From an uncultured Verrucomicrobiae bacterium (GTDB lineage: Bacteria; Verrucomicrobiota; Verrucomicrobiia; Chthoniobacterales; Chthoniobacteraceae), in assembly GCA_963769025.1 (NCBI GenBank), contig CAVYKI010000009.1, forward strand, positions 640,001 through 704,000: a stretch of DNA of 64,000 bases. Direction: 5' to 3'. The translations under genes were made by a program, and so were the position numbers. Positions 1 to 64,000 of this stretch are shown piece by piece. Under the pieces are notes generated by a model that worked only from the letters and a program-made list of their open reading frames with translations, searched no databases and was not told the DNA's origin. Within the stretch, counting starts at the first letter, position 1. Every line of letters begins with the position of its first letter.

Positions 1-217
1 GTCGCGCCCCAGCTTTCGGGAATCAGCTCGTGCAGTGCGCAGAGCATCGTATTGCAAAGGGCAGCTCCGCGCATGCCCGGTGGAAGCAAGCCGCCGGTGG
101 AAGCCGACGGAGTTGCATCCTACTTCAGCGGAACGAATCCAGAAGCAGCGGAGACGCGTCTTTTCAACGTGATAAAGTATAATAGTAATAAAAAACGGCG
201 TTTTCTGCTTTTTCACA

Positions 218-247
218 TTGACTTGGCATCTCACAAATGAGAATAAT
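218..247 (+). promoter_or_regulatory. Putative sigma70-type promoter
   Basis: TTGACT (218-223), 18-nt spacer, AATAAT (242-247), preceded by an AT-rich tract at about 171-215, which is unusual in this GC-rich DNA. Confidence 0.35.
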
Positions 248-370
248 GTGACCTTCGACGATTCAAGGCCAAGACCCCGTCGCCATTTTTCTTTCCGTCA
301 TATTCTGAACCCCAACTTCTCCAGTAAGGGCATCGTCCTTCCAACAAAAACGAACGCGTCGCAAAACACC

Positions 371-2152
371 ATGAACACCCCAAAAATGAAAACAAACACA
401 CCACTGAGGACGGGCATCTGTGCCGCGCTCGTCGCTCTCATCGGAGTCGCCATGCAAGGGGTGGGCTTCGCACTCACTGTGACGAACAATCAGGACAATG
501 CACCCAGCGCGTCGCTCATCACGGGCAGCCTGCGCTGGGCCATCGTCAACACTCCGCCGAACGGGTTGGTCGACTTTTCTTCCTCCTTGAAGGGAAAGAC
601 CATCGTGCTCAAAGCCGGCCAGGTGGTGATTGACAAGGTTTTGACCATCCGGGGCCTCGGATGCGATTTCCTGACGGTCAGCGGCAACAATGTGAGCCGC
701 GTGTTTTATGTGAATGCGACCGGTCTCGCCCCGACGACCATCTCCGACATGACCGTCACCAAAGGCAATGGCACGGGGCCCGACCTCTCGGGCTTTGGCA
801 ATGCCTCCCACGGCGGCGGAATCCACAACGTGGGCAATCTTCAGCTTCTGCGCGTCTGCGTGACCGCCAACAAGTCGCCGCTTGGCAGCGGCGGCGGCAT
901 CTATAACCGAGGCACGCTCAGCGGGCTCACCGACAGCACCGTCTCCTACAATACCGCGGGCCAGAACGGCGGCGGCATCTTCGACGAGCAGGACATGACG
1001 ATCATCCGCAGTTCCATCACCAACAACTCCGCCGGCGGCGACGGTGGCGGCATCCAGGAGGCGGGCACGGCAAATCTGATCAATACGACGATCTCCTCGA
1101 ACACTGCAGCGGGCTCCGGTGGCGGGCTCAACGATCAGGGAGGAACCACGTTGAAGACCTACAACGTGACCATCACCGGCAATACTGCGGCGGTGGGTGG
1201 CGGGATGGCGAACGTGCCGTTCCTTGGCGCTTCGTGGGAGCTTCGCAACACGATCGTGGGCGGCAACAGTGCACCGAATGCGCCGGACGTGAGCAATGCA
1301 TTCGGTTCGCAAATCAGCCAGGGGAACAACCTCATCAAGGTCACCACCGGCGCCCCCTCAGGAAGTTTTGTCGCCAGCGACATCCTCGGTGCAGATCCAC
1401 GGCTCGGCCCCCTTCAGGAAAACGGGGGACCGACGCTGACTCACGCGCTCCTGCCCGGCAGCCCGGCCATCGACAAAGGCAGCAATGGCAACCTGCTCGC
1501 CAGCATGACCACGGATCAGCGGGGCTTCATGATCCGCGTCATCGACGGCGGCCTCAGCCTCACGGTGGACATCGGCGCCTACGAATACACCTCGGCAAAA
1601 GGGCTCAAGAACGAGGCAATCGCCAGTCTTACGGATTGCCTTTCCAGCACGCACTGCAAGACCCGCGTGTGGGCAGCTGCTGCGATCCTCCGCATCCAGC
1701 GCAGTCTGACGCCAGCGTTGTGGGTGACGGGGAGCGACACGACTCTCACGAGGTGTGGGGAACTCGTGTTCGATAAAGAGCAGGAGGCAGCCTATCTCAT
1801 TCAGAAGATCATCAAGTATAGCCCCGACCTGGCATGCGTGCAGTCGGCCACCTACGCGGTCCAGGATCTCGTGCTGGCGGATGAGCAGCTTGCCCGCGAG
1901 GCGATCCGCCTTGCCGTCGCCGCGAACGGCAACGCCAAAAAAATCCAGGACGCGAACAAGGAACTTGTCACCGCCCAGTCATATCTTGCCAAGCAGGACT
2001 ACAAGAAGGCCATCGAGCACTTTAAACATGCATGGGAAAAGGCGCAGGAATCGGTCGGCATCAAGCCGGACGACGACACATGCAAGGCCCTGAAGAAACA
2101 GTGGCAGAACGACGGCGACGACGATGACGACGACGAGGAGGACTGCAATTAA
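371..2152 (+). CDS. Secreted/surface beta-helix protein with choice-of-anchor Q domain, helical C-terminal domain and acidic tail
   Basis: Signal-peptide-like N-terminus (ATG at 371 or 386); repeated GGGI/N-rich PMP-like motifs; DPRLGPLQENGGPTLTHALLPGSPAIDKG...DQRG...DIGAYE choice-of-anchor Q signature; ends NDGDDDDDDEEDCN. Confidence 0.8.
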   Translation: MNTPKMKTNTPLRTGICAALVALIGVAMQGVGFALTVTNNQDNAPSASLITGSLRWAIVNTPPNGLVDFSSSLKGKTIVLKAGQVVIDKVLTIRGLGCDFLTVSGNNVSRVFYVNATGLAPTTISDMTVTKGNGTGPDLSGFGNASHGGGIHNVGNLQLLRVCVTANKSPLGSGGGIYNRGTLSGLTDSTVSYNTAGQNGGGIFDEQDMTIIRSSITNNSAGGDGGGIQEAGTANLINTTISSNTAAGSGGGLNDQGGTTLKTYNVTITGNTAAVGGGMANVPFLGASWELRNTIVGGNSAPNAPDVSNAFGSQISQGNNLIKVTTGAPSGSFVASDILGADPRLGPLQENGGPTLTHALLPGSPAIDKGSNGNLLASMTTDQRGFMIRVIDGGLSLTVDIGAYEYTSAKGLKNEAIASLTDCLSSTHCKTRVWAAAAILRIQRSLTPALWVTGSDTTLTRCGELVFDKEQEAAYLIQKIIKYSPDLACVQSATYAVQDLVLADEQLAREAIRLAVAANGNAKKIQDANKELVTAQSYLAKQDYKKAIEHFKHAWEKAQESVGIKPDDDTCKALKKQWQNDGDDDDDDEEDCN

Positions 2153-2178
2153 GAGCCATTCGATCCTTGGTTGAATTC

Positions 2179-2214
2179 AGGGCGGCCGGAGTTTTCTCCG
2201 GCCGCCCTTTTTTT
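2179..2214 (+). terminator. Rho-independent terminator
   Basis: Perfect 13-bp stem AGGGCGGCCGGAG/CTCCGGCCGCCCT with a TTTT loop and a T-run, just after the stop at 2152, between convergent genes. Confidence 0.9.
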
Positions 2215-2261
2215 GCATTTGCGTGGGGATCGCAGGGAATCGAATCGTGCACTGCACCTTC

Positions 2262-3395
2262 TCAGTCGCGCGATCTGGGTGCCGGAGGCAGCGCCACACC
2301 CATGGCTTCCAGGCTCTCGCGGATTCCTCCCAGCAGCCCCGCGAAGTCTCCCGGGGTGAGCTGACCGATCGTGCCGATGCGGAAGCTGTCGCCGTGGGAA
2401 AGCTTGCCCGGATAGATGACGAGGCCGCGCACGGCGAGCCGGTGGCAGAAGTCCTCGAAGTCAAATCGCGGGTCGGCCGGGAAGTGGAAGGCGATGATGA
2501 TCGGGCCTTGCAGTTCCCGGCGGAGGACAGGCCGGAATCCCATCCCCTCCATGCCTGACAAAAGCGTGCGCTGGCTTTCCCGGTAGCGCCTTTCCCGCGC
2601 GGCGACGCCGCCTTCGCGGGTGAGTTGATCGAGTGCCGCGGCGAGGGCGAGGCAGACATGCGTGGGGGGCGTGAATCGGAACTGGCCGCTGCTCTCGAGT
2701 TCGTCCCTCTGCGCTGGCAGATCGAGGCTCACGCTGCGGGCGTGGCCTCGCGCGGCATCGAGGGATGCGCTTCGCGCAATCGCAAAGGCAATGCCGGGGA
2801 CGCCCTCGATGCATTTGTTCGCCGAGGAGATCAGGCAGTCGATGTTCCATCTGGTGACATCCACCGGGATGCCGCCGAAACTGCTCATCGCATCCACCAG
2901 GAAGCGCCGCCCGGCTGCCGCGACGACGGCCCCGATTTCCGCGATGGGGTTGAGGATGCCGGTGGTGGTTTCGCAATGGACGGCAGCGACGTGGGTGACC
3001 TCGGGGTGTGCGGCGAGATGCACTTTTGCGGATCCCGGATCGTTCGGCTCGGTCTCCGGTGCTTCGATGCTGTCCACCGCGATGCCGAGCCGTTGCGCGA
3101 TGCCGATCATCCGGCGGCCGTACGCCCCGTTGGCGAGGACGAGGAGCTTTCCGTCCGGTGGGATGAGCGAGCCGATGGCGGCTTCGATGGCGAAGGTGCC
3201 GCTGCCTTGCATGGGCACTGCCGAGAACTCCGGGCCGGCGCCGGCGATCATCAGCAATTCCTGGCGAATGTGACGGACGATCTGGATGAAGGCCGCATCG
3301 CGCGGGCCCATGTCCCTTTGCATGGCGTCGCGCACGGCGTCGCTCGTGTTGATCGGTCCGGGCGTGAAGAGGCGCTGGCGGATGTGGTCCGTCAT
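2262..3395 (-). CDS. phnW: 2-aminoethylphosphonate aminotransferase (class V PLP; AepZ/PhnW family)
   Basis: LFTPGP, QGSGTFAIEA, VHCETTTG, DAMSSFG, SSANKCIEGVPG (PLP Lys), FRFTPPTH, IYPGKL; ATG overlaps the ppd stop (ATGA). Confidence 0.93.
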   Translation of the reverse strand: MTDHIRQRLFTPGPINTSDAVRDAMQRDMGPRDAAFIQIVRHIRQELLMIAGAGPEFSAVPMQGSGTFAIEAAIGSLIPPDGKLLVLANGAYGRRMIGIAQRLGIAVDSIEAPETEPNDPGSAKVHLAAHPEVTHVAAVHCETTTGILNPIAEIGAVVAAAGRRFLVDAMSSFGGIPVDVTRWNIDCLISSANKCIEGVPGIAFAIARSASLDAARGHARSVSLDLPAQRDELESSGQFRFTPPTHVCLALAAALDQLTREGGVAARERRYRESQRTLLSGMEGMGFRPVLRRELQGPIIIAFHFPADPRFDFEDFCHRLAVRGLVIYPGKLSHGDSFRIGTIGQLTPGDFAGLLGGIRESLEAMGVALPPAPRSRD

Positions 3396-4543
3396 TTCCG
3401 GGTGGCGAGGTATCGCATGAAGCGTTCCTTGATTGCAGGCGGCTTCACCGCGGGCCGGCCGAGTTTCTCCAGCGAGCCAGGGCGGATTTTCAAATGGAGC
3501 AGCGAGGGGCCGGCGTTCGGGCACATCTCCGCAAGACAGGCGGCGAGGTCCTCGGCACGCTCCGCGCTGAAGACGTTTCGGTAGCCCGCCGCCGCGGCGA
3601 TTCGCGCGAAATCAACCGTCGGGGAGACGGTCGCCTGCCCTCCGGTGGAATCGTGCGTTTCATTGTCGAGGATGATGTGGATCAAGCGCTCCGGCTGGTA
3701 GTGGCCGATGGTCGCAAGCGTCCCCATTTTCATGAGCGCCGCGCCGTCACCGTCGAGGATGATGACGCGCTGCCCCGGCAGTGTGTGCGCGATGCCGAGG
3801 CCAATCGCGGACGCGGTGCCCATACCTCCGACGACGTAGAGATTTCCCGGCCGGTCTGAAACGGTGAAGAGTTCGCGCCCGGTCTTGCCAGTCGTGGCCA
3901 CGATGGCGTCGTCGTCGGTGCAGAAGCGAAGGATGTGAGCGATGGCCTTACTGCGCGTGAGTCGCAAGGACGGCGAATCGAAAGGCAGAAGCCGTGCATG
4001 CGCCTTCACTGTGGCGGCTGCCGCGCGCGGCTCTAGCGCGCACGTCGCGAAGGTGTCCTTTTTCAGGATGAAGGCGAAGGGAAGCTGTCGCTCGCGCATG
4101 GAGGCATCGGCTTCGTCGAGGGCGGCATCCATTTCTCCCTGCTCCTCGGGGAACGGCAGCCACGGGATCTCCAGCGTGTCGAGCATCCGCTGCGTGATGC
4201 GGCCCATCAGTTCGTGCTGCGGCTCATCGGCGAGTCCCGGCTCGCCACGCCAGGTGGTGACGAGCAGCGTGGGGATGCGGAATGGATGGTTGAGCGACGT
4301 GAGCGGATTGATCGCGTTTCCGAGTCCCGAGTTTTGGCAAAGGGTCACCGTCTTGCGACCGGCGAGACTGGCGCCGAGGTTGATGCCGATTGCCTCGCCT
4401 TCACTCGTTGCGCCCACGTAGTCGAGTTCGCGGTCGTTGATCACAGCGTTGATCAGCGGCGTCAGGAAGGAGCAGGGGACTCCGGAAAAAAACGAGTATC
4501 CGAGAGCACGCAGCCTCGCGAGAAGCGCCCGTGCTTCGATCAT
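3392..4543 (-). CDS. aepY: Phosphonopyruvate decarboxylase (ThDP-dependent)
   Basis: FFSGVPCSFL, QNSGLGNAINPLTSL, WRGEPG.DEPQHELMG, TTGKTGREL, DGDGAALM ThDP motif, HDSTGGQ; ATGA overlap with the pepM stop. Confidence 0.93.
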   Translation of the reverse strand: MIEARALLARLRALGYSFFSGVPCSFLTPLINAVINDRELDYVGATSEGEAIGINLGASLAGRKTVTLCQNSGLGNAINPLTSLNHPFRIPTLLVTTWRGEPGLADEPQHELMGRITQRMLDTLEIPWLPFPEEQGEMDAALDEADASMRERQLPFAFILKKDTFATCALEPRAAAATVKAHARLLPFDSPSLRLTRSKAIAHILRFCTDDDAIVATTGKTGRELFTVSDRPGNLYVVGGMGTASAIGLGIAHTLPGQRVIILDGDGAALMKMGTLATIGHYQPERLIHIILDNETHDSTGGQATVSPTVDFARIAAAAGYRNVFSAERAEDLAACLAEMCPNAGPSLLHLKIRPGSLEKLGRPAVKPPAIKERFMRYLATRK

Positions 4544-5595
4544 TCCGCGCTGAGTGGGGCGAGGCTGAGCTTCGCGGGCGGACGCTTCGGCCGCGCCGAT
4601 GTTGCCAGCGCGGCTTTCTCCGCACCGTCGGCGATTTTTGCGGACTGGCCGGCGCTGTCGCCAGGAAGGTATCGCCTTTCGGCCTCGGTGAGTTCGTCGG
4701 CGTTCTGGAGGCGGAAGACTTCCTGCAAGGGAGCAATTTCCCCATCGATGCCGGTCACGGACTGTTCCTCGAAGATCTGGCGGCACGTCGCCTGCATCGC
4801 CGCGATCGAACTCCTCAGATTGTGATTTGCCCAGATGACCGTGCTGAATCCGGCTTCGGCGAAAACCGCCGCCGGCGTCCGACTGAAGGTCGTGGGCACC
4901 ACGATGAGCGGGGTGGAGCGATCCCACTCTGAGGCAAAGGCGAGGACCTCGTCTGCGTCAGTCCGCTTGCTGTGCACGAGCAGGGCATCCGCTCCGGCAT
5001 CGGCATACAGGTGCGCGCGGCGAAGAACCTCCGCAATTTCCACTCCCGCAATGAATCCCTCCAGTCGCGCGATGACGCAAAAATCCGCACGGCTTTGCGT
5101 GTCCTTAGCCGCCTTGATCTTTCCGGTGAACTCCATCGGATCCACCAGCTTCTTTTTGCCCTCGCTCAGGGAATTGCGCTTCGGAAAAATCTGGTCTTCG
5201 ATGCACACGCCGTCGATTCCGCGCTGATTGAGCTTCCGCACGAGTCGGCGGACGTTGTTGAAATTCCCAAACCCCGAGTCCCCATCGAGCAGGATCGGCA
5301 GCCGGGTGGCGTCGCGCATGAATTCCACGATTTCGAGCACCTGGGTCCAGCTCGCCTCGTTGCAATCGCGGACGCCGAGCGTGGCCGACATGGAAAGCCC
5401 GCTGGCCCAGATCCCGGCAAAGCCCGCCTCCTCGACGATCTTCGCGCTCAGCCCGTTGTGAGCTTCCATGAAGAACTCCATTTCCCCGGAATACAGCAGT
5501 TCTTTCAGCCCGCGAGGCTGGGGTGGATTGTGATTATGTTTCAAAGGATGGGGGAGGTGGAAGGCTGTCGCAATTCCCTTGCCCGCAACAATCAT
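4540..5595 (-). CDS. pepM: Phosphoenolpyruvate mutase
   Basis: MEAHNGLSAKIVEEAGFAGIWASGLSMS, DCNEASWTQV, LDGDSGFGNFNN, EDQIFPKRNS, WANHNLRS; start uncertain (ATG 5595 or TTG 5544). Confidence 0.92.
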   Translation of the reverse strand: MIVAGKGIATAFHLPHPLKHNHNPPQPRGLKELLYSGEMEFFMEAHNGLSAKIVEEAGFAGIWASGLSMSATLGVRDCNEASWTQVLEIVEFMRDATRLPILLDGDSGFGNFNNVRRLVRKLNQRGIDGVCIEDQIFPKRNSLSEGKKKLVDPMEFTGKIKAAKDTQSRADFCVIARLEGFIAGVEIAEVLRRAHLYADAGADALLVHSKRTDADEVLAFASEWDRSTPLIVVPTTFSRTPAAVFAEAGFSTVIWANHNLRSSIAAMQATCRQIFEEQSVTGIDGEIAPLQEVFRLQNADELTEAERRYLPGDSAGQSAKIADGAEKAALATSARPKRPPAKLSLAPLSAE

Positions 5596-5867
5596 GCTAG
5601 CGGAGGAAGTACTCCGTTCAAGGATGGACTGCCTTCCTGCAGCGGGTTCCATCCCTGCACGTCCGGCAAATTCGAGGTGTCCTGGCGGGCACTGCGTTTC
5701 CTTCCGGCGATGCCATTTGGGTGCAGCAAGGGCGACCGGCTGCTTGACGGCAGCGATGCGGAAAATACCGTGGCGGCCGTGAGCCGTGACGAACATCCAG
5801 CATCAAAGATCAGAGCAGTGCCGGCCCGGTCCATCCGCCAAGGAATGCGCAGCGCGGGGAATTGATC

Positions 5868-7070
5868 ATGTCGCTCTTTTCTTGGCTTGGCATCGGAAAA
5901 GCCAGTCCCGCTCCTTCTGAGCAATCACGGGCTGACCTGACCGGAACTGCAGACCTCCCATCCGTCTTTTGCGATCCGGCCTCGAATAACGCGCGGGACG
6001 CGTTGGACCTCGGAAAAATCCGCATCGTCGAAGATCCCACAGTCGCGGATCTCCTTTGGATGCGGAAGGGGTATCGGGACTGGTTCGGAAAACTCCGGCC
6101 GTTTCAGCTCTTGAATCATTTTCCAAACGAGCGCGCGATGACCGACAAGGGATTCCTCGCAGAGCACCTCGGCAGGTTTTCCAGGAACCAGTCGAAGTAT
6201 GACTTCGGCATGACGGATCTCGTCCAGGAGACCTACTGCCTCTACATTCCGGAAGAGAGGGAGCGTTTCTTCAGCCAGCTTCCGGCTTCTGAATCGAAGG
6301 AGAATCTTTGGATACTCAAGCCCTGCTCCTCGTCCCGCGGCAGGGGCATCCAAATCCTCTGGCAGTTTGATGAGTTGCGCGATGCGTATGCGCATCCCGA
6401 AGAATTCGCATTCGATCCGCAGAAGGACCGCTACGTCATCCAAAGATACATCCGGAACCCGCTGCTGCTCGACGGGCGCAAGTCCGAAATCCGGATCTAC
6501 TGGCTCGTCGCCTCCCTCGATCCGCTCCTCGTCCTCATGTATCGCGAAGGAACGGTGCGGCTGAATACGCAGCCATTCAGCCTCGATGATTTTGAAAATA
6601 CGCTGATCCACGTGACCAATGTGTTTCAGCAAAAGGCCCATCCGGACTACGATCCGTCGGCTGTCTTGAAATGGAGTTTTTCGGATTGGGAAAACTACCT
6701 CATCCAGGATCGGAAGCTCGCGCCGGAGAACTGGGTCGAGGGACACCTGAAGCCGCAGCTCAAGCGCATGCTGTCCTTCGTGGTGGACGCCGCGCGGCCC
6801 ACGCTCTCGCAAGATCTCGGCAACGGACTCCCCTTCGGCCTGTTCGGGGCCGACATCATTTTCGATGACACACTGCATCCCTGGCTCACGGAGGTTCAGA
6901 AGGGACCGGGGCTCAGCTTCGACGACCCGATCAAGCAGAAGGTGATTCCAGCCATGCTGAACGAGGGGATCGCCATCATGCTCGAAGTACGACGCCGCAA
7001 ACGCGACGGCCTCGGATTGGCGCAGCTGGATGCCGTCCAAGGATTCGAGTGGGTGATCCGTGAGACGTGA
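5868..7070 (+). CDS. Tubulin-tyrosine ligase (TTL/TTLL) family ATP-grasp amino acid ligase
   Basis: LNHFP, WILKPCSSSRGRGI, YVIQRYIRNPLLLDGRKSEIRIYWLV, YREGTVR, HVTN, FGLFGADIIFDDTLHPWLTEVQKGP; these follow the ordered TTL-family motifs WIxKP...GxGI, QxYIxxPLLxxGRKFDxRxY, HLTN, FxxxGxDxxxD...PWLxEVN. Confidence 0.85.
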   Translation: MSLFSWLGIGKASPAPSEQSRADLTGTADLPSVFCDPASNNARDALDLGKIRIVEDPTVADLLWMRKGYRDWFGKLRPFQLLNHFPNERAMTDKGFLAEHLGRFSRNQSKYDFGMTDLVQETYCLYIPEERERFFSQLPASESKENLWILKPCSSSRGRGIQILWQFDELRDAYAHPEEFAFDPQKDRYVIQRYIRNPLLLDGRKSEIRIYWLVASLDPLLVLMYREGTVRLNTQPFSLDDFENTLIHVTNVFQQKAHPDYDPSAVLKWSFSDWENYLIQDRKLAPENWVEGHLKPQLKRMLSFVVDAARPTLSQDLGNGLPFGLFGADIIFDDTLHPWLTEVQKGPGLSFDDPIKQKVIPAMLNEGIAIMLEVRRRKRDGLGLAQLDAVQGFEWVIRET

Positions 7071-7223
7071 GGCGCGGCAGAGCTGCTTCGAGCGGCTGCC
7101 GACGATGCTGAGGAACACCAGCAGCACCACCAGCCCGCCGCCTGCGTGCCGAACATCCTTGGGTGGCTTGGCTCACGCAGAGCGTGGCTGCGGTTCCTTC
7201 ACCGGCGGGCGAAAAGCGCGGCC

Positions 7224-8183
7224 CTATTTCGAAAGGATGAATTTGTGAAGATGCCCGAACGCGCTCCACTCCGCGACGATGAGATTGCCGTCCTTGTCGA
7301 TGGATGCGCCGTGCGGTGAGTTCGTGATGCCGTCCTTCCACTGGTCTTCCTTCAGCCCGAAGTTTGCACGTTGTGCCGCCACGGGATTGTCTCCGACCTG
7401 CGCGACGATCGCGCCAGTCTTGTCGAGCACCGTCACGCGTCCCTGCAGCTCGGGGACCACGGCGTAGTCGCCGCGGATGTGGACCGCGGCGGGCAGGCGG
7501 AGATCGGCCTGGATGACCTTCACGAAATTGCCGTCGAGATCCCAGTGCTCGACGCGGTTGTTATTGCGATTGCAGACGAAGAGCAGCGGCTTTTCCCCGC
7601 GCGTGTCGAGGGCGATGCCGTGGCACGTCTTGAAGAATCCGACGGAAGGGCCGGGCGCGCCGAATGCCTTCACGAATTTGCGATCCTTGTCGAATTTGAA
7701 GATGTGGTTGGAACCGTATCCGTCGGCCACGAAGATGGAGCCATCGGGGCCCACCGTGACGGCACAGGGGTTGAAGCCGTTCGCATCTTTGCACACTCCG
7801 GATTCCTCGGGGTATTTGAGGGACCACTCCTGCGTCCCGTCGAGCTTGAGCTTGATGACTTCATGCGCCGAAGGACGCGCGCCGTAGATCACCTCCGTGC
7901 CGTTTTCCTCGCGAATTTCGAGGCCGTGGATTTTTGCCGGGCCAAAGGCGCGGACAAATTTGCCAGCGGGAGAGAAAACGAGGATGCCGCGCGGTGTGTC
8001 GGTGGTGACGTAGATGTTGCCCGCCTTGTCGATCACCGCGCCGCCGTGGCACGCGCCGATTGGCTGGCCGCCGGGCGTCTTTTCGAAGAAGTCCGGTGCG
8101 ATGGAAAATTTCTGCTCCGCCGCGATGGCGTGGCCGGACAGGAGGGCGATGATTCCGAGGAGGGAGTGGGTAAGGCGTTTCAT
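7224..8183 (-). CDS. Secreted NHL-repeat (PAL-like) six-bladed beta-propeller protein
   Basis: Signal peptide; repeats such as IFVADGYG, HGIALD, CNRNNNRV, PHGASIDKDGNLIVAEW. Confidence 0.8.
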   Translation of the reverse strand: MKRLTHSLLGIIALLSGHAIAAEQKFSIAPDFFEKTPGGQPIGACHGGAVIDKAGNIYVTTDTPRGILVFSPAGKFVRAFGPAKIHGLEIREENGTEVIYGARPSAHEVIKLKLDGTQEWSLKYPEESGVCKDANGFNPCAVTVGPDGSIFVADGYGSNHIFKFDKDRKFVKAFGAPGPSVGFFKTCHGIALDTRGEKPLLFVCNRNNNRVEHWDLDGNFVKVIQADLRLPAAVHIRGDYAVVPELQGRVTVLDKTGAIVAQVGDNPVAAQRANFGLKEDQWKDGITNSPHGASIDKDGNLIVAEWSAFGHLHKFILSK

Positions 8184-8302
8184 TGGGGACGCGCTTTTTC
8201 GGCGACGCGATCCAGTTTGGCAATCCGCGAGATGCCGCAGCCGGCGGCCGCCGGGTGCAAAGAATTTGTGTCGGCAACTCCGGACCGGTAGCGTCGGCGG
8301 CC

Positions 8303-9016
8303 ATGAAACTCCCCCTCATTTCCGCAGCCGTGACCTTCGCCGCGATCGCGGCCACCTCCGCCGAGACGCCGGTGCCCGCGAACTGGGCGCAGTCGGTCAA
8401 ATTTCCAGCATCAGAAAAGGCGGCGGCGCTTTTCAACGGCAAGGACCTCTCGGGCTGGAAGGGCAACGAAAAATATTGGTCCGTGCAGGACGGCGCGATC
8501 GTCGGCAAGAACACCGACGCCAACGCGCCCAAGGCGAGCACCTATCTCGTGAGCGACAAAAAGTACCGCGCATTCCGCTTGGTCTTCGAGGGCAAGCTGG
8601 TGACGAGCGAGATGCACAGCGGCGTGGCGATGTGGGGAACCCCGGTCGAGAGGGAAGGGGACCCGCTGAGCTACATGGGGCACCTGGTAATGTTCCCGTC
8701 CGGCTGGGGATTCTACGATCTCTACCGGCGCAACAGCATCCACAAGGACGACGGCACCGCGAAGAAAGCAGGGCGCCAGCACGAGTGGAACCAAATGGAA
8801 ATCCTCGCGCAGCCGCCGCGGATCCGCTTCGCGGTGAATGGCCAGCTCGTCGCGGACTGGACGGACCCGAAGCCGGAACTTTGCGGTGAAGGTCCGCTCG
8901 GCCTGCAACTGCACTCCAACAAGGTGCCGCAGGAGGTTCAATTCCGCGGGCTGATCCTTTCGGAGAACCCGGAGGACCGGATGGCGACGGTGACTGAAGC
9001 GCCCTCGGCGAAGTAG
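8303..9016 (+). CDS. DUF1080 / 3-keto-disaccharide hydrolase family secreted protein
   Basis: Signal peptide; LFNGKDLSGWKG..WSVQDGAIVG, EWNQMEI, GPLGLQLH, VQFR. Confidence 0.85.
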   Translation: MKLPLISAAVTFAAIAATSAETPVPANWAQSVKFPASEKAAALFNGKDLSGWKGNEKYWSVQDGAIVGKNTDANAPKASTYLVSDKKYRAFRLVFEGKLVTSEMHSGVAMWGTPVEREGDPLSYMGHLVMFPSGWGFYDLYRRNSIHKDDGTAKKAGRQHEWNQMEILAQPPRIRFAVNGQLVADWTDPKPELCGEGPLGLQLHSNKVPQEVQFRGLILSENPEDRMATVTEAPSAK

Positions 9017-9049
9017 CGGCCGCGCCTCGCGGCGGCTCGCAAATGCGAA

Positions 9050-10915
9050 TCACTCGCGGGCCGGGCTCAGTCTCACGATTTTCTTCCCCGGCATCGCGCT
9101 TTTCACGAGCTCGGGGATCTGCTCGATGGCTTCGAAATCGTATTTCTGGATGGCGGGATCGAGTTTGTCCCACGGGACAAGGTAAGGCGAAGTCCGGTTC
9201 GCCTTGTCTTGCGTTTTCCCGTGACGCCAGCCGGCCAGCCATCGCTCCGCGTTCCATCGCTGGTGTTCCACCGGGGCGAGCGCCTTGATGTCGTTTTCAT
9301 CGAGGGCTTCGATCGCTTCGCCCGCATGGTCGTCCGCCACAAGCTCGCAACCGATGGCGCGGAGCTTCACGCGAAGATGGTCGGCCTGCTGGCGGTTGGA
9401 CTCGCGGATGTCATCCCGGAGGTCATCCCAGTCGCGGAGCGTGGGATCATTCTCCGGCGTGCGCTGCGAAGTCGCGGCGCGCCGTCCGACGAACCGCCGG
9501 TGAATTGCGCGTGCGAGTTCATCCAGCTCGTCGCCTCGAAATGCGCCGTCCGAGCACGTGTCGTCCACGGTGCCGAAGGGCACAATCCGCACCTTGTCGC
9601 CTTCCGCGGCTTCGAGGATGCGCGCCACTGAATCCTTCGAGCGGATGCGCACGTGGATCCCGCAGGATTTGCACTCGCGCAGGACATCCTGGAGGCGGAG
9701 GGCCACCTCGAGGCTGCGGCCATCGTCGTCGAGGCCGAAGTAGATATGCAGCAGTGCGGCGGGTTCGGCCGCCCAGCCCTCGATAAGCTTGCGCGCCTGC
9801 TGCGACTCGGCCTCCACCGCGTGAAATTGGATGTCGCAAATGTCGCGGCCGGCGAGAATCGGATAGCGGAACAGGAGGCGGTCGCGCTGCGTGCCGGCGT
9901 GGCGGTCGATCACCGAAATGCGGAGCGGCTTTCCATTTGCGAACTGCCCCATCTTTGCCGCGCGTAACGCGAGGCTGCGTCCCATCCTCCCGAAGCCGAG
10001 AATCACCACATGGACCGAGCGCGGATCGAGCGGTCCGATGCCCTTGCCGTCGAGCGGGTGATCGCGCAGCACGCGGCGCGCTTCGCTGTCATAGACGTCG
10101 AAGAAGTGCAGCCGGCTTGCCGCATCGTTTCTCTCCTGATCGATCCACCGGTCCACCGCCTCACGCAGATGAATGTCGGAGAGGTGGACGTGACGGCGCG
10201 GACGTCGCCCCGATATCCCCGCATTCAGGCACGCCTCACGGATTCCGGCCGCGATCCGCACATTGGTCGGATCCGAAGGCGTGATGACGATGATTTCCTC
10301 GGCCTTCGTGATCCGTGCCTCCGCGAGCACCTCCGGTTTCGAAGCATCGCCCAGAATCACGCACGCACCCGCCGCCTCGCAGGCATCGGTGAATGAAGCC
10401 TCCGGGTTGGGATCGATGATCACGACACGCTTTGGCGGGGGCACACGTTCGCCGTCCAAGCGCTTCAGGAAACGGCTTGCTGCCTCCACGATCCGCTTCC
10501 CGCCACGCACCTTGCCCCCGTCCATCAGATCCATCGCGATGGCGAATCCCTTCTGCCCCAGGCCGCACACGACGTAGTGATCCTCCCACCGCTTTAGCAA
10601 AAGCCGTCGCCATTCGCGCTTCAGCCGCCTCCCGATCAGGATCGCGCCCGCGCAGAACGCCGTCGCCACCCCGGCCCAGCGGCCCACTTCGAGCCACGCA
10701 TTTGCCCCGTGCTCGAAATGCGCCGTGTGCAGGATCAGCATCTGGATGCCGTGATACAGCGCTCCCAGAAAATGGACCTCCCCGTGGTGGCCGTGTTCGA
10801 GTTCGTAGCGCAGCACGCCCACTGCCCCTGCGACGACCGTCAGCACACCAAACAGGACGAGAAACCACCACTGCCTGCGCGGGATTCGGAGGTAATCGGA
10901 GGCGCCGTGGCTCAT
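9050..10915 (-). CDS. Membrane protein: 2TM (channel-like) + two RCK/TrkA-N domains + C-terminal RyR repeats
   Basis: Two hydrophobic helices flanking LGALYHGIQML; Rossmann motifs VVCGLGQKG and VILGFGRMG; RyR-type LARAIH...WDDL...RESNRQQA and EHQRWNAERWLAGW...LVPWDKL...KYD. Confidence 0.8.
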   Translation of the reverse strand: MSHGASDYLRIPRRQWWFLVLFGVLTVVAGAVGVLRYELEHGHHGEVHFLGALYHGIQMLILHTAHFEHGANAWLEVGRWAGVATAFCAGAILIGRRLKREWRRLLLKRWEDHYVVCGLGQKGFAIAMDLMDGGKVRGGKRIVEAASRFLKRLDGERVPPPKRVVIIDPNPEASFTDACEAAGACVILGDASKPEVLAEARITKAEEIIVITPSDPTNVRIAAGIREACLNAGISGRRPRRHVHLSDIHLREAVDRWIDQERNDAASRLHFFDVYDSEARRVLRDHPLDGKGIGPLDPRSVHVVILGFGRMGRSLALRAAKMGQFANGKPLRISVIDRHAGTQRDRLLFRYPILAGRDICDIQFHAVEAESQQARKLIEGWAAEPAALLHIYFGLDDDGRSLEVALRLQDVLRECKSCGIHVRIRSKDSVARILEAAEGDKVRIVPFGTVDDTCSDGAFRGDELDELARAIHRRFVGRRAATSQRTPENDPTLRDWDDLRDDIRESNRQQADHLRVKLRAIGCELVADDHAGEAIEALDENDIKALAPVEHQRWNAERWLAGWRHGKTQDKANRTSPYLVPWDKLDPAIQKYDFEAIEQIPELVKSAMPGKKIVRLSPARE

Positions 10916-10928
10916 GGTCGTTTGCGAT

Positions 10929-11228
10929 TCATTTTCGAGGCGGCACAATTTCGTAGCCGAGCGAAAGGATCGCCTTCAGCGTGCCGAGCGCGGTGATGCG
11001 GTCATATTCCTTCTCCGAATCCGGCAGCTCCGCGTACGGCACCAGGCACGGGTGCTTTTTCGCCGCATCGTCGCGACTCGGGCCAAAGGTCCACCCATCC
11101 GCCATCCGCTGCGCAGCCCAGCTATCGTGCGCGTTCTCCGCGAGCCGCTCGGTCAGCGCCATCATCTCTGGCGGCAGAAGCACGCCGGAGGCATCGATGG
11201 CCTTCGGGTGGTACGTGGAATCGCTCAT
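10929..11228 (-). CDS. Stand-alone RyR (ryanodine receptor repeat) domain protein
   Basis: YHPKAID...LTERLAENAHDSWAAQRMADGWTFGPSRDDAAKKHPCLVPYAELPDSEKEYDR...LKAILSLGYEI, the canonical RyR repeat pattern. Confidence 0.9.
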   Translation of the reverse strand: MSDSTYHPKAIDASGVLLPPEMMALTERLAENAHDSWAAQRMADGWTFGPSRDDAAKKHPCLVPYAELPDSEKEYDRITALGTLKAILSLGYEIVPPRK

Positions 11229-11288
11229 GAGCGCAGGTTGCCCCGGCAGCGGGATCACCCGCAAGCCTGCGATTGCCCGGGGCCTCGC

Positions 11289-13925
11289 TCATGCCAGTGC
11301 GCCTCCGAATTTCCTTTTCACGATCGCCCTCGCTTCCTCCAGTCCGCGTCCCGCCGGGAGGGCGTAGTAGATGGAGATGTAGGTGTGGTCGCGGGCGGTG
11401 TGGGCGGTGAGGGCGTAGATGTTTCCCTCCAAGTAGCGGAAGACTTTGTAGGTCAGCGCATAGATGAGGCCGCCGGAATCATGGGTGGTCTCGAAGCGAA
11501 GGCAGTGCAGGCCGGGCCGGGATTCGCTGAGCGTGATGCGGCCCTCGATGGGCGGCAGCGAGGCTTCGTCGGCGTCGGCGATGTGGCGTCGGTTGCGGAT
11601 GGCTTCCTCGACGATCGCGGAGAGGTCCTTCCGGAGGGGCAGGGCGCCGGGGGCGAGGTGGAAAAAGTCGAGGGCGAGGCCATGGTTCATCGCTGAGAAA
11701 AGGTGCGCCTGCCGGAGTTCGACCTGGCTTTGCCACAGCGCGCCGCTGATGGATGCGGCCAGCCCGCGGTAGTCCCGGGTGGCGACGCCGACGATGGTCG
11801 AGGTTCCATCGCGGATGATCGCCGCCTTTGGCCCGGCGGTGTCGTCGTCACCGGCGAGGCGGACGAGATGCGCGCCAAAGCGGATCGCATGGAGGCGGTA
11901 GGCGCCGCTGAAGAAATCCTCGCCGATGTCGCGCAGGATGGCGAGTTCATCCTCGCCGTAACCCGCTGCGGCGAGGGAGCCGGAGCGATCCTGTCGCGGA
12001 CGGAAGGTCGCCACGGCCTTTGAGTAAAGCTCACGGATATTCCACCAGCGCACCGGCTCGGCCTGCGCGGATTCCCACTGGGCGCGGTCGGCGCACGTGA
12101 ACACGAAGAGCGCCCGCAACCGCTGCTCATCTCCGCAGCGCCGCGCAAACTCCGCGACCTGCTCCCCGTCGTTGAGGCCGCTTTCGGCGAGTACCTTGAA
12201 AGCGCGCCGGTTTTCCACGAGGAAGCGCGCGACATCCACGGTGACCTGCGGGAACTCGCACTCGGGTGCGTAAGGCGTGAAGTAGTCCGCGAGCGGGATG
12301 CCGGAAACTCCCGAGGCGTGGCGTTCGTGGAGCGGGAGCGTCTCGTCGGTGCGGGCGGCTTCGTCCTCGGGCGTGAGCGGGAGCCGCTTGGTCTTCAGCG
12401 CGAGCTTCACCGCGGCGCGATGATCCGCGTCGAGCAGCGCGGCCTGAATCGCGGGCGCGACGCCTTCCTCGGTGGCGCTGATTTTTTCCGGGGAGACCGC
12501 GGTGGTGAGCCGCTCCGCGCCCTCGGCCACGTAGCGCTCCAGCGCGCGCATCTTTTGCCGCTCCAGCGCGCCGCGCAGGGAATGGCGTTCCCACATCACG
12601 CGGCCGTCGAGCGAGGATTCGAATTTCCCGTAGCCGGGAAAGAGACGGGCCTCGGCACCGTCGATCTGGGAGAGGAACTCGAAGGAATCCGCGAGGCTTC
12701 CGCGGGGCTCATAAAAGAGCGCGGAAACCTCCGGCACGCGCACGAGCCAGTCGCCGGCATTGTGAAAGGTCGCGTGGAGTTCGGCGGGGTCGATCGGCAC
12801 GCCGTAGCGCTGCGAGTCCAGCAGCAGCGAAAGCGCCGCGCGGCTCTTGTCTCGCGCGGTCTCGCAGAAGCCGGAGGTCGCATGCCGCAGGCCGGCAGTG
12901 CCGTAGATCATGGGACTCCCCGGCGACACCGCACGCCCGTGCCTCAGTTCCCGCCCGATCACCGCCCTTGAAAACACCGCCACACGGCGTCGCGCTGCGA
13001 GCAGTCGCGCGCGGACCTCGTCGGCAAATTCAAACCGCGCGCCTTCGTCGCTCCCGGGCCCGAGCATCTCTCCATATGAGACTGAATCCTCGAACCCGAG
13101 CATGTCCTCGGGGTGATTGCCAAAGGCGTCCGGCCTGCCTCCTGGCGGACGGCGCAGGTGCACCCACGCGCGGATGCGCAGCAGGAAATCATACGCCGCC
13201 AGGTCGCGCGGGTCCTCGAGTTCGCGATAGATCTCGTGGCTGTGGACGAATGTTTTCCCGGCAAGCGTCCAGATGCCGCCGAGGAAAACGCGAAGTCCGT
13301 CGTTCTTGATGTCGAAGCGATCCAGCCGCTCGCTTCCCGCGCCCGCGGCCTCCCACTGCTCCTTCCAAAAACCACGCAGGTGCAGGAAATGCCCGAAGGG
13401 ATCGCAGGACTCGCGGATGCGTTCACGGAAGCGCCCGGAAAGCCCGCACGGGTCGTACACCGCACGCATGTCGAGGAAGGAATTGAGCGGCTTGTCCACG
13501 AGCGCTGGCGCGTCATCGAGGCCGAACGGAAGCGCTTCGCAGCGAAAGCCGTGCTGTTCGCGGAATTCGTCCGTGTGCAACGTCTGCCGCTGGAGCTCCA
13601 GCAGGAAGGCATTGCCCTCGATCGCGTCGTCGAAGAGGAACGCGAAATCCAGATCGGAGCACGGCGTGACCTCGCCGCGGCCGGTCCCGCCGAGCGCCAC
13701 GACGGCGAAGGGCTTTGCGTAGCCGAGCGCGCCCTGTTGCGCCTCGGCCCATTGCCCGACGAGCGCCGTGAAAATTGCCGTCCGCGCATTGGCGATCGCG
13801 CGGCCATTCCCCAGATCGGCGCTCCGGATCCGGGCGTCATTTTCCGCGATGAGCCGACGGTGCGCCTCCAGCGGCCCGCACTCGCGGGCCACCTCCAGCA
13901 CTCGGGCTTCGTCTTGGGCGATCAT
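11289..13925 (-). CDS. glnD: Divergent GlnD-like nucleotidyltransferase (NTase - helical - degenerate HD - 2xACT)
   Basis: VALGGTGRGEVTPCSDLDF (Pol-beta NTase motif), DIKNDGLR, AYDFLLRIRAWVH, LFVFTCAD...W..RELY, ACT-like TRDYRGLAASISG...ALDFF and HDSGGLIY; 878 aa, about GlnD length; HD residues not found. Confidence 0.75.
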   Translation of the reverse strand: MIAQDEARVLEVARECGPLEAHRRLIAENDARIRSADLGNGRAIANARTAIFTALVGQWAEAQQGALGYAKPFAVVALGGTGRGEVTPCSDLDFAFLFDDAIEGNAFLLELQRQTLHTDEFREQHGFRCEALPFGLDDAPALVDKPLNSFLDMRAVYDPCGLSGRFRERIRESCDPFGHFLHLRGFWKEQWEAAGAGSERLDRFDIKNDGLRVFLGGIWTLAGKTFVHSHEIYRELEDPRDLAAYDFLLRIRAWVHLRRPPGGRPDAFGNHPEDMLGFEDSVSYGEMLGPGSDEGARFEFADEVRARLLAARRRVAVFSRAVIGRELRHGRAVSPGSPMIYGTAGLRHATSGFCETARDKSRAALSLLLDSQRYGVPIDPAELHATFHNAGDWLVRVPEVSALFYEPRGSLADSFEFLSQIDGAEARLFPGYGKFESSLDGRVMWERHSLRGALERQKMRALERYVAEGAERLTTAVSPEKISATEEGVAPAIQAALLDADHRAAVKLALKTKRLPLTPEDEAARTDETLPLHERHASGVSGIPLADYFTPYAPECEFPQVTVDVARFLVENRRAFKVLAESGLNDGEQVAEFARRCGDEQRLRALFVFTCADRAQWESAQAEPVRWWNIRELYSKAVATFRPRQDRSGSLAAAGYGEDELAILRDIGEDFFSGAYRLHAIRFGAHLVRLAGDDDTAGPKAAIIRDGTSTIVGVATRDYRGLAASISGALWQSQVELRQAHLFSAMNHGLALDFFHLAPGALPLRKDLSAIVEEAIRNRRHIADADEASLPPIEGRITLSESRPGLHCLRFETTHDSGGLIYALTYKVFRYLEGNIYALTAHTARDHTYISIYYALPAGRGLEEARAIVKRKFGGALA

Positions 13926-14515
13926 GCGGAAAATCTGCCAGCAAAGCCGGCGATGTCACTTCAGCAATGAATGCCGCGTGCCGGACCGAGGACCGGAGAG
14001 TGTGAGGCGTCGCACCGAGCCGCGGGCCGCGCTTTCCCGGTCAGGCGTTCCGACTTCTTCCGGCTTGAGCAGGGACGGCAATTTTGCGCACCACCACTCC
14101 CTGACGGAGGGAATACGCAAGCCGTTCAGGACCGTTCGATGCGCTCGGCCGCGTCCGGGCGCGCAGTTCGCACAACTCGGGGACGTTTGCGAGTTCACGT
14201 TCGACAAGAAGGACATCGCGGTGAGGGCCGACAAGATGCCGATGTTCGCGCCTACACGCTAATGCCGAAGGATCAACTTCCGTTGTCTTGGTACCTGAAC
14301 CCTGAGGGTGAGGCACCGAAAAAATTGCCATAGAACATCTGAAGCAGTGCCCTTCAATTCCATATGACATACATTGTTCGATGTTATATGTATACACATC
14401 GATCGCTGATGGTTTCATTGCTGTGAACAACTTGCGAAGAACTACGACGCGTTCACTCCATGCGTTCCCGAAGCCTGATATGCACCCTGCGGCAACGCCT
14501 CCTTGCACCTCTTCC

Positions 14516-17500
14516 CTACTCAAGAAGGCCTCGGATCTCCTCCATACTCAGTGCTTCCATGAGGGACTGCTCGCCCTCCAGTGTCGCCGCAATTACGGCG
14601 CGCTTTTTTGCCTGAAGATTGATGATCCCTTCCTCGATTGTACCTCTCGAAATGAGTTTGTAGCTTGTGACGATCCGCTTTTGGCCGATCCGGTGGGCAC
14701 GGTCGGTCGCCTGAGCCTCAACGGACGGATTCCACCATGGGTCGAAATGAATCACGGTATCCGCAGCGGTCAGATTAAGGCCTGTTCCGCCCGCTCGGAG
14801 GCTTATGAGAAAAACCGGGACGTCACCCGCTTGGAATCGGGCGACCTCGGCGCCCCGATCCCGCGTTTGCCCGTCCAGGTAGCAGTGTCTCACACCGAGA
14901 TTGTCGAGTCGGCTGCGGATAAAGCTCAGCATGCTGACAAACTGACTGAAAATGAGCACCCTATGCCCGCCATCCAAGGCTTCCGAAAGCAATTCCTCCA
15001 GAAGCTCGAGCTTTGCGGAGGCATCGGAATCGCTTGGTTGCTGCTCAATGCCGAGTAGGCGGATATCACAGGCAGCCTGCCGCAGGCGCAGCAATGCGGT
15101 TAACATCAACATCCGAGCCTTGTTTCGATCCGTGTATCCAGACAATTCGGAAAGTTGAGACCGCGCCGCATTTGCGAGCTGATTGTAAACATCAGATTGT
15201 GCCGCAGTCATTGTGCAATACGCGATTTGCTCTAGTTTTTCCGGTATCTCCGTTGCTACTGATTCCTTCGTCCGCCTAAGAAGAAATGGCCGGATTCGGC
15301 GGGTGAGGCGTTTCTGTTCTGGTCCGTCGGAACCGCTTTGAATCGCCTTTTCGTACCCTTCACGGAAATCAGCGCGCGTGCCAAGGTATCCAGGCATCAG
15401 GAAATTCATCAGTGACCAGATGTCGCGCACTGAATTTTCCACTGGCGTGCCGGTGAGGACAAATCGGTGCGCTGCGTTGAGCGCCGAGGCTGACTGGGCG
15501 TTCTGGCTGTCGGGATTCTTGATATGCTGGGCCTCATCGAGGATAACGGCGCCGAATTGTTGGCTCCGGTAGTTTTCCGCATCCCTTCTGAGCAACGGAT
15601 AACTCGTAATTACCAGATCAGATCTCTCGATTTTATGGAAATCCTCCGCTCGATGCGCTCCCTCGAGCGTTAGAACCCGGAGTTCGGGTGTCCATTTCGA
15701 GGATTCGGCGCGCCAGTTGAAAATCAGCGACGAAGGACAGACGACGAGGCTTGGGCCCTGCCCTCGCAGCGTGCGGATGAAAGCGAGCGCCTGAAGCGTT
15801 TTTCCAAGACCCATTTCGTCGGCCAGGATGCCGCCGAAGCCGTTTTGCGCGAGGAAGTGCAGCCAATAGACGCCGTGTTTCTGATAGTCGCGCAGCACGG
15901 TATCCAGTGAACCAAGCGGGACCGGCATGAGACGTTCGAGATTCCGAGCGGCGCAGGCCCAGTCGCGCCAGCGTGTTTCGCCGGCGACGGGAAGTCCATT
16001 CTCCGTTGCGAACGCATCGAGCGCGCCCGCCTCTCTGCGATCGAGTCGGTAAACGCCGGCCTGGCTTTGCTGAGGATTGCTCTCGCGCAGGAGGCGTTCA
16101 AATTCATCGAGCAGCCCGGGATCGAAGACCGCAAGCTTGCCGTTTTTGCGCCGCACGTGACTCTGGCCACCTTGCAGCAACCGTGCGATGTCTGCGCCCG
16201 AAAAACGTTCGCCTCCTGTAGCGGCCAGCTCGTACGAAAGGTCGAACCACTGCTCGCCGGACGATCGGATTTCCAGCCGCGGTTTGATGCGCTCGACCTC
16301 GCGTGTGACATGCTGAAACCGCTCGCCGATCTCGACTTTCCAGTCGCGCTCCAGTCGCGGCAGCACGGACGCGAAGAACGCGAGGATTCGCTGTTCACCC
16401 TTGAGTGTGAGTTCCCCTTTTCCATCCGGGCCGGAAAAACCGCACGCCCGCAGTCGCTCCAGCGCCGACTGCTCGGCTGCACGGTTGCGCGCAAACCGCG
16501 CGAGGGCCGCGCCGGTGCCATCGAGCGTCACGCGGCGATCGCCATAAACTGCTTCAACCCGCGCAGTGAGAAAATTCAGCGAGCCTTCGACTCGCGCCGC
16601 AAATCGGGGCACCGGAAGTTCGGCGGGCGCGCCGGGCGCGACATCGCCCTCGATCTCGAAGAAGTTTGCGAGTGTCGCGAGTTCGCGTTCGATGAATGCA
16701 TCCGCGGCACCCGCGGGAATGCTGATTGGACGCTCGAAGACCGTGAAATACGCAGCCGGCAGCCCCGGAGCGACAGCGATGAACGTCCCGCGATCGCGCA
16801 GCCACACGGCATTCCCGGCGATCAAAAGCGCGCCATCGGCGGGCACGTGCGCCACTCGGAGGCCGCCATCTTCCATGCGCTCGATGCGCAGGGTGTCACG
16901 ATTCCCCTGCCCTTCGATTTTCACCGGCTGCGTCTTTCCAAAAGTGACCCGAGGATTCCCGGCCAGCGCGCCGAGCAACTCCGCAAATTGTGCCTGCGTC
17001 AGCATTACCATCGCCGGCAGCTTTCCATCGGCAAAAGCACGCAGCCGAGCGACCAACCGCATATCGGCTTCGCTCGCGCGGTAGCGTTTCGTCGCATCGA
17101 GCGCGCCGAGCGGTTTGCGTTGCCCGGCCGTCTCGACCTCGAATACCACCATCACGGATTTCTTGTCCCACGCCGCGGTGAAATTCGGTGGCAGTATCAC
17201 GTGCAGCATCGCCTCCGGACCCTCCGCATCCGGCGCAAAATTCGGGTCACCGGCAGGCCCCGCCGGCATGCTTGTCGCGCCAATTTTTTCCGTGGCTGGC
17301 GCCGGAACCTCGTCCTTCTTCAGCCCCCGAATCACCGCCACCCCGACCGCCAGCGAATGCGCGCACACGAGCCCGCGCCGCCGGCTCGCCGGACACGGGC
17401 AGGTGTTCTCCATGTTCGTGCGCGACACCACGCGCAGCCCTGCGCGGAAATTCCCCTCCGCACCGCGCACGAGGCCCGCGAGCACGGGCGGTTCATAGGC

Positions 17501-17599
17501 GGCCTCGAGCACACGGCCTGCATCGTAAAGCGACCGCGCTTCCTTCATCGCTTCCCAGCCGCCGGCGTCCATCAGGAGTTTTTCAGTGAGTTCGACCAT
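14516..17599 (-). CDS. SWIM zinc finger - SNF2 family helicase
   Basis: SWIM CPC...CAH; LADEMGLGKT, ILDEAQHIKN, LTGTPVEN, FSQF, GGTGLNL, DPWWNP, ATDRAHRIGQ; real start MVELTEK (the ORF-track extension is antisense to parA). Confidence 0.92.
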   Translation of the reverse strand: MVELTEKLLMDAGGWEAMKEARSLYDAGRVLEAAYEPPVLAGLVRGAEGNFRAGLRVVSRTNMENTCPCPASRRRGLVCAHSLAVGVAVIRGLKKDEVPAPATEKIGATSMPAGPAGDPNFAPDAEGPEAMLHVILPPNFTAAWDKKSVMVVFEVETAGQRKPLGALDATKRYRASEADMRLVARLRAFADGKLPAMVMLTQAQFAELLGALAGNPRVTFGKTQPVKIEGQGNRDTLRIERMEDGGLRVAHVPADGALLIAGNAVWLRDRGTFIAVAPGLPAAYFTVFERPISIPAGAADAFIERELATLANFFEIEGDVAPGAPAELPVPRFAARVEGSLNFLTARVEAVYGDRRVTLDGTGAALARFARNRAAEQSALERLRACGFSGPDGKGELTLKGEQRILAFFASVLPRLERDWKVEIGERFQHVTREVERIKPRLEIRSSGEQWFDLSYELAATGGERFSGADIARLLQGGQSHVRRKNGKLAVFDPGLLDEFERLLRESNPQQSQAGVYRLDRREAGALDAFATENGLPVAGETRWRDWACAARNLERLMPVPLGSLDTVLRDYQKHGVYWLHFLAQNGFGGILADEMGLGKTLQALAFIRTLRGQGPSLVVCPSSLIFNWRAESSKWTPELRVLTLEGAHRAEDFHKIERSDLVITSYPLLRRDAENYRSQQFGAVILDEAQHIKNPDSQNAQSASALNAAHRFVLTGTPVENSVRDIWSLMNFLMPGYLGTRADFREGYEKAIQSGSDGPEQKRLTRRIRPFLLRRTKESVATEIPEKLEQIAYCTMTAAQSDVYNQLANAARSQLSELSGYTDRNKARMLMLTALLRLRQAACDIRLLGIEQQPSDSDASAKLELLEELLSEALDGGHRVLIFSQFVSMLSFIRSRLDNLGVRHCYLDGQTRDRGAEVARFQAGDVPVFLISLRAGGTGLNLTAADTVIHFDPWWNPSVEAQATDRAHRIGQKRIVTSYKLISRGTIEEGIINLQAKKRAVIAATLEGEQSLMEALSMEEIRGLLE

Positions 17600-17686
17600 T
17601 CGCGTTCGCCCCATCCTTACCTTTCCTTCCACTCCTGCGCCAATTTTCTGTTCATCCTCACGCGCATTCCTACACTGCGCGCCTTC

Positions 17687-18475
17687 ATGAAAGTCATCGC
17701 GGTCGCGAATCAAAAGGGTGGCGTCGGAAAGACGACGACCTCGCTCAACCTCAGTGTCTGCCTCGCAGAATTGGGGCAGCGCGTGCTGCTCGTGGACCTC
17801 GACCCGCAGGCAAACGCCACCAGCGGCATCGGCATCGAGCCCGTGGACGACATTTCCGCCTCGGGTCCGATGATGCGTTCCGCCCCGTTCACCGACATGG
17901 TGATTCCGACGCGCTTCCCAAATCTCTGGCTCGTCCCCGCGAACCTCGACCTCGCGGGTGTGGAAGTCGAAGCGATCCTCGCCGGCGATCACCTCACGCG
18001 CCTTCGCGAAGCCCTCGTGGACATGAGGAAAGACGCGCCGTTCGATTTCGTCATCCTCGACTGCCCGCCTTCGCTCGGCGTGCTCATGACGAACGCGCTC
18101 TGCGCCGCGGACGAGGTCGTCGTCCCGCTCCAGTGCGAATACTACAGCCTCGAGGGCCTCGCGAAAATCGTCGGCGTCTGCGAGCAGCTCCGCCAGCCCG
18201 GCGCGAATCCCGACCTCCAGCTCTGCGGCATCCTCATGACGATGTACATGCGGACGAACCACTCCAACCAGGTCATCGCCGAAATCCAAAAGCACTACGG
18301 CGACATCATTTTCAAAACGGTGATCCCGCGCACCATCCGTCTCGCCGAGGCGCCGAGCCACGGGCAGCCGATCATCCAATACGAACCCGGTGGCCTCGGC
18401 TCCGCCGCGTACCGTGCATTCGCCAAGGAATTCCTCGCCCGTGAAGGCGTGAAGCCCGTGACGATGGCGGACTGA
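17687..18475 (+). CDS. parA: ParA/Soj family ATPase
   Basis: NQKGGVGKTTT deviant Walker A, DLDPQANAT, DCPPSLG, PLQCEYYSLEGL, IRLAEAPSHG. Confidence 0.92.
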   Translation: MKVIAVANQKGGVGKTTTSLNLSVCLAELGQRVLLVDLDPQANATSGIGIEPVDDISASGPMMRSAPFTDMVIPTRFPNLWLVPANLDLAGVEVEAILAGDHLTRLREALVDMRKDAPFDFVILDCPPSLGVLMTNALCAADEVVVPLQCEYYSLEGLAKIVGVCEQLRQPGANPDLQLCGILMTMYMRTNHSNQVIAEIQKHYGDIIFKTVIPRTIRLAEAPSHGQPIIQYEPGGLGSAAYRAFAKEFLAREGVKPVTMAD

Positions 18476-18525
18476 GCTGGCGCGGTTGGAAAAATCGCGC
18501 CTGCCTCACGCGGACAGCACGCGTG

Positions 18526-18882
18526 CTACTTGGGCGGAGCGGCCGCGCCGATGTTCGCGGGCTTGGAGATCTCCAGCGCCCCTGCAAAGGTCGCGCCATC
18601 TTCCATCGCGAGACGGAACGTCTTCAGGCTGCCTTGCAGATGCGCGCTCGGCTTCAGGTGGCAGCGCTGCGACACGGACGCTTCGCCATCCACGAGCCCG
18701 GAGCTGGTGAGATTCTCGACCACGATGGACTTCGCGTGGACCTCCGCGCCCTCCGCGATCACGAGCGAACTCCCCTCCACCAGGCTGCCCCGGAACTTGC
18801 CCTCAAACAGCAGTTCCCCTTTGAACTTCAGCGTTCCGGTGACCTCGATGTCTTTTCCCAATCTGCTCTGTACGGTGCTCAT
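18526..18882 (-). CDS. Bactofilin (polymer-forming cytoskeletal protein)
   Basis: LGKDIEVTGTLKFKGELLFEGKFRG...GAEVHA...LAMEDGATFAG beta-solenoid pattern. Confidence 0.85.
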   Translation of the reverse strand: MSTVQSRLGKDIEVTGTLKFKGELLFEGKFRGSLVEGSSLVIAEGAEVHAKSIVVENLTSSGLVDGEASVSQRCHLKPSAHLQGSLKTFRLAMEDGATFAGALEISKPANIGAAAPPK

Positions 18883-19013
18883 GCCGCGCAGCTTCAGCAA
18901 TCGCCCGGCGTTCGGCAACCGCAATCGTTTCCGCCGCTGCAAATGTCCGCGCAAACGCATTCCGGCTTGAAAACCCATTGGCCGTTTGGCGCTCGTGGCG
19001 CGATATTGGCCGC

Positions 19014-19715
19014 ATGAATCTCACCATCCGCAAATCCGACGCCCGGGGCCGGGCCGAGCACGGCTGGCTTCGCTCGCGACACACGTTCAGCTTTGCCGAC
19101 TACTACGATCCGGCGCACATGGGCTTCCGCTCGCTGCGCGTGATCAATGAGGACTTCGTCGCCCCGGGCAGCGGGTTCCCCACGCATCCGCACCGCGACA
19201 TGGAAATCTTCAGCTACATCGTCGAGGGCTCTCTCGCGCATGAGGACAGCATGGGCAATGGCCGCGTGCTGGAGCCCGGGCAGATCCAGCTCATGAGCGC
19301 GGGCCGCGGCGTGACCCACAGCGAGGCGAACCCCTCGGCCACGGACCCGGTGCATCTCCTGCAAATCTGGATCCAGCCCCGCCAGAAAGGCCTGAAGCCC
19401 GGCTACACCGAATGGCATCCCGGCACCGCGCACGAGAGCAACCCCAAGGTCCTCGTCATTTCCCCCGACGGCCGCGAAGGCTCCGCCGTCATCCATCAGG
19501 AAGCCGACGTGTATCGCATCCGCCTCCGCGCGGGGGAATCCGTCTCCCACGGCATCCTCACCGGCCGCGGAGTGTGGCTGCAGGTGATCAAAGGTGCGTT
19601 GAGCGTGAATGACACGCCGCTCACAGCCGGCGACGCGGCGAGCACCGATGACACTGGCACGCTCGACATCACCGCCAGCGAAGACACCGAGGCGCTGCTT
19701 TTTGATCTGCTCTGA
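19014..19715 (+). CDS. Pirin family protein (YhhW-like)
   Basis: HGWLRSRHTFSFADYYDP, GFPTHPHRDMEI, HEDSMGN, MSAGRGVTHSE, LLQIWI. Confidence 0.93.
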   Translation: MNLTIRKSDARGRAEHGWLRSRHTFSFADYYDPAHMGFRSLRVINEDFVAPGSGFPTHPHRDMEIFSYIVEGSLAHEDSMGNGRVLEPGQIQLMSAGRGVTHSEANPSATDPVHLLQIWIQPRQKGLKPGYTEWHPGTAHESNPKVLVISPDGREGSAVIHQEADVYRIRLRAGESVSHGILTGRGVWLQVIKGALSVNDTPLTAGDAASTDDTGTLDITASEDTEALLFDLL

Positions 19716-19736
19716 CATCCACACCCACGCATCCCC

Positions 19737-20192
19737 ATGACCGCACACGACAAGCTCAAGCTCCTCGCCAAAGACCTCACCAAGGATTTCCCGCGCAGCC
19801 CGCGCGAAATGCTCGGAGGCTACGTCATCGCGGGGCGTGCGGTGGACAAATGCCGCTCGGTCCTCGCGGGAACCGCGGGCGAATATCACTCGGGCTGCCC
19901 GCTCGATGAGATCTGGCTGAACTTCGCCTGCATCTCGATGGACGACTTCAAAAAGTTCGTGGCCACCGGCGCGACCGACGCGGAGATCGCGGAGTGGATC
20001 CAAAAGACCGCCACGTCGCGGCCGAGGATCGAGGTCATCAAATGGAACAACGATCTGCGCGGTAAACGCCTCAGCGAAATGCCCGAGGGCATTCAGGAAT
20101 ACATGGAGGATTACGTGGCGAAATTCATCCCGCGCAACCGCCCCATCTACGCCTTCTTCGACATCTACGACATCGAGGAACAGCGCATCTGA
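19737..20192 (+). CDS. DUF5069 domain protein
   Basis: DLTKDFPRSPREMLGGY...RAVDKCR...GEYHSGCPLD...ATDAEI...WN. Confidence 0.8.
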   Translation: MTAHDKLKLLAKDLTKDFPRSPREMLGGYVIAGRAVDKCRSVLAGTAGEYHSGCPLDEIWLNFACISMDDFKKFVATGATDAEIAEWIQKTATSRPRIEVIKWNNDLRGKRLSEMPEGIQEYMEDYVAKFIPRNRPIYAFFDIYDIEEQRI

Positions 20193-20199
20193 GGCTCCG

Positions 20200-21012
20200 C
20201 TACAGCGCGATGCCAAAGACGCGCGCCACCTTGCCCACGAACGGCCGCAGCGGCTCCGGGCAGTTTTGCCGCCACTCGGCGAGGTACGCGGCGAGCGGCA
20301 TCTTCCGGTCGCGCGAGCCGAGATTCATGAAGGTGACCGCCTCCCATGCACGCGGCTCGGCCTCGAGCAGCGGGAGCAGTTGCGCGGCCACGATGGCGTT
20401 ACTCGTGCGCAGCTTCGGGTTGCGCCGCATCGCCGGTTCATTCTGCCGGAACCACCGGATGAAGTCCCCGCGCCCGCCCGCGGCGCGCATCCGCTCCGCC
20501 GCGTATTCGGCGAATTCCGGCGCGTACGAGCGCCAGTTCCGGAAAGGCGCGGACCGCTCCCAGGACTTTGCCATCGCGCGCAGCGCGAAGAGCGACGCCG
20601 CCTCGGCGAGGCTTTCCTCCAGCCACAGGTGCGGCTTTCCATCCGCGCGCCACGTCCGCCGCCAGTCGTTGCTCTGCGCGGCCAGCACGTGGCAGAACTC
20701 GTGCGCAAACTGGAAGGCCATCTGCGCGCACCGCCGGTCCCCGGCCTCGATGCCGACGATGATTTTCCCGTCCGGCGTCCGCTCCCACGCCGTCTGCGGA
20801 TGCCCCTCGCGATGATGCACCACGATCGGCCCGATGCGCGTGCGCCGGCAATGCCGCGCGATTTCCTCCCCCGCCGCGAGCGCCACCGCCCGCACCTCCC
20901 GCGCGCTCATCCGCCCCCACCCGCCCTCCGCCACCGCGATGTCGAGCGTGGCCGCGCGGAGCGGACCCGCCATCACGGCGAGCAGAAGGGCGATGAAAAG
21001 AAAGTGCTTCAT
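20200..21012 (-). CDS. Secreted protein with HExxH zinc metallopeptidase-like motif
   Basis: Signal peptide MKHFLFIALLLAV; FQFAHEFCHV followed by WLEESLAE. Confidence 0.65.
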   Translation of the reverse strand: MKHFLFIALLLAVMAGPLRAATLDIAVAEGGWGRMSAREVRAVALAAGEEIARHCRRTRIGPIVVHHREGHPQTAWERTPDGKIIVGIEAGDRRCAQMAFQFAHEFCHVLAAQSNDWRRTWRADGKPHLWLEESLAEAASLFALRAMAKSWERSAPFRNWRSYAPEFAEYAAERMRAAGGRGDFIRWFRQNEPAMRRNPKLRTSNAIVAAQLLPLLEAEPRAWEAVTFMNLGSRDRKMPLAAYLAEWRQNCPEPLRPFVGKVARVFGIAL

Positions 21013-21317
21013 GGGCGACAGAGAATGAGGTGCCCCTTCGTTAAAACCCCATCTTTCGTTCGAGGCAACGCATTGACGAGGGCCGGGCTCACCGTTGCGC
21101 GCGATTGCCAACGCGCGGGAAGGCGCGCGCGCCGGCAGGGCTAAACACGGCACTTCTATCGTTGCCGCCAGCGGGTTTTCGGGGGCGGGGTGCGGGAGAG
21201 ACCTGGAGATTGGGGGACCCTCCTCTCCCTGTCTCCCCGTCTCCAAGTCCCCCTCTCCACTCCCCGCTCCACCCCGGGATTGCGTGTGCTGTCCGCGCTG
21301 TGTACCGCTCGCTCCCG

Positions 21318-23296
21318 ATGAACCCCTCCTCCTTCCCCATCATCCCGCAGTTGCTTCGTTCGGTTTCGCTTTTCGTCCTGCTGGTCGCGGGGGGCGCACT
21401 TTCCGCCGCGGCGGATGCGGCTCGGCCCAATATCCTATGGATCACCAGCGAGGATCACGGGCCGCACATGGGGTGCTATGGGGATGCCTATGCGACGACG
21501 CCGAATGTGGACGCGCTCGCGAAGCGCGGGCTGCTTTTCACGAAGTGCTGGTCGAATGCGCCGGTGTGCGCGCCGGCGCGGACGACGATCATCACGGGGA
21601 TGTATCCGACGAGCCTCGGCGCGGAGCACATGCGGAGCATGGTGCCGTTCCCGGCGGGGAAGAAGATGTTCCCGCAGTTCCTCCGCGAGGCGGGCTACTA
21701 CTGCACGAACAACTGCGAAGGAGGACTACAACATCGCGAAGCCGGGGCAGGTGTGGGATGAGTCGTCGAAGGACGCGCATTGGAAGAATCGCGCGGCGGG
21801 CACGCAGGGCCAGGGGGCGCAGCCGTTCTTCGCGGTCTTCAACTCGACCAAGAGCCACGAGAGCCAGATCCGCAAGCGCCCGCACACGCAGGTCCACGAC
21901 CCGGCGAAGGTGCGCGTGCCGGCGTATCATCCCGACACGCCGGAGGTGCGGCAGGATTGGGCGCAGTATTATGACACCGTGACGGAGGCGGACGCGGACG
22001 CGGGCAGCGCATCTCGACGGAGTTGGAAAAGGCGGGGCTCACGGAGGACACGATCATTTTCTACTACGCCGACCACGGCTCGGGGATGCCGCGGAACAAG
22101 CGCTGGCCTTACAACTCCGGCCTGCACGTGCCGCTGGTGGTGTTACATCCCGGAGAAGTTCAAGGAGCTGCGTCCGCCGGAATACAAGGCGGGCGGGAAG
22201 TCGGACCGGCTGGTGAGCTTCGTGGACCTCGCGCCGACGATGCTCAGCCTCATCGGCGTGAAGCCGCCGGAATGGATGCAGGGCCACGCCTTTCTCGGGA
22301 AGTTCATCGCGGAGCCGCAGCCCTTCCTGCACGGCTTCCGCGGCCGCATGGACGAGCGCCTCGACCTCGTGCGCAGCGTGACGGACGGCCGCTACGTCTA
22401 TGTGCGCAACTACATGCCGCACCTCATCTACGGCCAGCATCTCAACTACATGTGGCAGACGCCGACCACGCGCGTGTGGGAGCAGCTTCACAAGGAGGGC
22501 AAGCTGAACGCCGCGCAGGACAAGTTCTGGAACCCGAAGCCGCCGGAGGAGCTGTTCGATCTGCAGAGTGATCCGGATGAAGTGAAGAATCTGGCGGACT
22601 CGAAGGAGCACGAGGAGATCAAGACGAAGCTCCGCAAAGGCCCAGACGACTACACGCAATTCGAATTCGCGATGTCGGCTTCCTTCCCGAAGGCGAGCGC
22701 GCGATCCATTGGGCGGGCAAGGGACCGTATCCCTTACGACATTGATAAGCCACCTGGTTCAAGGAAATACTCCTGCGTCACGCGGGCTATATTTCCAGCG
22801 GAAGATGCGTCAAAAGCGCACTGGCCCGGCTTCCCAGTTTACCCTCCATCGGCACTCGACTGGCGATCCTTCAAGAGCAAATGCATTCTACAGAATTTCT
22901 TGTAAGGTATTGGGCAGTGCTCGGTCACCAAATGCGCGGCAAGCCAGCGGTGGACGCGAGCCATGACGCACTGCGTGTCCGCGTTGAAAGACACCTCCGC
23001 CGCCCGTCCGCATCGCCGCGGCGCGGGCGCTGGCGAAATTCGGCACGGAGGCCGACGCGCAGGCGGCGTTCACGGTGCTGCTCGATGCCGCGGACTGGTC
23101 GAAGAACGACGTCTTCACCGCGATGTCCGCGCTGGATGCGCTCGCCGCCACCGCCGGGAAGATCGCGCAGTCGAAAGACGCCGCCGCCCTCGCCGCCCGG
23201 ATCAAAGCCCTTCCCGCCAAAGGCCCCGCCCCCGACGCCCGCTACAAGGAATACATCCCGCGCCTCCTGGAGGAACTGCGCGAGCGCTTGCCGTAG
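21318..23296 (+). CDS. Sulfatase with C-terminal HEAT-like repeats (several frameshifts, probably sequencing errors)
   Basis: [16 protein letters not shown] formylglycine motif, [35 protein letters not shown] spread across several frames; garbled segment at about 22640-23010. Confidence 0.8.
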
Positions 23297-23328
23297 GACG
23301 CGAGAAACAGGGCGCATCCGCTGAAGAT

Positions 23329-23491
23329 AGCCCAGGCACTTCAGTGCTGGCGTTCCGATTCGGAAAGGCAAAGCGCAGTCCCGCAGGGACCGGCAGGCCG
23401 CGGACGACGCGCGGCAACCTTTGCTGTTCGTCCCTCCGGGACTCGTTGCTCGGCTGCATCCGGGATCCCGCAGCACTGAAGTGCTGGCGCT
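23329..23491. repeat. Nested inverted-repeat (REP/MITE-like) element
   Basis: Outer arms AGCCCAGGCACTTCAGTGCTGG / GCAGCACTGAAGTGCTGGCGCT; inner arms AGTCCCGCAGGGAC (23377-23390) / GTCCCTCCGGGACT (23430-23443); each arm is itself a hairpin. Confidence 0.65.
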
Positions 23492-23629
23492 CACTCTCCG
23501 CGAGGCTGTCATCGTCATTGCGTGCTCTGCGTTTCAACTCCTCCCATCGCCGGCAAAGAAGCATGACGGAAAAAACAGAGGTTGAGCCTTGCCCAAATCC
23601 TTAAGTCCCTGTATCTCCCGCGCCGAATT

Positions 23630-24954
23630 ATGCGTTTTCCACTAGCACTCACGGCCCGAATCGCCCGGCACATCATCAGCAATAAGCTTCGCGGCGTTAA
23701 GAAATTCGCGACCGTGCTCCAGCTCGAGCCGCTCCACACCTGCAACCTGACCTGCACCGGCTGCGGACGCATCCGCGAATATTCGACCTCGATCAAGGAC
23801 GTGATGCCGCTGGCGGACTGCCTCGCAGGCTGCCGAGGAATGCGGGGCGCCGATGGTGAGCATTTGCGGCGGCGAGCCGCTCATTTACCCGCACATCGAG
23901 GACCTCGTGGCGGCCTGCTCGAAGCGCAAGCGCATCGTCTACATCTGCACGAACGCCACGGCGATGCGGAAGAAGATGCGCGACTATCTGGCGTCCATTT
24001 TCCTGAAAAATCCCGCCGCGGCCGAGGCGAAAATCCAGTTGCTGCTGAGCGAGGAACTCATCACCAACGCGCAGGCCGACGAGGTCGCGCAAAGGCCCGA
24101 AGGACGCGAAGAAGCCGGTCATCTCGCCGACGCAGTGGATGTATTGGAACGTGCATCTCGACGGCCTGGAGCGGACGCACGACCTCATCGTGGAGCGCGA
24201 AGGCGTCTTCAAGGAAGCCGTGCTGGCGATGCGCATGGCGAAGGTGCTCGGCTACCAGGTCGCGACGAACACGACCGTCTATAAGGAGACCGAGGTGCAG
24301 GAAATCGAGGACCTGTTCGCCTTCCTCAACACGCTGAACGTGGACGGCCACACCATCGCGCCCGGCTACGAATACGACGCCGCCAAGGCCGACATGGTGA
24401 AGCGTCTCGGCATCGAGCCGGAGAATTTTTTCCTCACGCGCAAGCTGACCATCAAGAAGTTCGCCAAGATCGAGGAGTGGGGCCGCCTTTTCCCGATCTT
24501 CGGCACGCCGGTGTATCTCGAATTCCTCGCCGGCAAGCGCGACCTGACGTGCTCCGCCTGGGCCATCCCGACCCGCAACGTGCGCGGCTGGAAAGGCCCG
24601 TGCTACCTGATGACGGACGGCCACTACAAGACCTACAACGACCTGCTCGAAAAGACGAATTGGGACAAGGTCGGCGTGGTGAATGGCGAGGCCCGCGACC
24701 CGCGTTGCGAGAACTGCATGATGAACTGCGGCTACGAGCCCACCGCGGCCCTCGGCCTGAACGGCAAGCGCGGCGACATGTGGAAGACGATCAAGTTCAA
24801 CTTCGGCACGAAGCCGAAGCCGAAGCCGGTGCAGATCGACGCCTTCAACGGCGTGACGTGCGGCAAAGGCCACGCGACCGGCCCCGCCGCTCCCGCGAAA
24901 AACGCGTGCGGCACGGGTGAAAACGCGGATCTCGCGGCAACCGCCGCGAAGTAA
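23630..24954 (+). CDS. hpnH: Adenosyl-hopene transferase, radical SAM (2 frameshifts)
   Basis: LEPLHTCNLTCTGCGRIREY (CxxxCxxC), VSICGGEPL, CTN, VHLDG, WAIPTRNVRGWKGPCYL, DPRCENCMMNCGYEPTA (DUF3463-like); directly upstream of shc. Confidence 0.88.
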
Positions 24955-24977
24955 TCCCGAGGCCCCGGCAGCGTCCG

Positions 24978-26988
24978 ATGATTACTGAGACAATTCCGCA
25001 GACCGAACGCGATCCCCTCCCCCGCGCCATCGGGCTCGCGCAGGCAAATCTCCTCCGGCTCCAGCGCGAGGACGGCCACTGGTGCGGCGAGCTGTTCGTC
25101 GATAGCACGCTCGTCAGCGATTACATCGCCTACATGCACTGGGCGGGCGAAGTGGATCCGGTGCTCCAGGAAAAATGCGTCGCGCACATCCGCCGCCGCC
25201 AGCTCCCGGACGGCGGCTGGAACATCTACGAGGGCGGCCCGAGCGAGATCAACGCGACGGTCAAAGCCTACTTCGCGCTGAAGCTCGCCGGGCCACGCGC
25301 CGAATCTGCCCGTGGATGCACGAGGCCCGCGCCGCGGCGCTCCGCCTCGGCGGCATCCCGCGGATGAACACCTACTCGAAGCTCTACCTCGCGCTTCTCG
25401 GACAGTTCCCGTGGAAATATCTGCCGACCGTCCCGCCGGAGATGCTGCTTTTCCCGAAGTGGTTCTTCTTCAACATCTACCAGATGAGCTCGTGGACGCG
25501 CGCGATGCTCATCCCGCTCGCGATCCTGAATCACTTCCAGCCCACGCGCCATCTGCCGCCGGAAGTCGCGCTGCACGAGCTCTACCCCGTCGGCTCCGAG
25601 CAGGCGGACATGCGCCCGCGCTGGCGCAAGCCGCGCTTCTCGTGGCCGAATTTCTTCCTGTGCTGCGACCGCCTGCTGAAACGGCTCCGCCCTTTCCAAA
25701 TCAAGCCGCTGCCGCAAGCGCGCGCTGCGCATGCTGCGAGGACTGGCTGCTCGAACACATCGGCGAAGGCAGCGACGGTCTCGGCGCGATTTTCCCCGCG
25801 ATGCTGAACTCGATCATCGCGCTCAAGGCGCTCGGCTACACCAACGACCATCCCGCTGCTCGCGAAGGCGAAGCGCGACTTCGAGGGACTCTTCGTGGAT
25901 GACCCGACGGACTTCCGCATCCAGCCGTGCCTCTCGCCGGTGTGGGACACGGCCATCACGACCATCGCGCTCGCCGACAGCGGCGTGCCGCCGTCAAACG
26001 ACGGCGCTCCAGCGCGCGGAGCAATGGCTCGCTTTCCAAGGAAGTGCGCATCCGCGGCGATTGGGCGGTGAAGAACCCGCACCCCGAGGCCGAGCGGCTG
26101 GGCGTTTGAATATCGCAACGACTACTACCCCGACACCGACGACACGATGATGGTCCTCATGGCGCTGCGCGCCGCGCGGCCCGACGTCGATTTCGGCGTC
26201 GAGCAATTCAGCGCACGCAGCGCGAAGCCCGCCGCGCCTGCCGACGAGCGCACGGCGATCTACCAGCGCGCGCTGCGCTGGCTCATGAGCTTCCAGTGCA
26301 AGGACGGCGGCTGGGCGGCGTTCGACAAGGACGTGACGCACCGCTGGCTCGAGGACGTTCCCTTTGCCGACCACAACGCGATCCTCGATCCCACGTGCAG
26401 CGACCTCACCGGCCGCGTGCTCGAGCTGCTCGGGAAGATCGGATTCCCGCGCAACGACAAGCGCATCCGCCGCGCCATCAAGCTCATCCAGCGACACGCA
26501 GGATTCCGACGGCTCGTGGTATGGCCGCTGGGGCGTGAATTACATCTACGGCACGTGGCAGGTGCTCCGCGGCCTCCGCAGCATCGGCGAAGACATGCGC
26601 CAGCCGTGGATCGTCCGCGCGCGCGACTGGCTGGAGAGCTGCCAGAACGAAGACGGCGGCTGGGGCGAGACCTGCACGAGCTACGACGACCCGACCTTGA
26701 AGGGCCGCGGCCCGAGCACGCCCTCGCAGACCGCGTGGGCGCTCATGGGCATCATCTCCGCGACCGATTCGTCGCGCCAGGCGGCGTTCGACTGCAAGAG
26801 CATCCGCCGCGGCGTCGAGTTTCTCATCGAGCCGCCAAAATGCCGACGGCTCGTGGCCCGAACCCGAGACGACCGGCACCGGCTTCCCGTGCGTGTTCTA
26901 CCTCAAGTACGACATGTACCGGAACAACTGGCCGCTCATGGCACTGGCCCACTACGCGACGGCCATCGGCGTGCTCAAGCGCGACTGA
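24978..26988 (+). CDS. shc: Squalene-hopene cyclase (multiple frameshifts)
   Basis: QREDGHWCGEL, QLPDGGW, QPCLSPVWDT, YYPDTDDT catalytic motif, QCKDGGWAAFD, GSWYGRWGVNYIYGTW, STPSQTAWAL, GTGFP.VFYLKY. Confidence 0.92.
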
Positions 26989-27002
26989 TTCGCCGCGCCC
27001 GC

Positions 27003-28340
27003 TCAGTCGCGGGCGAGTTCTTCGAGCAGCGCCTTGTTCAGGCGGATTCCTGCCTCGAAGTTTTCGACGGGGAAATTTTCGTCGGGCGCGTGCGCGCGGC
27101 AGTTGGGCAGCGCGAGGCCGAGGAGGAGGGTCTCGACGCCGAGGATTTCGCGGAAGGTGGTCACGATCGGGATGCTGCCGCCTTCACGGATGAGGGCGAG
27201 GTCGTGGCCGGGGAATGACGCGGCGAGCGCGCGCTGTGCGGCCTTTCCATACGCGGAATGCGGGTCGGTGAGGTAAGGTTCGCCGCCGTGGCCGTCGGCG
27301 ATTTCGAGGCGGACACCGGGTGGGCAGTTCGCGGTGAGATGCGCGCGGACCTTCGCGAGGATGTCGGCAGGATGTTGGCCGGGGACGAGGCGGAACGTGA
27401 GTTTCACGAAGGCCTCGCGCGGGATGACGGTCTTGCTGCCGGTGCCCTGGAAGCCGCCGCCGATGCCGTTCACCTCGGCGGTCGGCCGGGCCCATGCGCG
27501 CTCGAGCGTGGTGAAGCCTTCCTCGCCGAACGGATGCGCGGCACCGGTGACAAACAGGAGTTCCTTTTCACCGAATGGCAGGCGCGCCCATGCGTCGCGC
27601 TCCCAGTCCTGGAGCGGCGCGACGCCGTCGTAAAAGCCCGGCACGGCGACACGCCCGTGCGCGTCGTGCAACGTGGCGACGAGACGCGCGACGGCGGTGG
27701 CGGGATTCGCGACCGTGCCGCCGTAGATGCCGCTGTGCAGATCGATGGACGGGCCGTGGACGCGCACTTCCATGGCGGCGATGCCGCGCAGGCCGTAGGT
27801 GAAGGTGGGCGTGCGCGGCGCGATCATGCCGGTGTCGCTGATGGCGATGAGGTCGCAGCGGAGGGCGTCGCGATTCGCGGAAAGGAATTCGGCGAGGTGC
27901 TTGCTGCCGACCTCCTCCTCGCCCTCGATGAGGAAGATGAGATTCACCGGAAGCTCGCCCTTTTCGCGCAGCGTCTCGCCGACGCCGAGGACGTGCGCGA
28001 GGATCTGGCCCTTGTTGTCCGTGGAGCCGCGCGCGTAGATGATGCCATCGCGCACGACGGGCTCGAAGGGCGGCGAGGTCCATTCGGCGAGCGGCTCGAC
28101 GGGCTGCACGTCGTAGTGGCCGTAAATCATGACCGTGCGGCGGCCGGGCTTGTGTTCGTTGCGCGCGGTGATGATGGGATGCCCGCCGGTCGGATGAAGT
28201 TCGGCGGTGAGGCCGATGGCGCGGAGTTTCGCGACGAGCCAGCCGGCGCATTTCGCGACGTCGCCGGCGTGGCGCGGCTCGGTGGAGACGCTGGGGAACC
28301 GGATGAAGGAGAACAGATCGTCGAGGTGCGGACTTTGCAT
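27003..28340 (-). CDS. M20/ArgE-DapE family dipeptidase
   Basis: YGHYDVQP, ARGSTDNKGQ, EGEEEVGS, DLHSG, GGSIP, HAPDE. Confidence 0.92.
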   Translation of the reverse strand: MQSPHLDDLFSFIRFPSVSTEPRHAGDVAKCAGWLVAKLRAIGLTAELHPTGGHPIITARNEHKPGRRTVMIYGHYDVQPVEPLAEWTSPPFEPVVRDGIIYARGSTDNKGQILAHVLGVGETLREKGELPVNLIFLIEGEEEVGSKHLAEFLSANRDALRCDLIAISDTGMIAPRTPTFTYGLRGIAAMEVRVHGPSIDLHSGIYGGTVANPATAVARLVATLHDAHGRVAVPGFYDGVAPLQDWERDAWARLPFGEKELLFVTGAAHPFGEEGFTTLERAWARPTAEVNGIGGGFQGTGSKTVIPREAFVKLTFRLVPGQHPADILAKVRAHLTANCPPGVRLEIADGHGGEPYLTDPHSAYGKAAQRALAASFPGHDLALIREGGSIPIVTTFREILGVETLLLGLALPNCRAHAPDENFPVENFEAGIRLNKALLEELARD

Positions 28341-28450
28341 CAGCGAACGCTACACGTGCCGTGCGGCCAACGGCAACGTCCGGTGTGTGACGAATCCCCT
28401 TCTCGACTTCACCGCTGCGCGTTCCGTAGAAACGCAGCCCGCAATTTTCC

Positions 28451-30164
28451 ATGAGCAACGAAACGCCCGCAGCTCCCTCGGCTCCAGCCGCACCTTCCGA
28501 TTTCATCCGCGACATCGTCGCGCAGCATGTCGCCGATGGGAGCTACCCGAACATCCTCACGCGCTTCCCGCCCGAGCCGAATGGCTACCTGCACATCGGC
28601 CACGCAAAATCGATCTGCCTGAACTTCGGAATCGCGCGGGAATTCGGCGGCGCGTGCAACCTGCGCATGGATGACACGAACCCGACGAAGGAGGACGTGG
28701 AGTATGTCGAAAGCATCATCCGCGACGTGGACTGGCTCATCGCCGGCTGGGCGGACGGGGTGAAGACGCCGAAGCTTTTTCACGCGAGCGATTACTTCGA
28801 GCAGCTCTACGAATTTGCGGTGACGCTGATCAAAAAAGGGAAGGCGTTCGTCTGCGACCTCAGCGGCGAACAGGTCGCGGCATACCGCGGCGCGCCGACC
28901 GAACCCGGGCGGCCTTCGCCGAACCGCGACCGCAGCGTGGAGGAAAACCTCGACCTTTTCGCGCGGATGCGCGCCGGGGAATTCGCCGACGGCACGAAGA
29001 CGCTGCGCGCGAAGATCGACATGGCTTCGCCGAACATCCACATGCGCGACCCGGTGCTGTACCGCATCCGCCACACGGAGCATCAGGCGACCGGGAGCAA
29101 GTGGTGCATCTATCCGATGTACGACTACGCGCACTGCCTGAGCGACGCCATCGAGGGGATTTCGCATTCGATCTGCACGCTGGAATTCGAAGTGCACCGG
29201 CCGCTCTACGACTGGCTGGTGGATGAAGTCGGCCTGTGGAATCCGCGCCCGCGCCAGTACGAATTTGCGCGGCTGAGCCTGACCTACACGCTGATGAGCA
29301 AGCGCAAGCTGTTGCAACTCGTGGAGGAAAACATCGTGACCGGTTGGGACGATCCGCGCATGCCGACCATCTGCGGCATGCGCCGCCGCGGCGTGACGGC
29401 GCAGGCGCTGCGCAATTTCGCCTACCACATCGGCGTGACGAAATACATGTCGCTCACGGACGTCGCCGTGCTGGAACACTCGATCCGCGACGACCTGAAT
29501 CGCACCGCACTGCGGCGGCTCGGCGTGCTTGCGTCCGCTGAAGGTGGTGATCATGAATTTTCCTGAAGGCGAGACCGAGATGTGCGCCGCGGTGAACAAT
29601 CCGAATGACGAGACGGCGGGCACGCGCGAGGTGCCGTTCAGCCGCGAGATCTGGATCGAGCAGGACGACTTCATGGAGGTGCCGGCGCCGAAATATTTCC
29701 GCCTGAAGCCCGGTGGCGAGGTGCGGCTGAAATACGCGTTCATCATCAAGTGCAACGGAGTCGTGAAGGACGCGAGCGGCCGGGTGACTGAGCTGCGCTG
29801 CACCGCTGATCTCGAAAGCAAGACGGGCGGGCCGAACGCCGGACGGAAGGTGAAAGGCACGATCCATTGGGTGAGCGCCGCACACGCGATTGACGCCGGG
29901 GTGCGGCTCTACGACCGGCTCTTCACGGAGGCTGAGCCTGAAAAGGACGGGCGCGATTTCAAGACGGTGCTCAACCCGCACTCGCTGGAAGTCATCACGG
30001 CGAAGGTCGAACCTTCGCTGCGCGATGCCACGGCAGACGAGCGCTACCAGTTCGAGCGGCTCGCGTACTTCGCCCTCGATCCCGACTCGAAGCCCGGCGC
30101 TCCGATCTTCAACCGCACCATCACGCTCAAGGACGCCTGGGCGAAGGAAGCCCAGCGCGGCTGA
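28451..30164 (+). CDS. glnS: Glutamine--tRNA ligase (one +1 frameshift near 29529)
   Basis: [18 protein letters not shown] (HIGH), [37 protein letters not shown]. Confidence 0.95.
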
Positions 30165-30900
30165 TCACTTCGCTTCCGGAGCACGTTTCCCGCGAAGGTT
30201 GAAAAAATCGAATGTCTGCTGCGGCACCGGCGGTGGCGGAGGGATCGTAGTGGCGGCACCGGCTGGAACGATTTCCGCGATGGGAACCTCTGCTTTTTGC
30301 GGCGGGGTTTTTTCCGCGGCGATGGCTGCAGCTTCGGCAGCCATGCGAGCCCTCCGCCTTGCCAGTCTCGGCTCGTCCGGATTGTCCACGCCGTTTTCAG
30401 CCGCGGCATCCTCGGGGGTCATCGCCACGGCCTTCTCGGCGAGGGCTTCGAAATTTGACGCGCTGACAGTTCGATACGTTTCCTTGCCGTCGTGAAGGAT
30501 CGCAGACCTCGTAGTCCACCCGATCGCTCTCCAGGCCAGATAAGGACTGGTAGCTGGCGACATCGAAAGCGCCACACGACACCTCCGCTGACTTGAACGA
30601 CGGCAGTGCGGGCAGATCCATTTTGCCCGCGTACTTCAGCGCACTGCCGGAATACTTCCGGACCACGGCGGTCCATTGAATCACCCCGGCTGGCACCGCG
30701 CGCGACGATTGGTTGGTCACGTTGACGGCCAAAGTCTGTTTACGGTTCCGATCCACGCCGCCCACCACCTTATCGGGAACTCTGCCGATCGTCTTTTTGC
30801 TCACCGTGACCAGCAATCGGATCGAATCCGCGGCATGGCCGGGCGCAAGGGGGAGGACGACGAACGCAAAAATTCCCGCGAGGAATGGCAAAGTTCGCAT
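30165..30900 (-). CDS. Secreted hypothetical protein (frameshift near 30500)
   Basis: Signal peptide MRTLPFLAGIFAFVVL; the coding-like frame continues in the 30165..30575 ORF (ILHDGKETYRTVS...) with a Pro/Ala-rich tail. Confidence 0.55.
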
Positions 30901-31037
30901 CTTGAAGTGAGCGCGCATGGGCGTGGAAATTAGCCGGTTTCTCCGCGAAGGACAGTGCGAAGGAACAGAAATGAACCGGGTAAGCGGGCAGGATGGAAGC
31001 AGATGCGTCGGGTATGCGAGATGCTTATAATTACCAT

Positions 31038-31346
31038 ATGCATCTTGTGAAAAAGAATACCAAACTTGTGTGCGCCTACTGCGTTTTGGTCACGACAGCA
31101 TTCGGAGTTGTCGCCCGTGACACAAATCGCCGTGCCGAACTGCGCCTGCACATCGCTGGCGCGGAGGTTGCACGCCCCGCGGAACCACCCATGCCGCTGC
31201 CAATCATGCCCCTTGCGCATTCGCCATTTCCGGAAGCGCGTCCAGGCCCGATTCATTCAGGCGAGCGGATTGCGAAAATCACGAAGCCGCGGTCGCGACC
31301 GTCACGTGGACAGGGCCCGTTGAACCCGGTCTCCGTCCTTCAATAA
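31038..31346 (+). CDS. Small hypothetical protein, possibly leaderless
   Basis: Perfect TATAAT at 31026-31031, 6 nt before the ATG; basic plus hydrophobic N-terminus, Pro-rich C-terminus. Confidence 0.4.
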   Translation: MHLVKKNTKLVCAYCVLVTTAFGVVARDTNRRAELRLHIAGAEVARPAEPPMPLPIMPLAHSPFPEARPGPIHSGERIAKITKPRSRPSRGQGPLNPVSVLQ

Positions 31347-31426
31347 GTCGCCAACTCGGTGGAACTCGATGAGGCGATGCTTTCGTTACACTTGCTTTGC
31401 GGGCGGGAGCCGCTAGACCCCCGCGG

Positions 31427-32533
31427 GTGACTGAAACGGAAGCCTGCATCGTCCTCAACATGGTGCCTGGAATGGGCCCGGTGCGCCTCCGAACGTTGAT
31501 CGAGACGTTTGAGACACCGCAGCGAATCCTCGCCGCCGGCGCCGCCGCATTGCGCTCTGCAAAGGGCGTCGGCCCTGAAACCGCGGACGCCATCGCGTCG
31601 TGGGAAACGCACGTGGATCTCGCAGCGGAACTGAAGCGCATCGCTGATTTCGGCGCGAAAGTGATCACCGGGAGTTCGCCCGAGTATCCTTCCGCGCTCC
31701 GCACGATTCATAACCCTCCCGTCGTCCTCTACGTGTGGGGCGAGCTGCGGTCCGCGGATGCGCACGCCATCGGCGTCGTCGGTTCGCGAAACGTCACGCA
31801 CTACGGCACCGAGACGGCGAAAAAGCTCTCCTACCAGCTCGCGTTTGCCGGGTACACGGTCGTGAGCGGCCTCGCTCGTGGCATCGACACGTCGGCACAT
31901 CACGGTGCTCTCGCCGCGAAGGGTCGCACCATCGCCGTCCTCGGCAGCGGCCTCGCCACGCTGTACCCGCCGGAAAATCTCGGCCTCGCGGAAAAGATCG
32001 CGGCGTCCGGGGCGGTCGTCAGCGAATACCCAATGGAACGCCCCGCGGACCGGCAGACTTTCCCGTATCGCAACCGCATCGTCGCCGGATGGGGCCGCGG
32101 ACTGCTGGTCGTCGAGGCCGGCCTGAACAGCGGCGCGCTCATCACCGCGAACCAGGCCGTCGAGCAGGGCCGCACGGTCTTCGCCGTGCCCGGCCCGATC
32201 GATCGCCCGACCAGCGCCGGTACGAATCGCCTCATCCAGCAAGGCGCCCGGCTCGTCACCTCCGCCGACGACATTCTCGACGAACTCGGCACGCTCATCC
32301 CGCGTGCATCCCCGATGCCCGGCATGGAAAAACCCGCCGTCACCGCTTCCGTCCCCACACTTTCCCACGACGAAACGCTCCTCGTCACCGCACTCGAGGT
32401 CGGCGAACTCACGCTCGACGAACTCGCCGCCGCCACGCGCCTTCCGGGCCCAAAGGTCAGCAGCACATTGCTCGGCCTGGAAATGAAACGCCTCGTCCGC
32501 GCCCTGCCCGGGCACCGTTACGTGCGCACCTGA
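31427..32533 (+). CDS. dprA: DNA-processing protein DprA
   Basis: YPSALRTIHNPP, VVGSR, VVSGLARGIDTSAH, FPYRNRIVAG, VVEAG..SGALITA, FAVPG, C-terminal winged helix; GTG start. Confidence 0.95.
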   Translation: MTETEACIVLNMVPGMGPVRLRTLIETFETPQRILAAGAAALRSAKGVGPETADAIASWETHVDLAAELKRIADFGAKVITGSSPEYPSALRTIHNPPVVLYVWGELRSADAHAIGVVGSRNVTHYGTETAKKLSYQLAFAGYTVVSGLARGIDTSAHHGALAAKGRTIAVLGSGLATLYPPENLGLAEKIAASGAVVSEYPMERPADRQTFPYRNRIVAGWGRGLLVVEAGLNSGALITANQAVEQGRTVFAVPGPIDRPTSAGTNRLIQQGARLVTSADDILDELGTLIPRASPMPGMEKPAVTASVPTLSHDETLLVTALEVGELTLDELAAATRLPGPKVSSTLLGLEMKRLVRALPGHRYVRT

Positions 32534-33504
32534 GGAGCGCCCGGTTCACGATTCTCCACCACGCTCACGAGGCGGCGGATCAGATTCTCCCAGGCGATGC
32601 GCCCGATCGGGCGCGTCCCGGGTCCTCGCACGACGGCGACCGTGCTGCGCGCCGCGCGCATCTTCCACAGCACGCTGAACGCCGGTTCGTTCGGTCCGAC
32701 CGTCACGATTCTCCGCTGGCATGCGCCGGCATTCACGTCGCGCCGCCCGTCGAGGAGCACCCCGAAGACATCCACGACCCCGGTGATTTTCCCGTCGTCG
32801 TCGGAGACCAGCCACCGCTCGACGCCGCGCTTCGAGTCAGGCGAGAGCAGGCGGCTGAACGGTTCGTCCGAACGGATCACCTCCGCGGGATCGAAAGGCG
32901 CCATCACGTCCTTCGCCGTCAGGGCGCGAAAATCCACGACGTTGTGGATCATGGCCCGCTCGGTCTTCGTGATGACTCCGGTGCGCTCGCCCTCGATGGT
33001 CAGGTATTTGAAATCCTCCCGCCCGAGGAAAAGACGCTGCTGCGCGGAACCCTTTCCTCCAAAAAGGAGCCGCTGCGCGCCGGCTCCCACCCAGTGCACC
33101 GGCGTGAGGATCGAATCCAGCAGGCGAAGCGGGCCGCTCAAAAACGCAAGGGCGCGGTAAGGGAAGCGTCGAAAGAGCGACTTCGGAAGCAATTCGAGCC
33201 CGAACAGATAGACCGGCAGATAGATTCCCAACCCCACGAGGTATCCGTACGGCCCCATCTGAGCGACGAGCAACCGAGCGCCGAGCACGAGAGAAAAGAT
33301 GTTCGCAAGGTTCGTGACGATCAGCACGGTGATCAGCATCCGATCAGGATTCGCCAGCAGGCGCTGGAGCGTCAGCGCCGCGCGATCGTGCTGTTTCGCG
33401 CGGTGCGCAAGGCGCACACGATTCACCGAAAATATTCCAGCCTCGATGCCGCTGAAGACAAACGACACCAGCAGGCAGAGCACGATGGTCAGCCCCGAAA
33501 TCAT
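32518..33504 (-). CDS. CNNM (DUF21) + CBS domain membrane protein
   Basis: FSGIEAGIFS, LITVLIVTNLAN, ELLPKSLF, TAKDVM. Confidence 0.85.
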   Translation of the reverse strand: MISGLTIVLCLLVSFVFSGIEAGIFSVNRVRLAHRAKQHDRAALTLQRLLANPDRMLITVLIVTNLANIFSLVLGARLLVAQMGPYGYLVGLGIYLPVYLFGLELLPKSLFRRFPYRALAFLSGPLRLLDSILTPVHWVGAGAQRLLFGGKGSAQQRLFLGREDFKYLTIEGERTGVITKTERAMIHNVVDFRALTAKDVMAPFDPAEVIRSDEPFSRLLSPDSKRGVERWLVSDDDGKITGVVDVFGVLLDGRRDVNAGACQRRIVTVGPNEPAFSVLWKMRAARSTVAVVRGPGTRPIGRIAWENLIRRLVSVVENREPGAPQVRT

Positions 33505-34763
33505 ATGCCCGGATCCTCCCCGGCGGCGCCTTCGAGAACCAGCAGCACCTCATCGACGCGCCGCCGCGAAACCCTCCTCACGGTCACATGAAGCCGGCCG
33601 ATCCGCAGTTCCTGCCCCTTTTTCGGAAGCTGCCCAAGCCGTGTGAAAATCAGTCCTCCGATCGTGTCCACTCCTTCCTCTTCAAACCGCTCACCCAGCT
33701 CCTCGGTGATGTCCTCCAACCGTGCGCTCCCGCTCGCCAGCACCCGTCCTTCGCCGACAAGTTCGATGTACAATTTCGCATCCGACTGAGGCACCGCGTC
33801 ACCGATGATTTCCTCCACGAGATCGCGGAGCGTGACGATGCCCTCCACGCCGCCGTGCTCATCCACGACAAACGCGATTCCCTGCGGATGCGACAGGAAG
33901 CTCTTCAGCAGCGTGAGCGCCTTCATCGTCTCGGGAACATACGACGGCACGCCGAGTCGCTCGGTGTAGTGCACGCCCGGGTCGCGCAGCAGCGCCGGAA
34001 CGTCCAGGACCCCCTCGATGTCATCGCGCGTCTCGCCATGCACCGGCACACGGCGCAACCGCCGCTGCCGGAGCAGCGGGATGACTTCGTCGTTCGTCAG
34101 ATCATCCGGCAGCGAAAACATGTCCACGCGGGGCGTCATGCAGTCCTTCGCCGTCTTGTCACCGAGCTTGATGATTTCCGAAATCATCTCCGACTCCGTC
34201 TCCTGGAGTGCGCCCTGGGCCGCGCTCATCTCCACGAGCGTCCCGAGTTCCTCGTCCGTGAGCTGCTGCGGCGAGCGCAATGCCTCGGGCAGGATGGCCT
34301 CCGCGACGCGCTCACTCAGCCGTTCAAGCAGCCTCGACATGGGATCCACCACCGGCAGCAGCCTGCCGAGCAGCCGCGTCCCGAAGCGCACCACGAGCAT
34401 CGGCGCGCCGAGTCCGATCAATTTCGGCACGAGATCGCACGCGAAGACGATGAGCGTGAAAAGCAGCAGAGCAGACGCCCAGAACGGGATGTCCAGCCCG
34501 CGCTGCCCTTCGATCAGCGCGAGGCTCCCGATCATCAGCGGCGCATTCGCGAGCGCATCGGCGATGACGATCGCGCTCACCAGCCGGCGCGGATTCTCCA
34601 TGATCTGCGCGAGCCCGCCCTTCTCGCCGCGTTGCGCCCGCAGCGCCTCGAGTCGCGAGCGTGGCAGCGCGAAGAATCCAGTCTCCAGCGCGGAGATGAC
34701 CGCCGACAGGATTGCCAGGAGGATAAGCCCCCCTGCGAACAGAAGCGTGGCTGAAGGCGCCAT
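33501..34763 (-). CDS. CNNM/CBS/CorC hemolysin-family (TlyC/CorB) protein
   Basis: SALETGFF, DLVPK, KDCMTPR, VVDEHGGVEGIVTLRDLVEEIIG, DTIGGLI. Confidence 0.9.
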   Translation of the reverse strand: MAPSATLLFAGGLILLAILSAVISALETGFFALPRSRLEALRAQRGEKGGLAQIMENPRRLVSAIVIADALANAPLMIGSLALIEGQRGLDIPFWASALLLFTLIVFACDLVPKLIGLGAPMLVVRFGTRLLGRLLPVVDPMSRLLERLSERVAEAILPEALRSPQQLTDEELGTLVEMSAAQGALQETESEMISEIIKLGDKTAKDCMTPRVDMFSLPDDLTNDEVIPLLRQRRLRRVPVHGETRDDIEGVLDVPALLRDPGVHYTERLGVPSYVPETMKALTLLKSFLSHPQGIAFVVDEHGGVEGIVTLRDLVEEIIGDAVPQSDAKLYIELVGEGRVLASGSARLEDITEELGERFEEEGVDTIGGLIFTRLGQLPKKGQELRIGRLHVTVRRVSRRRVDEVLLVLEGAAGEDPGI

Positions 34764-34868
34764 CAGGCCATCCTTGCGGCGGGTGTCGGGAAAACCCCGC
34801 GAAGTTGAGTCAGCGTCCGCTTGTCTTGCACAGGCCTGCAAAGAATAGTGTCACCCACGAATCCCGCG

Positions 34869-35327
34869 ATGAAAAAAACCATGCAGGGCGGTGCGAACCC
34901 GCCCGACGCCCACGCATCGGGCCCCGATCCATCGCGGGAGCCCCGGTACCTCGCGTGGTTCGAGCGCTTCAACGCCTGCGAATACTACGAGGCACACGAG
35001 GTTCTTGAGGTCCTCTGGCTGCGCACGAGTGGCAGCGACCGCGATTTTTTCAAGGGCCTCATCCAGGTCGCCGCCGCGTTCGTCCACTTGCGCAAGCAGC
35101 TCGAAAGCGCCCCCGATTCCGCGGATTCCACGCGGCTGCGCCCCGCCGCCCGGCTTTTCCAGCGCGGCTTGGAGCATCTTGCTCCGTTCGCGCCTGTCCA
35201 CTTGAGACTCAATGTTGCCGCCCTCTGTGGATTCTGCGAATGCCTCGCGCGCGGCATCGAGGAATCGGGCTTTGCGGACAATCCGTGGAACCCCGCGACG
35301 CCGCCCCACATCGAACTCGCCGCGTGA
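34869..35327 (+). CDS. DUF309 domain protein
   Basis: FNACEYYEAHEVLEVLW...FFKGLIQVAAAFVH. Confidence 0.88.
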   Translation: MKKTMQGGANPPDAHASGPDPSREPRYLAWFERFNACEYYEAHEVLEVLWLRTSGSDRDFFKGLIQVAAAFVHLRKQLESAPDSADSTRLRPAARLFQRGLEHLAPFAPVHLRLNVAALCGFCECLARGIEESGFADNPWNPATPPHIELAA

Positions 35328-36496
35328 ACGAAAGGCACTTCGATGTCGTCGTCATCGGCGGCGGCGCCGCAGGGATGATGTGCGCGCTCACCGCTGGCCA
35401 GCGCGGGAGGAAGGTCGCGCTCATCGAGCACAACGACCGCATCGGCAGGAAGATCGCCATCAGCGGCGGCGGACGATGCAACTTCACCAATACCGGCATC
35501 GAGCCCGGCTGCTTCCTCTCCGAGCGTCCGGACTTCAGCCGCTCGGCGCTCGCCCGCTACACCGCGTGGGATTTCATCGCGCTCGTCGAGAAGCATGGCA
35601 TTGCCTACCATGAGAAAAAGCTCGGCCAGCAATTTTGCGACGGCAGTTCGCGCGAGATCATCGCGATGCTTGAAACGGAGTGCGCCACCGCCGGAGTCGA
35701 GATTTTCACGAATTGCCGTGCGGCATCGGTCGAAAAGGGCACGCAGTTTCGCCTCGCGACAACGGCTGGTGAATTCGCCTGCCAGTCGCTCGTGGTCGCA
35801 GCGGGTGGCCTTTCGTTTCCAAAACTCGGCGCGAGCCCATTCGGCTACGAGCTCGCGAAACAATTCGGCCACCGGATCACTCCGCTCCGGCCCGCGCTCG
35901 TCCCGCTCACGTTTTCAAAAGTCGATGAGCCGCTCCACGCACTCAGCGGTCTCGCGCTCCCGGTCATCACGCGCTGCGGAATGGCGGCATTCGAGGAGGC
36001 CATGCTCATCACCCATCGCGGGCTGAGCGGGCCGGCGATCCTCCAGGCATCGAGCTACTGGCGCGAGGGCGAGGCCGTCGAAATTGATCTCCTTCCCGAC
36101 CCGGGCGCGAACGACGCCCTGCTCCGCGCACGCGCGACGGGACGCGAATTGCCCTCCGTGCTCGCCGAGTGGATGCCGCGCCGTTTCGCCGAGGCTTGGT
36201 GCGCGCAACACGCCCCTGCAAAGCAGCTCGTCCATTTCAAGCAGCGCGAGTTCGACGACACGATGCGCCTGCTACGCGCGTGGCCATTTCGCGCCGCCGG
36301 CACCGAAGGCTTTCCGAAGGCGGAGGTTACGCTCGGCGGCGTGGACACGGGTCAACTATCCTCGAAGACCATGGAATCGCGCCTGGTGCCCGGCCTGTTT
36401 TTCATAGGCGAGGGCGTGGACGTGACGGGCTGGCTTGGCGGCTACAATTTCCAGTGGGCGTGGTCCAGCGGCCACGCTGCAGGTGAAGTCGCGTAG
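35324..36496 (+). CDS. HI0933/BaiN family NAD(P)/FAD-dependent oxidoreductase
   Basis: IGGGAAGM, GRKIAISGGGRCNFTN, THRGLSGPAIL, VTLGGV, GWLGGYNFQWAWSSG; GTG start overlapping the DUF309 stop. Confidence 0.93.
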   Translation: MNERHFDVVVIGGGAAGMMCALTAGQRGRKVALIEHNDRIGRKIAISGGGRCNFTNTGIEPGCFLSERPDFSRSALARYTAWDFIALVEKHGIAYHEKKLGQQFCDGSSREIIAMLETECATAGVEIFTNCRAASVEKGTQFRLATTAGEFACQSLVVAAGGLSFPKLGASPFGYELAKQFGHRITPLRPALVPLTFSKVDEPLHALSGLALPVITRCGMAAFEEAMLITHRGLSGPAILQASSYWREGEAVEIDLLPDPGANDALLRARATGRELPSVLAEWMPRRFAEAWCAQHAPAKQLVHFKQREFDDTMRLLRAWPFRAAGTEGFPKAEVTLGGVDTGQLSSKTMESRLVPGLFFIGEGVDVTGWLGGYNFQWAWSSGHAAGEVA

Positions 36497-36506
36497 CTCG
36501 ATGCGC

Positions 36507-38819
36507 TCAACGCGGGGCCACGTCGCGCTTCCGTTTCAGGAAAGGATCGCTCGCGACGATCGCGCTGATGAGGGCCGACATCCTGTGGCCTCCGGCGGTG
36601 GTCTGGCGGTACACCGCGTCGAGCGCAGCCTTGTCCGAGCGCTCGATCCCGCGGCCCAATGCATAGGTCATCACCTTCTGTGCAAAGGCGCGCGCGAACT
36701 TTTCGCCCTTCAGGTATTTCTTCAGCCCGGCGATCCCGTTCACGTTTGCGCCGTCCGCAAAATCCCCCGAGGCGTCGATGCGGTTGTTTCCCTCCATCTC
36801 GCGCCATGCGCCGATGGCGTCAAAATTTTCCAGCGTGAAACCGACCGGATCGATCTTGTCGTGGCACACCGCGCAATCGGCAATCGCCCGATGCTGCTCG
36901 AGGCGCACGCGGAGCGACGCACTGCTGTCCACCTTCGTCTCCTCGAGCGGTGGCACATTCGCGGGCGGCGGCGGCGGCGGCGTACCGAGCAGTTGTTCCA
37001 GGACCCACTTCCCGCGGACGACAGGCGAGGTCCGCGTGGGCATCGAAGTCGCGAGCAGCACGCTCCCCTGCCCCAGCACCCCGCCGCGCGGCGACCCGGC
37101 AGGGACCGTCACGCGGCGAAACTCGCTTCCCTGCACACCGGGCAGGCCGTAGTGCTCCGCGAGCTGCTGGTTCACGAAAGTGAAATCCGCATCGAGAAGA
37201 TCGAACACGCTCCGATCCTCGCGCACGATCGCTTCGAAAAACCTCCGCGTCTCCTCCTTCATCGCATCGCGCAGCTTCGTGCTGAATTTTGGGAACTTGT
37301 CAACGTCGATCTCCACCTCGTCCACTGCACGTATCTGCAGCCACTGGCTTGAAAAATTCCGCACAAACGCCTGCGATCGTCCGTCCGCGAGCAAGCGCGT
37401 GACTTCACGCCGCAGCGTGTCGCCCTTGAGCAATTCGCCCTTCGCCGCGAGATCGGTGAGCTGCGAGTCGGGCATCGAGGACCACAGGAAATACGACAGG
37501 CGCGAAGCCACCTCGTATTCGTTCAGATTCCGCACCGAGCCCGGCTTCAGTGCATCCGGGTCGAGTTCCCAGCGGAAAAGGAAGTTGGGGGAGCACATCA
37601 CCGCCTGCACCGCCACTCCCATCGCTTCGGTGAACGGCGCCTTCTCCGTGAGCGCGCCATCCACGAGTTTGCCGAGCCGCTCGATCTCCGTCGCCGGCAC
37701 GGGCCGGCGGTATGCGCGCGGAACGAATGCCGTCAGCAATTCCCGCGCAACCTTTCCCTCCGAGCCGGGCTCCGGGAGTCGCGTGAACACGCGGCGGAAG
37801 CTCTCGCTCGGCTCCCGCTGCACATCCACGGGACCGATGACATCGAAGCCTGCCAGGAAAAGGTTCCGATCGCCGCGCATCTTCGGGTCCGGGTGGTTCG
37901 ACTCGTTGTAGTTGTTCAGGTAAGCCGCCGAAACGCGGTGACTGCCGTGCTTCACACGGATTTTCACCTCGTAGGGCGCTGGCTTGCCGCTGTTTTTCAC
38001 GTCAATGACAGCGACCTGCGTGCCGTCGATGGAGACGGCCAGCTTCGGTGCCTCCGGCCCGGCCTGGATGCCGTAGGCGCGGAACCGCAGCACGTATTCG
38101 CCATCGGCGCGGAACTCGACTGCGATGCTCGCGTCCGCCTCGCGGTAAAAGCCAAGCACGCCATTCGCAATCGGGTGGACCCACTCCGTGGCCTGCGACG
38201 GCTTCATCTTGTCAGCGCGGAATGACTCGCTCGGCGGCGATGCTTTCTGCCCTGCGAGCACCTTTCCCACGATCTCATCCGCAGCCGCGAGATAGCGCTC
38301 CATGAGCAACGGCTGGATGGTCAGCACGTCGGCGATCGTGTCGAAGCCGTACGCGGTCTCATCACTCGGAAAATCCGACGGATCAAAATCCACGGCAAGA
38401 AGGTCGCGGATGGTGTTCCGGTATTCCTCGCGGTTCAGGCGGCGGAGCGTCACGCGGCCGGGATTCTTCTGTCCCACCTCGCTGCCCGTGAGTTGCGCGT
38501 CGATCCACTTCACCAGCGCCTCGCGCTGGCTCTCGGTCGGCTGCGGCTTCTTCTTGGGCGGCATCTCATGGGATTCCAGCAGCTCGGCAATCTTCTCCCA
38601 CGCTTTGCGCTCGCCGAGGGTGAACCCCTTGTCGGCGTACGGCCGGAAATCGAAGTCGCCTTTCTGCTTCTCCGCGCCGTGACAGGAGTAGCAGTACTTT
38701 TCGCCGAATTGCTTCAGTTGAGCGGATGACCCCGGTGCGCTCTGCGCGGCACGCGCGAGGGGCGCGCCGCACAGTGCGGCGAAGATGAGGCAGCGAAGGA
38801 AAATTCGGGTTCCGGACAT
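36507..38819 (-). CDS. DUF1592/DUF1588 (PSD) protein with N-terminal planctomycete cytochrome c
   Basis: CYSCHG and CAVCH haem motifs, RRLNREEYRNTIRDL, SPNFLFR, ASRLSYFLWSSMPD, TSPVVRGKWVL, IDPVGFTLENFDAIG. Confidence 0.9.
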   Translation of the reverse strand: MSGTRIFLRCLIFAALCGAPLARAAQSAPGSSAQLKQFGEKYCYSCHGAEKQKGDFDFRPYADKGFTLGERKAWEKIAELLESHEMPPKKKPQPTESQREALVKWIDAQLTGSEVGQKNPGRVTLRRLNREEYRNTIRDLLAVDFDPSDFPSDETAYGFDTIADVLTIQPLLMERYLAAADEIVGKVLAGQKASPPSESFRADKMKPSQATEWVHPIANGVLGFYREADASIAVEFRADGEYVLRFRAYGIQAGPEAPKLAVSIDGTQVAVIDVKNSGKPAPYEVKIRVKHGSHRVSAAYLNNYNESNHPDPKMRGDRNLFLAGFDVIGPVDVQREPSESFRRVFTRLPEPGSEGKVARELLTAFVPRAYRRPVPATEIERLGKLVDGALTEKAPFTEAMGVAVQAVMCSPNFLFRWELDPDALKPGSVRNLNEYEVASRLSYFLWSSMPDSQLTDLAAKGELLKGDTLRREVTRLLADGRSQAFVRNFSSQWLQIRAVDEVEIDVDKFPKFSTKLRDAMKEETRRFFEAIVREDRSVFDLLDADFTFVNQQLAEHYGLPGVQGSEFRRVTVPAGSPRGGVLGQGSVLLATSMPTRTSPVVRGKWVLEQLLGTPPPPPPANVPPLEETKVDSSASLRVRLEQHRAIADCAVCHDKIDPVGFTLENFDAIGAWREMEGNNRIDASGDFADGANVNGIAGLKKYLKGEKFARAFAQKVMTYALGRGIERSDKAALDAVYRQTTAGGHRMSALISAIVASDPFLKRKRDVAPR

Positions 38820-38953
38820 GACTCGTGTTTCTATGCTGGAACGATGACGCACTTAGGCAAATTCGCCATCAAAGCCGTGCCAAAAGAAAACAGCGCGGCG
38901 TTTCGTGGCCCTGCTGCTCCTGTCTGAAATCGGGTTATGGGAAGGACGGAGCC

Positions 38954-39472
38954 TCAGTTGCCAGCCTTGCCCGTGAGGCCGGCCGCCTGCAGCGCGGCGA
39001 ACACTTCCTTCGGGCTGAAGTCGCCCGTCACTTCAAAGGACGCCACCTTCTTCTCCGCCGTGCTGCCGGTCACACCTTTTACTTTCCCAAGCGCCTTCGT
39101 CACCGCGCTCACGCACTTGTCGCAGCAGAGATGCACTTCGCTCACCTTGAGCGAGGCGACCTTTCCGTCCTTCGCGCCGCTCGTGTCCTTCAGCGAAATA
39201 TCGGCACTGTCGCTCTTGCCGTAGTAGCCTGCGGCGACCAGCGCATCCACCGCGCCCTGCGCGGAAGCCTTGTCGGCGGCGGTCAGCGTCACGGTGCCGG
39301 CGTCCTTGTCCACCGCAGCCGTCACGCCCTTGGCCTTGGCCACGGCCTTCTCGACCCCCGTCACGCAGCCCTTGCAGCAGAGGTGGACGTTCGAAATCTT
39401 CACGGAGGTTTCGGCGCGCGCAAACGTGGCGATGGCGGCGGTGACAACAATGGCGAGCAGTTGCTTGTTCAT
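38954..39472 (-). CDS. Secreted tandem heavy-metal-associated (HMA-like) domain protein
   Basis: Signal peptide; two ~70-aa repeats with VHLCCKGC and VHLCCDKC, ending ALVAAGY / ALQAAGL. Confidence 0.75.
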   Translation of the reverse strand: MNKQLLAIVVTAAIATFARAETSVKISNVHLCCKGCVTGVEKAVAKAKGVTAAVDKDAGTVTLTAADKASAQGAVDALVAAGYYGKSDSADISLKDTSGAKDGKVASLKVSEVHLCCDKCVSAVTKALGKVKGVTGSTAEKKVASFEVTGDFSPKEVFAALQAAGLTGKAGN

Positions 39473-39692
39473 GCGATTTTGCGTGTTGGATGGATTTGGA
39501 TGCGAGAGCGAGTGAACCCGTTCATTCCGCTGTTCGGGGACAAGCCTGCCAGTTTGCAATCCTTTGACCCGTTCCGTGAGTTGAGAGAACCGCGAAGTTC
39601 ACACCGGGTCCGGGCTAATAAAGGACGCCGCCCAGCGATGAATACGGGAGCCCAGCCCTCCAAAGCCCGCAGCCCCTCCGCCAATCCCCACA

Positions 39693-41096
39693 ATGCTTTC
39701 CTTCCAAGACAACGGTCCTGTTGGTGCCTCGATGCGCAGACGGGAGTTCCTCCGCGTCGGCGGACTCGGACTCGGCGGGCTGACGCTGAGCGATCTCTTC
39801 GCCGCGCGCGCCGCCGCAAAGGCCGCGAAGCTGCCCGTGTCCGACAAGTCCGTGATCTTCCTTTTCATGCACGGCGGGCCGTCGCAGTTCGAGACGTTCG
39901 ATCCGAAGATGGACGCGCCGGACGGCATTCGCAGCGCGACCGGCGAGGTGAAGACCTCGATTCCCGGCATCACGTTCGGCGCGACCTTTCCAAAGCTGGC
40001 GAAGCTCGCGCATAAATTCAGTGTCGTGCGCTCGTTCGTCACCGGCGATGCGATCCACGACATCAAGACCATCGTCGGAAAGGCCACAATGCAGGCGAAC
40101 ATGGGGTCGCTCTACGCGCGCGTCGCGGGTCCGCTCAGGCCGGAAACCACGATGCCGACGAACGTCGCGCTCTTTCCGCGCGCCATCAGCGCCGACGCCG
40201 GTCCGGTCATCACGAAATTTGGCAACTTCACTTCCACCGGCGACCTCGGGGCTGCGTATGCGCCGTTCGTCCCCGGCGCCGGCGGCGGGATGCAGGACGA
40301 CCTGTCCATGCACCTCCCTCAGACGCGCGTGAACGATCGCCGCGGCCTGCTCACCTCGCTCGACGATTGGCGGAGGCGCGCGGACACGGCGGGCGTGATG
40401 GAGGGCTACAGCGCGATCCAGCAGCAGGCCTTCGACACGCTGCTCGGCGGCGTCTCGGGCGCATTCGATCTGTCGCGCGAAGACGCCCGGCTGATCGAGC
40501 GGTACGACACCGCGGCGCTCGTCCCCCGCGACCGCATCAGCAAAAAGTGGAACAACCACCTGCACTACGGCGACCACGCCGAGACGCTCGGCAAACTGCT
40601 CCTGATGGCACGCCGCCTCTGCGAACGCGGCTGCGGCTTTGTCACCGTGACCACGAGCTTTGTGTGGGACATGCACGCGGACAACAACAACGCCACGCTC
40701 ACCGAAGGCATGGGCTACGTCGGCACGCCATTCGACCACGCCGTCTCCACCCTCATCGAAGACATCGAGGCGCGCGGCCTCAGCGAAAAAATCCTCCTCG
40801 TGTGCTGCGGCGAAATGGGCCGTTCGCCGACCATCAACAAGAAAGGCGGACGCGATCACTGGGGCGGCCTCGCTCCGCTGCTGCTCTACGGCGGCGGATT
40901 GAAAATGGGCCGCGTCATCGGCCAGTCCTCACGCAACGGCGGCGAACCCGCGTCCGACCCGGTGACAATCCCGGACCTCATGGCCACCATCATGCACACG
41001 CTCCTCGACGTAGGAGAAGTGCGGCTCATGGATGGCTTGCCCAAGACCCTCGTGGACGCCGTGACAGGCGGCCAGCCGATCAAGGGCCTCGTCTGA
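39693..41096 (+). CDS. DUF1501 domain protein
   Basis: RRREFLRVG, FLFMHGGPSQFETFDPK, LMARRLCERG, WDMH, GEMGRSP, GRDHW. Confidence 0.9.
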   Translation: MLSFQDNGPVGASMRRREFLRVGGLGLGGLTLSDLFAARAAAKAAKLPVSDKSVIFLFMHGGPSQFETFDPKMDAPDGIRSATGEVKTSIPGITFGATFPKLAKLAHKFSVVRSFVTGDAIHDIKTIVGKATMQANMGSLYARVAGPLRPETTMPTNVALFPRAISADAGPVITKFGNFTSTGDLGAAYAPFVPGAGGGMQDDLSMHLPQTRVNDRRGLLTSLDDWRRRADTAGVMEGYSAIQQQAFDTLLGGVSGAFDLSREDARLIERYDTAALVPRDRISKKWNNHLHYGDHAETLGKLLLMARRLCERGCGFVTVTTSFVWDMHADNNNATLTEGMGYVGTPFDHAVSTLIEDIEARGLSEKILLVCCGEMGRSPTINKKGGRDHWGGLAPLLLYGGGLKMGRVIGQSSRNGGEPASDPVTIPDLMATIMHTLLDVGEVRLMDGLPKTLVDAVTGGQPIKGLV

Positions 41097-41142
41097 ATCG
41101 CGCTTTCAATCGCGAGTTACGCAGAGAAAGCGCCGAGCGTTC

Positions 41143-41227
41143 GTAGCCGCCGACGGAAGGAGGCGGGCACATTTTCAGCATGGCGCGCAGATTCAAAGTC
41201 GGCCCGCCTCCTTCCGTCGGCGGCTAC
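41143..41227. repeat. GTAG-type REP doublet (REPIN)
   Basis: Perfect 26-bp inverted repeat GTAGCCGCCGACGGAAGGAGGCGGGC (41143-41168) / complement (41202-41227), between convergent genes. Confidence 0.85.
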
Positions 41228-41248
41228 CTATTGCCACGCCACTCGCCC

Positions 41249-41848
41249 CTACGGCAACTCCTTGATCTGGATGCGCCGGTATTCCATCTGGTCGCGATCC
41301 GCTTCCAGCCCGATGGGCCCGGTCTCGGGCAGCTTCAGCGCGGCCTCCAGGACCTCACCGTTGCACTCGCAGTGCGCGACATTGTCCTTCACCGTCACCA
41401 CGATCTGGTTCCAGTCCTGCGCCTTGTATTTTTTCAGCTCCTTGTAAGGCCCCGCCACGAGGTAATCCCGGCACTGGAGCTGCGGTTTGCGCAGGAAAAT
41501 CCCGCTGTCCGCGTTCACCGCCGCGCGGAATTCGATCTTCAAAATGAAATTCTTCGGAAATTCCTTCGTCGTCCAGAGCTGCCGAAGCTTCGGCCCCTTC
41601 GCAGCATCCTGCGGATTCACGACGAGGATGCCCGGCTTCGCTGAATAGCGCCCATCGCTCGCCTCCGTCTTCCCGTCAAATGTCTCCAGCACCTTCTGAT
41701 CCTTGTCGCGATACCCCCAGCCCGTCAGGTCTTTTCCATTATAAAGCGAGACGAACCCCTCCTCCGGTTTCCAGTCCTCCGCCCGTGCGACGAAAATCGC
41801 GGACAGTGCAAGGGCGGCGGTGACGAACGGGATGCGGAGGGATTTCAT
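41249..41848 (-). CDS. DUF1080 domain protein
   Basis: Signal peptide; GFVSLYNGKDLTGW, ADSGIFLR, DWNQI, GPIGLE, YRRIQIKEL. Confidence 0.88.
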   Translation of the reverse strand: MKSLRIPFVTAALALSAIFVARAEDWKPEEGFVSLYNGKDLTGWGYRDKDQKVLETFDGKTEASDGRYSAKPGILVVNPQDAAKGPKLRQLWTTKEFPKNFILKIEFRAAVNADSGIFLRKPQLQCRDYLVAGPYKELKKYKAQDWNQIVVTVKDNVAHCECNGEVLEAALKLPETGPIGLEADRDQMEYRRIQIKELP

Positions 41849-41911
41849 GCGCTCAGGCTCACGTTTCCTGGCGCTGAACCGCAAGCGAGAAATCCGCTTC
41901 AGGCCGCGCCC

Positions 41912-43522
41912 CTACCCGGCCGTGATCGCCGCGCGCTCGTCGTCGAGAGCGCCGGTCTTTTCCAGGAAGTAATCGTAGCCGCCGGGGTAGCTGGTGACTT
42001 TGCCGTTGTGCACGTGGAGGACTTTCGTCGCGAGCTTGCGGATGAAATGCACGTCGTGCGAAATGAAGACGAGCGTGCCAGCGTAGTTCTCCAGCGCGAG
42101 GATGAGCGACTCGACGGTGTGGATGTCGAGGTGCGTCGTGGGCTCGTCCATGAGGAGGAGATTCGGCGGGTCCACGAGGAACTTGATGAGATTCAGCCGC
42201 GTCTTTTCGCCGCCGCTGAGGATCTCGGTTTTCTTGTAGATTTCGTCCTTCCGGAAAAGGAAGGAGCCGAGGATGCCGCGGGCCTCGTTTTCGCCGAGGT
42301 CCTTGCCGCTCTCCATGACTTCCTGCAGGACGGTCTTCGCGGGATCGAGCGTCGCGGAGCGATGCTGGCTGAAGTAGCCGATCTTGGCATTGAGCCCCGG
42401 CGTGCGCGTGCCTCTTTGGAATTCAAGCACGCCTCCGAGGATTTTCAGCAGCGTCGATTTTCCCGAGCCATTCGGCCCGACAAGGACGGTGCGCTCATCG
42501 CGCTCGATGGTGATGTCGAGACCCTCGTAAACCTTCGTGGCACCGTAGGCCATGTGGATGCCCTCGAGTGACATCGCGCGCTGGCCGATACGCACGGGCT
42601 GCGGGATCTGGAAGCGGAAGGGCTTCTTCGGAGGCACGGGCTTTTCGATCAGCTCCATGCGCTCGATTTGCTTGAGCTTGCTCATGGCCTGCGAGGCCTT
42701 CGAGGTCACGGAGCGGAAACGGTCCACGAATTCCTGGAGCGAGGCGATTTCCTTCTGCTGGTTCTTGTAGGCGGCGTTCTGCTGTTCGTAGTTCGCCTCC
42801 TTCTGCTCGACGTAGGCGGCGTAGTTGCCGGTGTAGGAAATGAGCTTCTTCTCCGAGATTTCGTACACGCGCTCGACGATCTCATCCATGAACTCGCGAT
42901 CATGCGAAATGAGGAGCACCGCGCCGGAATAGCTCTTGAGATACTTTTGCAGCCAGAGCAGCGAGAGCAGGTCGAGGTGGTTCGTCGGCTCGTCGAGCAA
43001 AAGCAAATCCGGCTCCATCACGAGCAGCCGCGCAAGGTGCGCGCGCATGACCCAGCCGCCGCTCATTTCGCGCGCCGGGCGCGAAAAGTCCGTCTCCCGG
43101 TAGCCGAGACCGTGGAGCATCTTCTTTGCCTTGGCCTCGACGTGGGGGCTGCAGAGCGCCTCGTGCTTCGCGTGGGCTTCGAGGTATGCCGAACTCTCGA
43201 CGTCGCCGGCCTTTTCCAGCGCGTGCAGCTTTTCCTCCAGCGTCGCGATGTCGCCTGCGCGGCCGGTCGCGATGTCGAGCACGGTCTCGGTGCCGATGCA
43301 TTCGGCCTCCTGCGGCAGGTAGCCGACCATCGTCCACGCATCGCGCTCCACGGTGCCGGCATCGGGATCCTCCGTGTGCAGAATGATGGAGAACAGCGTG
43401 GACTTGCCCGCGCCATTCGGGCCTACGAGTGCCACGCGCTCGCCATAGTTCACCTGCAAGGCGGCGTTTTCAAACAGCGTGCGCCCGCCGTGGCTTTTTC
43501 GGAGATCGCGAATGGAGAGCAT
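41912..43522 (-). CDS. ABC-F family ATP-binding protein
   Basis: Two ABC domains: GPNGAGKST / MSGGW / LLLDEPTNHLD and GPNGSGKST / LSGGEK / DEPTTHLD; no TM segments. Confidence 0.93.
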   Translation of the reverse strand: MLSIRDLRKSHGGRTLFENAALQVNYGERVALVGPNGAGKSTLFSIILHTEDPDAGTVERDAWTMVGYLPQEAECIGTETVLDIATGRAGDIATLEEKLHALEKAGDVESSAYLEAHAKHEALCSPHVEAKAKKMLHGLGYRETDFSRPAREMSGGWVMRAHLARLLVMEPDLLLLDEPTNHLDLLSLLWLQKYLKSYSGAVLLISHDREFMDEIVERVYEISEKKLISYTGNYAAYVEQKEANYEQQNAAYKNQQKEIASLQEFVDRFRSVTSKASQAMSKLKQIERMELIEKPVPPKKPFRFQIPQPVRIGQRAMSLEGIHMAYGATKVYEGLDITIERDERTVLVGPNGSGKSTLLKILGGVLEFQRGTRTPGLNAKIGYFSQHRSATLDPAKTVLQEVMESGKDLGENEARGILGSFLFRKDEIYKKTEILSGGEKTRLNLIKFLVDPPNLLLMDEPTTHLDIHTVESLILALENYAGTLVFISHDVHFIRKLATKVLHVHNGKVTSYPGGYDYFLEKTGALDDERAAITAG

Positions 43523-43711
43523 GGAAGAGATGGGTAAAGGTGTGCCGAATTTCGGGGCCGGGAAGGGACATCAGTTCAGCCCGCCACGCAAGACGCCATT
43601 CCGACGAACCATCGGGCCAGCGTTTCAGTCTGCGCCACATTTCAGGACAGTGATCGGCAGCAGTCCCGAGGCCGACGGAAACGGCGGGCGCTGCGTCCCG
43701 ATCCTCCCACT

Positions 43712-45103
43712 TCACCAGCCGCCGCCCAGCGCCGTGATCAGCGCCACGGTCGCGTTCAGGCGGCGCAGGCGGAGATTGATCGCGTTGCTTTCCGCACCCA
43801 GCGCCGCGGCCTGAGCGGTGGTGACATTGATGTAGCTCACCGTCCCGGCCTTGTACTGGTTCATCGCGATGCGTTCGCTTTCCCGCGCGGCATGCACCGC
43901 TTCGTCCTGCGCCGCCGCTTCCCGTGCGAGGATGCGCAGCGTGGCGAGCGCGTCCTCCGTGCTCTGCAAGGCGCTCAACACGGTCTGCCGGTAATCGGCG
44001 ACCGCCTGCTTCCACACGGCGTCGGCCTGCGCCTTGGCGGCGATGCGCTGGCCACTGTCGAGGAGCTGGAGGGCGGCATCCGCGCCGAGTGACCAGAAGT
44101 TGTTCGATTTGGTGAAAAGCTCGGCAAGGCCCAGCCAGCCATTGCTCGCGCTGAGCGTGATGGTCGGAAAGAAAGCGGCGCGGGCCGCACCGATGCGTTC
44201 GTTTGCGGCGGCGACCTTGCGCTCTGCGGCGGCAATGTCCGGCCGGCGTTCCAACACGGCCGATGGCGTGGAGGATGGCCATGCCGGGATCGTCGTGGGG
44301 AGCTTGCCCTTTTTCACATCGAATGCCGCCGGCGCGCGTCCGGTCAGCGTTGCGAGCGCGTGTTCGAGCGTCGCGCGCTGCACTTCCAGATCGATCATCG
44401 CGACGCGGCTGGTGGCGAGTTGGGTCCGGGCAAGGGCGACGTCTGCGGCGGATGCCACGCCCTGCTCCTCCCGATTTTTTGTAAGGTCGAGCGCCTTCTC
44501 GTAACTGGCGACTTCGCCGGCGAGCAGGCTCCTCTGCGCGTCGGCGGCGTGCAGGGAAAAGTACGCCTGTGCGGCCTGCAACTGGAGGCTGAGCCGCAAG
44601 GATTCCACATTCGCCAGCGCCGCCTGAAGATCGCCGGTAGCCGCGCCCGCGCCGTGACGCAGACGCCCCCACAGATCCATCTCCCAGCTCGCGGTGCCGG
44701 ATACGGAATAGAGCGTTTGCGCGGTGACGCCACCGGTGGTCGATGTGCTGCGCGCGCTGTTTTTGCTGCGCGTGCTCCCAGCATCCACACTCACTTTCGG
44801 GAGGAACGCGAGCTTCGCACCTTTCAACAGCGCCGCCGATTGCTCGGCGACAGCGGCGGACGACTGGAGCGACTGATTGGAGACGTTCACTGCCCTGAGA
44901 ATCGCGCTCAACTCCGCGTCGTGGAAAATGCCCCACCATTCGCCCCGCGGCAGGTGCGCTGCGGGCTGGGCGACCTTCCACCCTTTCCCCTCCTTGAAGT
45001 GCGCGGGGATTTCCATTTCCGGCGACTGCTTTTTGGGCGTGAAGGCGCAGCCACCGCTTGCGGCGATGATGCCGGATAAAACAAGGCGCGGAATCGTCTT
45101 CAT
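43712..45103 (-). CDS. RND efflux outer-membrane factor lipoprotein (NodT/OprM type)
   Basis: Lipobox-like SGGC, ASWEMDLWG, LERRPDIAAAER, ALGGGW. Confidence 0.92.
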   Translation of the reverse strand: MKTIPRLVLSGIIAASGGCAFTPKKQSPEMEIPAHFKEGKGWKVAQPAAHLPRGEWWGIFHDAELSAILRAVNVSNQSLQSSAAVAEQSAALLKGAKLAFLPKVSVDAGSTRSKNSARSTSTTGGVTAQTLYSVSGTASWEMDLWGRLRHGAGAATGDLQAALANVESLRLSLQLQAAQAYFSLHAADAQRSLLAGEVASYEKALDLTKNREEQGVASAADVALARTQLATSRVAMIDLEVQRATLEHALATLTGRAPAAFDVKKGKLPTTIPAWPSSTPSAVLERRPDIAAAERKVAAANERIGAARAAFFPTITLSASNGWLGLAELFTKSNNFWSLGADAALQLLDSGQRIAAKAQADAVWKQAVADYRQTVLSALQSTEDALATLRILAREAAAQDEAVHAARESERIAMNQYKAGTVSYINVTTAQAAALGAESNAINLRLRRLNATVALITALGGGW

Positions 45104-48100
45104 AAGGATTGCGGCAGGCTGCTGTCCGGAACTGCCGGATCAGCGTCGGGCTTGCTTCGTTTCGATCTTGTGAAGCGCAGGCGGAGCCGGTCGAGCAAAA
45201 GGTAAATCACCGGCGTCGTGTAGAGCGTGAGCACCTGACTCACGAGGAGGCCGCCGACGACTGCCACGCCGAGCGGGCGGCGCAGCTCCGAACCGGTCCC
45301 CGTGCCGAGCGCGAGCGGCAGCGCGCCGAGCAGCGCGGCCGAAGTGGTCATCAGGATGGGGCGCAGCCGCAGCTTGCAGGCCTCGAAGATCGCGTCGCGC
45401 GAGCTGATGCCGTGCTCGCGCTCGGCCTGCAGCGCGAAATCGATCATCATGATGGCGTTCTTTTTCACGATGCCGATGAGCAGGAAGATGCCGATGAGCG
45501 CCATGATGCTGAACTCCATCCCGCACACGGCCAGAGCGAGCAACGCGCCGAGACCGGCGGAGGGCAGCGTGGAGAGGATCGTGAGCGGATGCATGAAGCT
45601 CTCGTAGAGGATCCCGAGCACGAGATAGATGACGAGAAGGGCGAGCAGGATCAGCCACGGCTGGCTGTCGAGCGACGACTGAAAGGCGCCCGCGCTGCCT
45701 GCGAACTGGCGCTGCACCGACTCGGGCAGGCCGAGGCGCCCGATCGCATTCGTAATCGCCGCCGTCGCGTCGCTGAACGCCACACCGGGGGCGAGGTTGA
45801 AGGAGAAAGTCATCGCCGCAAACTGGCCCTGGTGATTCACCGCGAGCGGCGCGGGCGCGGGTTCCCATCGCGCGAGCTCGGCGAGCTGCACGGATCCTCC
45901 CGCGATGCTCGGCACGCGGACGTGCGCAAAGTCGTCCGTGTCCTTCGTCCGCGAGGCTTCCAGCACGACACGGTATTGGTTCAAGGGCGCGTAAATCGTC
46001 GAGACAAGCCGCTGCCCGAAGGCGCTGTTGAGCGTCGCATCGATGGCCGCCATCGTCACTCCGAGTCGTGCGGCCCCGTCCCGGTCGATGACGAGCCGTG
46101 TCAGTTCGCCCTTGTTTTGGAAGTCGCTGTTCACATCCGTGAGTTGCCTGAGCCCGAGCAGCGTCTGGCGCACGCGCGGCTCCCATTCGTGCAGGAGGCT
46201 CAGGTCGCTGGCCTGAAGCGTGTACTGGTAAAGTGCCTGGCTTGATCGCGCTCCGATCCTCAGATCCTGTCCCGGCTGGAGGAAAAGCGTCGCACCGGGA
46301 ATGTGGCTGAGTTTCGCGCGGAAACGCGCGAGCACCTTGTCCACGGAATCCCGCTCGGACGAGGGCTTGAGCGTCACGAAGACGCTTCCGTTGTTCTTGG
46401 CTCCTCCCGAAAAGCCGCCGCCGCCCGTGCCTGCGTTCACCGTCACAACGGCGGGATCATTCAGCACCACGGCCGCGATCGCCGCGACCTTGTCGCGCAT
46501 CGCCTCAAAGGAGATCGTCTGATCTCCCGTGATGCCGCCCGCCAGCATTCCCGTGTCCTGCTGCGGGAAGAAGCCTTTCGGCATCTTGACGTAAAGCCAT
46601 CCGGTCAGCCCGCTCACGACGAGGAAGACCACGAGCATGATCCAGCGGTGATTCAGGACGACCGCCAGCGTGTCGGCATAAAACGACTGCACCCAGCGAA
46701 AGGGTTTCCCGGCCCAACGTGCGAAGGCGCCTGGCTGCCGCTGGGCTTTCTTTGCGCCGAGAAGGTGCGCGCACATCATCGGCGTGGTGGTCAATGAGAT
46801 CACCAGCGACACGGCGATGGCCGTGGTGAGCACCACCGCAAATTCGCGGAACAACCGCCCGAGCAATCCGCCCATGAACAGGATCGGAATGAACACCGCG
46901 ACCAGCGAGAGGCTCATCGAGACCACGGTGAACGTCACTTCGCGTGCGCCGCGCCGCGCCGCCTCCTTCACGCTCATTCCATTTTCGATGTGCCGGGTGA
47001 TGTTCTCGACCACCACCACGGCGTCATCCACGACGAAGCCCGTCGAAATCGTGAGCGCCATGAGCGAGAGGTTGTCCAGACTGTAGCCGAAGAGGTACAT
47101 CACGCCGAAGGTGCCGATGAGCGACACAGGCACTGCAACACCGGGAATGAACGTCGTGCGGTAGCGCCGCAAAAACAGAAACACCACCAGCACGACCAGC
47201 AGCACCGACAGCAGCAGCGTGCGCTGCACCTCCTCGACGGATGCGCGAATGGTCACGGTGCGGTCCATTGTGATTTCGACATTCATCGCAGCCGGCGCCA
47301 TCGCGCGGAGGTGCGGCATCATCGCCTTGATGCGATCCACCACCTCGATGATGTTCGCCCCCGGCTGCCGGAAGACCACCATCGTGACGGACGGTTTGCC
47401 GTTCGTCGTCCCGTAGTTGAATGCATCCTGCACGCCATCGGTCACGGTGCCGAGATCTCCCAGCCGCAGAGCCGCTCCATTCGTGTAACGCACGATGACC
47501 GGTTTGTAGTCATCCGCCTTGGAAAGCTGATCGGTCGCCACCACCTGCCAGCGGCGGTCCGCGTCCTCGACCACGCCTTTCGGGCGGTTCACATTGGCCG
47601 TGGAGATCGCCGTGCGGACGTCCTCCAGCGTCAATCCCGCGCGCGTCAGCGACGGCAGATCCATCGAGACCCGCACCGCCGGCAGCGAACTCCCGCTGAC
47701 GCTCACATTGCCCACGCCATCCACTTGCGAGAGCTTCTGCGCGATGAGCGTCGAGGCCACGTCGTACATGTCGCCCGGCGTGGCCACGTCCGAGGTGATC
47801 GCCATGATCAGGATCGGCGAATCGGCAGGATTGGACTTGCGCCAGGTGGGGTTGGTCGGAAGGCCGGAGGGCAGCAGGCCACGCGCGGCATTGATGGCGG
47901 CCTGCACGTCGCGCGCCGCGCTGTCGCCATCGCGGCTCAGGTCAAATTGCATCGTCACCCGCGAATTGCCGACCGTCGAAGAGGAGGTCATCTCCGTAAT
48001 CCCCGCGATGCGCCCCAGCGAACGCTCCAGCGGCGTCGCAACGGTTGCCGCCATCGTCTCGGGGCTCGCGCCGGGCAGCGACGCGGAGACGGAGATGGTG

Positions 48101-48228
48101 GGGAAATCCACGCGCGGCAGCGCTGCGACGGGCAGGAAAAAATACGCCAGGCCGCCGGCGAGAGCGATCGCCAGGGTCGCAAGCGTCGTCGCCACGGGAC
48201 GCGCAATGGCGATGTCGGTGATTCTCAT
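45100..48228 (-). CDS. mdtC: RND permease MdtC-like
   Basis: [52 protein letters not shown]. Confidence 0.88.
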
Positions 48229-51200
48229 GCGGCGGCAGTCTCGGCGGCCGGCGAGGCCGCATCGTGCTCCCGCTTCTTCGGGAGGAGCCCGTCAAACATC
48301 AGGTAAATCACCGGAGTGGTGAAGAGCGTGAGCAACTGGCTCAGGAGGAGCCCGCCGACCATCGTGAGGCCGAGCGGATGGCGCAATTCGGAGCCTTCGC
48401 CGGTGCCGAGCATCAGGGGAAGCGCGCCGAGCAGGGCGGCGAGCGTGGTCATCAGGATCGGCCGGAAGCGCAGGAGGCAGGCCTCGAAGATCGCGTCGCG
48501 CGGAGTCGCGCCGTGTTCGCGTTCCGCCTCCAGCGCGAAGTCGATCATCATGATGGCGTTCTTCTTCACGATGCCGATCAGCAGCACGATGCCGATGATC
48601 GCCATCACGCCGAGCTCCGTGTGCGTGAACTTCAGTGCCAGCAACGCGCCGACCGCCGCGCTCGGCAGCGTGGACAAAATGGTGACCGGGTGGATGAAGC
48701 TCTCGTACAGCACGCCGAGGACGAGGTACATGACGACGACCGCCGCGAGGATGAGCAGCAGTTGGTTGCGCAGCGCGCTTTGGAACGCGAGCGCCGTGCC
48801 TTCATACCCGCTCTCGATGCTCTCCGGCATGGCGATTTCATGTTGGATGCGGCGGATTTCCTCCACGGCATCGCCGAGGGCCACGCTCGGCGCGAGATTG
48901 AATGAAACCGTCACCGCGGGAAACTGGTTCTGGTGCGCGATGGCGAGTGAGGCGGGCTCCTCGACGATCTGCGCCAGCGTGCTGAGAAGCACCTGCTGGC
49001 CGCCGGTTCCGGGGACCCGGACGTGGTCAAACGCGGAGAGACCGTCGCGAAACTCGGGTGCGTGTTCCAGCACCACCCGATACTGGCCGCTCTGCGTGAA
49101 AATGGTGGAGATGAGCCGCTGCCCAAACGCGTTGTAGAGCGCCGCGTCGATCGCGGCCACGGTGACACCGAGGCGGCCGGCGGTCTCGCGGTCAATGACG
49201 ACGCGGGCTTGCAGGCCTTTGTCGAGCAAGTCATCCGCGACATCGGCGAGCAGCGGAGAATGGCGCAAACGATCCACCAGCTTCGGTGTCCACGTTTCCA
49301 ACGCCTTCATGTCAGGCGATTGCAGCGTGAGCTGGTACTGCGTTCGGCTGACCCGGTCCTCGATGTTGAGATCCTGCACGGGCTGGAGGTAAAGCTGCGC
49401 GCCGGGCAGGTTCTTCGCGCGGTCCTGGAGCCGGCGAACGACTTGCGCAGCGGTGGCGTTGCGGTCGTGGCGCGGCTTGAGATTGATCAGCATGCGGCCG
49501 CTGTTGGGCGTCGTGTTCACCCCATCCACGCCGATGAAGGACGACACGCTCTCCACCGCGGGATCGGCGAGCGCGAGCTTCGCGAGGGTCTGCTGACTCT
49601 CGGCCATCGCGGCAAATGAAGTGTTCTGCGGCGCCTCGACGATCCCCTGGATGATTCCGGTGTCCTGCGCGGGAAAGAACCCCTTCGCCACGTCCAGATA
49701 GAGGACCACCGTCGCCACGAGCGTGGCAAGGAAGACGAGCATCGTCGCGACGCGATGTTCGAGCACCACCCGAAGCATCCGCCCGTACCACGCGATGATT
49801 GCGTCAAATCCACGCGCGACACGCCTCGCGATCGGGCCCTCCTTGTGGTGGCTCAGCAATCGCGAGCACATCATCGGCGTCAGGGTCAGCGAAATGACGG
49901 CGGAGATGATGATGGCGACGGCAAGCGTGATCGCGAACTCGCGGAACAGCCGTCCGACCACGTCCTGCATGAACAGCAGCGGAATGAGCACCGCGATCAG
50001 CGAGACGGTGAGCGAGATGATGGTGAAGCCGATCTGCCGCGCGCCCTTGAGCGCTGCTTGGAGCGGCGATTCCCCCTTCTCGATGTAGCGGGCGATGTTT
50101 TCGATCATCACGATCGCGTCGTCCACGACGAAGCCCGTGGCGATGGTCAGCGCCATGAGGGTCAGGTTGTTCAGGCTGAAGCCGCAGAACCACATCACCG
50201 CAAACGTCCCGACGAGCGACAGCGGCACGGCGACCGCCGGGATGATCGTGGCGCGGAGGCTGCGCAGGAAGACGAAGATCACCGCGATGACGAGGCCGAT
50301 CGCAATCAGCAGCTCCTTCTGCACGTCCTCCACGGAAGCCCGAATCGTGTTGGTGCGATCCGTCAGCACCTTGATGTCCACCGCGGGCGGCATGGCATCG
50401 CGCAGCTTCGGGAGCAGTTCCTTGATGCGGTCAGCCACCTCGATGACGTTCGCGCCCGGCTGGCGCTGCACGTTCACGATGACTGCGGGCTGCGCGTCCG
50501 CCCATGCCGCTAGGCGCACGTTTTCGGCGTCATCCACCACATCGGCAACGTCGCGAACCCTCACGGCGGATCCGTTGCGCCAGGCGATGACGAGGTTGCT
50601 GTAGTCCTCGATGGAGAGCAGTTGGTCGTTCGCATCCAGCGTGCTGCTGCGCGTGAGGCTGTCGAGGCCGCCCTTGGCCTGGTTCACGTTGCCGCTTGCG
50701 ATGGCCGCGCGCAGATCCTCCGTGCTGAGGCCGCGGGAGGCGAGCGCGACCGGGTTTGCGCGGATGCGGACCGCGGGCCGCATGCCGCCGCTCAGCGAGA
50801 CCAGCCCGACACCAGTGATCTGCGAAAGCTTCGGCGCCAGCCGGGTGTCCGCGGCGTCCTGCACTTTGATCAGAGGCAGGGTCTTCGATGTGAGCGCGAG
50901 CGTGACGATCGGCGCGTCGGCCGGATTGACCTTGTTGTAAATCGGCGGGTTGGGAAGGTCGGCCGGCAGGAGGTTTGCCGCCGCATTCATCGCGGCCTGC
51001 ACGGTCTGCTCCGCGATGTCGAGACGCAGCCCGAGAGTGAAACGGAGGGTGATCACCGAGGAACCGCCGCTGCTGATCGAGTACATCTGCGCCAGGCCCG
51101 GCATCTGTCCGAACTGCCGTTCGAGCGGGGCGGTCACACCGGAAGCCATCACCTCGGGCCCCGCTCCGGGATACAGCGTGGTGACCTGGATCGTCGGGTA

Positions 51201-51323
51201 ATCGACCTGCGGCAGCGCCGACACCGGCAACAGGCGATACGCCACTGCACCCGCGAGCAGGAGTGCGACCATGAGGAGCGTGGTCGCGATGGGGCGCTCG
51301 ATGAAAACGCGGGATGGATTCAT
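48225..51323 (-). CDS. mdtB: RND permease MdtB-like
   Basis: [53 protein letters not shown]; real start 51323 overlapping the mdtA stop. Confidence 0.9.
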
Positions 51324-52576
51324 GGGAGCGGCGGTCCGCCGCCGGGCTTCCCGCCTGGAGCGCGGGTCTGGCCGACGGGCCGGCCACCGCCGTCCGGTTT
51401 CGCAACCGGTCCATCCTCCGGGATCACTTCCACCTTCGAGCCGTCCCGCAGCCGATCGACGCCGCGTGTGATCACTTTGTCCCCGGGCTTCAAGCCGTCG
51501 GTGATCAGCGTGCGATCGCGATGTGTCGCGCCAGTGGCGATGTTGCGCAGCGACACCGTGGAGTCGTCGTTCAGCACATAGGCGTAGGCGCCTTTCGCCC
51601 CGCGTTGCACGGCCGTGGCAGGTGCGACTGTCGCGCCGGCCTGCATGTCCACGAGCAGCCTCGCGATCACGAATTGGTTCGGGAACAGCGCGCCGTCGCG
51701 GTTCGGCAGTTCCGCCTTCAGCTTCAGCGTGCCCGAACTGAGGTCGATCTGGTTGTCCGTCGTGACGAGTTTGCCGACGCCGAGCGTGGCCTTCATCTCC
51801 TTGTCCATCACTTCCACCGGCACTGCGGTGCTTCCGGCGAGACGTTTTCGCACCGCGGCCACGCGTTCCTGCGGGATCGAGAAAACGAGGCCGATCGGAT
51901 CCATCTGCGTCACGATCACGAGTCCGTTGGCATCCGTTGCGCGGATCATGTTTCCGGCATCGATCTGCCGGAGTCCCGCGCGTCCGGTGATGGGCGTCGT
52001 AATCTTCGCGTAGCTGAGTTGCAGCTCCGCACTCGCGATGGCCGCACGGTCCGCCGCGATGGTCGCCTCGTATTGGCGGACCAGCGACGCCTGCGTGTCC
52101 ACCTGCTGCTTCGCGATGGAATTCTCCTTCAGCAAGGCCTGGTAGCGCGCGAGATCGGCGCGTGCGTTTTCGTGCAAGGCCTCGTCGCGGATGAGCGCCG
52201 CCTTTGCCTGATCCAGGATGACCTGAAGCGGACGCGGATCGATTTCCGCGATCAGATCGCCCTCCTTCACCATCTGGCCTTCGGCGAAATGGACCTTGTC
52301 GAGTTCGCCATCCACGCGGCTGCGCAACGTCACGACATTCAGCGGCGTCACCGTGCCTGCGAGGCTCACCCATTCCTCGAAGTCCTCCTGCTTCACCGTC
52401 TCGACCGTGACCGGCACCGGCCCGCCCATCATGCCGCCCCTCCTGCCCATGCCGGGCGATCCTGCCGCGCCCGATCCGGCTGCATCGCGCTGCGCCCACC
52501 ACCACCAGGCACCGCCGGCGAGCAATGCCAGGATTACGAGAAAACACCCGGTGCGGCGTTTGGTGGAATTTGTCAT
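51320..52576 (-). CDS. mdtA: RND periplasmic adaptor MdtA-like
   Basis: N-terminal [50 protein letters not shown]. Confidence 0.9.
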
Positions 52577-52857
52577 CGGCAGGAGGATTACAGCCCGTTC
52601 GCAATGGTGAAAAGGACGGATGCACCGAGCTGGCAGACTGCGAACGGCGCGAGTTCTTCGGAGGGAAATGGAAGCCCATCGGCTGCTCCCGGCACGCATG
52701 GCGTTCCGCCGTCGCAACCCCGCGCCGGTTCGTCGGCTTCAGTTTTTGCCTCGTCCTTCGGATGGGGAAACGCCACGGTTCCCGACACACGTCCCGCAGA
52801 CGGCTCCATCGCGTGAGCCGCAGCGGAACCGACACTTTGCAAACCAACCAACCGATC

Positions 52858-53508
52858 ATGAAAGCAACCAGCTGCATCCTCACCACCGTCGCCCGCTGCT
52901 CCGTGCAGTGCGCGCTCGCCGCCACCGCCATGCTGTTCAGCGCATGTTCCGCGTTCATCGTGCATCCGAAACCCGCCGCCGGTGCCACCCAGCGCAACGG
53001 TGATGTGAAGTTCACCAGCGGTGGCACGACAACCGTCGGCCAGATCACCATCCGCCACGACGCCGAAAATTTTCTCGCTGAGATCACCAAGGGCCCGAAC
53101 GAGCCGCTGCTCACCATCTCCGCCAAATTCGGCTCGGACCCGAGATCGCCGGAACTTGCGGAAAAGCACATGCTCATCGCCCGCGCCACCGGCCCGCTCT
53201 CGAACGGCGGCTGGACGTGGAAGCCGAAGGAGCTGACCAAGAAGAGCTTTTCCCCGGACAAGCTGAAGGAGCCGTCCCGCGCCTGGGGCGCACTGCCCGA
53301 GGTCTTCATGTGGGGCGAGGCGCAGGCCAAGGGCGAGAGCTTCCGCGTCTGCCTGCCCGACATCGTCATGCACGCGCGCACGGGCAACGGCACGGTGCGA
53401 CGCTTCGACTATATCCGCCACGAGAATCCCACCGGCGAGGCATTGCCGATGAAGGATCTTCGCAAGCAAGCGGCGCTGGAGACGGTCATCTGCCACCTCG
53501 ACAAATAG
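52858..53508 (+). CDS. Hypothetical exported protein / lipoprotein
   Basis: Hydrophobic N-terminus with LFSAC lipobox-like motif; host-like codon usage; no family recognised. Confidence 0.6.
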
Positions 53509-53678
53509 GGCTCTGCGCCTCGGCCCGCACGAGGGCATTGCACCTTCCAAGGAACCGATGTGTGAGCCGCGCCGCCGGCTCAGGCGTCGGGTACATCGAC
53601 GGCGGCGCACCGTACCGGAGCAATGTGCTGCCTCCCGTTGCGAAAATCCGGGAAGCAGTTAGCGTCCCGCCCTTTTTC

Positions 53679-56415
53679 ATGAGCAACAGCAAGCCAGTGC
53701 CAGGACAGCGATGGGTCAGCGACACCGAACCGGAGCTCGGCCTCGGGATCATTCTCAAGGCCGGATTCGGACGCGTGGAGGTTTTTTTCCACGCCGCAGG
53801 CGAGCAGCGCCAGTACGCCATCGAGTCTGCGCCGCTGCGGCGGGTGCGGTTTGCGGCCGGAGACAAAATCAAGTCGCGCCAGGGCTCAGAGCTGCTGGTG
53901 GAGGCGGTGGAGGAACGCGGTGGGCTGCTCGTCTATCACTGGGCGCGCGGCGAACTCGCGGAGGCGGACCTTTCCGACTCGATCAGCTTCAGCAAACCGG
54001 AGGACCGGCTCTTCGGCGGGCACGTGGACGATCTCCACACGTTCGATCTCCGCGTGCAGGCGCTGCAGCGCCGCTGCGATCTGCGGCGTTCACCGGTGCG
54101 CGGCTTCACCGGCGGGCGGGTGGATCTGCTGCCGCACCAGATGTTCATCGCGAGCGAAGTCGCCAGCCGGCTCGTGCCGCGCGTCCTGCTCGCGGATGAA
54201 GTCGGCCTCGGAAAGACGATCGAGGCAGGGCTCATTCTCCACCGCCTGCATCTTACGGGGCGCGCCGAGCGCATTCTCATCCTCGTCCCGGAGCCGCTCG
54301 TGAACCAGTGGTTCGTGGAGCTGCTGCGCCGGTTCAATCTGCTCTTCAGCATTTTCGACGAGGAGCGCTGTGCTTCCATCCAGGAACATCAGCCGGACGC
54401 GAATCCCTTCCTGGACAGCCAGCTCGTGCTTTGCAGCATCGCACTGCTCTCGGAGAATCCGACAAGGGCGAGCCAGGTCGTCGAGGCTGGCTGGGATCTG
54501 CTGGTCGTGGACGAGGCGCATCACATGGAGTGGAGCCCCGACAACGCGGGGCCGCAGTACGCGCTCGTCGAGGCGCTCGCGCAAAAGACGCCCGGGCCTC
54601 CTCCTGCTCACCGCGACTCCGCAGCAACTCGGGCCCGAGGGACACTTCGCGCGCCTGCGCCTGCTCGACCCGGATCGCTACGCCGACCTCGCAAAATTCC
54701 TCGATGAAACCGGCCACTACGAGCAGGTCGCGCATGCCCTCGATCGCCTGCTCTCCGGCAAGCCGTTGAGCAAGGAAGACCGCGAGCTTTTCGGCAGACA
54801 ATCGCCGCGAGTCCTGCGCCACTGCGACGAACTCGCGACAGGCGGCGCCGCAGCGCGCGCGCATCTCGTGGGCGAATTGCTCGACGCGTTCGGCACCGGG
54901 CGGGTCATGTTTCGCAACACGCGGGCCTCGCTGCCCGGATTCCCAAAACGCAAGGCGCGGCTGCATCCGCTCGACGGCGCGTCGGACGAAATCGCGGCGA
55001 AGGTGAAATGGCTCGCCGAACTGCTCAAGGAACTCCCCACGGAAAAAGTACTGCTCATCTGCCGCACCCGCGAATTGGTCGAGAACATCGCCGCGCGTCT
55101 CCAGCGCGAGATGAAGGTGAACGCCGGCATTTTCCACGAGGGTCTCACGCTGCTGCAACGGGATCGCAACGCGGCGTTCTTCGCGAGCGATGAAGGCGCG
55201 CGCATCCTCCTCTGCTCGGAGATCGGGAGCGAGGGACGCAACTTCCAGTTCGCGCATCACCTCGTGCTCTTCGACCTCCCGGCGAATCCCGAACTGCTCG
55301 AACAGCGCATCGGCCGCCTCGACCGCATCGGCCAGACTTCCACGATCCAGATTCACGTGCCGTACCTGCCGGGCACGGCCGCGGAGGTGCTCGCGCGGTG
55401 GTACCACGAAGGGCTCAACGCCTTTGAAAAAAACCCGCATGGCGCCAACGAGATCGCGCGCACACAAAAGGCCGAGCTAACCGCGCTGTGCGAGGACTAC
55501 TCCGCAAAAAAGCTGCCGACCTTCATCAAGCGTACCCGCACGCTGCACGCCAGCGTCGCGGGCAAACTTGCGCGCGGGCACGACCGACTGCTCGAACTGA
55601 ATTCCTCCAAGCCCGAACGCGCGGCTGCGCTCATCGGGCAGATTCGCGAGGCGGATGCGGACACGGCGTTCGAGGAGTTTTTCGCCGATCTGCTCGATCA
55701 CTTCGGAGTCCAGGTGGATGACCTCGGCTCTCGCGCGTATCTCCTGAAGCCCGGCCACCTCCTCACCGACGCGTTCCCTTCCCTTCCCGCGGATGGGATG
55801 TCGGTGACCTTCGAACGCACGCGCGCTCTCAGCCGGGAGGATCTCGGTTTCATGACGGGCGACCATCCGCTCGTCAGCGGAGCGCTCGACCTTCTGCTCG
55901 GCTCAGAGGGCGGCAACACGGCCTTCGGAATCTGGAAAGACTCCGGCAGCGAATCCATCCTCCTCGAAGTGCATGCCGTGGTCGAATGTGTCGCGCCATC
56001 CGCGCTGCATGCGGATCGCTTCCTGCCCCCCACCCCGCTCCGCGTCGTCGTGGATCATGCGATGGCCGACCGCTCCGACGATCCCGCGGTGAGATCCGCA
56101 AAGCTCGAAAAGGGCGACATCTTCCGACTCCTCGATCGCGGGGCGATGAAGCGAAAGCTCCTCCCCGCCATGCTGGCCGCCGCGCAAACCCTCGCGACGA
56201 CCCGGATGCAGGCGGTGGTGGCCGAGGCGACGCTCGCGATGGAGACGCAACTGCAGGACGAGATCGAACGCCTCGAAACCCTGCGCACGATCAACGACCA
56301 CGTCCGCCCGTCGGAGATCGCCGCCGCACACCAGCAGAAGGCGGAACTCCATGCGGCAATCTCGTCCGCCCATCTGCGCCTCGACTCGCTCCGATTGATT
56401 CTCGGATTGAAGTAG
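53679..56415 (+). CDS. rapA: RNA polymerase-associated SNF2 ATPase RapA/HepA (+1 frameshift near 54595)
   Basis: PGQRWVSDTEPELGLG, RVLLADEVGLGKTIEA, VVDEAHH, LLTATPQQLG..GHFARLRLLDP, CSEIGSEGRNFQFA, EQRIGRLDRIGQ. Confidence 0.93.
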
Positions 56416-56478
56416 CGCAGGCATTCCAGTGGTGGCAGCGGCCTTGCCATTCACGCGGCAGCGTGTGAACTGCCGCCA

Positions 56479-57606
56479 ATGAAAACGCTCGCCGCCGTGC
56501 TTCGCCAGCGCGGGTTGCCCGCCCCCTACGCGCAAAGCAAACCGCTCGTCATCGAGGAGCTTGAGCTCGATCCGCCGGGCGAGGGCGAGGTGCTCATCGA
56601 AATGTCCGCGGCGGGACTTTGTCATTCGGATCTCTCGGTCATCAACGGCACGCGGCTCTGGCCGCTGCCCATCGTCATCGGCCACGAGGCGTGCGGCGTG
56701 GTGCGCGAACTTGGCAAAGGCGTGAAGGATCTCGGCGAAGGAGACCACGTCGTGTTCTCGTTTCTCCCGACCTGCGGCCACTGCCCGATGTGCGCGGCAG
56801 GCCGCGCGGCACTCTGCGAGCCCGGCGTGACGGCGAACCGCGCGGGCGTGCTCATCACCGGTGGAGTGCGTTTTCAGAAACCAAACGAAGGACGGGTCCA
56901 CCACCACAGCGGCGTGGCCGGCTACTCGCAGTTCAGCGTGGTCGCGCGCGAGTCCATTGTGAAAATCGAGCCAGATGTGCCGATGGAGACGGCGGTCCTT
57001 TTTGGCTGCGCGATCATGACCGGCGTCGGCGCGGTGGTGAACACGGCAAAGGTGGCCGCCGGGACGTCGGTCGCCGTGTTCGGGATGGGTGGCGTCGGGC
57101 TGAGCGTGGTGATGGGAGCGAAGGCCGCGGGCGCGTGGCCGATTGTCGCGGTCGATTCCCTTGCGGCGAAGGAATCGCTAGCGAAGCAGTGCGGCGCGAC
57201 GCATTTCGTGAATGCAGCAACCTGTGATTCCGTCGCGGCGATCCGCGACATCACCCACGGCGGCGCGGAGACCGCATTCGAGGCGGTCGGCGATGAACGT
57301 GTGATCGCGCAGGCTTTCGGCGCCACGCGGCGCGGCGGACGGACGGTGTGCATCGGCCTTCCGCATCCCGAAAAAATGCTGACGCTCCCCGCGCTCGCCT
57401 TCGCGGCCGAAGAGCGCGTGCTCATGGGCAGCTACATGGGATCGTGCGTGCCGCAGCGGGACATTCCGCGTTTCATCCGGATGTTTCGCGCCGGACTGCT
57501 GCCCGTGGACCTGCTGCGCACGCGCGAGATCCGCCTCGAAGAAGTGAACGAAGCCTTCGACCTGCTCGATCGCGGCGAAGTCGCGCGTCAGGTGATCCGG
57601 TTTTGA
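56479..57606 (+). CDS. Zinc-dependent alcohol dehydrogenase (class III-like MDR)
   Basis: GLCHSD, GHEACG, CGHCPMC...C structural Zn site, FGCAIMTGVGAV, GMGGVG. Confidence 0.92.
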   Translation: MKTLAAVLRQRGLPAPYAQSKPLVIEELELDPPGEGEVLIEMSAAGLCHSDLSVINGTRLWPLPIVIGHEACGVVRELGKGVKDLGEGDHVVFSFLPTCGHCPMCAAGRAALCEPGVTANRAGVLITGGVRFQKPNEGRVHHHSGVAGYSQFSVVARESIVKIEPDVPMETAVLFGCAIMTGVGAVVNTAKVAAGTSVAVFGMGGVGLSVVMGAKAAGAWPIVAVDSLAAKESLAKQCGATHFVNAATCDSVAAIRDITHGGAETAFEAVGDERVIAQAFGATRRGGRTVCIGLPHPEKMLTLPALAFAAEERVLMGSYMGSCVPQRDIPRFIRMFRAGLLPVDLLRTREIRLEEVNEAFDLLDRGEVARQVIRF

Positions 57607-57695
57607 TCCACGCGACCATCTGGCAGGGAGCGAGGCGCTGGGCGAAGTGAACGCTGGCTTTCCCCGTCCCGCTGCATCATTCCCAGCGGCGACAC

Positions 57696-58259
57696 ATGGC
57701 ACTCAAGGCGACCATCCATAAGGCAACCGTCCAGCTCTCCGACATCGATCGCGGGGTCTATGGCGACTACCCGCTCATCATCGCGCGGCATCCGTCGGAG
57801 ACTGACGAACGCATGCTCATCCGCCTGCTTGCCTTCGCGCTCAATGTTCCGCCTGACGACACCCGAGGCGCCATGGAATTCGCCAAGGACATGTGGGACG
57901 TCGACGAGCCCGCCCTGTGGCACCGCGATCTCACCGGGCAGATTTTGCACTGGATCGAAGTCGGCCAACCCGACGAGAAGCGCCTCCTGCGCACCACGTC
58001 GCGCGTGGACCGTGTCAGTGTTTACAGTTTCAGCAGCAGCACTCCGGTATGGTGGAAAGGCATTGCCTCGCAGCTCACCCGGGCGCGGAACCTCACCGTC
58101 TGGCAGATTCCGGCGGAGCAGAGCCGCGCCCTTGCGGGGCTCGCGCAACGTTCGATGGAGTTGCAGGTCACTGTGCAGGACGGCGGCATCTGGATCGGCG
58201 ATGGCGAGCACTCGATCGAAGTAACCCCGGCGCGCCTTCTCGAGGCGGCGACGACCTAG
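57696..58259 (+). CDS. yaeQ: YaeQ family protein
   Basis: MALKATIHKA, ARHPSETDERM, DEPALW, WIEVGQPDE, RSMELQVTVQDG. Confidence 0.93.
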   Translation: MALKATIHKATVQLSDIDRGVYGDYPLIIARHPSETDERMLIRLLAFALNVPPDDTRGAMEFAKDMWDVDEPALWHRDLTGQILHWIEVGQPDEKRLLRTTSRVDRVSVYSFSSSTPVWWKGIASQLTRARNLTVWQIPAEQSRALAGLAQRSMELQVTVQDGGIWIGDGEHSIEVTPARLLEAATT

Positions 58260-58298
58260 CTCGCGCGTCCATCCTCGGCGACGGATCGAAGCCGGGGA

Positions 58299-59237
58299 TC
58301 AATGAGCCCCGCCGGCGTTCTTCACCGCCGCGTGTGCCGTGCTGCGGAGAAATTTCGCGAAGGCCGCATCGAGCCCCGCGGGCACGAACGTGTTGTTCTC
58401 CACGCTTTTTCCGAACAGGACTTCATACCACACGCACGCGCCGAGGTACTCGCCGGCCTTGTTCGCGTGGTGTCCGTCCATGGTGAGTTTCATCGTGCCG
58501 TCGGTGCTCTTCTTCCAATTCCACCCGACATGGAGCGAATGCGTCTGGTCCGGCAGTTCGCCGGGCTTTGCCCGCTTGGAATCAAACGGCGTCGCAGGCA
58601 CGCGGAATCCCCATTGCGGATCGCGGTTCGCGAGATGGAACGCATCGCCGACGGGAATGCGCCGCACGCCGAGTTCCTTCGCGATGGTTTCGTAGGCGTC
58701 CGCGAGTCCGCGATACATCTCGTCCTGCGTCTTTGGCTCGCCGGGTTTCGGAGTCTTCGCTGAAAACCGCGAATCGTCGGCGCGATATTCCCAAGTCTGG
58801 TGCAGCAGCAGCGTCGCGCCGGGCGCGTGTTGCCGGATGTAGTCGCTCAACAGCTTCGCAAACGGGCGGTACGTCGCGATGTCGTGGCTCTTGATGCTCG
58901 CCTGCTGGAACGTCACGAAATCCCAGCGCTCGCCCGCGAGCAAATCCTTCAGACCCTTGCCTCCGGTGTAGAGCCCCAGCTTGTCTGCCGGGTCCTTCTC
59001 GAACGCCTGCACCTTGCCCCAATGCACTTCCATGCTCGATCCGCCGACATTTGCCGTCCGCAGGATCAGCGTGTCGCCCGCGGCCTTCGCGATGTCGCCG
59101 AGATAGCGTGTCGCATTGGCGGAAAAGCTGTTGCCCACCGTGAACAGGCGGACGGTCTTCGGTTGCGCGGGTGCCTCGGCAAGGCACAGCGGCGCGCAAA
59201 GGACGAGCAGTGAGAGTAAGATGCGGCGGGTGATCAT
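58299..59237 (-). CDS. DUF4886 / SGNH-like secreted protein
   Basis: Signal peptide; VGNSFS, WDFVTFQQAS, HQTWEY, IPVGDAF, DGHHAN..GEYLGACVW. Confidence 0.8.
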   Translation of the reverse strand: MITRRILLSLLVLCAPLCLAEAPAQPKTVRLFTVGNSFSANATRYLGDIAKAAGDTLILRTANVGGSSMEVHWGKVQAFEKDPADKLGLYTGGKGLKDLLAGERWDFVTFQQASIKSHDIATYRPFAKLLSDYIRQHAPGATLLLHQTWEYRADDSRFSAKTPKPGEPKTQDEMYRGLADAYETIAKELGVRRIPVGDAFHLANRDPQWGFRVPATPFDSKRAKPGELPDQTHSLHVGWNWKKSTDGTMKLTMDGHHANKAGEYLGACVWYEVLFGKSVENNTFVPAGLDAAFAKFLRSTAHAAVKNAGGAH

Positions 59238-59259
59238 GGTTCGGGATGTGATGATGACT

Positions 59260-60588
59260 TCACGGTTTTGAATCGATGCCTCCCGCACTCGCCGCGGACG
59301 CGAGGCCGACTGCATTCACGCTGCGCACGCCGTAGCGATGCTTCTCCCCGGGCTTCGCAGTCGCGTCCTTGAAGCTCATCGGCGGAGTCGCGACGACGGG
59401 AGTGTCACCGCCGGTCAACCCCTGAAACAAAGGCGTGCCGATCTTACCAACGGGCTTCTCCGGCAGGCGCGCGATCTCTTTGCCATCGCGCTCGATGATG
59501 AAACCGCCGAGCCCGCTTTCGAGATCGGCCTCCGTGCTCCACGTGAGTTCGCCGGTGGCGCTGAGACGCACGTTCGTCGGCAGAGGCGGCGGTGTGGTGT
59601 CGGCAGGACGGCCGGTCGCATTGTAGGACATCCAAGCCTTGGCCAAGGCAGCGTCCGGAAGCCAGTGCGCCGCAGCTTTGTCGCCGCTGAATTCGCTGGC
59701 AGGCTGCGCCGCGTTCGAGCCGGGTGCGGCGAGCCATGCGAGGTTCAAGTTCACGGGCTTCAGCCTCTGCGTGCCGCTGCCGGCATCGGGCAGGCGTTGC
59801 GCGAGGCAGGCGTCAAAGAATGCGATGGCCAGGTAGCGCGAGTCGCCGCACTCGTGGCCGCTGAGCGGATCGGACGCGAGTCCGCCCGGAGCGCCGTGCT
59901 CGCGCCACGCCTTGAGCATCGCGCGATCTCCGATGCGCGGCGGGCCGTGGACCTTGTCCTCCGCTTCCTTCACGCCGCCGATGAACATGAACGGCACCTC
60001 GTACACCGCGGGCGTGAGCACCGGTTTGGGAATCTCTCCACGCTGCCAGACGGCATAGGCGGAGCCGGAGCGAAAGAAGATCGCGGCGATGCGTTCGGGA
60101 TGCAGCGTGAGCATGATGCTCGACCAGAACCCGCCGCCCGAGTGTCCCCACAAGCACCACGGCACAGTCGTGAGCTCAGGGTGCTTTGATTCGTTCGCGA
60201 AATGAGCGAGCGCCTTTTGGAAAGCCGCGTCCGAGCCATTGCGCGGGTCGCACCAATTGCGGCAGTCCTTGTCCGTGAGTTGCTGATACGAAGGCCCGAG
60301 CAGCGCGCAGTCCCATTTCCGAGCGAGAGCCTGCCAATGCAGATCGTACGCTGCTGTCTTCCCGGTGAGGCCCGAGCCTTTGCCGCAACCATGCTGATGC
60401 ACGATCACCCCTCGGAGGGTCTTCACGCCCTCGGGGATCCAGATCGTGTAAGTCACCGGCATGGCCAGTTCGCCGGGCTTGTCCGATGCCTCGTAGCGGA
60501 TCGCGTAGTATGGGGGTGCGACTGGCGGGAGAGCGTCGGCGGCGAAGGAAGACGCCGCGAGCGCGAGGAGCAGGAGGGCGGTTTTCAT
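59260..60588 (-). CDS. Secreted alpha/beta hydrolase with C-terminal Fn3-like domain
   Basis: Signal peptide; VIVHQHGCG, LWGHSGGG nucleophile elbow, HECGDSRY, YGVRSVN.VGL. Confidence 0.75.
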   Translation of the reverse strand: MKTALLLLALAASSFAADALPPVAPPYYAIRYEASDKPGELAMPVTYTIWIPEGVKTLRGVIVHQHGCGKGSGLTGKTAAYDLHWQALARKWDCALLGPSYQQLTDKDCRNWCDPRNGSDAAFQKALAHFANESKHPELTTVPWCLWGHSGGGFWSSIMLTLHPERIAAIFFRSGSAYAVWQRGEIPKPVLTPAVYEVPFMFIGGVKEAEDKVHGPPRIGDRAMLKAWREHGAPGGLASDPLSGHECGDSRYLAIAFFDACLAQRLPDAGSGTQRLKPVNLNLAWLAAPGSNAAQPASEFSGDKAAAHWLPDAALAKAWMSYNATGRPADTTPPPLPTNVRLSATGELTWSTEADLESGLGGFIIERDGKEIARLPEKPVGKIGTPLFQGLTGGDTPVVATPPMSFKDATAKPGEKHRYGVRSVNAVGLASAASAGGIDSKP

Positions 60589-60602
60589 CAGGTCGCCGCC
60601 TC

Positions 60603-61480
60603 TCACTTCTTCTGCTTCGCCTTGAGCATTCCCTGCACGCGCGCCTTCTCCTTTTCCAAGGCTGCGGGTGGCACCGGCATCGGGGTGAAATCCGAGCGTG
60701 TGAGCTGTTCATCCGCGGGGATAGTGCGGAGGAGGATATTGCGAAACCACACGTCCGCGCCGTGGTCCTGCAGCCAGAGTTTGCCGCCGCGCGCCTTCAG
60801 ATCAGCGCCGCGGATGCGCAGCAATTCGATCTCCGCGGCCCACTTCGGATCGGTGTAGTCAAAGTCGATGACCTTCTCGCCGTTGAGCCAATGCTGGATG
60901 ACAGTGCCTTTGCAGACGACGCGGCCTTCGTTCCATTCACCGAGCGGTTTCGTCGCATCCTTCGATGGCGCCATGCAAAAGAACAGCGAGGCTGCGGCCT
61001 GGCGCGGGTTCTCGCCGTAGGGGCTGTTGACGTTGTCGAGCACCTGGTATTCGTACTGGCCCGGGCGGTAGTACACGCCGCTGTTGCAGCCTTTCGATAC
61101 CTTCCACTCGAAGCGCAGTTCGAAGTCATCGGGCACCGTCTTCACCGTGTAGGTCAGCGGTCCGCCCTTATGCCTTGCGAAAGAACGCGCCGTCTTCGAT
61201 GACCCAGTTGCCCTTCTGCTCCCAGCCGGTGAACGTCCGACCATCGAACAGCGACTCGAAGCCATCCGTGCCGCGCTCCATCACGAGGACCATGTCGCCA
61301 GGATCCCCCTCCCCGGCCTTTCGCCCTTCGCCAAAAGCGGGCACCGGGCTCTTCGCAGTTCACGAACAGCAAGGGATCCATGTGGTAACCGCCGGGACCT
61401 GGGCTGAAAAGTTTGCTTTCGACAAACAACGGCTCCGCGTGGGCCGCGACGATCAGGAGGAGGAAGAGGAGGCGCAGCAT
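60603..61480 (-). CDS. DUF1080 domain protein (frameshifted N-terminus)
   Basis: Signal peptide at 61480; GFESLFDGRTFTGW in a second frame; DFELRFEWK..GCNSG, EYQVLDN, GEWN, LQDHG.DVWFRNI in a third. Confidence 0.75.
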
Positions 61481-61490
61481 GGGATGGGAC

Positions 61491-61928
61491 CTACTCCGCG
61501 GACACCACGAGGACCGGGCATTTCGCGCGGGAGAGGATCTGGTTGGTCACGCTTCCGACGAGGAGATTGTAAAAGGAATTGTGCTGATGGGATCCGACGA
61601 CGATCAGATCCGCTTCCGCCTGCAGCGCCTCTTCTGCGATCCGATCGATGGTCGTGCCGTGAAACTGTCGGAGCGTCACACCCAGTCCGCACGCCCTCAG
61701 CGGTTCGGTCAGCTTTTGAAGCGCGGCCATGTCGGCCTTCAGCTCCGCTTCCGTCGGCTGATGCGGCACTGCCGGTGCCGCGAGGGGGACATCGATGGCT
61801 CCTGTCCTCACCGGCATGCCGTGCAGCACGGTCACCTGGCTTTTGAACGCTTGGGCGATCACCTGGACTTGCTTGAGGACGTTCGCGGCGACATCCGAGA
61901 AATCCACGAGGGCGATGATGGTCTTCAT
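61491..61928 (-). CDS. Universal stress protein (UspA family)
   Basis: MKTIIALVDFSD, ADLIVVGSH, LLVGSVTNQIL...CPVLVV. Confidence 0.92.
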   Translation of the reverse strand: MKTIIALVDFSDVAANVLKQVQVIAQAFKSQVTVLHGMPVRTGAIDVPLAAPAVPHQPTEAELKADMAALQKLTEPLRACGLGVTLRQFHGTTIDRIAEEALQAEADLIVVGSHQHNSFYNLLVGSVTNQILSRAKCPVLVVSAE

Positions 61929-62260
61929 ACGGAGCGCTTCTATCCGCGGACCGCGGGACAAGAAAGCTCGATTCGGCGATGGTCTCAGCGGGCGATTTGC
62001 TGAAAGAAATCCAGCCAGGAAGAGCGCCGAACCGATTTTGTATTGATGGTTGAAATAATCCCGAGTTCTATCCACCCCGATGCTGATGGCGTACCCCCAA
62101 GGTGACAAGACAGGCGGGCGCCCGGGGAGAATCGCGAACTGCGACCGGGCCCTCCCCGGGATGAAGTTTGTCCAGGGACACGGGGCTTAAGGACGGGCGA
62201 CTGCGTTGCCGTCCGAAAGCACGGCATCGTCCGCCTTTTGCACCCACGAGGAGTCTCCGC

Positions 62261-64000
62261 ATGAGTCATCGTCCCCTGCAAATATTGGCGCGGGTGCTCC
62301 TCTTGGCGCTGCTGTATTTTGTCACGGGCCGGCTGGGACTGATGCTGCCGGCCTACGGTTCCCACATCACACTGCTCTGGCTCCCCACCGGGATCGCTGT
62401 CGCGGCCCTGATGCGCTGCGACTTCCGTTGCTGGCCGGGCGTCACGCTCGGGGCGCTGGCTGTGAATTGCGCCACCGGCCTCACCTGGCCGTCGGTGCTG
62501 GGCATCGCCGTGGGAAATACCGCGGGGGCTGTGCTGGCCGCATGGATTCTGCGGCGCACGGGCTTCCACATCGCGTTCGATCGCAAGCGGGACATCCTTT
62601 TCCTCGCGGGAGCGGCGGCGGTCGGGATGCTCGTGACGGCGGGCATCGGCGTGGAAATGCTGGCGCTCTCCGGTGCGTTGCCAGGCAACCGGATGGCCGC
62701 AAGGCTGATCTGGTGGGCCGGGGATACCATGGGAGTCATCTCCGCCGCGCCGCTCCTGCTCGCCATGAATCGGCAGGAATGGCGCTCGATTCGCTTCCGA
62801 AGGGGCGAATTTGCGGTCTGGATTTCGGTCGCTTCCCTCACGGTTTTCGGCGTGTTCATTTCCAGTGCAGGACGGCATGGGCAGGTGTGGTCCCTGGCTT
62901 TCCTGACCCTGCCTCTGGTCGCGTGGACCGCGCTCCGTTTTGGCGCGATCGGCACATCGCTCGCGGTCATCCTCCTCTCCATCGGCGCCGCATCCGGAAC
63001 GGTGAGCGGGCGCGGGCCCCTCTATCGGGCTGATCCGACGGAGGCTGCGGTGCTGCTTTGGCTTTTTATGGCGACGACCGCGACGCTCGGGTGGTTGATC
63101 ACCGCCCTGCACGCCGCCCGCGTGAAGGCGACCGGGATGCAGCACGTGCTCGAGGAGGCGCTCAGCGACGTTTCACTGGGCGTGCTGCTCGGCGACCTCG
63201 ATCGGAACATCACGTACACCAACATGGGCTTCACCCGACTCACCGGCTACACGGCGGAGGACATGCAGGGGCAAAGCTGCCGCATCCTGCAGGGGCCCGG
63301 GACCGATCCTGCTGTCGCGGAAAAGCTCAGGGCCGCGCTCCACGACGGAGGCTATTTCGACGGGGAAATCCTCAACTATCGCAAGGACGGCACGCCTTTC
63401 TGGAATGCACTCCTCATCTCACCAATCCACGACGAGCGCGGTGAAAAGACCGGCTTTCTCGGAGTCCAGCGCGACTTCACCAAACGCCGGGAGGCCGGGA
63501 CCGCGCTGAGGGAGAGCGAGGACCGCTTTCGCAGGCTCATCGACAACGCGCCGGAGGCCGTCGTCCTCATGGACGCCGCCGACGGGCGCTTCATCCAGGC
63601 CAATGCCACGGCGGAACGGCTGTTCAGACTTTCCGCCGCAGAACTCTGCCAGCGCGGGCCGTTGGAAATGAGCCCGCCCACGCAGCCGGACGGGCGGTCT
63701 TCCAGAGAGCAGGGGCGCGAGTACATCGCCCGGGCGCTGGCGGGCGAAACGCCGGTGTTTGAGTGGTTGCATCGCGACGCGGAAGGAAACGACATTCCTT
63801 GCGAGGTGCGGCTGCTGAGATTTGAAATCGGTGGCCGGGCGGTCGTGCGCGGAAGCATCACCGACATCACCGCACGGCGAAAGGCGGAGGCTGCGCTGAC
63901 CGCCTCGATGGAGTTTTCCAATAGCCTGATCCGCTCGATGCAGGATGGCGTTGTCGTACTCGACGTGAATGGCGTCCATCTGGATGTGAATCCCGCATTT
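62261..64000 (+). CDS. MASE1-LOV-PAS-PAS membrane sensor, truncated by the window end
   Basis: Absent from the ORF track because it has no stop in the window. My translation: LLYFVTGRLGL...LLWLPTGIAVAAL...WWAGDTMG (MASE1); YTNMGFTRLTGY...GQSCRILQGPGTD...NYRKDGTPFWN...GVQRD (LOV); further PAS domains. GAGGAG RBS at 62248. Confidence 0.88.
   Translation, partial: MSHRPLQILARVLLLALLYFVTGRLGLMLPAYGSHITLLWLPTGIAVAALMRCDFRCWPGVTLGALAVNCATGLTWPSVLGIAVGNTAGAVLAAWILRRTGFHIAFDRKRDILFLAGAAAVGMLVTAGIGVEMLALSGALPGNRMAARLIWWAGDTMGVISAAPLLLAMNRQEWRSIRFRRGEFAVWISVASLTVFGVFISSAGRHGQVWSLAFLTLPLVAWTALRFGAIGTSLAVILLSIGAASGTVSGRGPLYRADPTEAAVLLWLFMATTATLGWLITALHAARVKATGMQHVLEEALSDVSLGVLLGDLDRNITYTNMGFTRLTGYTAEDMQGQSCRILQGPGTDPAVAEKLRAALHDGGYFDGEILNYRKDGTPFWNALLISPIHDERGEKTGFLGVQRDFTKRREAGTALRESEDRFRRLIDNAPEAVVLMDAADGRFIQANATAERLFRLSAAELCQRGPLEMSPPTQPDGRSSREQGREYIARALAGETPVFEWLHRDAEGNDIPCEVRLLRFEIGGRAVVRGSITDITARRKAEAALTASMEFSNSLIRSMQDGVVVLDVNGVHLDVNPAF

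Follow-up and report, generated by a model that had tools for sequence, protein, structure and literature searches.

A TTL-family ATP-grasp ligase gene linked and fused to bacterial aminoethylphosphonate genes points to a possible attachment of phosphonate to acidic proteins

Canonical installation of 2-aminoethylphosphonate (AEP) begins with PEP mutase (PepM), phosphonopyruvate decarboxylase (Ppd) and a transaminase. The cytidylyltransferase PntC, often fused to PepM, and phosphotransferases then carry the product into phosphonolipids or phosphonoglycans. The module described here has the same three-gene AEP core without PntC. Unlike canonical AEP clusters, neither the module nor the window (the whole 64-kb stretch of DNA that was analysed) contains PntC, LicC, a CDP-alcohol phosphotransferase or a glycosyltransferase. 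A tubulin-tyrosine-ligase-like (TTL/TTLL) ATP-grasp enzyme, proposed from its sequence to be an amide ligase, would occupy the place of PntC and the transferases. AEP would be linked through its amine as a carboxamide, whereas the canonical linkage is a phosphonoester through phosphorus.

ATP-grasp ligases are also found beside phosphonate genes in phosphonopeptide clusters, namely those of the phosphonoalamides and the AEP clusters of Paenibacillaceae with two such ligases, and amide products are predicted there as well (PMC8942020). That paper describes the cluster enzymes as ATP-grasp amino-acid ligases; its main text contains neither "tubulin" nor "TTL", and PF03133 is absent from one of its supplements. 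In contrast, the ligase of the window belongs to the TTL family, and its neighbours point to a protein acceptor. The Paenibacillaceae and phosphonoalamide enzymes presumably belong to the L-amino-acid-ligase families.

The eukaryotic TTL/TTLL enzymes (the glutamylases TTLL6 and TTLL7, the glycylase TTLL3, and TTL) share with the window protein the PF03133 family and fold, the ATP-grasp Lys, the Mg ligands, the donor-binding Arg and Lys and, probably, a preference for acidic tails. However, the window protein is bacterial, is about 23-25% identical to TTLL6 and has no microtubule-binding domain. The third Mg-ligand position in the bacterial family is Gln (invariant Gln346) and not Asn, and the gene lies beside, or is fused to, AEP biosynthesis genes. 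The candidate acceptors encoded nearby are Asp-rich rather than Glu-rich, and they are exported. The gene context speaks for an acceptor other than tubulin and for a donor outside the proteinogenic amino acids. Another bacterial ATP-grasp enzyme acting on an acidic protein C-terminus is RimK, which extends that of ribosomal protein S6 by glutamates (PMC4431377). It differs in belonging to another ATP-grasp family, in having no phosphonate link and in adding a standard amino acid.

Table 1. Coordinates of the AEP genes, the TTL-like gene and adjoining features in the window.
Feature	Position	Strand	Remarks
pepM (PEP mutase)	4540..5595	-	351 aa from ATG at 5595; start uncertain
ppd (phosphonopyruvate decarboxylase)	3392..4543	-	383 aa; TIGR03297; TPP_enzyme_N/C domains
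2-aminoethylphosphonate:pyruvate transaminase (PhnW/AepZ type)	2262..3395	-	377 aa; NF010006, TIGR02326, TIGR03301
TTL/TTLL-family ATP-grasp ligase	5868..7070	+	400 aa; PF03133; proposed AEP:carboxylate amide ligase
Divergent intergenic region pepM/TTL	5596..5867	.	272 bp, assuming the chosen starts
Exported choice-of-anchor-Q protein, candidate acceptor	218..2152	+	644-aa ORF; NF041518
Hairpin + T run	2179..2208	.	13-bp stem, 11 G-C pairs; between convergent genes

All three AEP enzymes passed the equivalog cut-offs of curated HMMs. PepM scored 348.5 bits with TIGR02320 (cut-off 319.55) and 199.6 bits with PF13714, and Ppd scored 428.8 bits with TIGR03297 (cut-off 312.5). The transaminase scored 469.5, 453.1 and 440 bits with NF010006, TIGR02326 and TIGR03301, respectively (cut-offs 296, 400.8 and 360.8). 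Ppd, the coupling enzyme that pulls the unfavourable PepM equilibrium, is encoded alongside pepM. Production of AEP from PEP by PepM, Ppd and the PhnW-type transaminase is thus established from sequence, on the basis of enzyme identity by curated models and established pathway knowledge.

The first-pass annotation had located these four genes, coupled the three AEP genes by two ATGA overlaps and placed about 270 bp between pepM and the divergent TTL-like gene. The positions agreed with ours, and both overlaps were present (...GGAATGATCG..., where the ppd start overlaps the pepM stop, and ...GAAATGACGG... between ppd and the transaminase gene). The intergenic region measured 272 bp with ATG 5595 and ATG 5868 as starts. 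Homologues of the TTL-like protein also begin at the Met of ATG 5868, and for PepM other in-frame ATGs occur upstream, as far as 5796. Between the two genes, a consensus scan detected no sigma-70 consensus site and no Rfam family was matched. The strong hairpin between the acidic-tail gene and the AEP operon is a call of the consensus scan only, in a class that was not enriched (3 sites against 4.3 expected from shuffles). The same annotation had seen no nucleotidyltransferase, CDP-alcohol phosphotransferase or glycosyltransferase beside the cluster. This can be extended to 64 kb, because Pfam scans of the window ORFs (10 in one set, 43 in another) revealed no LicC/PntC-type nucleotidyltransferase and neither of the other two classes. 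The sole nucleotidyltransferase-like signal was a weak GlnD/DUF294 match (E = 4.8e-5) in an 878-aa ORF at 11289..13925.

The TTL-like protein matched PF03133 with 166.3 bits (cut-off 20.1, E = 1.1e-48) over residues 80-371, that is, profile positions 7-281 of 292. TTL was the only Pfam family above its cut-off (ATPgrasp_YheCD reached 21.3 bits, under 26.8), and no NCBIfam model matched. Among solved structures, its sequence matched 5vlq (deposited as "LOC100158544 protein", which we take to be TTLL3; 1.4e-38), TTLL6 (1.6e-34) and TTLL7 (7.6e-34). An AF2 model had a pLDDT of 92.3 and a pTM of 0.89. The best Foldseek matches of this model were all TTLL6, TTL or TTLL11, with TM 0.73 to 6vzq_A (TTLL6) and about 0.69 to TTL. 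By HMM, sequence and structure model, the protein is a true TTL/TTLL-family ATP-grasp enzyme, as first annotated. The accompanying statement that such enzymes are mainly eukaryotic needs correcting: the bacterial TTL family is conserved, with about 50% identity, across seven phyla, and is not a rare eukaryote-like oddity. Residues K153, D331, E344, R233 and K270, which bind nucleotide, Mg or donor in this family, were invariant in all 27 family sequences. The position that is Arg in side-chain initiases and Gln in elongases was Arg or Lys in 22 of the 27.

We then counted AEP genes beside bacterial TTL homologues, and the pairing seen in the window recurred. Of the 28 TTL-family loci fetched, 7, from Verrucomicrobiota, Nitrosomonas and Chlamydiales, had the pepM-ppd-transaminase triad directly next to the TTL gene. 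Five of them had the co-directional order TTL, pepM, ppd, transaminase (L011, L012, L013, L014 and L017, the last with overlapping TTL stop and pepM start), and two were divergent as in the window (L002 and L023). All-against-all neighbour clustering showed that the three AEP genes were the only neighbours common to several phyla, and no cytidylyltransferase, phosphotransferase or glycosyltransferase was conserved among the seven linked loci. To place AEP adjacency on the TTL tree, 4 or more gains or losses are needed, which rules out a single accident of inheritance.

Fusion proteins from metagenomes connect the same enzymes. TTL::PepM fusions fell into three clusters at 90% identity and extended down to 71% identity (P0146, P0272 and P0273, with 5, 5 and 4 member sequences). 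P0137 is a Ppd::TTL fusion (TIGR03297, 318.8 bits against 312.5), and P0121 joins TTL to a PhnW-like domain (E = 3.5e-18). Other PepM fusions in the same search were mostly to PF12804 cytidylyltransferase, the known installing or activating partner (PMC8942020). In canonical systems and the TTL module alike, PepM can be fused to the enzyme that next handles the phosphonate (PMC8942020), which for the TTL would be its predicted role. Taken together, linkage and fusions place the TTL-AEP pairing far beyond chance, and a functional tie of the TTL to AEP is very probable. The computational checks suggested in the first-pass annotation, on family, structure and co-localisation, all turned out in its favour. 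A literature search found no paper on this gene link.

Proteins with poly-acidic tracts were encoded near the ligase. The choice-of-anchor-Q protein of the window (NF041518, 77.5 bits against a cut-off of 25) ends ...DGDDDDDDEEDCN. Its poly-acidic tail, read from the translation as ...QNDGDDDDDDEEDCN, lies at 2108..2149, and its likely start is an internal Met 5' of a hydrophobic signal-like segment. With at least 6 Asp in 8 residues as the criterion for open frames, 9 of 29 loci had a poly-Asp frame no more than 3 kb from the TTL(+AEP) cluster (the window, L004, L005, L009, L010, L011, L013, L014 and L026), whereas only 1 locus had such a frame in the 300 kb beyond that distance (one-sided binomial, p = 3e-4). 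Signal-peptide-like or lipobox N-termini were present in eight of these nine proteins, and most tracts were at or close to the C-terminus. On the other side, no poly-Asp gene was present in the fetched sequence of four of the eight pepM-linked loci (L002, L012, L017 and L023). The enrichment of exported poly-Asp proteins beside the TTL gene supports a protein carboxylate as acceptor, which the first-pass annotation had suggested without this evidence; that the acceptor is the poly-Asp protein itself is a tentative assignment. Because these proteins are exported, and the ligase is ATP-dependent with no signal peptide visible at its N-terminus, modification would have to precede export, which counts against them as acceptors.

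The use of AEP as the amine, the formation of an amide and the identity of the acceptor are all inferred from sequence and gene context. We lean, without great confidence, towards a four-gene module in which the TTL-like ligase amidates carboxylates with AEP, probably those of Asp-rich tracts or tails; AEP as the ligated amine is somewhat probable. The divergently transcribed ligase would be the AEP-consuming step. It would activate a carboxylate as an acyl-phosphate with ATP, as its eukaryotic relatives do, and the AEP amine would then attack the acyl-phosphate. This would leave an N-(2-phosphonoethyl) amide and a mass shift of about +107 Da at each modified site. As acceptors, carboxylates within Asp-rich tracts of exported proteins, at side chains or at the C-terminus, seem most likely; they would be modified in the cytoplasm ahead of export, and the candidate in the window is the choice-of-anchor-Q protein. 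The outcome would be surface proteins with a dense, phosphatase-resistant phosphonate patch. It is conceivable, and we advance it with reserve, that bacterial TTLL homologues use ATP to amidate carboxylates in the poly-Asp tracts or tails of exported proteins with AEP as a new post-translational modification, protein "AEP-ylation". If true, phosphonate could be bound to protein without any glycan or lipid carrier, which would lead directly to the protein-associated phosphonate observed in marine cells. Decoration of acidic tails with anionic amines would then be suggested as the ancestral job of the TTLL fold. The linkage and fusions point to a so far undescribed phosphonate attachment to acidic proteins.

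The ligase might instead take a free amino acid or a short peptide as partner for AEP, giving for example aspartyl- or gamma-glutamyl-AEP, so that the four genes would make a soluble phosphonate metabolite or natural product and not a modified protein. The compact four-gene operon and the fusions to pathway enzymes resemble a metabolic pathway. At the counterpart of TTLL6 H362, a residue that pairs with a free carboxylate adjoining the reacting one, 18 of the 27 sequences have Lys, and this also favours such a product. Phosphonopeptide clusters already contain known or predicted ATP-grasp ligases, which in Paenibacillaceae flank AEP cores (PMC8942020). However, the solved-structure matches were only protein-modifying TTL/TTLL enzymes and not L-amino-acid-ligase families. 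No characterised TTL-family enzyme is known to act on anything but proteins. No exporter or resistance gene was conserved with the module among the loci, and the enrichment of exported poly-Asp proteins would be left unexplained. We consider a small-molecule product unlikely.

Glutamate or a similar common amino acid could also be the donor, added to Asp-rich tails, with the AEP genes adjoining through a common envelope target and AEP installed by enzymes encoded elsewhere. Mapping on TTLL6 bears on this point: R233 corresponds to the donor-binding Arg (R241) and K270 to the Lys that holds the anionic side chain of the donor (K283). The invariant K270 fits an anionic amine donor such as AEP would be, and the two residues together form the glutamylase donor signature, so glutamate appears to fit the pocket equally well. 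The second glutamylase Lys (K377) aligns to Ile in the window protein. Furthermore, no pepM, ppd or phnW was found within the fetched flanks of 21 of the 28 loci, although three of these (L001, L018 and L028) have too little sequence on one or both sides for a judgement. The TTLs of these loci are the same in conserved residues, and no alignment column cleanly separated pepM-adjacent TTLs from the others (one weak column, position 377). Thus, either unlinked genomes make AEP elsewhere or the donor of the family is a common metabolite. Poly-Asp neighbours also occur in pepM-free loci (L004, L005, L009, L010 and L026). Nevertheless, a glutamylase gives no reason for TTL fusions to PepM, Ppd and a PhnW-like domain or for translationally coupled TTL-pepM operons, and neither the modules nor the 64-kb window offered another AEP-using gene. 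This explanation seems to us quite unlikely.

Amidation of uronic-acid carboxylates of a surface polysaccharide with AEP would parallel the Campylobacter capsule, where an ATP-dependent amidoligase uses ethanolamine phosphate or serinol phosphate. Some loci carry glycan genes nearby: L002 has a Polysacc_synt flippase downstream of the TTL, the module of L017 is followed by three GT2 genes, and in L007 an IspD-like cytidylyltransferase, a glycerophosphotransferase and a GT2 lie upstream of the TTL. However, the loci do not share these genes and the window has none of them, and the protein has the fold and sequence of a protein-tail ligase, which makes a glycan acceptor improbable. That the protein is a eukaryote-like effector secreted into a host to modify tubulin, with incidental pepM adjacency, is hardly credible: TTL-domain and SET-domain proteins do appear in papers on Legionella longbeachae and the Riftia symbiont, and some loci are from Chlamydiales and Thiotrichales, but AEP linkage and fusions are far beyond chance, the family is also found in organisms whose names place them in free-living groups (Nitrosomonas, Chthoniobacter, Sorangium and Bryobacterales), and the N-terminus of the window protein shows no secretion signal.

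A point against the proposed module is that the PepM of the window, a predicted PEP mutase, reads EDQIFPKRNS at the family motif EDKX5NS and so departs from the Ppm-specific motif, which serves as a Ppm filter in PMC8942020. The PepM of L002 (EDQVFPKRNS) likewise has EDQX5NS rather than the defining form, and EDK is kept in the other six linked PepMs and in the fusion P0146. Because EDQ is conserved in two PepMs that are ~69% identical, it is not a sequencing error. L002 also encodes the phosphonoacetaldehyde hydrolase PhnX 3' of its transaminase gene, so that, at least there, the module also degrades the pathway intermediate.

The pepM, ppd and AEP transaminase genes of the window (AEP, 2-aminoethylphosphonate) form a row with an ATGA overlap at both junctions, and they face a gene for a TTL/TTLL-family ATP-grasp protein across a divergent spacer of 272 bp, given the chosen starts. 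The PepM start is uncertain because more in-frame ATGs lie upstream. The closest relatives were found in a Chthoniobacteraceae MAG for the TTL-like protein (78% identity) and in a Chthoniobacter MAG for Ppd (83%). Scanning 10 and 43 ORFs of the window with Pfam turned up neither a PntC/LicC cytidylyltransferase nor a CDP-alcohol phosphotransferase, a glycosyltransferase or a gene of phosphonate catabolism across the 64 kb; the sole nucleotidyltransferase-like signal was a weak GlnD/DUF294 match. An Rfam scan of the entire window returned no family, and no sigma-70 consensus promoter was seen within the divergent region. The domain content of the window, which includes PSD/PSCyt, DUF1501 and choice-of-anchor domains, and the closest relatives indicate a Chthoniobacterales-like member of the Verrucomicrobiota.

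Features in the window and in TTL-family loci (L numbers), with family matches as score vs cut-off where available
Feature	Sequence	Coordinates	Strand	Match or remark
PepM (PEP mutase)	window	5595..4540	-	TIGR02320, 348.5 vs 319.55 bits; EDQX5NS
Ppd (phosphonopyruvate decarboxylase)	window	4543..3392	-	TIGR03297, 428.8 vs 312.5 bits
AEP:pyruvate transaminase	window	3395..2262	-	NF010006, 469.5 vs 296 bits
TTL/TTLL-family protein	window	5868..7070	+	PF03133, 166.3 vs 20.1 bits, E=1.1e-48; no NCBIfam model matched
Exported choice-of-anchor-Q protein	window	218..2152		adjoins transaminase
ORF of 878 aa	window	11289..13925		weak GlnD/DUF294 match
Bactofilin	window	18526-18978	-	PF04519, E=2.2e-20
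Split or oddly joined genes	window	25175-27193; 28451-30164; 53217-56415; 48225-53393
PepM	L002	8662-9693	-	EDQX5NS
PhnX (phosphonoacetaldehyde hydrolase)	L002	5590-6378	-	TIGR01422, 298 vs 220 bits
Cys-bearing acidic tract	window	2108-2149
Cys-bearing acidic tract	L005	9016-9144
Cys-bearing acidic tract	L009	8998-9147
Cys-bearing acidic tract	L010	12982-13038
Tandem TTL paralogues and flanks	L003	4924-17159
TTL, apparently interrupted	L007	9959-11122		ORFs of 106 and 266 aa
PKMT-type protein lysine methyltransferase	L007	11990-13648	+	adjoins TTL
SET gene and zinc-ribbon ORF	L015	1230-1886	+	upstream of TTL
TTL, truncated	L027	9959-10570		203 aa; query residues 33-246

The first-pass annotation had called the divergent gene product tubulin-tyrosine-ligase-like, and both the HMM search and structure prediction bear this out. 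With a profile of 33 family members, the solved structures matched were 5vlq (1.4e-38), which we take to be TTLL3, TTLL6 (1.6e-34), TTLL7 (7.6e-34) and TTL (about 1e-26). The AlphaFold2 model, built with 106 sequences, had a mean pLDDT of 92.3 and a pTM of 0.89; its best structural matches were all TTLL6 (TM 0.73), followed by TTL and TTLL11. The assignment is therefore solid. Bacterial members are by no means rare: a word-indexed search found 249 proteins, with identities between phyla typically near 50%, and a profile search against 1.84 billion representatives found 1917 at E ≤ 1e-30, among which about 25 clusters make up the close family and the remainder grades into the wider TTL superfamily. 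This conserved bacterial family is present in seven phyla. Look-alikes in the ESM Atlas were generic TTL clusters only and gave no new lead.

We then examined the genes around TTL in 28 loci, obtained by scanning species-representative genomes once with the TTL family alignment. The association with pepM and ppd suggested by the first-pass annotation recurred: in tblastn searches with the window proteins, the AEP triad directly adjoined TTL in 7/28 loci. The order TTL-pepM-ppd-transaminase was co-directional in Verrucomicrobiia (L011), Nitrosomonas (L012), two Verrucomicrobiota (L013 and L014, near-identical and counted as one lineage) and Puniceicoccaceae (L017), with TTL-pepM gaps from a 4-bp overlap to about 160 bp; it was divergent, as in the window, in Chthoniobacter (L002) and Chlamydiales (L023). 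None of the three genes was detected by tblastn in the fetched flanks of the other 21 loci, of which three (L001, L018, L028) have at least one flank of insufficient length for a judgement. When all predicted neighbours within 6 kb were clustered, the triad was the only set of neighbours common across phyla, and every other shared neighbour was synteny inside one clade. The pepM-free loci shared no theme when 91 and 73 neighbour proteins were scanned with Pfam. The pepM-adjacent members occupy three well-supported parts of a maximum-likelihood tree built from 27 TTL proteins, on which pepM adjacency requires at least four changes. PMC8942020 places pepM in about 5% of bacterial genomes; such repeated immediate adjacency cannot be due to chance.

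Scanning of long family members revealed three fusion architectures. A TTL::PepM protein of 674 aa (P0146) carries the EDK motif and has TIGR02320 as its best match, under the cut-off (273 bits, E=2e-81). A Ppd::TTL protein of 743 aa (P0137) matches TIGR03297 with 318.8 bits against 312.5, and a TTL::PhnW-like protein of 708 aa (P0121) shows a weak, partial match (E=3.5e-18). A homologue search placed TTL::PepM in three clusters at 90% identity, which contain 5, 5 and 4 sequences and share 100%, 84% and 71% identity with P0146; the fusion is thus a conserved one and no artefact of assembly. Among the best 120 matches listed in this search, 114 joined PepM to a PF12804 cytidylyltransferase, the known arrangement for nucleotidyl activation of phosphonates (PMC8942020). 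Thus, the TTL domain holds the position of the canonical installing enzyme.

Apart from genes with poly-Asp tracts, no conserved small ORF or precursor peptide emerged around TTL from a tblastx comparison. In L011, L013 and L014 these genes lie upstream of TTL on the opposite strand and encode signal-peptide proteins with extended tracts of (DDDK)n or (DDDN)n/poly-D; in L013 and L014 the module has another acidic-tailed protein on its opposite flank. A six-frame scan extended the observation to pepM-free loci. Two Sorangium loci (L005, L009) contain, divergent from TTL, a gene for a (DDDDDH/R)n lipoprotein; a Bryobacterales locus (L010) contains a 437-aa protein with the C-terminal end CPIDDDDGDDDDDDDGGDD; L004 contains a flagellar-hook-associated-like protein with GDGDDDDDDGG; and L026 contains a DUF3570 protein. 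In the window, the exported choice-of-anchor-Q protein beside the transaminase ends in QNDGDDDDDDEEDCN. We applied one constant threshold, namely 6 or more Asp per stretch of 8 residues in open frames of 40 codons or longer. Tracts of this kind lay no more than 3 kb from the TTL(+AEP) cluster in 9/29 loci (147 kb; the window included) and occurred in only one locus in the remaining 300 kb (one-sided binomial, p = 3e-4); merging near-identical lineages gave 7 vs 1. The fetched DNA of four pepM-linked loci (L002, L012, L017, L023) contained no such tract. A complex prediction for the TTL-like protein with the C-terminal 70 residues of the acidic-tailed window protein (score 0.02, mark 0.32) bears neither way, and the ligase pI is mixed (4.9 to 9.5; window protein 5.5) and uninformative on acidic-substrate binding. 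In four poly-Asp proteins, Cys residues lie within the acidic tract or immediately next to it (...EEDCN, HDCDDDDD, DDDDDCDD, LLCPIDDDD).

The active site was read against TTLL6 by HMM alignment to 6vzq_A (chain index + 50 = TTLL6 numbering; own residues numbered in the 402-aa ORF), with residue roles from the structural paper bioRxiv 10.1101/2020.06.07.139295. R241, which binds the donor α-carboxylate, corresponds to R233 (27/27). K283, which binds the anionic donor side chain in glutamylases and is hydrophobic or polar in glycylases and Glu in TTL, corresponds to K270 (27/27). The second Lys on the donor side chain, K377, is Ile here, with an invariant Lys (K358) four residues earlier. Q180, which is Gln in elongases and Arg in side-chain initiases, corresponds to R159 (Arg in 17/27, Lys in 5/27), and H362, which pairs with the free carboxylate beside the reacting one, to K347 (Lys in 18/27). 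The pocket therefore suits side-chain (isopeptide-type) chemistry with an anionic amine. AEP fits, but glutamate or phosphonoalanine would fit as well, so the donor is left undecided by the pocket. Only one alignment column, position 377, weakly separates pepM-adjacent TTLs from the others.

The simplest account of the linkage, the fusions, the poly-Asp neighbours and the active site is that the enzyme consumes AEP in an ATP-dependent amidation of a carboxylate, which would yield an N-(2-phosphonoethyl) amide. The acceptors would most probably be Asp-rich tracts or tails of proteins exported later, modified before export. What the sequences show are the identities of the enzymes, their linkage, the fusions and the enrichment of acidic neighbours; the donor, the amide product, the poly-Asp acceptors and the timing of the modification are inferred. 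However, several observations stand against AEP amidation: 21 loci have no nearby pepM and their TTLs are indistinguishable; the pocket has a glutamylase-like Lys; exported acceptors pose a topology problem; the PepMs of the window and L002 carry an EDQ variant; and in L002 PhnX directly follows the transaminase. The L002 row pepM-ppd-phnW-phnX thus combines, in a single operon, enzymes of synthesis and of breakdown for a shared intermediate. That the feature represents a new protein modification appears possible rather than probable. A soluble AEP-amide metabolite would share the donor and involve no exported acceptor; set against the poly-Asp neighbours, it seems unlikely. Slightly less probable again is a plain glutamylase with an indirect AEP-gene neighbourhood, to which the pocket Lys and the pepM-free loci would point and against which the fusions weigh. 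Uronate amidation of a glycan is improbable, and a host-tubulin effector is highly improbable beside the AEP linkage.

The EDQ variant concerns the motif EDQX5NS, found in the PepMs of the window and L002 in place of the Ppm-specific EDKX5NS; EDK is present in the other six TTL-linked PepMs. The phosphonate gene inventory in PMC8942020 filtered Ppm by EDKX5NS. Both EDQ proteins would therefore be dropped by such inventories, in which EDQ-type clusters may thus be undercounted.

AEP is the commonest natural phosphonate and, to our knowledge, its described installation proceeds only via CMP activation onto lipids and glycans. If the ligase joins AEP by its amine, a second route with different chemistry would be added, and if the acceptor is a protein, also a new modification. 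TTLL-type carboxylate amidation is known already, as are ATP-grasp ligases in phosphonate clusters; PMC8942020 reports the latter beside AEP cores in Paenibacillaceae. The words "tubulin" and "TTL" are absent from its main text, and PF03133 from the one text supplement examined. In full-text searches of the open-access literature, mainly of main texts, no publication linked TTL-family proteins to phosphonate genes; the single candidate, the Borg preprint, proved to be unrelated. In Acker et al. (PMC8931226), phosphonate of Prochlorococcus SB was recovered in the protein fraction, with phosphonoglycoproteins proposed as the sole explanation; our finding bears on this open question. It also gives the bacterial TTLL family its first functional lead and, in poly-Asp tails, a testable substrate class.

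Some further observations were made on the family. SET-domain::TTL fusions (P0072, P0075), the separate SET gene of L015 and the methyltransferase of L007 give a second hint of protein modification. More distant TTL-domain proteins (P0122, P0165) are fused to Temptin_C. L003 contains a tandem pair of TTL paralogues that share 63-64% identity with the window protein. An AMP-binding enzyme, a C39-peptidase ABC exporter and a second ABC transporter flank the pair, a layout that looks like a peptide-modification and export cluster. The TTLs of L007 and L027 may be decaying copies or assembly errors. TTL is nearly identical between a MAG labelled Akkermansia muciniphila (L006) and a Lake Baikal Pedosphaera MAG (L008), and their neighbourhoods (topoisomerase, integrase, TTL, GluRS) are identical; one of the two taxon labels is probably wrong.

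Several window genes are split or oddly joined, which could be due to frameshift errors or pseudogenes. The squalene-hopene cyclase has its N- and C-terminal domains on separate ORFs, the Glu/Gln-tRNA synthetase has its catalytic and anticodon domains on two overlapping ORFs, RapA is spread over two overlapping ORFs, and a 1722-aa ORF has an AcrB domain only from residue 694. The bactofilin gene, beside two ORFs without a family, is unrelated to the finding.

Follow-up and report, generated by a model that had tools for sequence, protein, structure and literature searches.

The closest described relatives of the locus studied here come from TIR-dependent immunity, from channels with RCK domains and from the ryanodine receptor. 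In the accessible text of Yirmiya et al. (10.64898/2025.12.03.692087), type X Thoeris consists of a TIR protein and a predicted ion-channel effector, ThsK, and types II and V also have membrane effectors. Phage RyR-domain proteins act on the signals of TIR proteins. According to the accessible parts of the two reports, RyDEP (PMC13232231) and the RyR Tad protein gp68 (10.64898/2026.06.04.730250) are anti-Thoeris sponges or glycosidases that bind or cleave TIR-made 2'/3'cADPR in dimeric nucleotide pockets via H, W, H and D residues. In that part of the RyDEP report, eight homologues were tested, none of which cleaved and six of which bound signals (PMC13232231). Among the channels, GsuK, MthK and TrkA (PDB 4gx0, 4gx5, 6oly, 4j9v) are the nearest. 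PDB entry titles name ADP or NAD as ligands for GsuK, ATP analogues for TrkA, and both ADP and the ATP analogue AMP-PCP for Repeat12 of RyR3. The animal Repeat12 (R12; PDB 9l9b, 9l91, 6uhe) is carried by a Ca2+ release channel of ~5000 residues. Literature searches on bacterial RyR domains with SLOG, effector-associated domain or alarmone synthetase returned nothing on host RyR effectors, and those on RyR with Thoeris returned phage proteins and again nothing on host RyR effectors. The accessible text of Yirmiya et al. never mentions RyR, TrkA, RCK or PF02026, and in Kaur et al. 2021 (PMC8195603) ryanodine occurs in the reference list only.

The window is the whole stretch of 64,000 nucleotides that was analysed, corresponding to C9:640001-704000 of the source genome (G000). 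The initial annotation had described three co-directional minus-strand genes with gaps of about 60 and 13 bp, and open reading frames, translations and sequence agree with this layout:

11289-13925, minus strand: NTase gene, 878 aa by ORF translation
13617-13802, minus strand: NTase catalytic core, residues 42-103, with motifs GGTGRGE and SDLD in the translation
11229-11288, no strand: spacer of 60 nt between the NTase stop codon and the small RyR start codon, from sequence
10929-11228, minus strand: small RyR gene, 99 aa from the likely ATG at 11228 (ORF 10929-11264)
10916-10928, no strand: spacer of 13 nt between the small RyR gene and the channel gene, from sequence
9050-10915, minus strand: TM-RCK-RyR channel gene, 621 aa from the ATG at 10915 (ORF 9050-10948)
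8183-9016, plus strand: 3-keto-disaccharide hydrolase family gene (Pfam PF06439, 98 bits), outside the module
14516-17200, minus strand: SNF2-family helicase gene (Pfam SNF2-rel_dom, Helicase_C, SNF2_assoc), outside the module

The 621-aa form of the channel protein corresponds to protein database entry P0123. The hydrolase gene is the convergent gene that had been reported on one side of the trio. The low-GC stretch reported on the other side is also real, with a GC content of 0.55-0.58 at 14000-15999 compared to 0.64-0.69 across the trio. It is made up of a 590-nt spacer and the 3' half of the SNF2 helicase gene, a core gene of the genus that was found in 29 of 30 genomes, with full-length copies reaching 63-79% identity in their best matches. 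Downstream of the SNF2 gene, six same-genus genomes had nothing in common with the window. A scan of the minus strand from 8900 to 14700 found no promoter-like or terminator-like site, an Rfam search of 8500-15000, which includes the 60-nt spacer, gave no match, and a repeat search returned nothing beyond short, chance-like matches. None of the three window proteins, nor either of two related channels, is covered by a PADLOC model.

The small RyR protein and the channel-like protein

Pfam confirmed the domains that had been named for the three proteins. The RyR domain of the small protein scored 113.6 bits against a gathering threshold of 27.4, and the channel protein gave TrkA_N (57.1 bits) and RyR (45.1 bits); these two proteins are the only RyR matches in the genome. 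The channel protein is divided as follows:

10595-10879, minus strand: membrane part with TM1 (residues 13-41), a pore-helix-like helix (49-62), a loop (63-72) and TM2 (73-107), from the AF2 model
10061-10576, minus strand: RCK domain 1, residues 114-285, GxGxxG motif CGLGQKG
9575-10018, minus strand: RCK domain 2, residues 300-447, GxGxxG motif GFGRMG, from the AF2 model
9095-9529, minus strand: C-terminal two-repeat Repeat12-like module, residues 463-607

A 2TM pore domain is present and is followed by the RCK domains. The AF2 model (pLDDT 87.5) matched GsuK, TrkA, MthK and RyR3 Repeat12. Full-length alignments to MthK and GsuK begin at model residues 10-16, and the two-RCK gating rings of TrkA, GsuK, CASTOR and DMI1 align over residues 111-460 or further. 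The GxGxxG motif is kept in both RCK Rossmann domains, with G307 invariant and G309 nearly invariant in the second. TVGYG is the K+ selectivity filter motif. No TVGYG-type filter was found in the channel protein; the loop following the pore helix instead reads HTAHFEHGAN in the translation (family consensus LHTPHxE), and Y54 and H63 are nearly invariant. On the basis of the model, the protein is predicted to be a GsuK/MthK-type tetrameric scaffold with a non-canonical filter loop. It differs from GsuK, MthK and TrkA both in this loop and in its C-terminal Repeat12 module, which they lack. Within that module, which is complete in cis, the first repeat is degenerate and the second is the Pfam-detectable RyR repeat. 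The Repeat12 pocket residues H551, W554 and D593 are conserved, whereas the phosphate-binding His of the phage RyR proteins is replaced by Ser in the channel repeat. Compared to the animal receptor, the domain is found here on a small RCK channel or as a stand-alone protein.

In searches of PDB sequences, the small RyR protein matched repeat 1 of RyR2 (76 bits) and a Bacteroides thetaiotaomicron 'putative ryanodine receptor', 3nrt (108 bits). Residues H34, W37, H59 and D76 are invariant among four orthologues. Their spacing (+3, +25, +42) equals that of H75/W78/H100/D117 in RyDEP and H129/W132/H154/D171 in RyR Tad as given in the accessible parts of those reports, a correspondence drawn from spacing and the shared Pfam domain and not from direct alignment. 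By analogy with these small PF02026 proteins, the 99-aa protein is a candidate single-repeat, Repeat12-type sponge or glycosidase for a nucleotide signal, and sponge and glycosidase are not separable from its sequence. In contrast to the phage proteins, which are anti-defence factors, it is chromosomal and has a fixed place upstream of a host channel gene.

The pair recurs in five other genomes, and two phyla are represented. The channel gene is immediately preceded by a small RyR gene in L057 (genome G413; 72% and 56% identity), in L065 (79%) and in the Bacteroidota locus L133 (47%), and the order is the same in G428 and G429. Across two phyla, at least six genomes have both genes on one strand and separated by 13-20 nt, with the small RyR gene upstream. 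The channel gene itself has a sporadic distribution, occurring in 10 of 301 phylum genomes and 14 of 151 family genomes. Two Mutator-family transposases flank L133. When the window was compared to L057 and L065, only the RyR pair was common to them. The small RyR gene and the channel gene are a portable two-gene unit, in which the small RyR gene travels with the channel gene and not with the NTase gene.

The NTase gene

The third protein had been called GlnD-like. Since the glnD model TIGR01693 reached only 51.3 bits on the whole NTase, a tenth of the family cut-off of 519.4, the name holds loosely only; seven further GlnD models scored 15-34 bits against cut-offs of 631-1299 (NCBIfam). What supports the name is the pol-beta-type NTase core, the length class and a collinear profile. 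Residues 42-103 are the sole NTase stretch matched by TIGR01693, DUF294 and GlnE, and the Pfam DUF294 match (23.7 bits) covers residues 54-103 only. DUF294 and GlnE were both detected in all 29 members of the NTase family, and G79, G80, G82, R83, E85, S90, D91 and D93 are invariant across 29 relatives. In hhalign, the NTase aligns collinearly with the genome's canonical GlnD across 635 columns (E 2.1e-5, probability 76.9%), the alignment stopping at query column 774 of 893, and the language-model neighbours of the NTase are GlnD clusters. A search of PDB sequences with the NTase family profile gave no matches.

Beyond the core, the NTase differs from GlnD in lacking HD, ACT or GlnD_UR_UTase domains detectable by Pfam. 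The HD domain (PF01966), the uridylyl-removing part of GlnD, was found in none of the 29 family members at E<=1, and by hhalign the NTase has no His-Asp counterpart to the LHDTGK motif of the canonical GlnD. ACT was matched in one of the 29 members (E 0.089) and GlnD_UR_UTase in three. The NTase is also patchily spread and off taxonomy: its gene is present in 12 of 151 family genomes and, of the 301 in the phylum sample, in G000 alone, and copies from the same genus share 54-68% identity, whereas those from other genera reach 77%. A canonical glnD is present elsewhere in the genome (G000:C9:918302-920878, 597.8 bits against the cut-off of 519.4). PII, correctly said to be absent from the window, also has its matches elsewhere, at C9:1284562, C10:11249 and C3:758238-758439. 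The presence of both genes is consistent with the NTase being a paralogue, and with a canonical glnD in place the NTase copy would be free for another role. Judged by its profile, the NTase is probably a very divergent paralogue of the GlnD family, and the label '[protein-PII] uridylyltransferase' on some of its relatives is unjustified.

The initial annotation had joined this gene to the RyR genes in one system, and it is this link that found no support. Using tblastn and an RyR HMM, we found no RyR gene in 27 NTase loci, of which 21 are non-redundant (220,550 bases); the window itself, which served as positive control, gave its two matches. In these loci, NTase genes occur without an RyR gene beside them, an outcome that the initial annotation had itself named as refuting its proposal. 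No full NTase gene was present in 83 channel loci. Two other genomes, G413 and G349, hold both genes, but on different contigs in each, and the co-occurrence of NTase and channel genes in 3 of 151 genomes compares with about 1.1 expected. The neighbours of the NTase gene (58 proteins from 19 loci, searched with Pfam) were mixed metabolic genes with no recurring partner. A contrary case is L106, in which 1.6 kb separate a distant RCK-RyR gene from a 147-aa N-terminal NTase fragment that is 62.5% identical to residues 5-116. In L014, a TIR gene is located 764 nt downstream of the NTase gene. These two loci hint that the NTase is maybe not wholly foreign to such islands. Overall, we judge the NTase to be a stand-alone accessory gene outside the RyR cassette, and its position beside the RyR genes is most likely fortuitous.

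TIR genes around the channel family

There is a strong association between the channel family and TIR-domain genes. An HMM of our own detected such genes in 22 of 71 channel-family loci, and Pfam TIR_2 confirmed 23 of the 25 TIR ORFs, in 20 loci. In 11 of the 71 loci a TIR gene is the immediate neighbour of the channel gene, and in seven of these the two genes share a strand and are 0-165 nt apart; in G333, which belongs to the window's own family, the TIR gene overlaps the start of the channel gene. As background, G000 has 3 TIR matches in 5.34 Mb and five channel-bearing genomes together have 19 in 31.8 Mb; TIR density near the channel gene is ~50 times that of the genome. In G453 and G454, the sole TIR_2 match found in the genome adjoins the channel gene. 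Precomputed Pfam assignments also include fused proteins, namely P0185 (TrkA_N, RyR, TIR_2 and AAA_16) and P0169 (RelA_SpoT and TrkA_N); no fused channel forms longer than 1106 aa were found, which is weak evidence. Further RyR-tailed proteins of the AAA-RyR, RelA_SpoT-SLOG-RyR and phosphatase-RyR types occur in 16 of the 71 loci. An early idea was that RyR might be a homotypic adaptor joining such RyR-tailed proteins.

The association is not uniform. In 42 of the 71 loci, no TIR gene and no further RyR gene was seen within roughly 6 kb, so that the channel may sense an ordinary metabolite. Many channel-adjacent TIR proteins are STAND, WD40 or TPR fusions, and for this reason the adjacency could be a matter of co-location in defence islands. 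In the accessible text of Yirmiya et al. (10.64898/2025.12.03.692087), TIR proteins of these types are usually regarded as effectors that deplete NAD rather than as makers of a signal. PADLOC returned generic TIR matches only for the neighbouring TIR proteins. In the window, no TIR_2, RelA_SpoT or other generator gene adjoins the cassette. Elsewhere in G000, TIR_2 matches lie at C9:1245539, C9:1351188 and C6:318724, with a further one below cut-off at C9:1126187, and the genome's TIR proteins are a TIR-WD40-Roc protein, an LRR-Roc-COR-TIR protein and a 395-aa TIR protein.

Compared to Thoeris, relatives of the channel likewise occur in two-gene sets of TIR and effector (the seven same-strand neighbours and G333), and by analogy the channel would pair a membrane part with a type of pocket that takes TIR products. 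In contrast to Thoeris, there is no adjacent TIR gene in the window, a Repeat12/RyR sensor takes the place of SLOG or Macro, many of the partner TIR proteins are STAND, WD40 or TPR fusions, and there is an extra small RyR gene. The immune-type scheme of the initial annotation, from NTase to sensor to membrane effector, thus survives in part. The TIR association and the cADPR-binding RyR domains of phages argue for the RyR and RCK-RyR proteins as a nucleotide-sensing membrane module, but in our judgement the NTase lies outside it.

Possible mechanism and alternative explanations

We consider it somewhat better than an even bet (probability roughly 0.55) that two unrelated units lie side by side in the window, namely a stray NTase gene and an orphan Thoeris-like, nucleotide-gated cassette with its own signal buffer. 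In such a cassette, an adenine-containing signal, most likely an ADP-ribose derivative made by a TIR protein, for instance a cADPR isomer, would bind the Repeat12 pocket of the channel (H551/W554/D593) and perhaps the RCK sites too. Ligand binding would move the gating ring and open the pore, dissipating the membrane potential, and the outcome would be of the abortive-infection type. By analogy with the phage proteins, the small RyR protein may be homodimeric and either sequester or hydrolyse that signal, and could be a threshold-setter or off-switch encoded with its effector. Because no TIR gene is adjacent in G000, the signal would have to arrive in trans, the three TIR-sensor proteins elsewhere in the genome being one possible source. 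A narrower proposal, which we advance tentatively and at rather less than even odds, is that the cassette is a portable effector of TIR immunity in which a cADPR-type signal opens the channel at its Repeat12 pocket, with its own sponge or glycosidase included. In G000, it would then listen in trans to the TIR-WD40-Roc or LRR-Roc-COR-TIR sensors or, in the boldest version, to a nucleotide made by the neighbouring NTase. If true, TIR signalling would gain Repeat12 as a sensor domain and the RCK channel as an effector type, and small RyR proteins would be encoded by hosts as well as by phages, in this case as a buffer that comes with the effector. Animal physiology has long asked whether cyclic ADP-ribose acts directly on ryanodine receptors. 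A bacterial channel that is small and rich in soluble domains, with the same Repeat12 pocket and with relatives beside TIR genes, would be tractable for studies of ligand-to-gate coupling.

The main competitor is a housekeeping or metabolic cation channel tuned by ATP, ADP or NAD, with the small RyR protein as an accessory subunit or nucleotide buffer and the TIR neighbours brought together by co-location in variable islands. We regard this as possible, at about one chance in four. It fits the ligands named in the entry titles for GsuK, TrkA and RyR3 Repeat12, the intact GxGxxG motifs of both RCK domains, the 42 loci with neither TIR nor extra RyR gene, and the window, where no TIR gene was seen. 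This explanation sits poorly, however, with the sporadic spread of the channel gene, a filter loop unlike that of K+ channels, the ~50-fold TIR density, the two genomes whose sole TIR_2 match found adjoins the channel gene, and the existence of TIR fusions.

We give far less weight to a single three-gene operon in which the NTase would control the RCK-RyR channel, either through nucleotidylation of the small RyR protein or through a nucleotide signal of its own making. The co-directional genes with their gaps of 60 and 13 nt and no terminator-like site between them, the intact NTase motifs, the canonical glnD elsewhere, the patchy, off-taxonomy character of the NTase as an accessory gene and the L106 fragment would all suit an operon. 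Yet the family-wide record speaks against it, with RyR genes in 0 of 21 other NTase loci, a full NTase in 0 of 83 channel loci, separate contigs in both other genomes that hold both genes, co-occurrence at 3 against about 1.1 expected, and a small RyR gene that accompanies the channel gene instead; we therefore find this the least probable of the readings. Hardly more probable is that the small RyR gene is an anti-defence gene of the Tad/RyDEP type, belonging to a mobile element and riding with the channel gene without regulating it. Relatives of the small protein do occur in 258 phage records, the phage RyR-domain proteins in the accessible reports are directed against Thoeris, and transposases flank L133. 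Against this, no phage genes were seen around the small RyR gene in the window, and its close, same-strand position upstream of the channel gene is kept across two phyla.

Gene layout and the GlnD-like nucleotidyltransferase

The initial annotation described three co-directional minus-strand genes separated by 60 and 13 nt, bounded by a convergent gene and a low-GC stretch. Open reading frames, translations and the sequence confirmed this layout:

11289-13925, minus: nucleotidyltransferase (NTase), 878 aa; Pfam detects the NTase core alone (DUF294, 23.7 bits)
10929-11228, minus: small RyR protein, 99 aa; ORF from 11264, likely ATG at 11228, stop at 10929; Pfam RyR, full domain, 113.6 bits
9050-10915, minus: membrane (channel) protein, 621 aa; Pfam TrkA_N and RyR; database entry P0123 is this ATG form of 621 aa
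end at 9016, convergent to the three genes: 3-keto-disaccharide hydrolase gene

The low-GC stretch (GC 0.55-0.58) consists of a 590-nt spacer and the 3' half of an SNF2 helicase gene (window 14516-16000), which lies below its own 5' half (0.63-0.67) and its neighbours in GC. The helicase gene is core in the genus (29 of 30 genomes), and downstream of it six same-genus genomes showed no synteny with the window. Elsewhere in the window, a row of genes on the minus strand (2262-5796) resembles a cluster for phosphonate biosynthesis of the 2-aminoethylphosphonate type: it codes for PEP phosphomutase (199.6 bits), a TPP-dependent enzyme and a class-V aminotransferase. It is followed on the plus strand (5862-7070) by an ATP-grasp protein of the tubulin-tyrosine-ligase (TTL) family, which scored 166 bits and is unusual for a bacterium.

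Judged from its sequence, the NTase is GlnD-like in a loose sense only. The curated glnD model scored 51.3 bits against a cut-off of 519.4, with the match confined to residues 42-101. Among 29 family members, Pfam detected DUF294 and GlnE in all, GlnD_UR_UTase in three, ACT in one and an HD domain in none. The family profile gave a collinear alignment of 635 columns with the canonical GlnD of the same genome, its probability being modest (76.9%, E 2.1e-5), the language-model neighbours of the NTase are GlnD clusters, and its motifs are intact and invariant across relatives. A search for a canonical glnD found one elsewhere in the genome (597.8 bits), together with PII genes; all PII profile matches lie outside the window, bearing out the earlier observation that it holds none. 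At G000:C3:758238-758439 (minus strand of another contig), two abutting partial PII matches, covering profile positions 1-32 and 32-64 in different open frames, suggest a frameshifted or split PII-like gene. The NTase family has 442 detectable members and a patchy distribution (12/151 genomes of the window's family; 1/301 phylum-sample genomes, namely the window's own), with identities discordant with taxonomy: same-genus copies share 54-68%, copies from other genera up to 77%.

Association of the NTase with the RyR genes

The three genes had been proposed to form one nucleotide-signalling/ion-channel system, a model that is not supported by the neighbourhoods of NTase relatives. We collected 27 NTase loci (21 non-redundant, several short), and tblastn with both RyR proteins and an RyR HMM detected no RyR gene in any of them, while the window, as control, gave both hits. 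All-against-all clustering of these loci revealed no recurrent neighbour; Pfam assigned 58 neighbouring proteins from 19 loci to sulfatases, binding proteins, AMP-binding enzymes, UvrC, IlvD and others. Of the 151 family genomes, 12 carry the NTase, 14 have an RyR or RCK-RyR match, and three, including the window's genome, have both (about 1.1 expected). In genomes G413 and G349, the NTase and the RyR-type gene lie on separate contigs. At two channel loci, L057 and L065, the RyR pair (small RyR gene and channel gene) contributes the only products in common with the window and with its whole genome.

Two loci, however, provide counter-evidence. In the first, L106, an ORF of 147 aa with 62.5% identity to NTase residues 5-116 is separated by 1.6 kb from a distantly related RCK-RyR gene (34% identity) that is convergent to it. 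In the second, L014, from genome G413, the NTase is followed after 764 nt by a TIR_2 gene, with TPR and WD40 proteins next to it:

L106, 9282-9725, minus: truncated N-terminal NTase fragment
L106, 5983-7743, plus: channel gene
L014, 9386-10315, plus: TIR_2 protein
L014, 1078-3909, plus: NPHP3-type TPR protein
L014, 11129-14620, minus: WD40 protein

The NTase surroundings in L014 are an immune-type island; in L106, an FtsA/PilM-like gene follows the NTase fragment and a PcfJ-like gene lies nearby. Both loci hint at an occasional arrival of the NTase in variable islands of the kind that also hold RCK-RyR genes. They do not make the NTase and the RyR genes a system.

The RyR pair and the TIR context of its channel family

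The RyR pair forms a genuine, conserved cassette within a channel family that is associated with TIR genes. In L057, L065, L133 and genomes G428 and G429, the small RyR gene immediately precedes the channel gene, in the same orientation and at a distance of 13-20 nt. Identities are 72% and 56% in L057 (same genome as G413, same genus as the window), 79% in L065 and 47% in L133, which is from Bacteroidota. A family pattern scan yielded at least 501 confirmed channel relatives, of which 80 were kept. The family is large, with members in many phyla, and it is sporadic within lineages (10/301 and 14/151 genomes).

An AlphaFold2 model of the channel protein, built from 29 sequences, was confident (pLDDT 87.5, pTM 0.82) and predicted the following parts:

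residues 13-41: TM1
residues 49-62: pore-helix-like helix
residues 73-107: TM2
residues 114-285 and 300-447: Rossmann-type RCK domains
residues 463-607: helical C-terminal module

GxGxxG is kept in both RCK domains. A Foldseek search with the model returned the GsuK channel first (E 8e-9) and TrkA rings next. The last ~187 residues aligned with human RyR3 Repeat12 along the full length of that domain (E 4.7e-6, TMt 0.56), and the channel protein therefore has, in cis, a complete Repeat12 module made up of two repeats. The first of these is degenerate yet strongly conserved, with H472, W496, H513 and R519 invariant. K+ channels have the selectivity filter TVGYG, whereas the channel protein has the loop HTAHFEHGAN at that place; K+ selectivity is thus not to be assumed.

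We surveyed 71 loci with a called channel gene for TIR genes. A custom HMM found 25 TIR ORFs in 22 loci; Pfam TIR_2 confirmed 23 of these ORFs, in 20 loci, the other two being an ORF for which the matches listed were WD40 and a 75-aa fragment outside the Pfam test. A TIR gene is the immediate neighbour of the channel gene in 11 loci, in seven of them co-directional and 0-165 nt away, and in G333, from the window's own family, an additional TIR gene overlaps the channel gene start. The TIR background is far lower than the frequency near channel genes: three matches in the 5.34 Mb of the window's genome, one in 193 kb of NTase loci, and 19 TIR_2 matches in the 31.8 Mb of five genomes with a TIR-adjacent channel. 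In two of these five, the genomes of L133 (G454, 5.7 Mb) and L123 (G453, 6.6 Mb), the sole TIR_2 match found adjoins the RCK-RyR gene. The fullest operon, in L133, comprises small RyR, channel, TIR, 406-aa and TrkA_N proteins, and two Mutator-family transposase genes lie immediately upstream of it. Precomputed Pfam lists also contain fused channel forms, with TIR_2 and AAA_16 (P0185) or with RelA_SpoT (P0169).

Several large protein types with a C-terminal RyR cluster alongside RCK-RyR genes, and such further RyR-tailed proteins occur in 16/71 loci:

RelA_SpoT-(TPR)-SLOG-RyR, combining two known nucleotide-pocket domains: L127, L080, L070, L129
AAA-RyR (about 900 aa): L062, L063, L087, L081 and others
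phosphatase-RyR: L087:7619-8659

Many partner TIRs of channel genes are STAND, WD40 or TPR fusions, a type set aside as probable NAD-depleting effectors by Yirmiya et al. (bioRxiv 2025). That study validates Thoeris types V-XI and describes type X as a TIR gene plus a 'predicted ion channel' with unknown signal; its text makes no mention of RyR, TrkA, RCK or PF02026. Literature searches on RyR together with Thoeris, SLOG, effector-associated domains and alarmone synthetases yielded no title or abstract about host effectors with RyR domains.

Candidate ligand pocket and reading of the cassette

Two phage PF02026 proteins are reported to act on cADPR-type signals. RyDEP, from a mycobacteriophage, is described as a dimeric 2'/3'cADPR glycosidase whose residues are H75, W78, H100 and D117, and six of eight other phage homologues bind 2'/3'cADPR without cleavage (Lopez Rivera et al., 2026 preprint, PMC13232231). 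RyR Tad is described as a phage sponge that binds 1''-3' gcADPR (Kd 43 nM), the residues being H129/W132, K147/H154 and K170/D171 (2026 preprint, 10.64898/2026.06.04.730250). In the small RyR protein, H34, W37, H59 and D76 are invariant among orthologues, and their spacing (+3, +25, +42) equals that of the H, W, H and D residues named for RyDEP and RyR Tad, a correspondence drawn from spacing and the common Pfam model rather than direct alignment. The second repeat of the channel protein keeps H551, W554 and D593; at the position of the phosphate-His named for the phage proteins it has Ser576.

The cassette is most likely an orphan effector-plus-buffer unit, and we read it as Thoeris-like signalling in orphan form; its ligand, its gating and its role as a buffer are inferred. 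Beside it, the window has no gene for TIR, RelA_SpoT or another signal generator, and 42/71 channel loci have neither a TIR nor a second RyR gene; as a rival explanation, the cassette may respond to an ordinary metabolite. Three TIR proteins are encoded at other places in the genome (TIR-WD40-Roc, LRR-Roc-COR-TIR and one of 395 aa), and as an orphan effector-plus-buffer unit the cassette would be acted on in trans by an adenine nucleotide that a TIR protein makes. RelA_SpoT (PF04607) gave no match in this genome, which is 83% complete; the control search was positive in 11 of 14 reference genomes.
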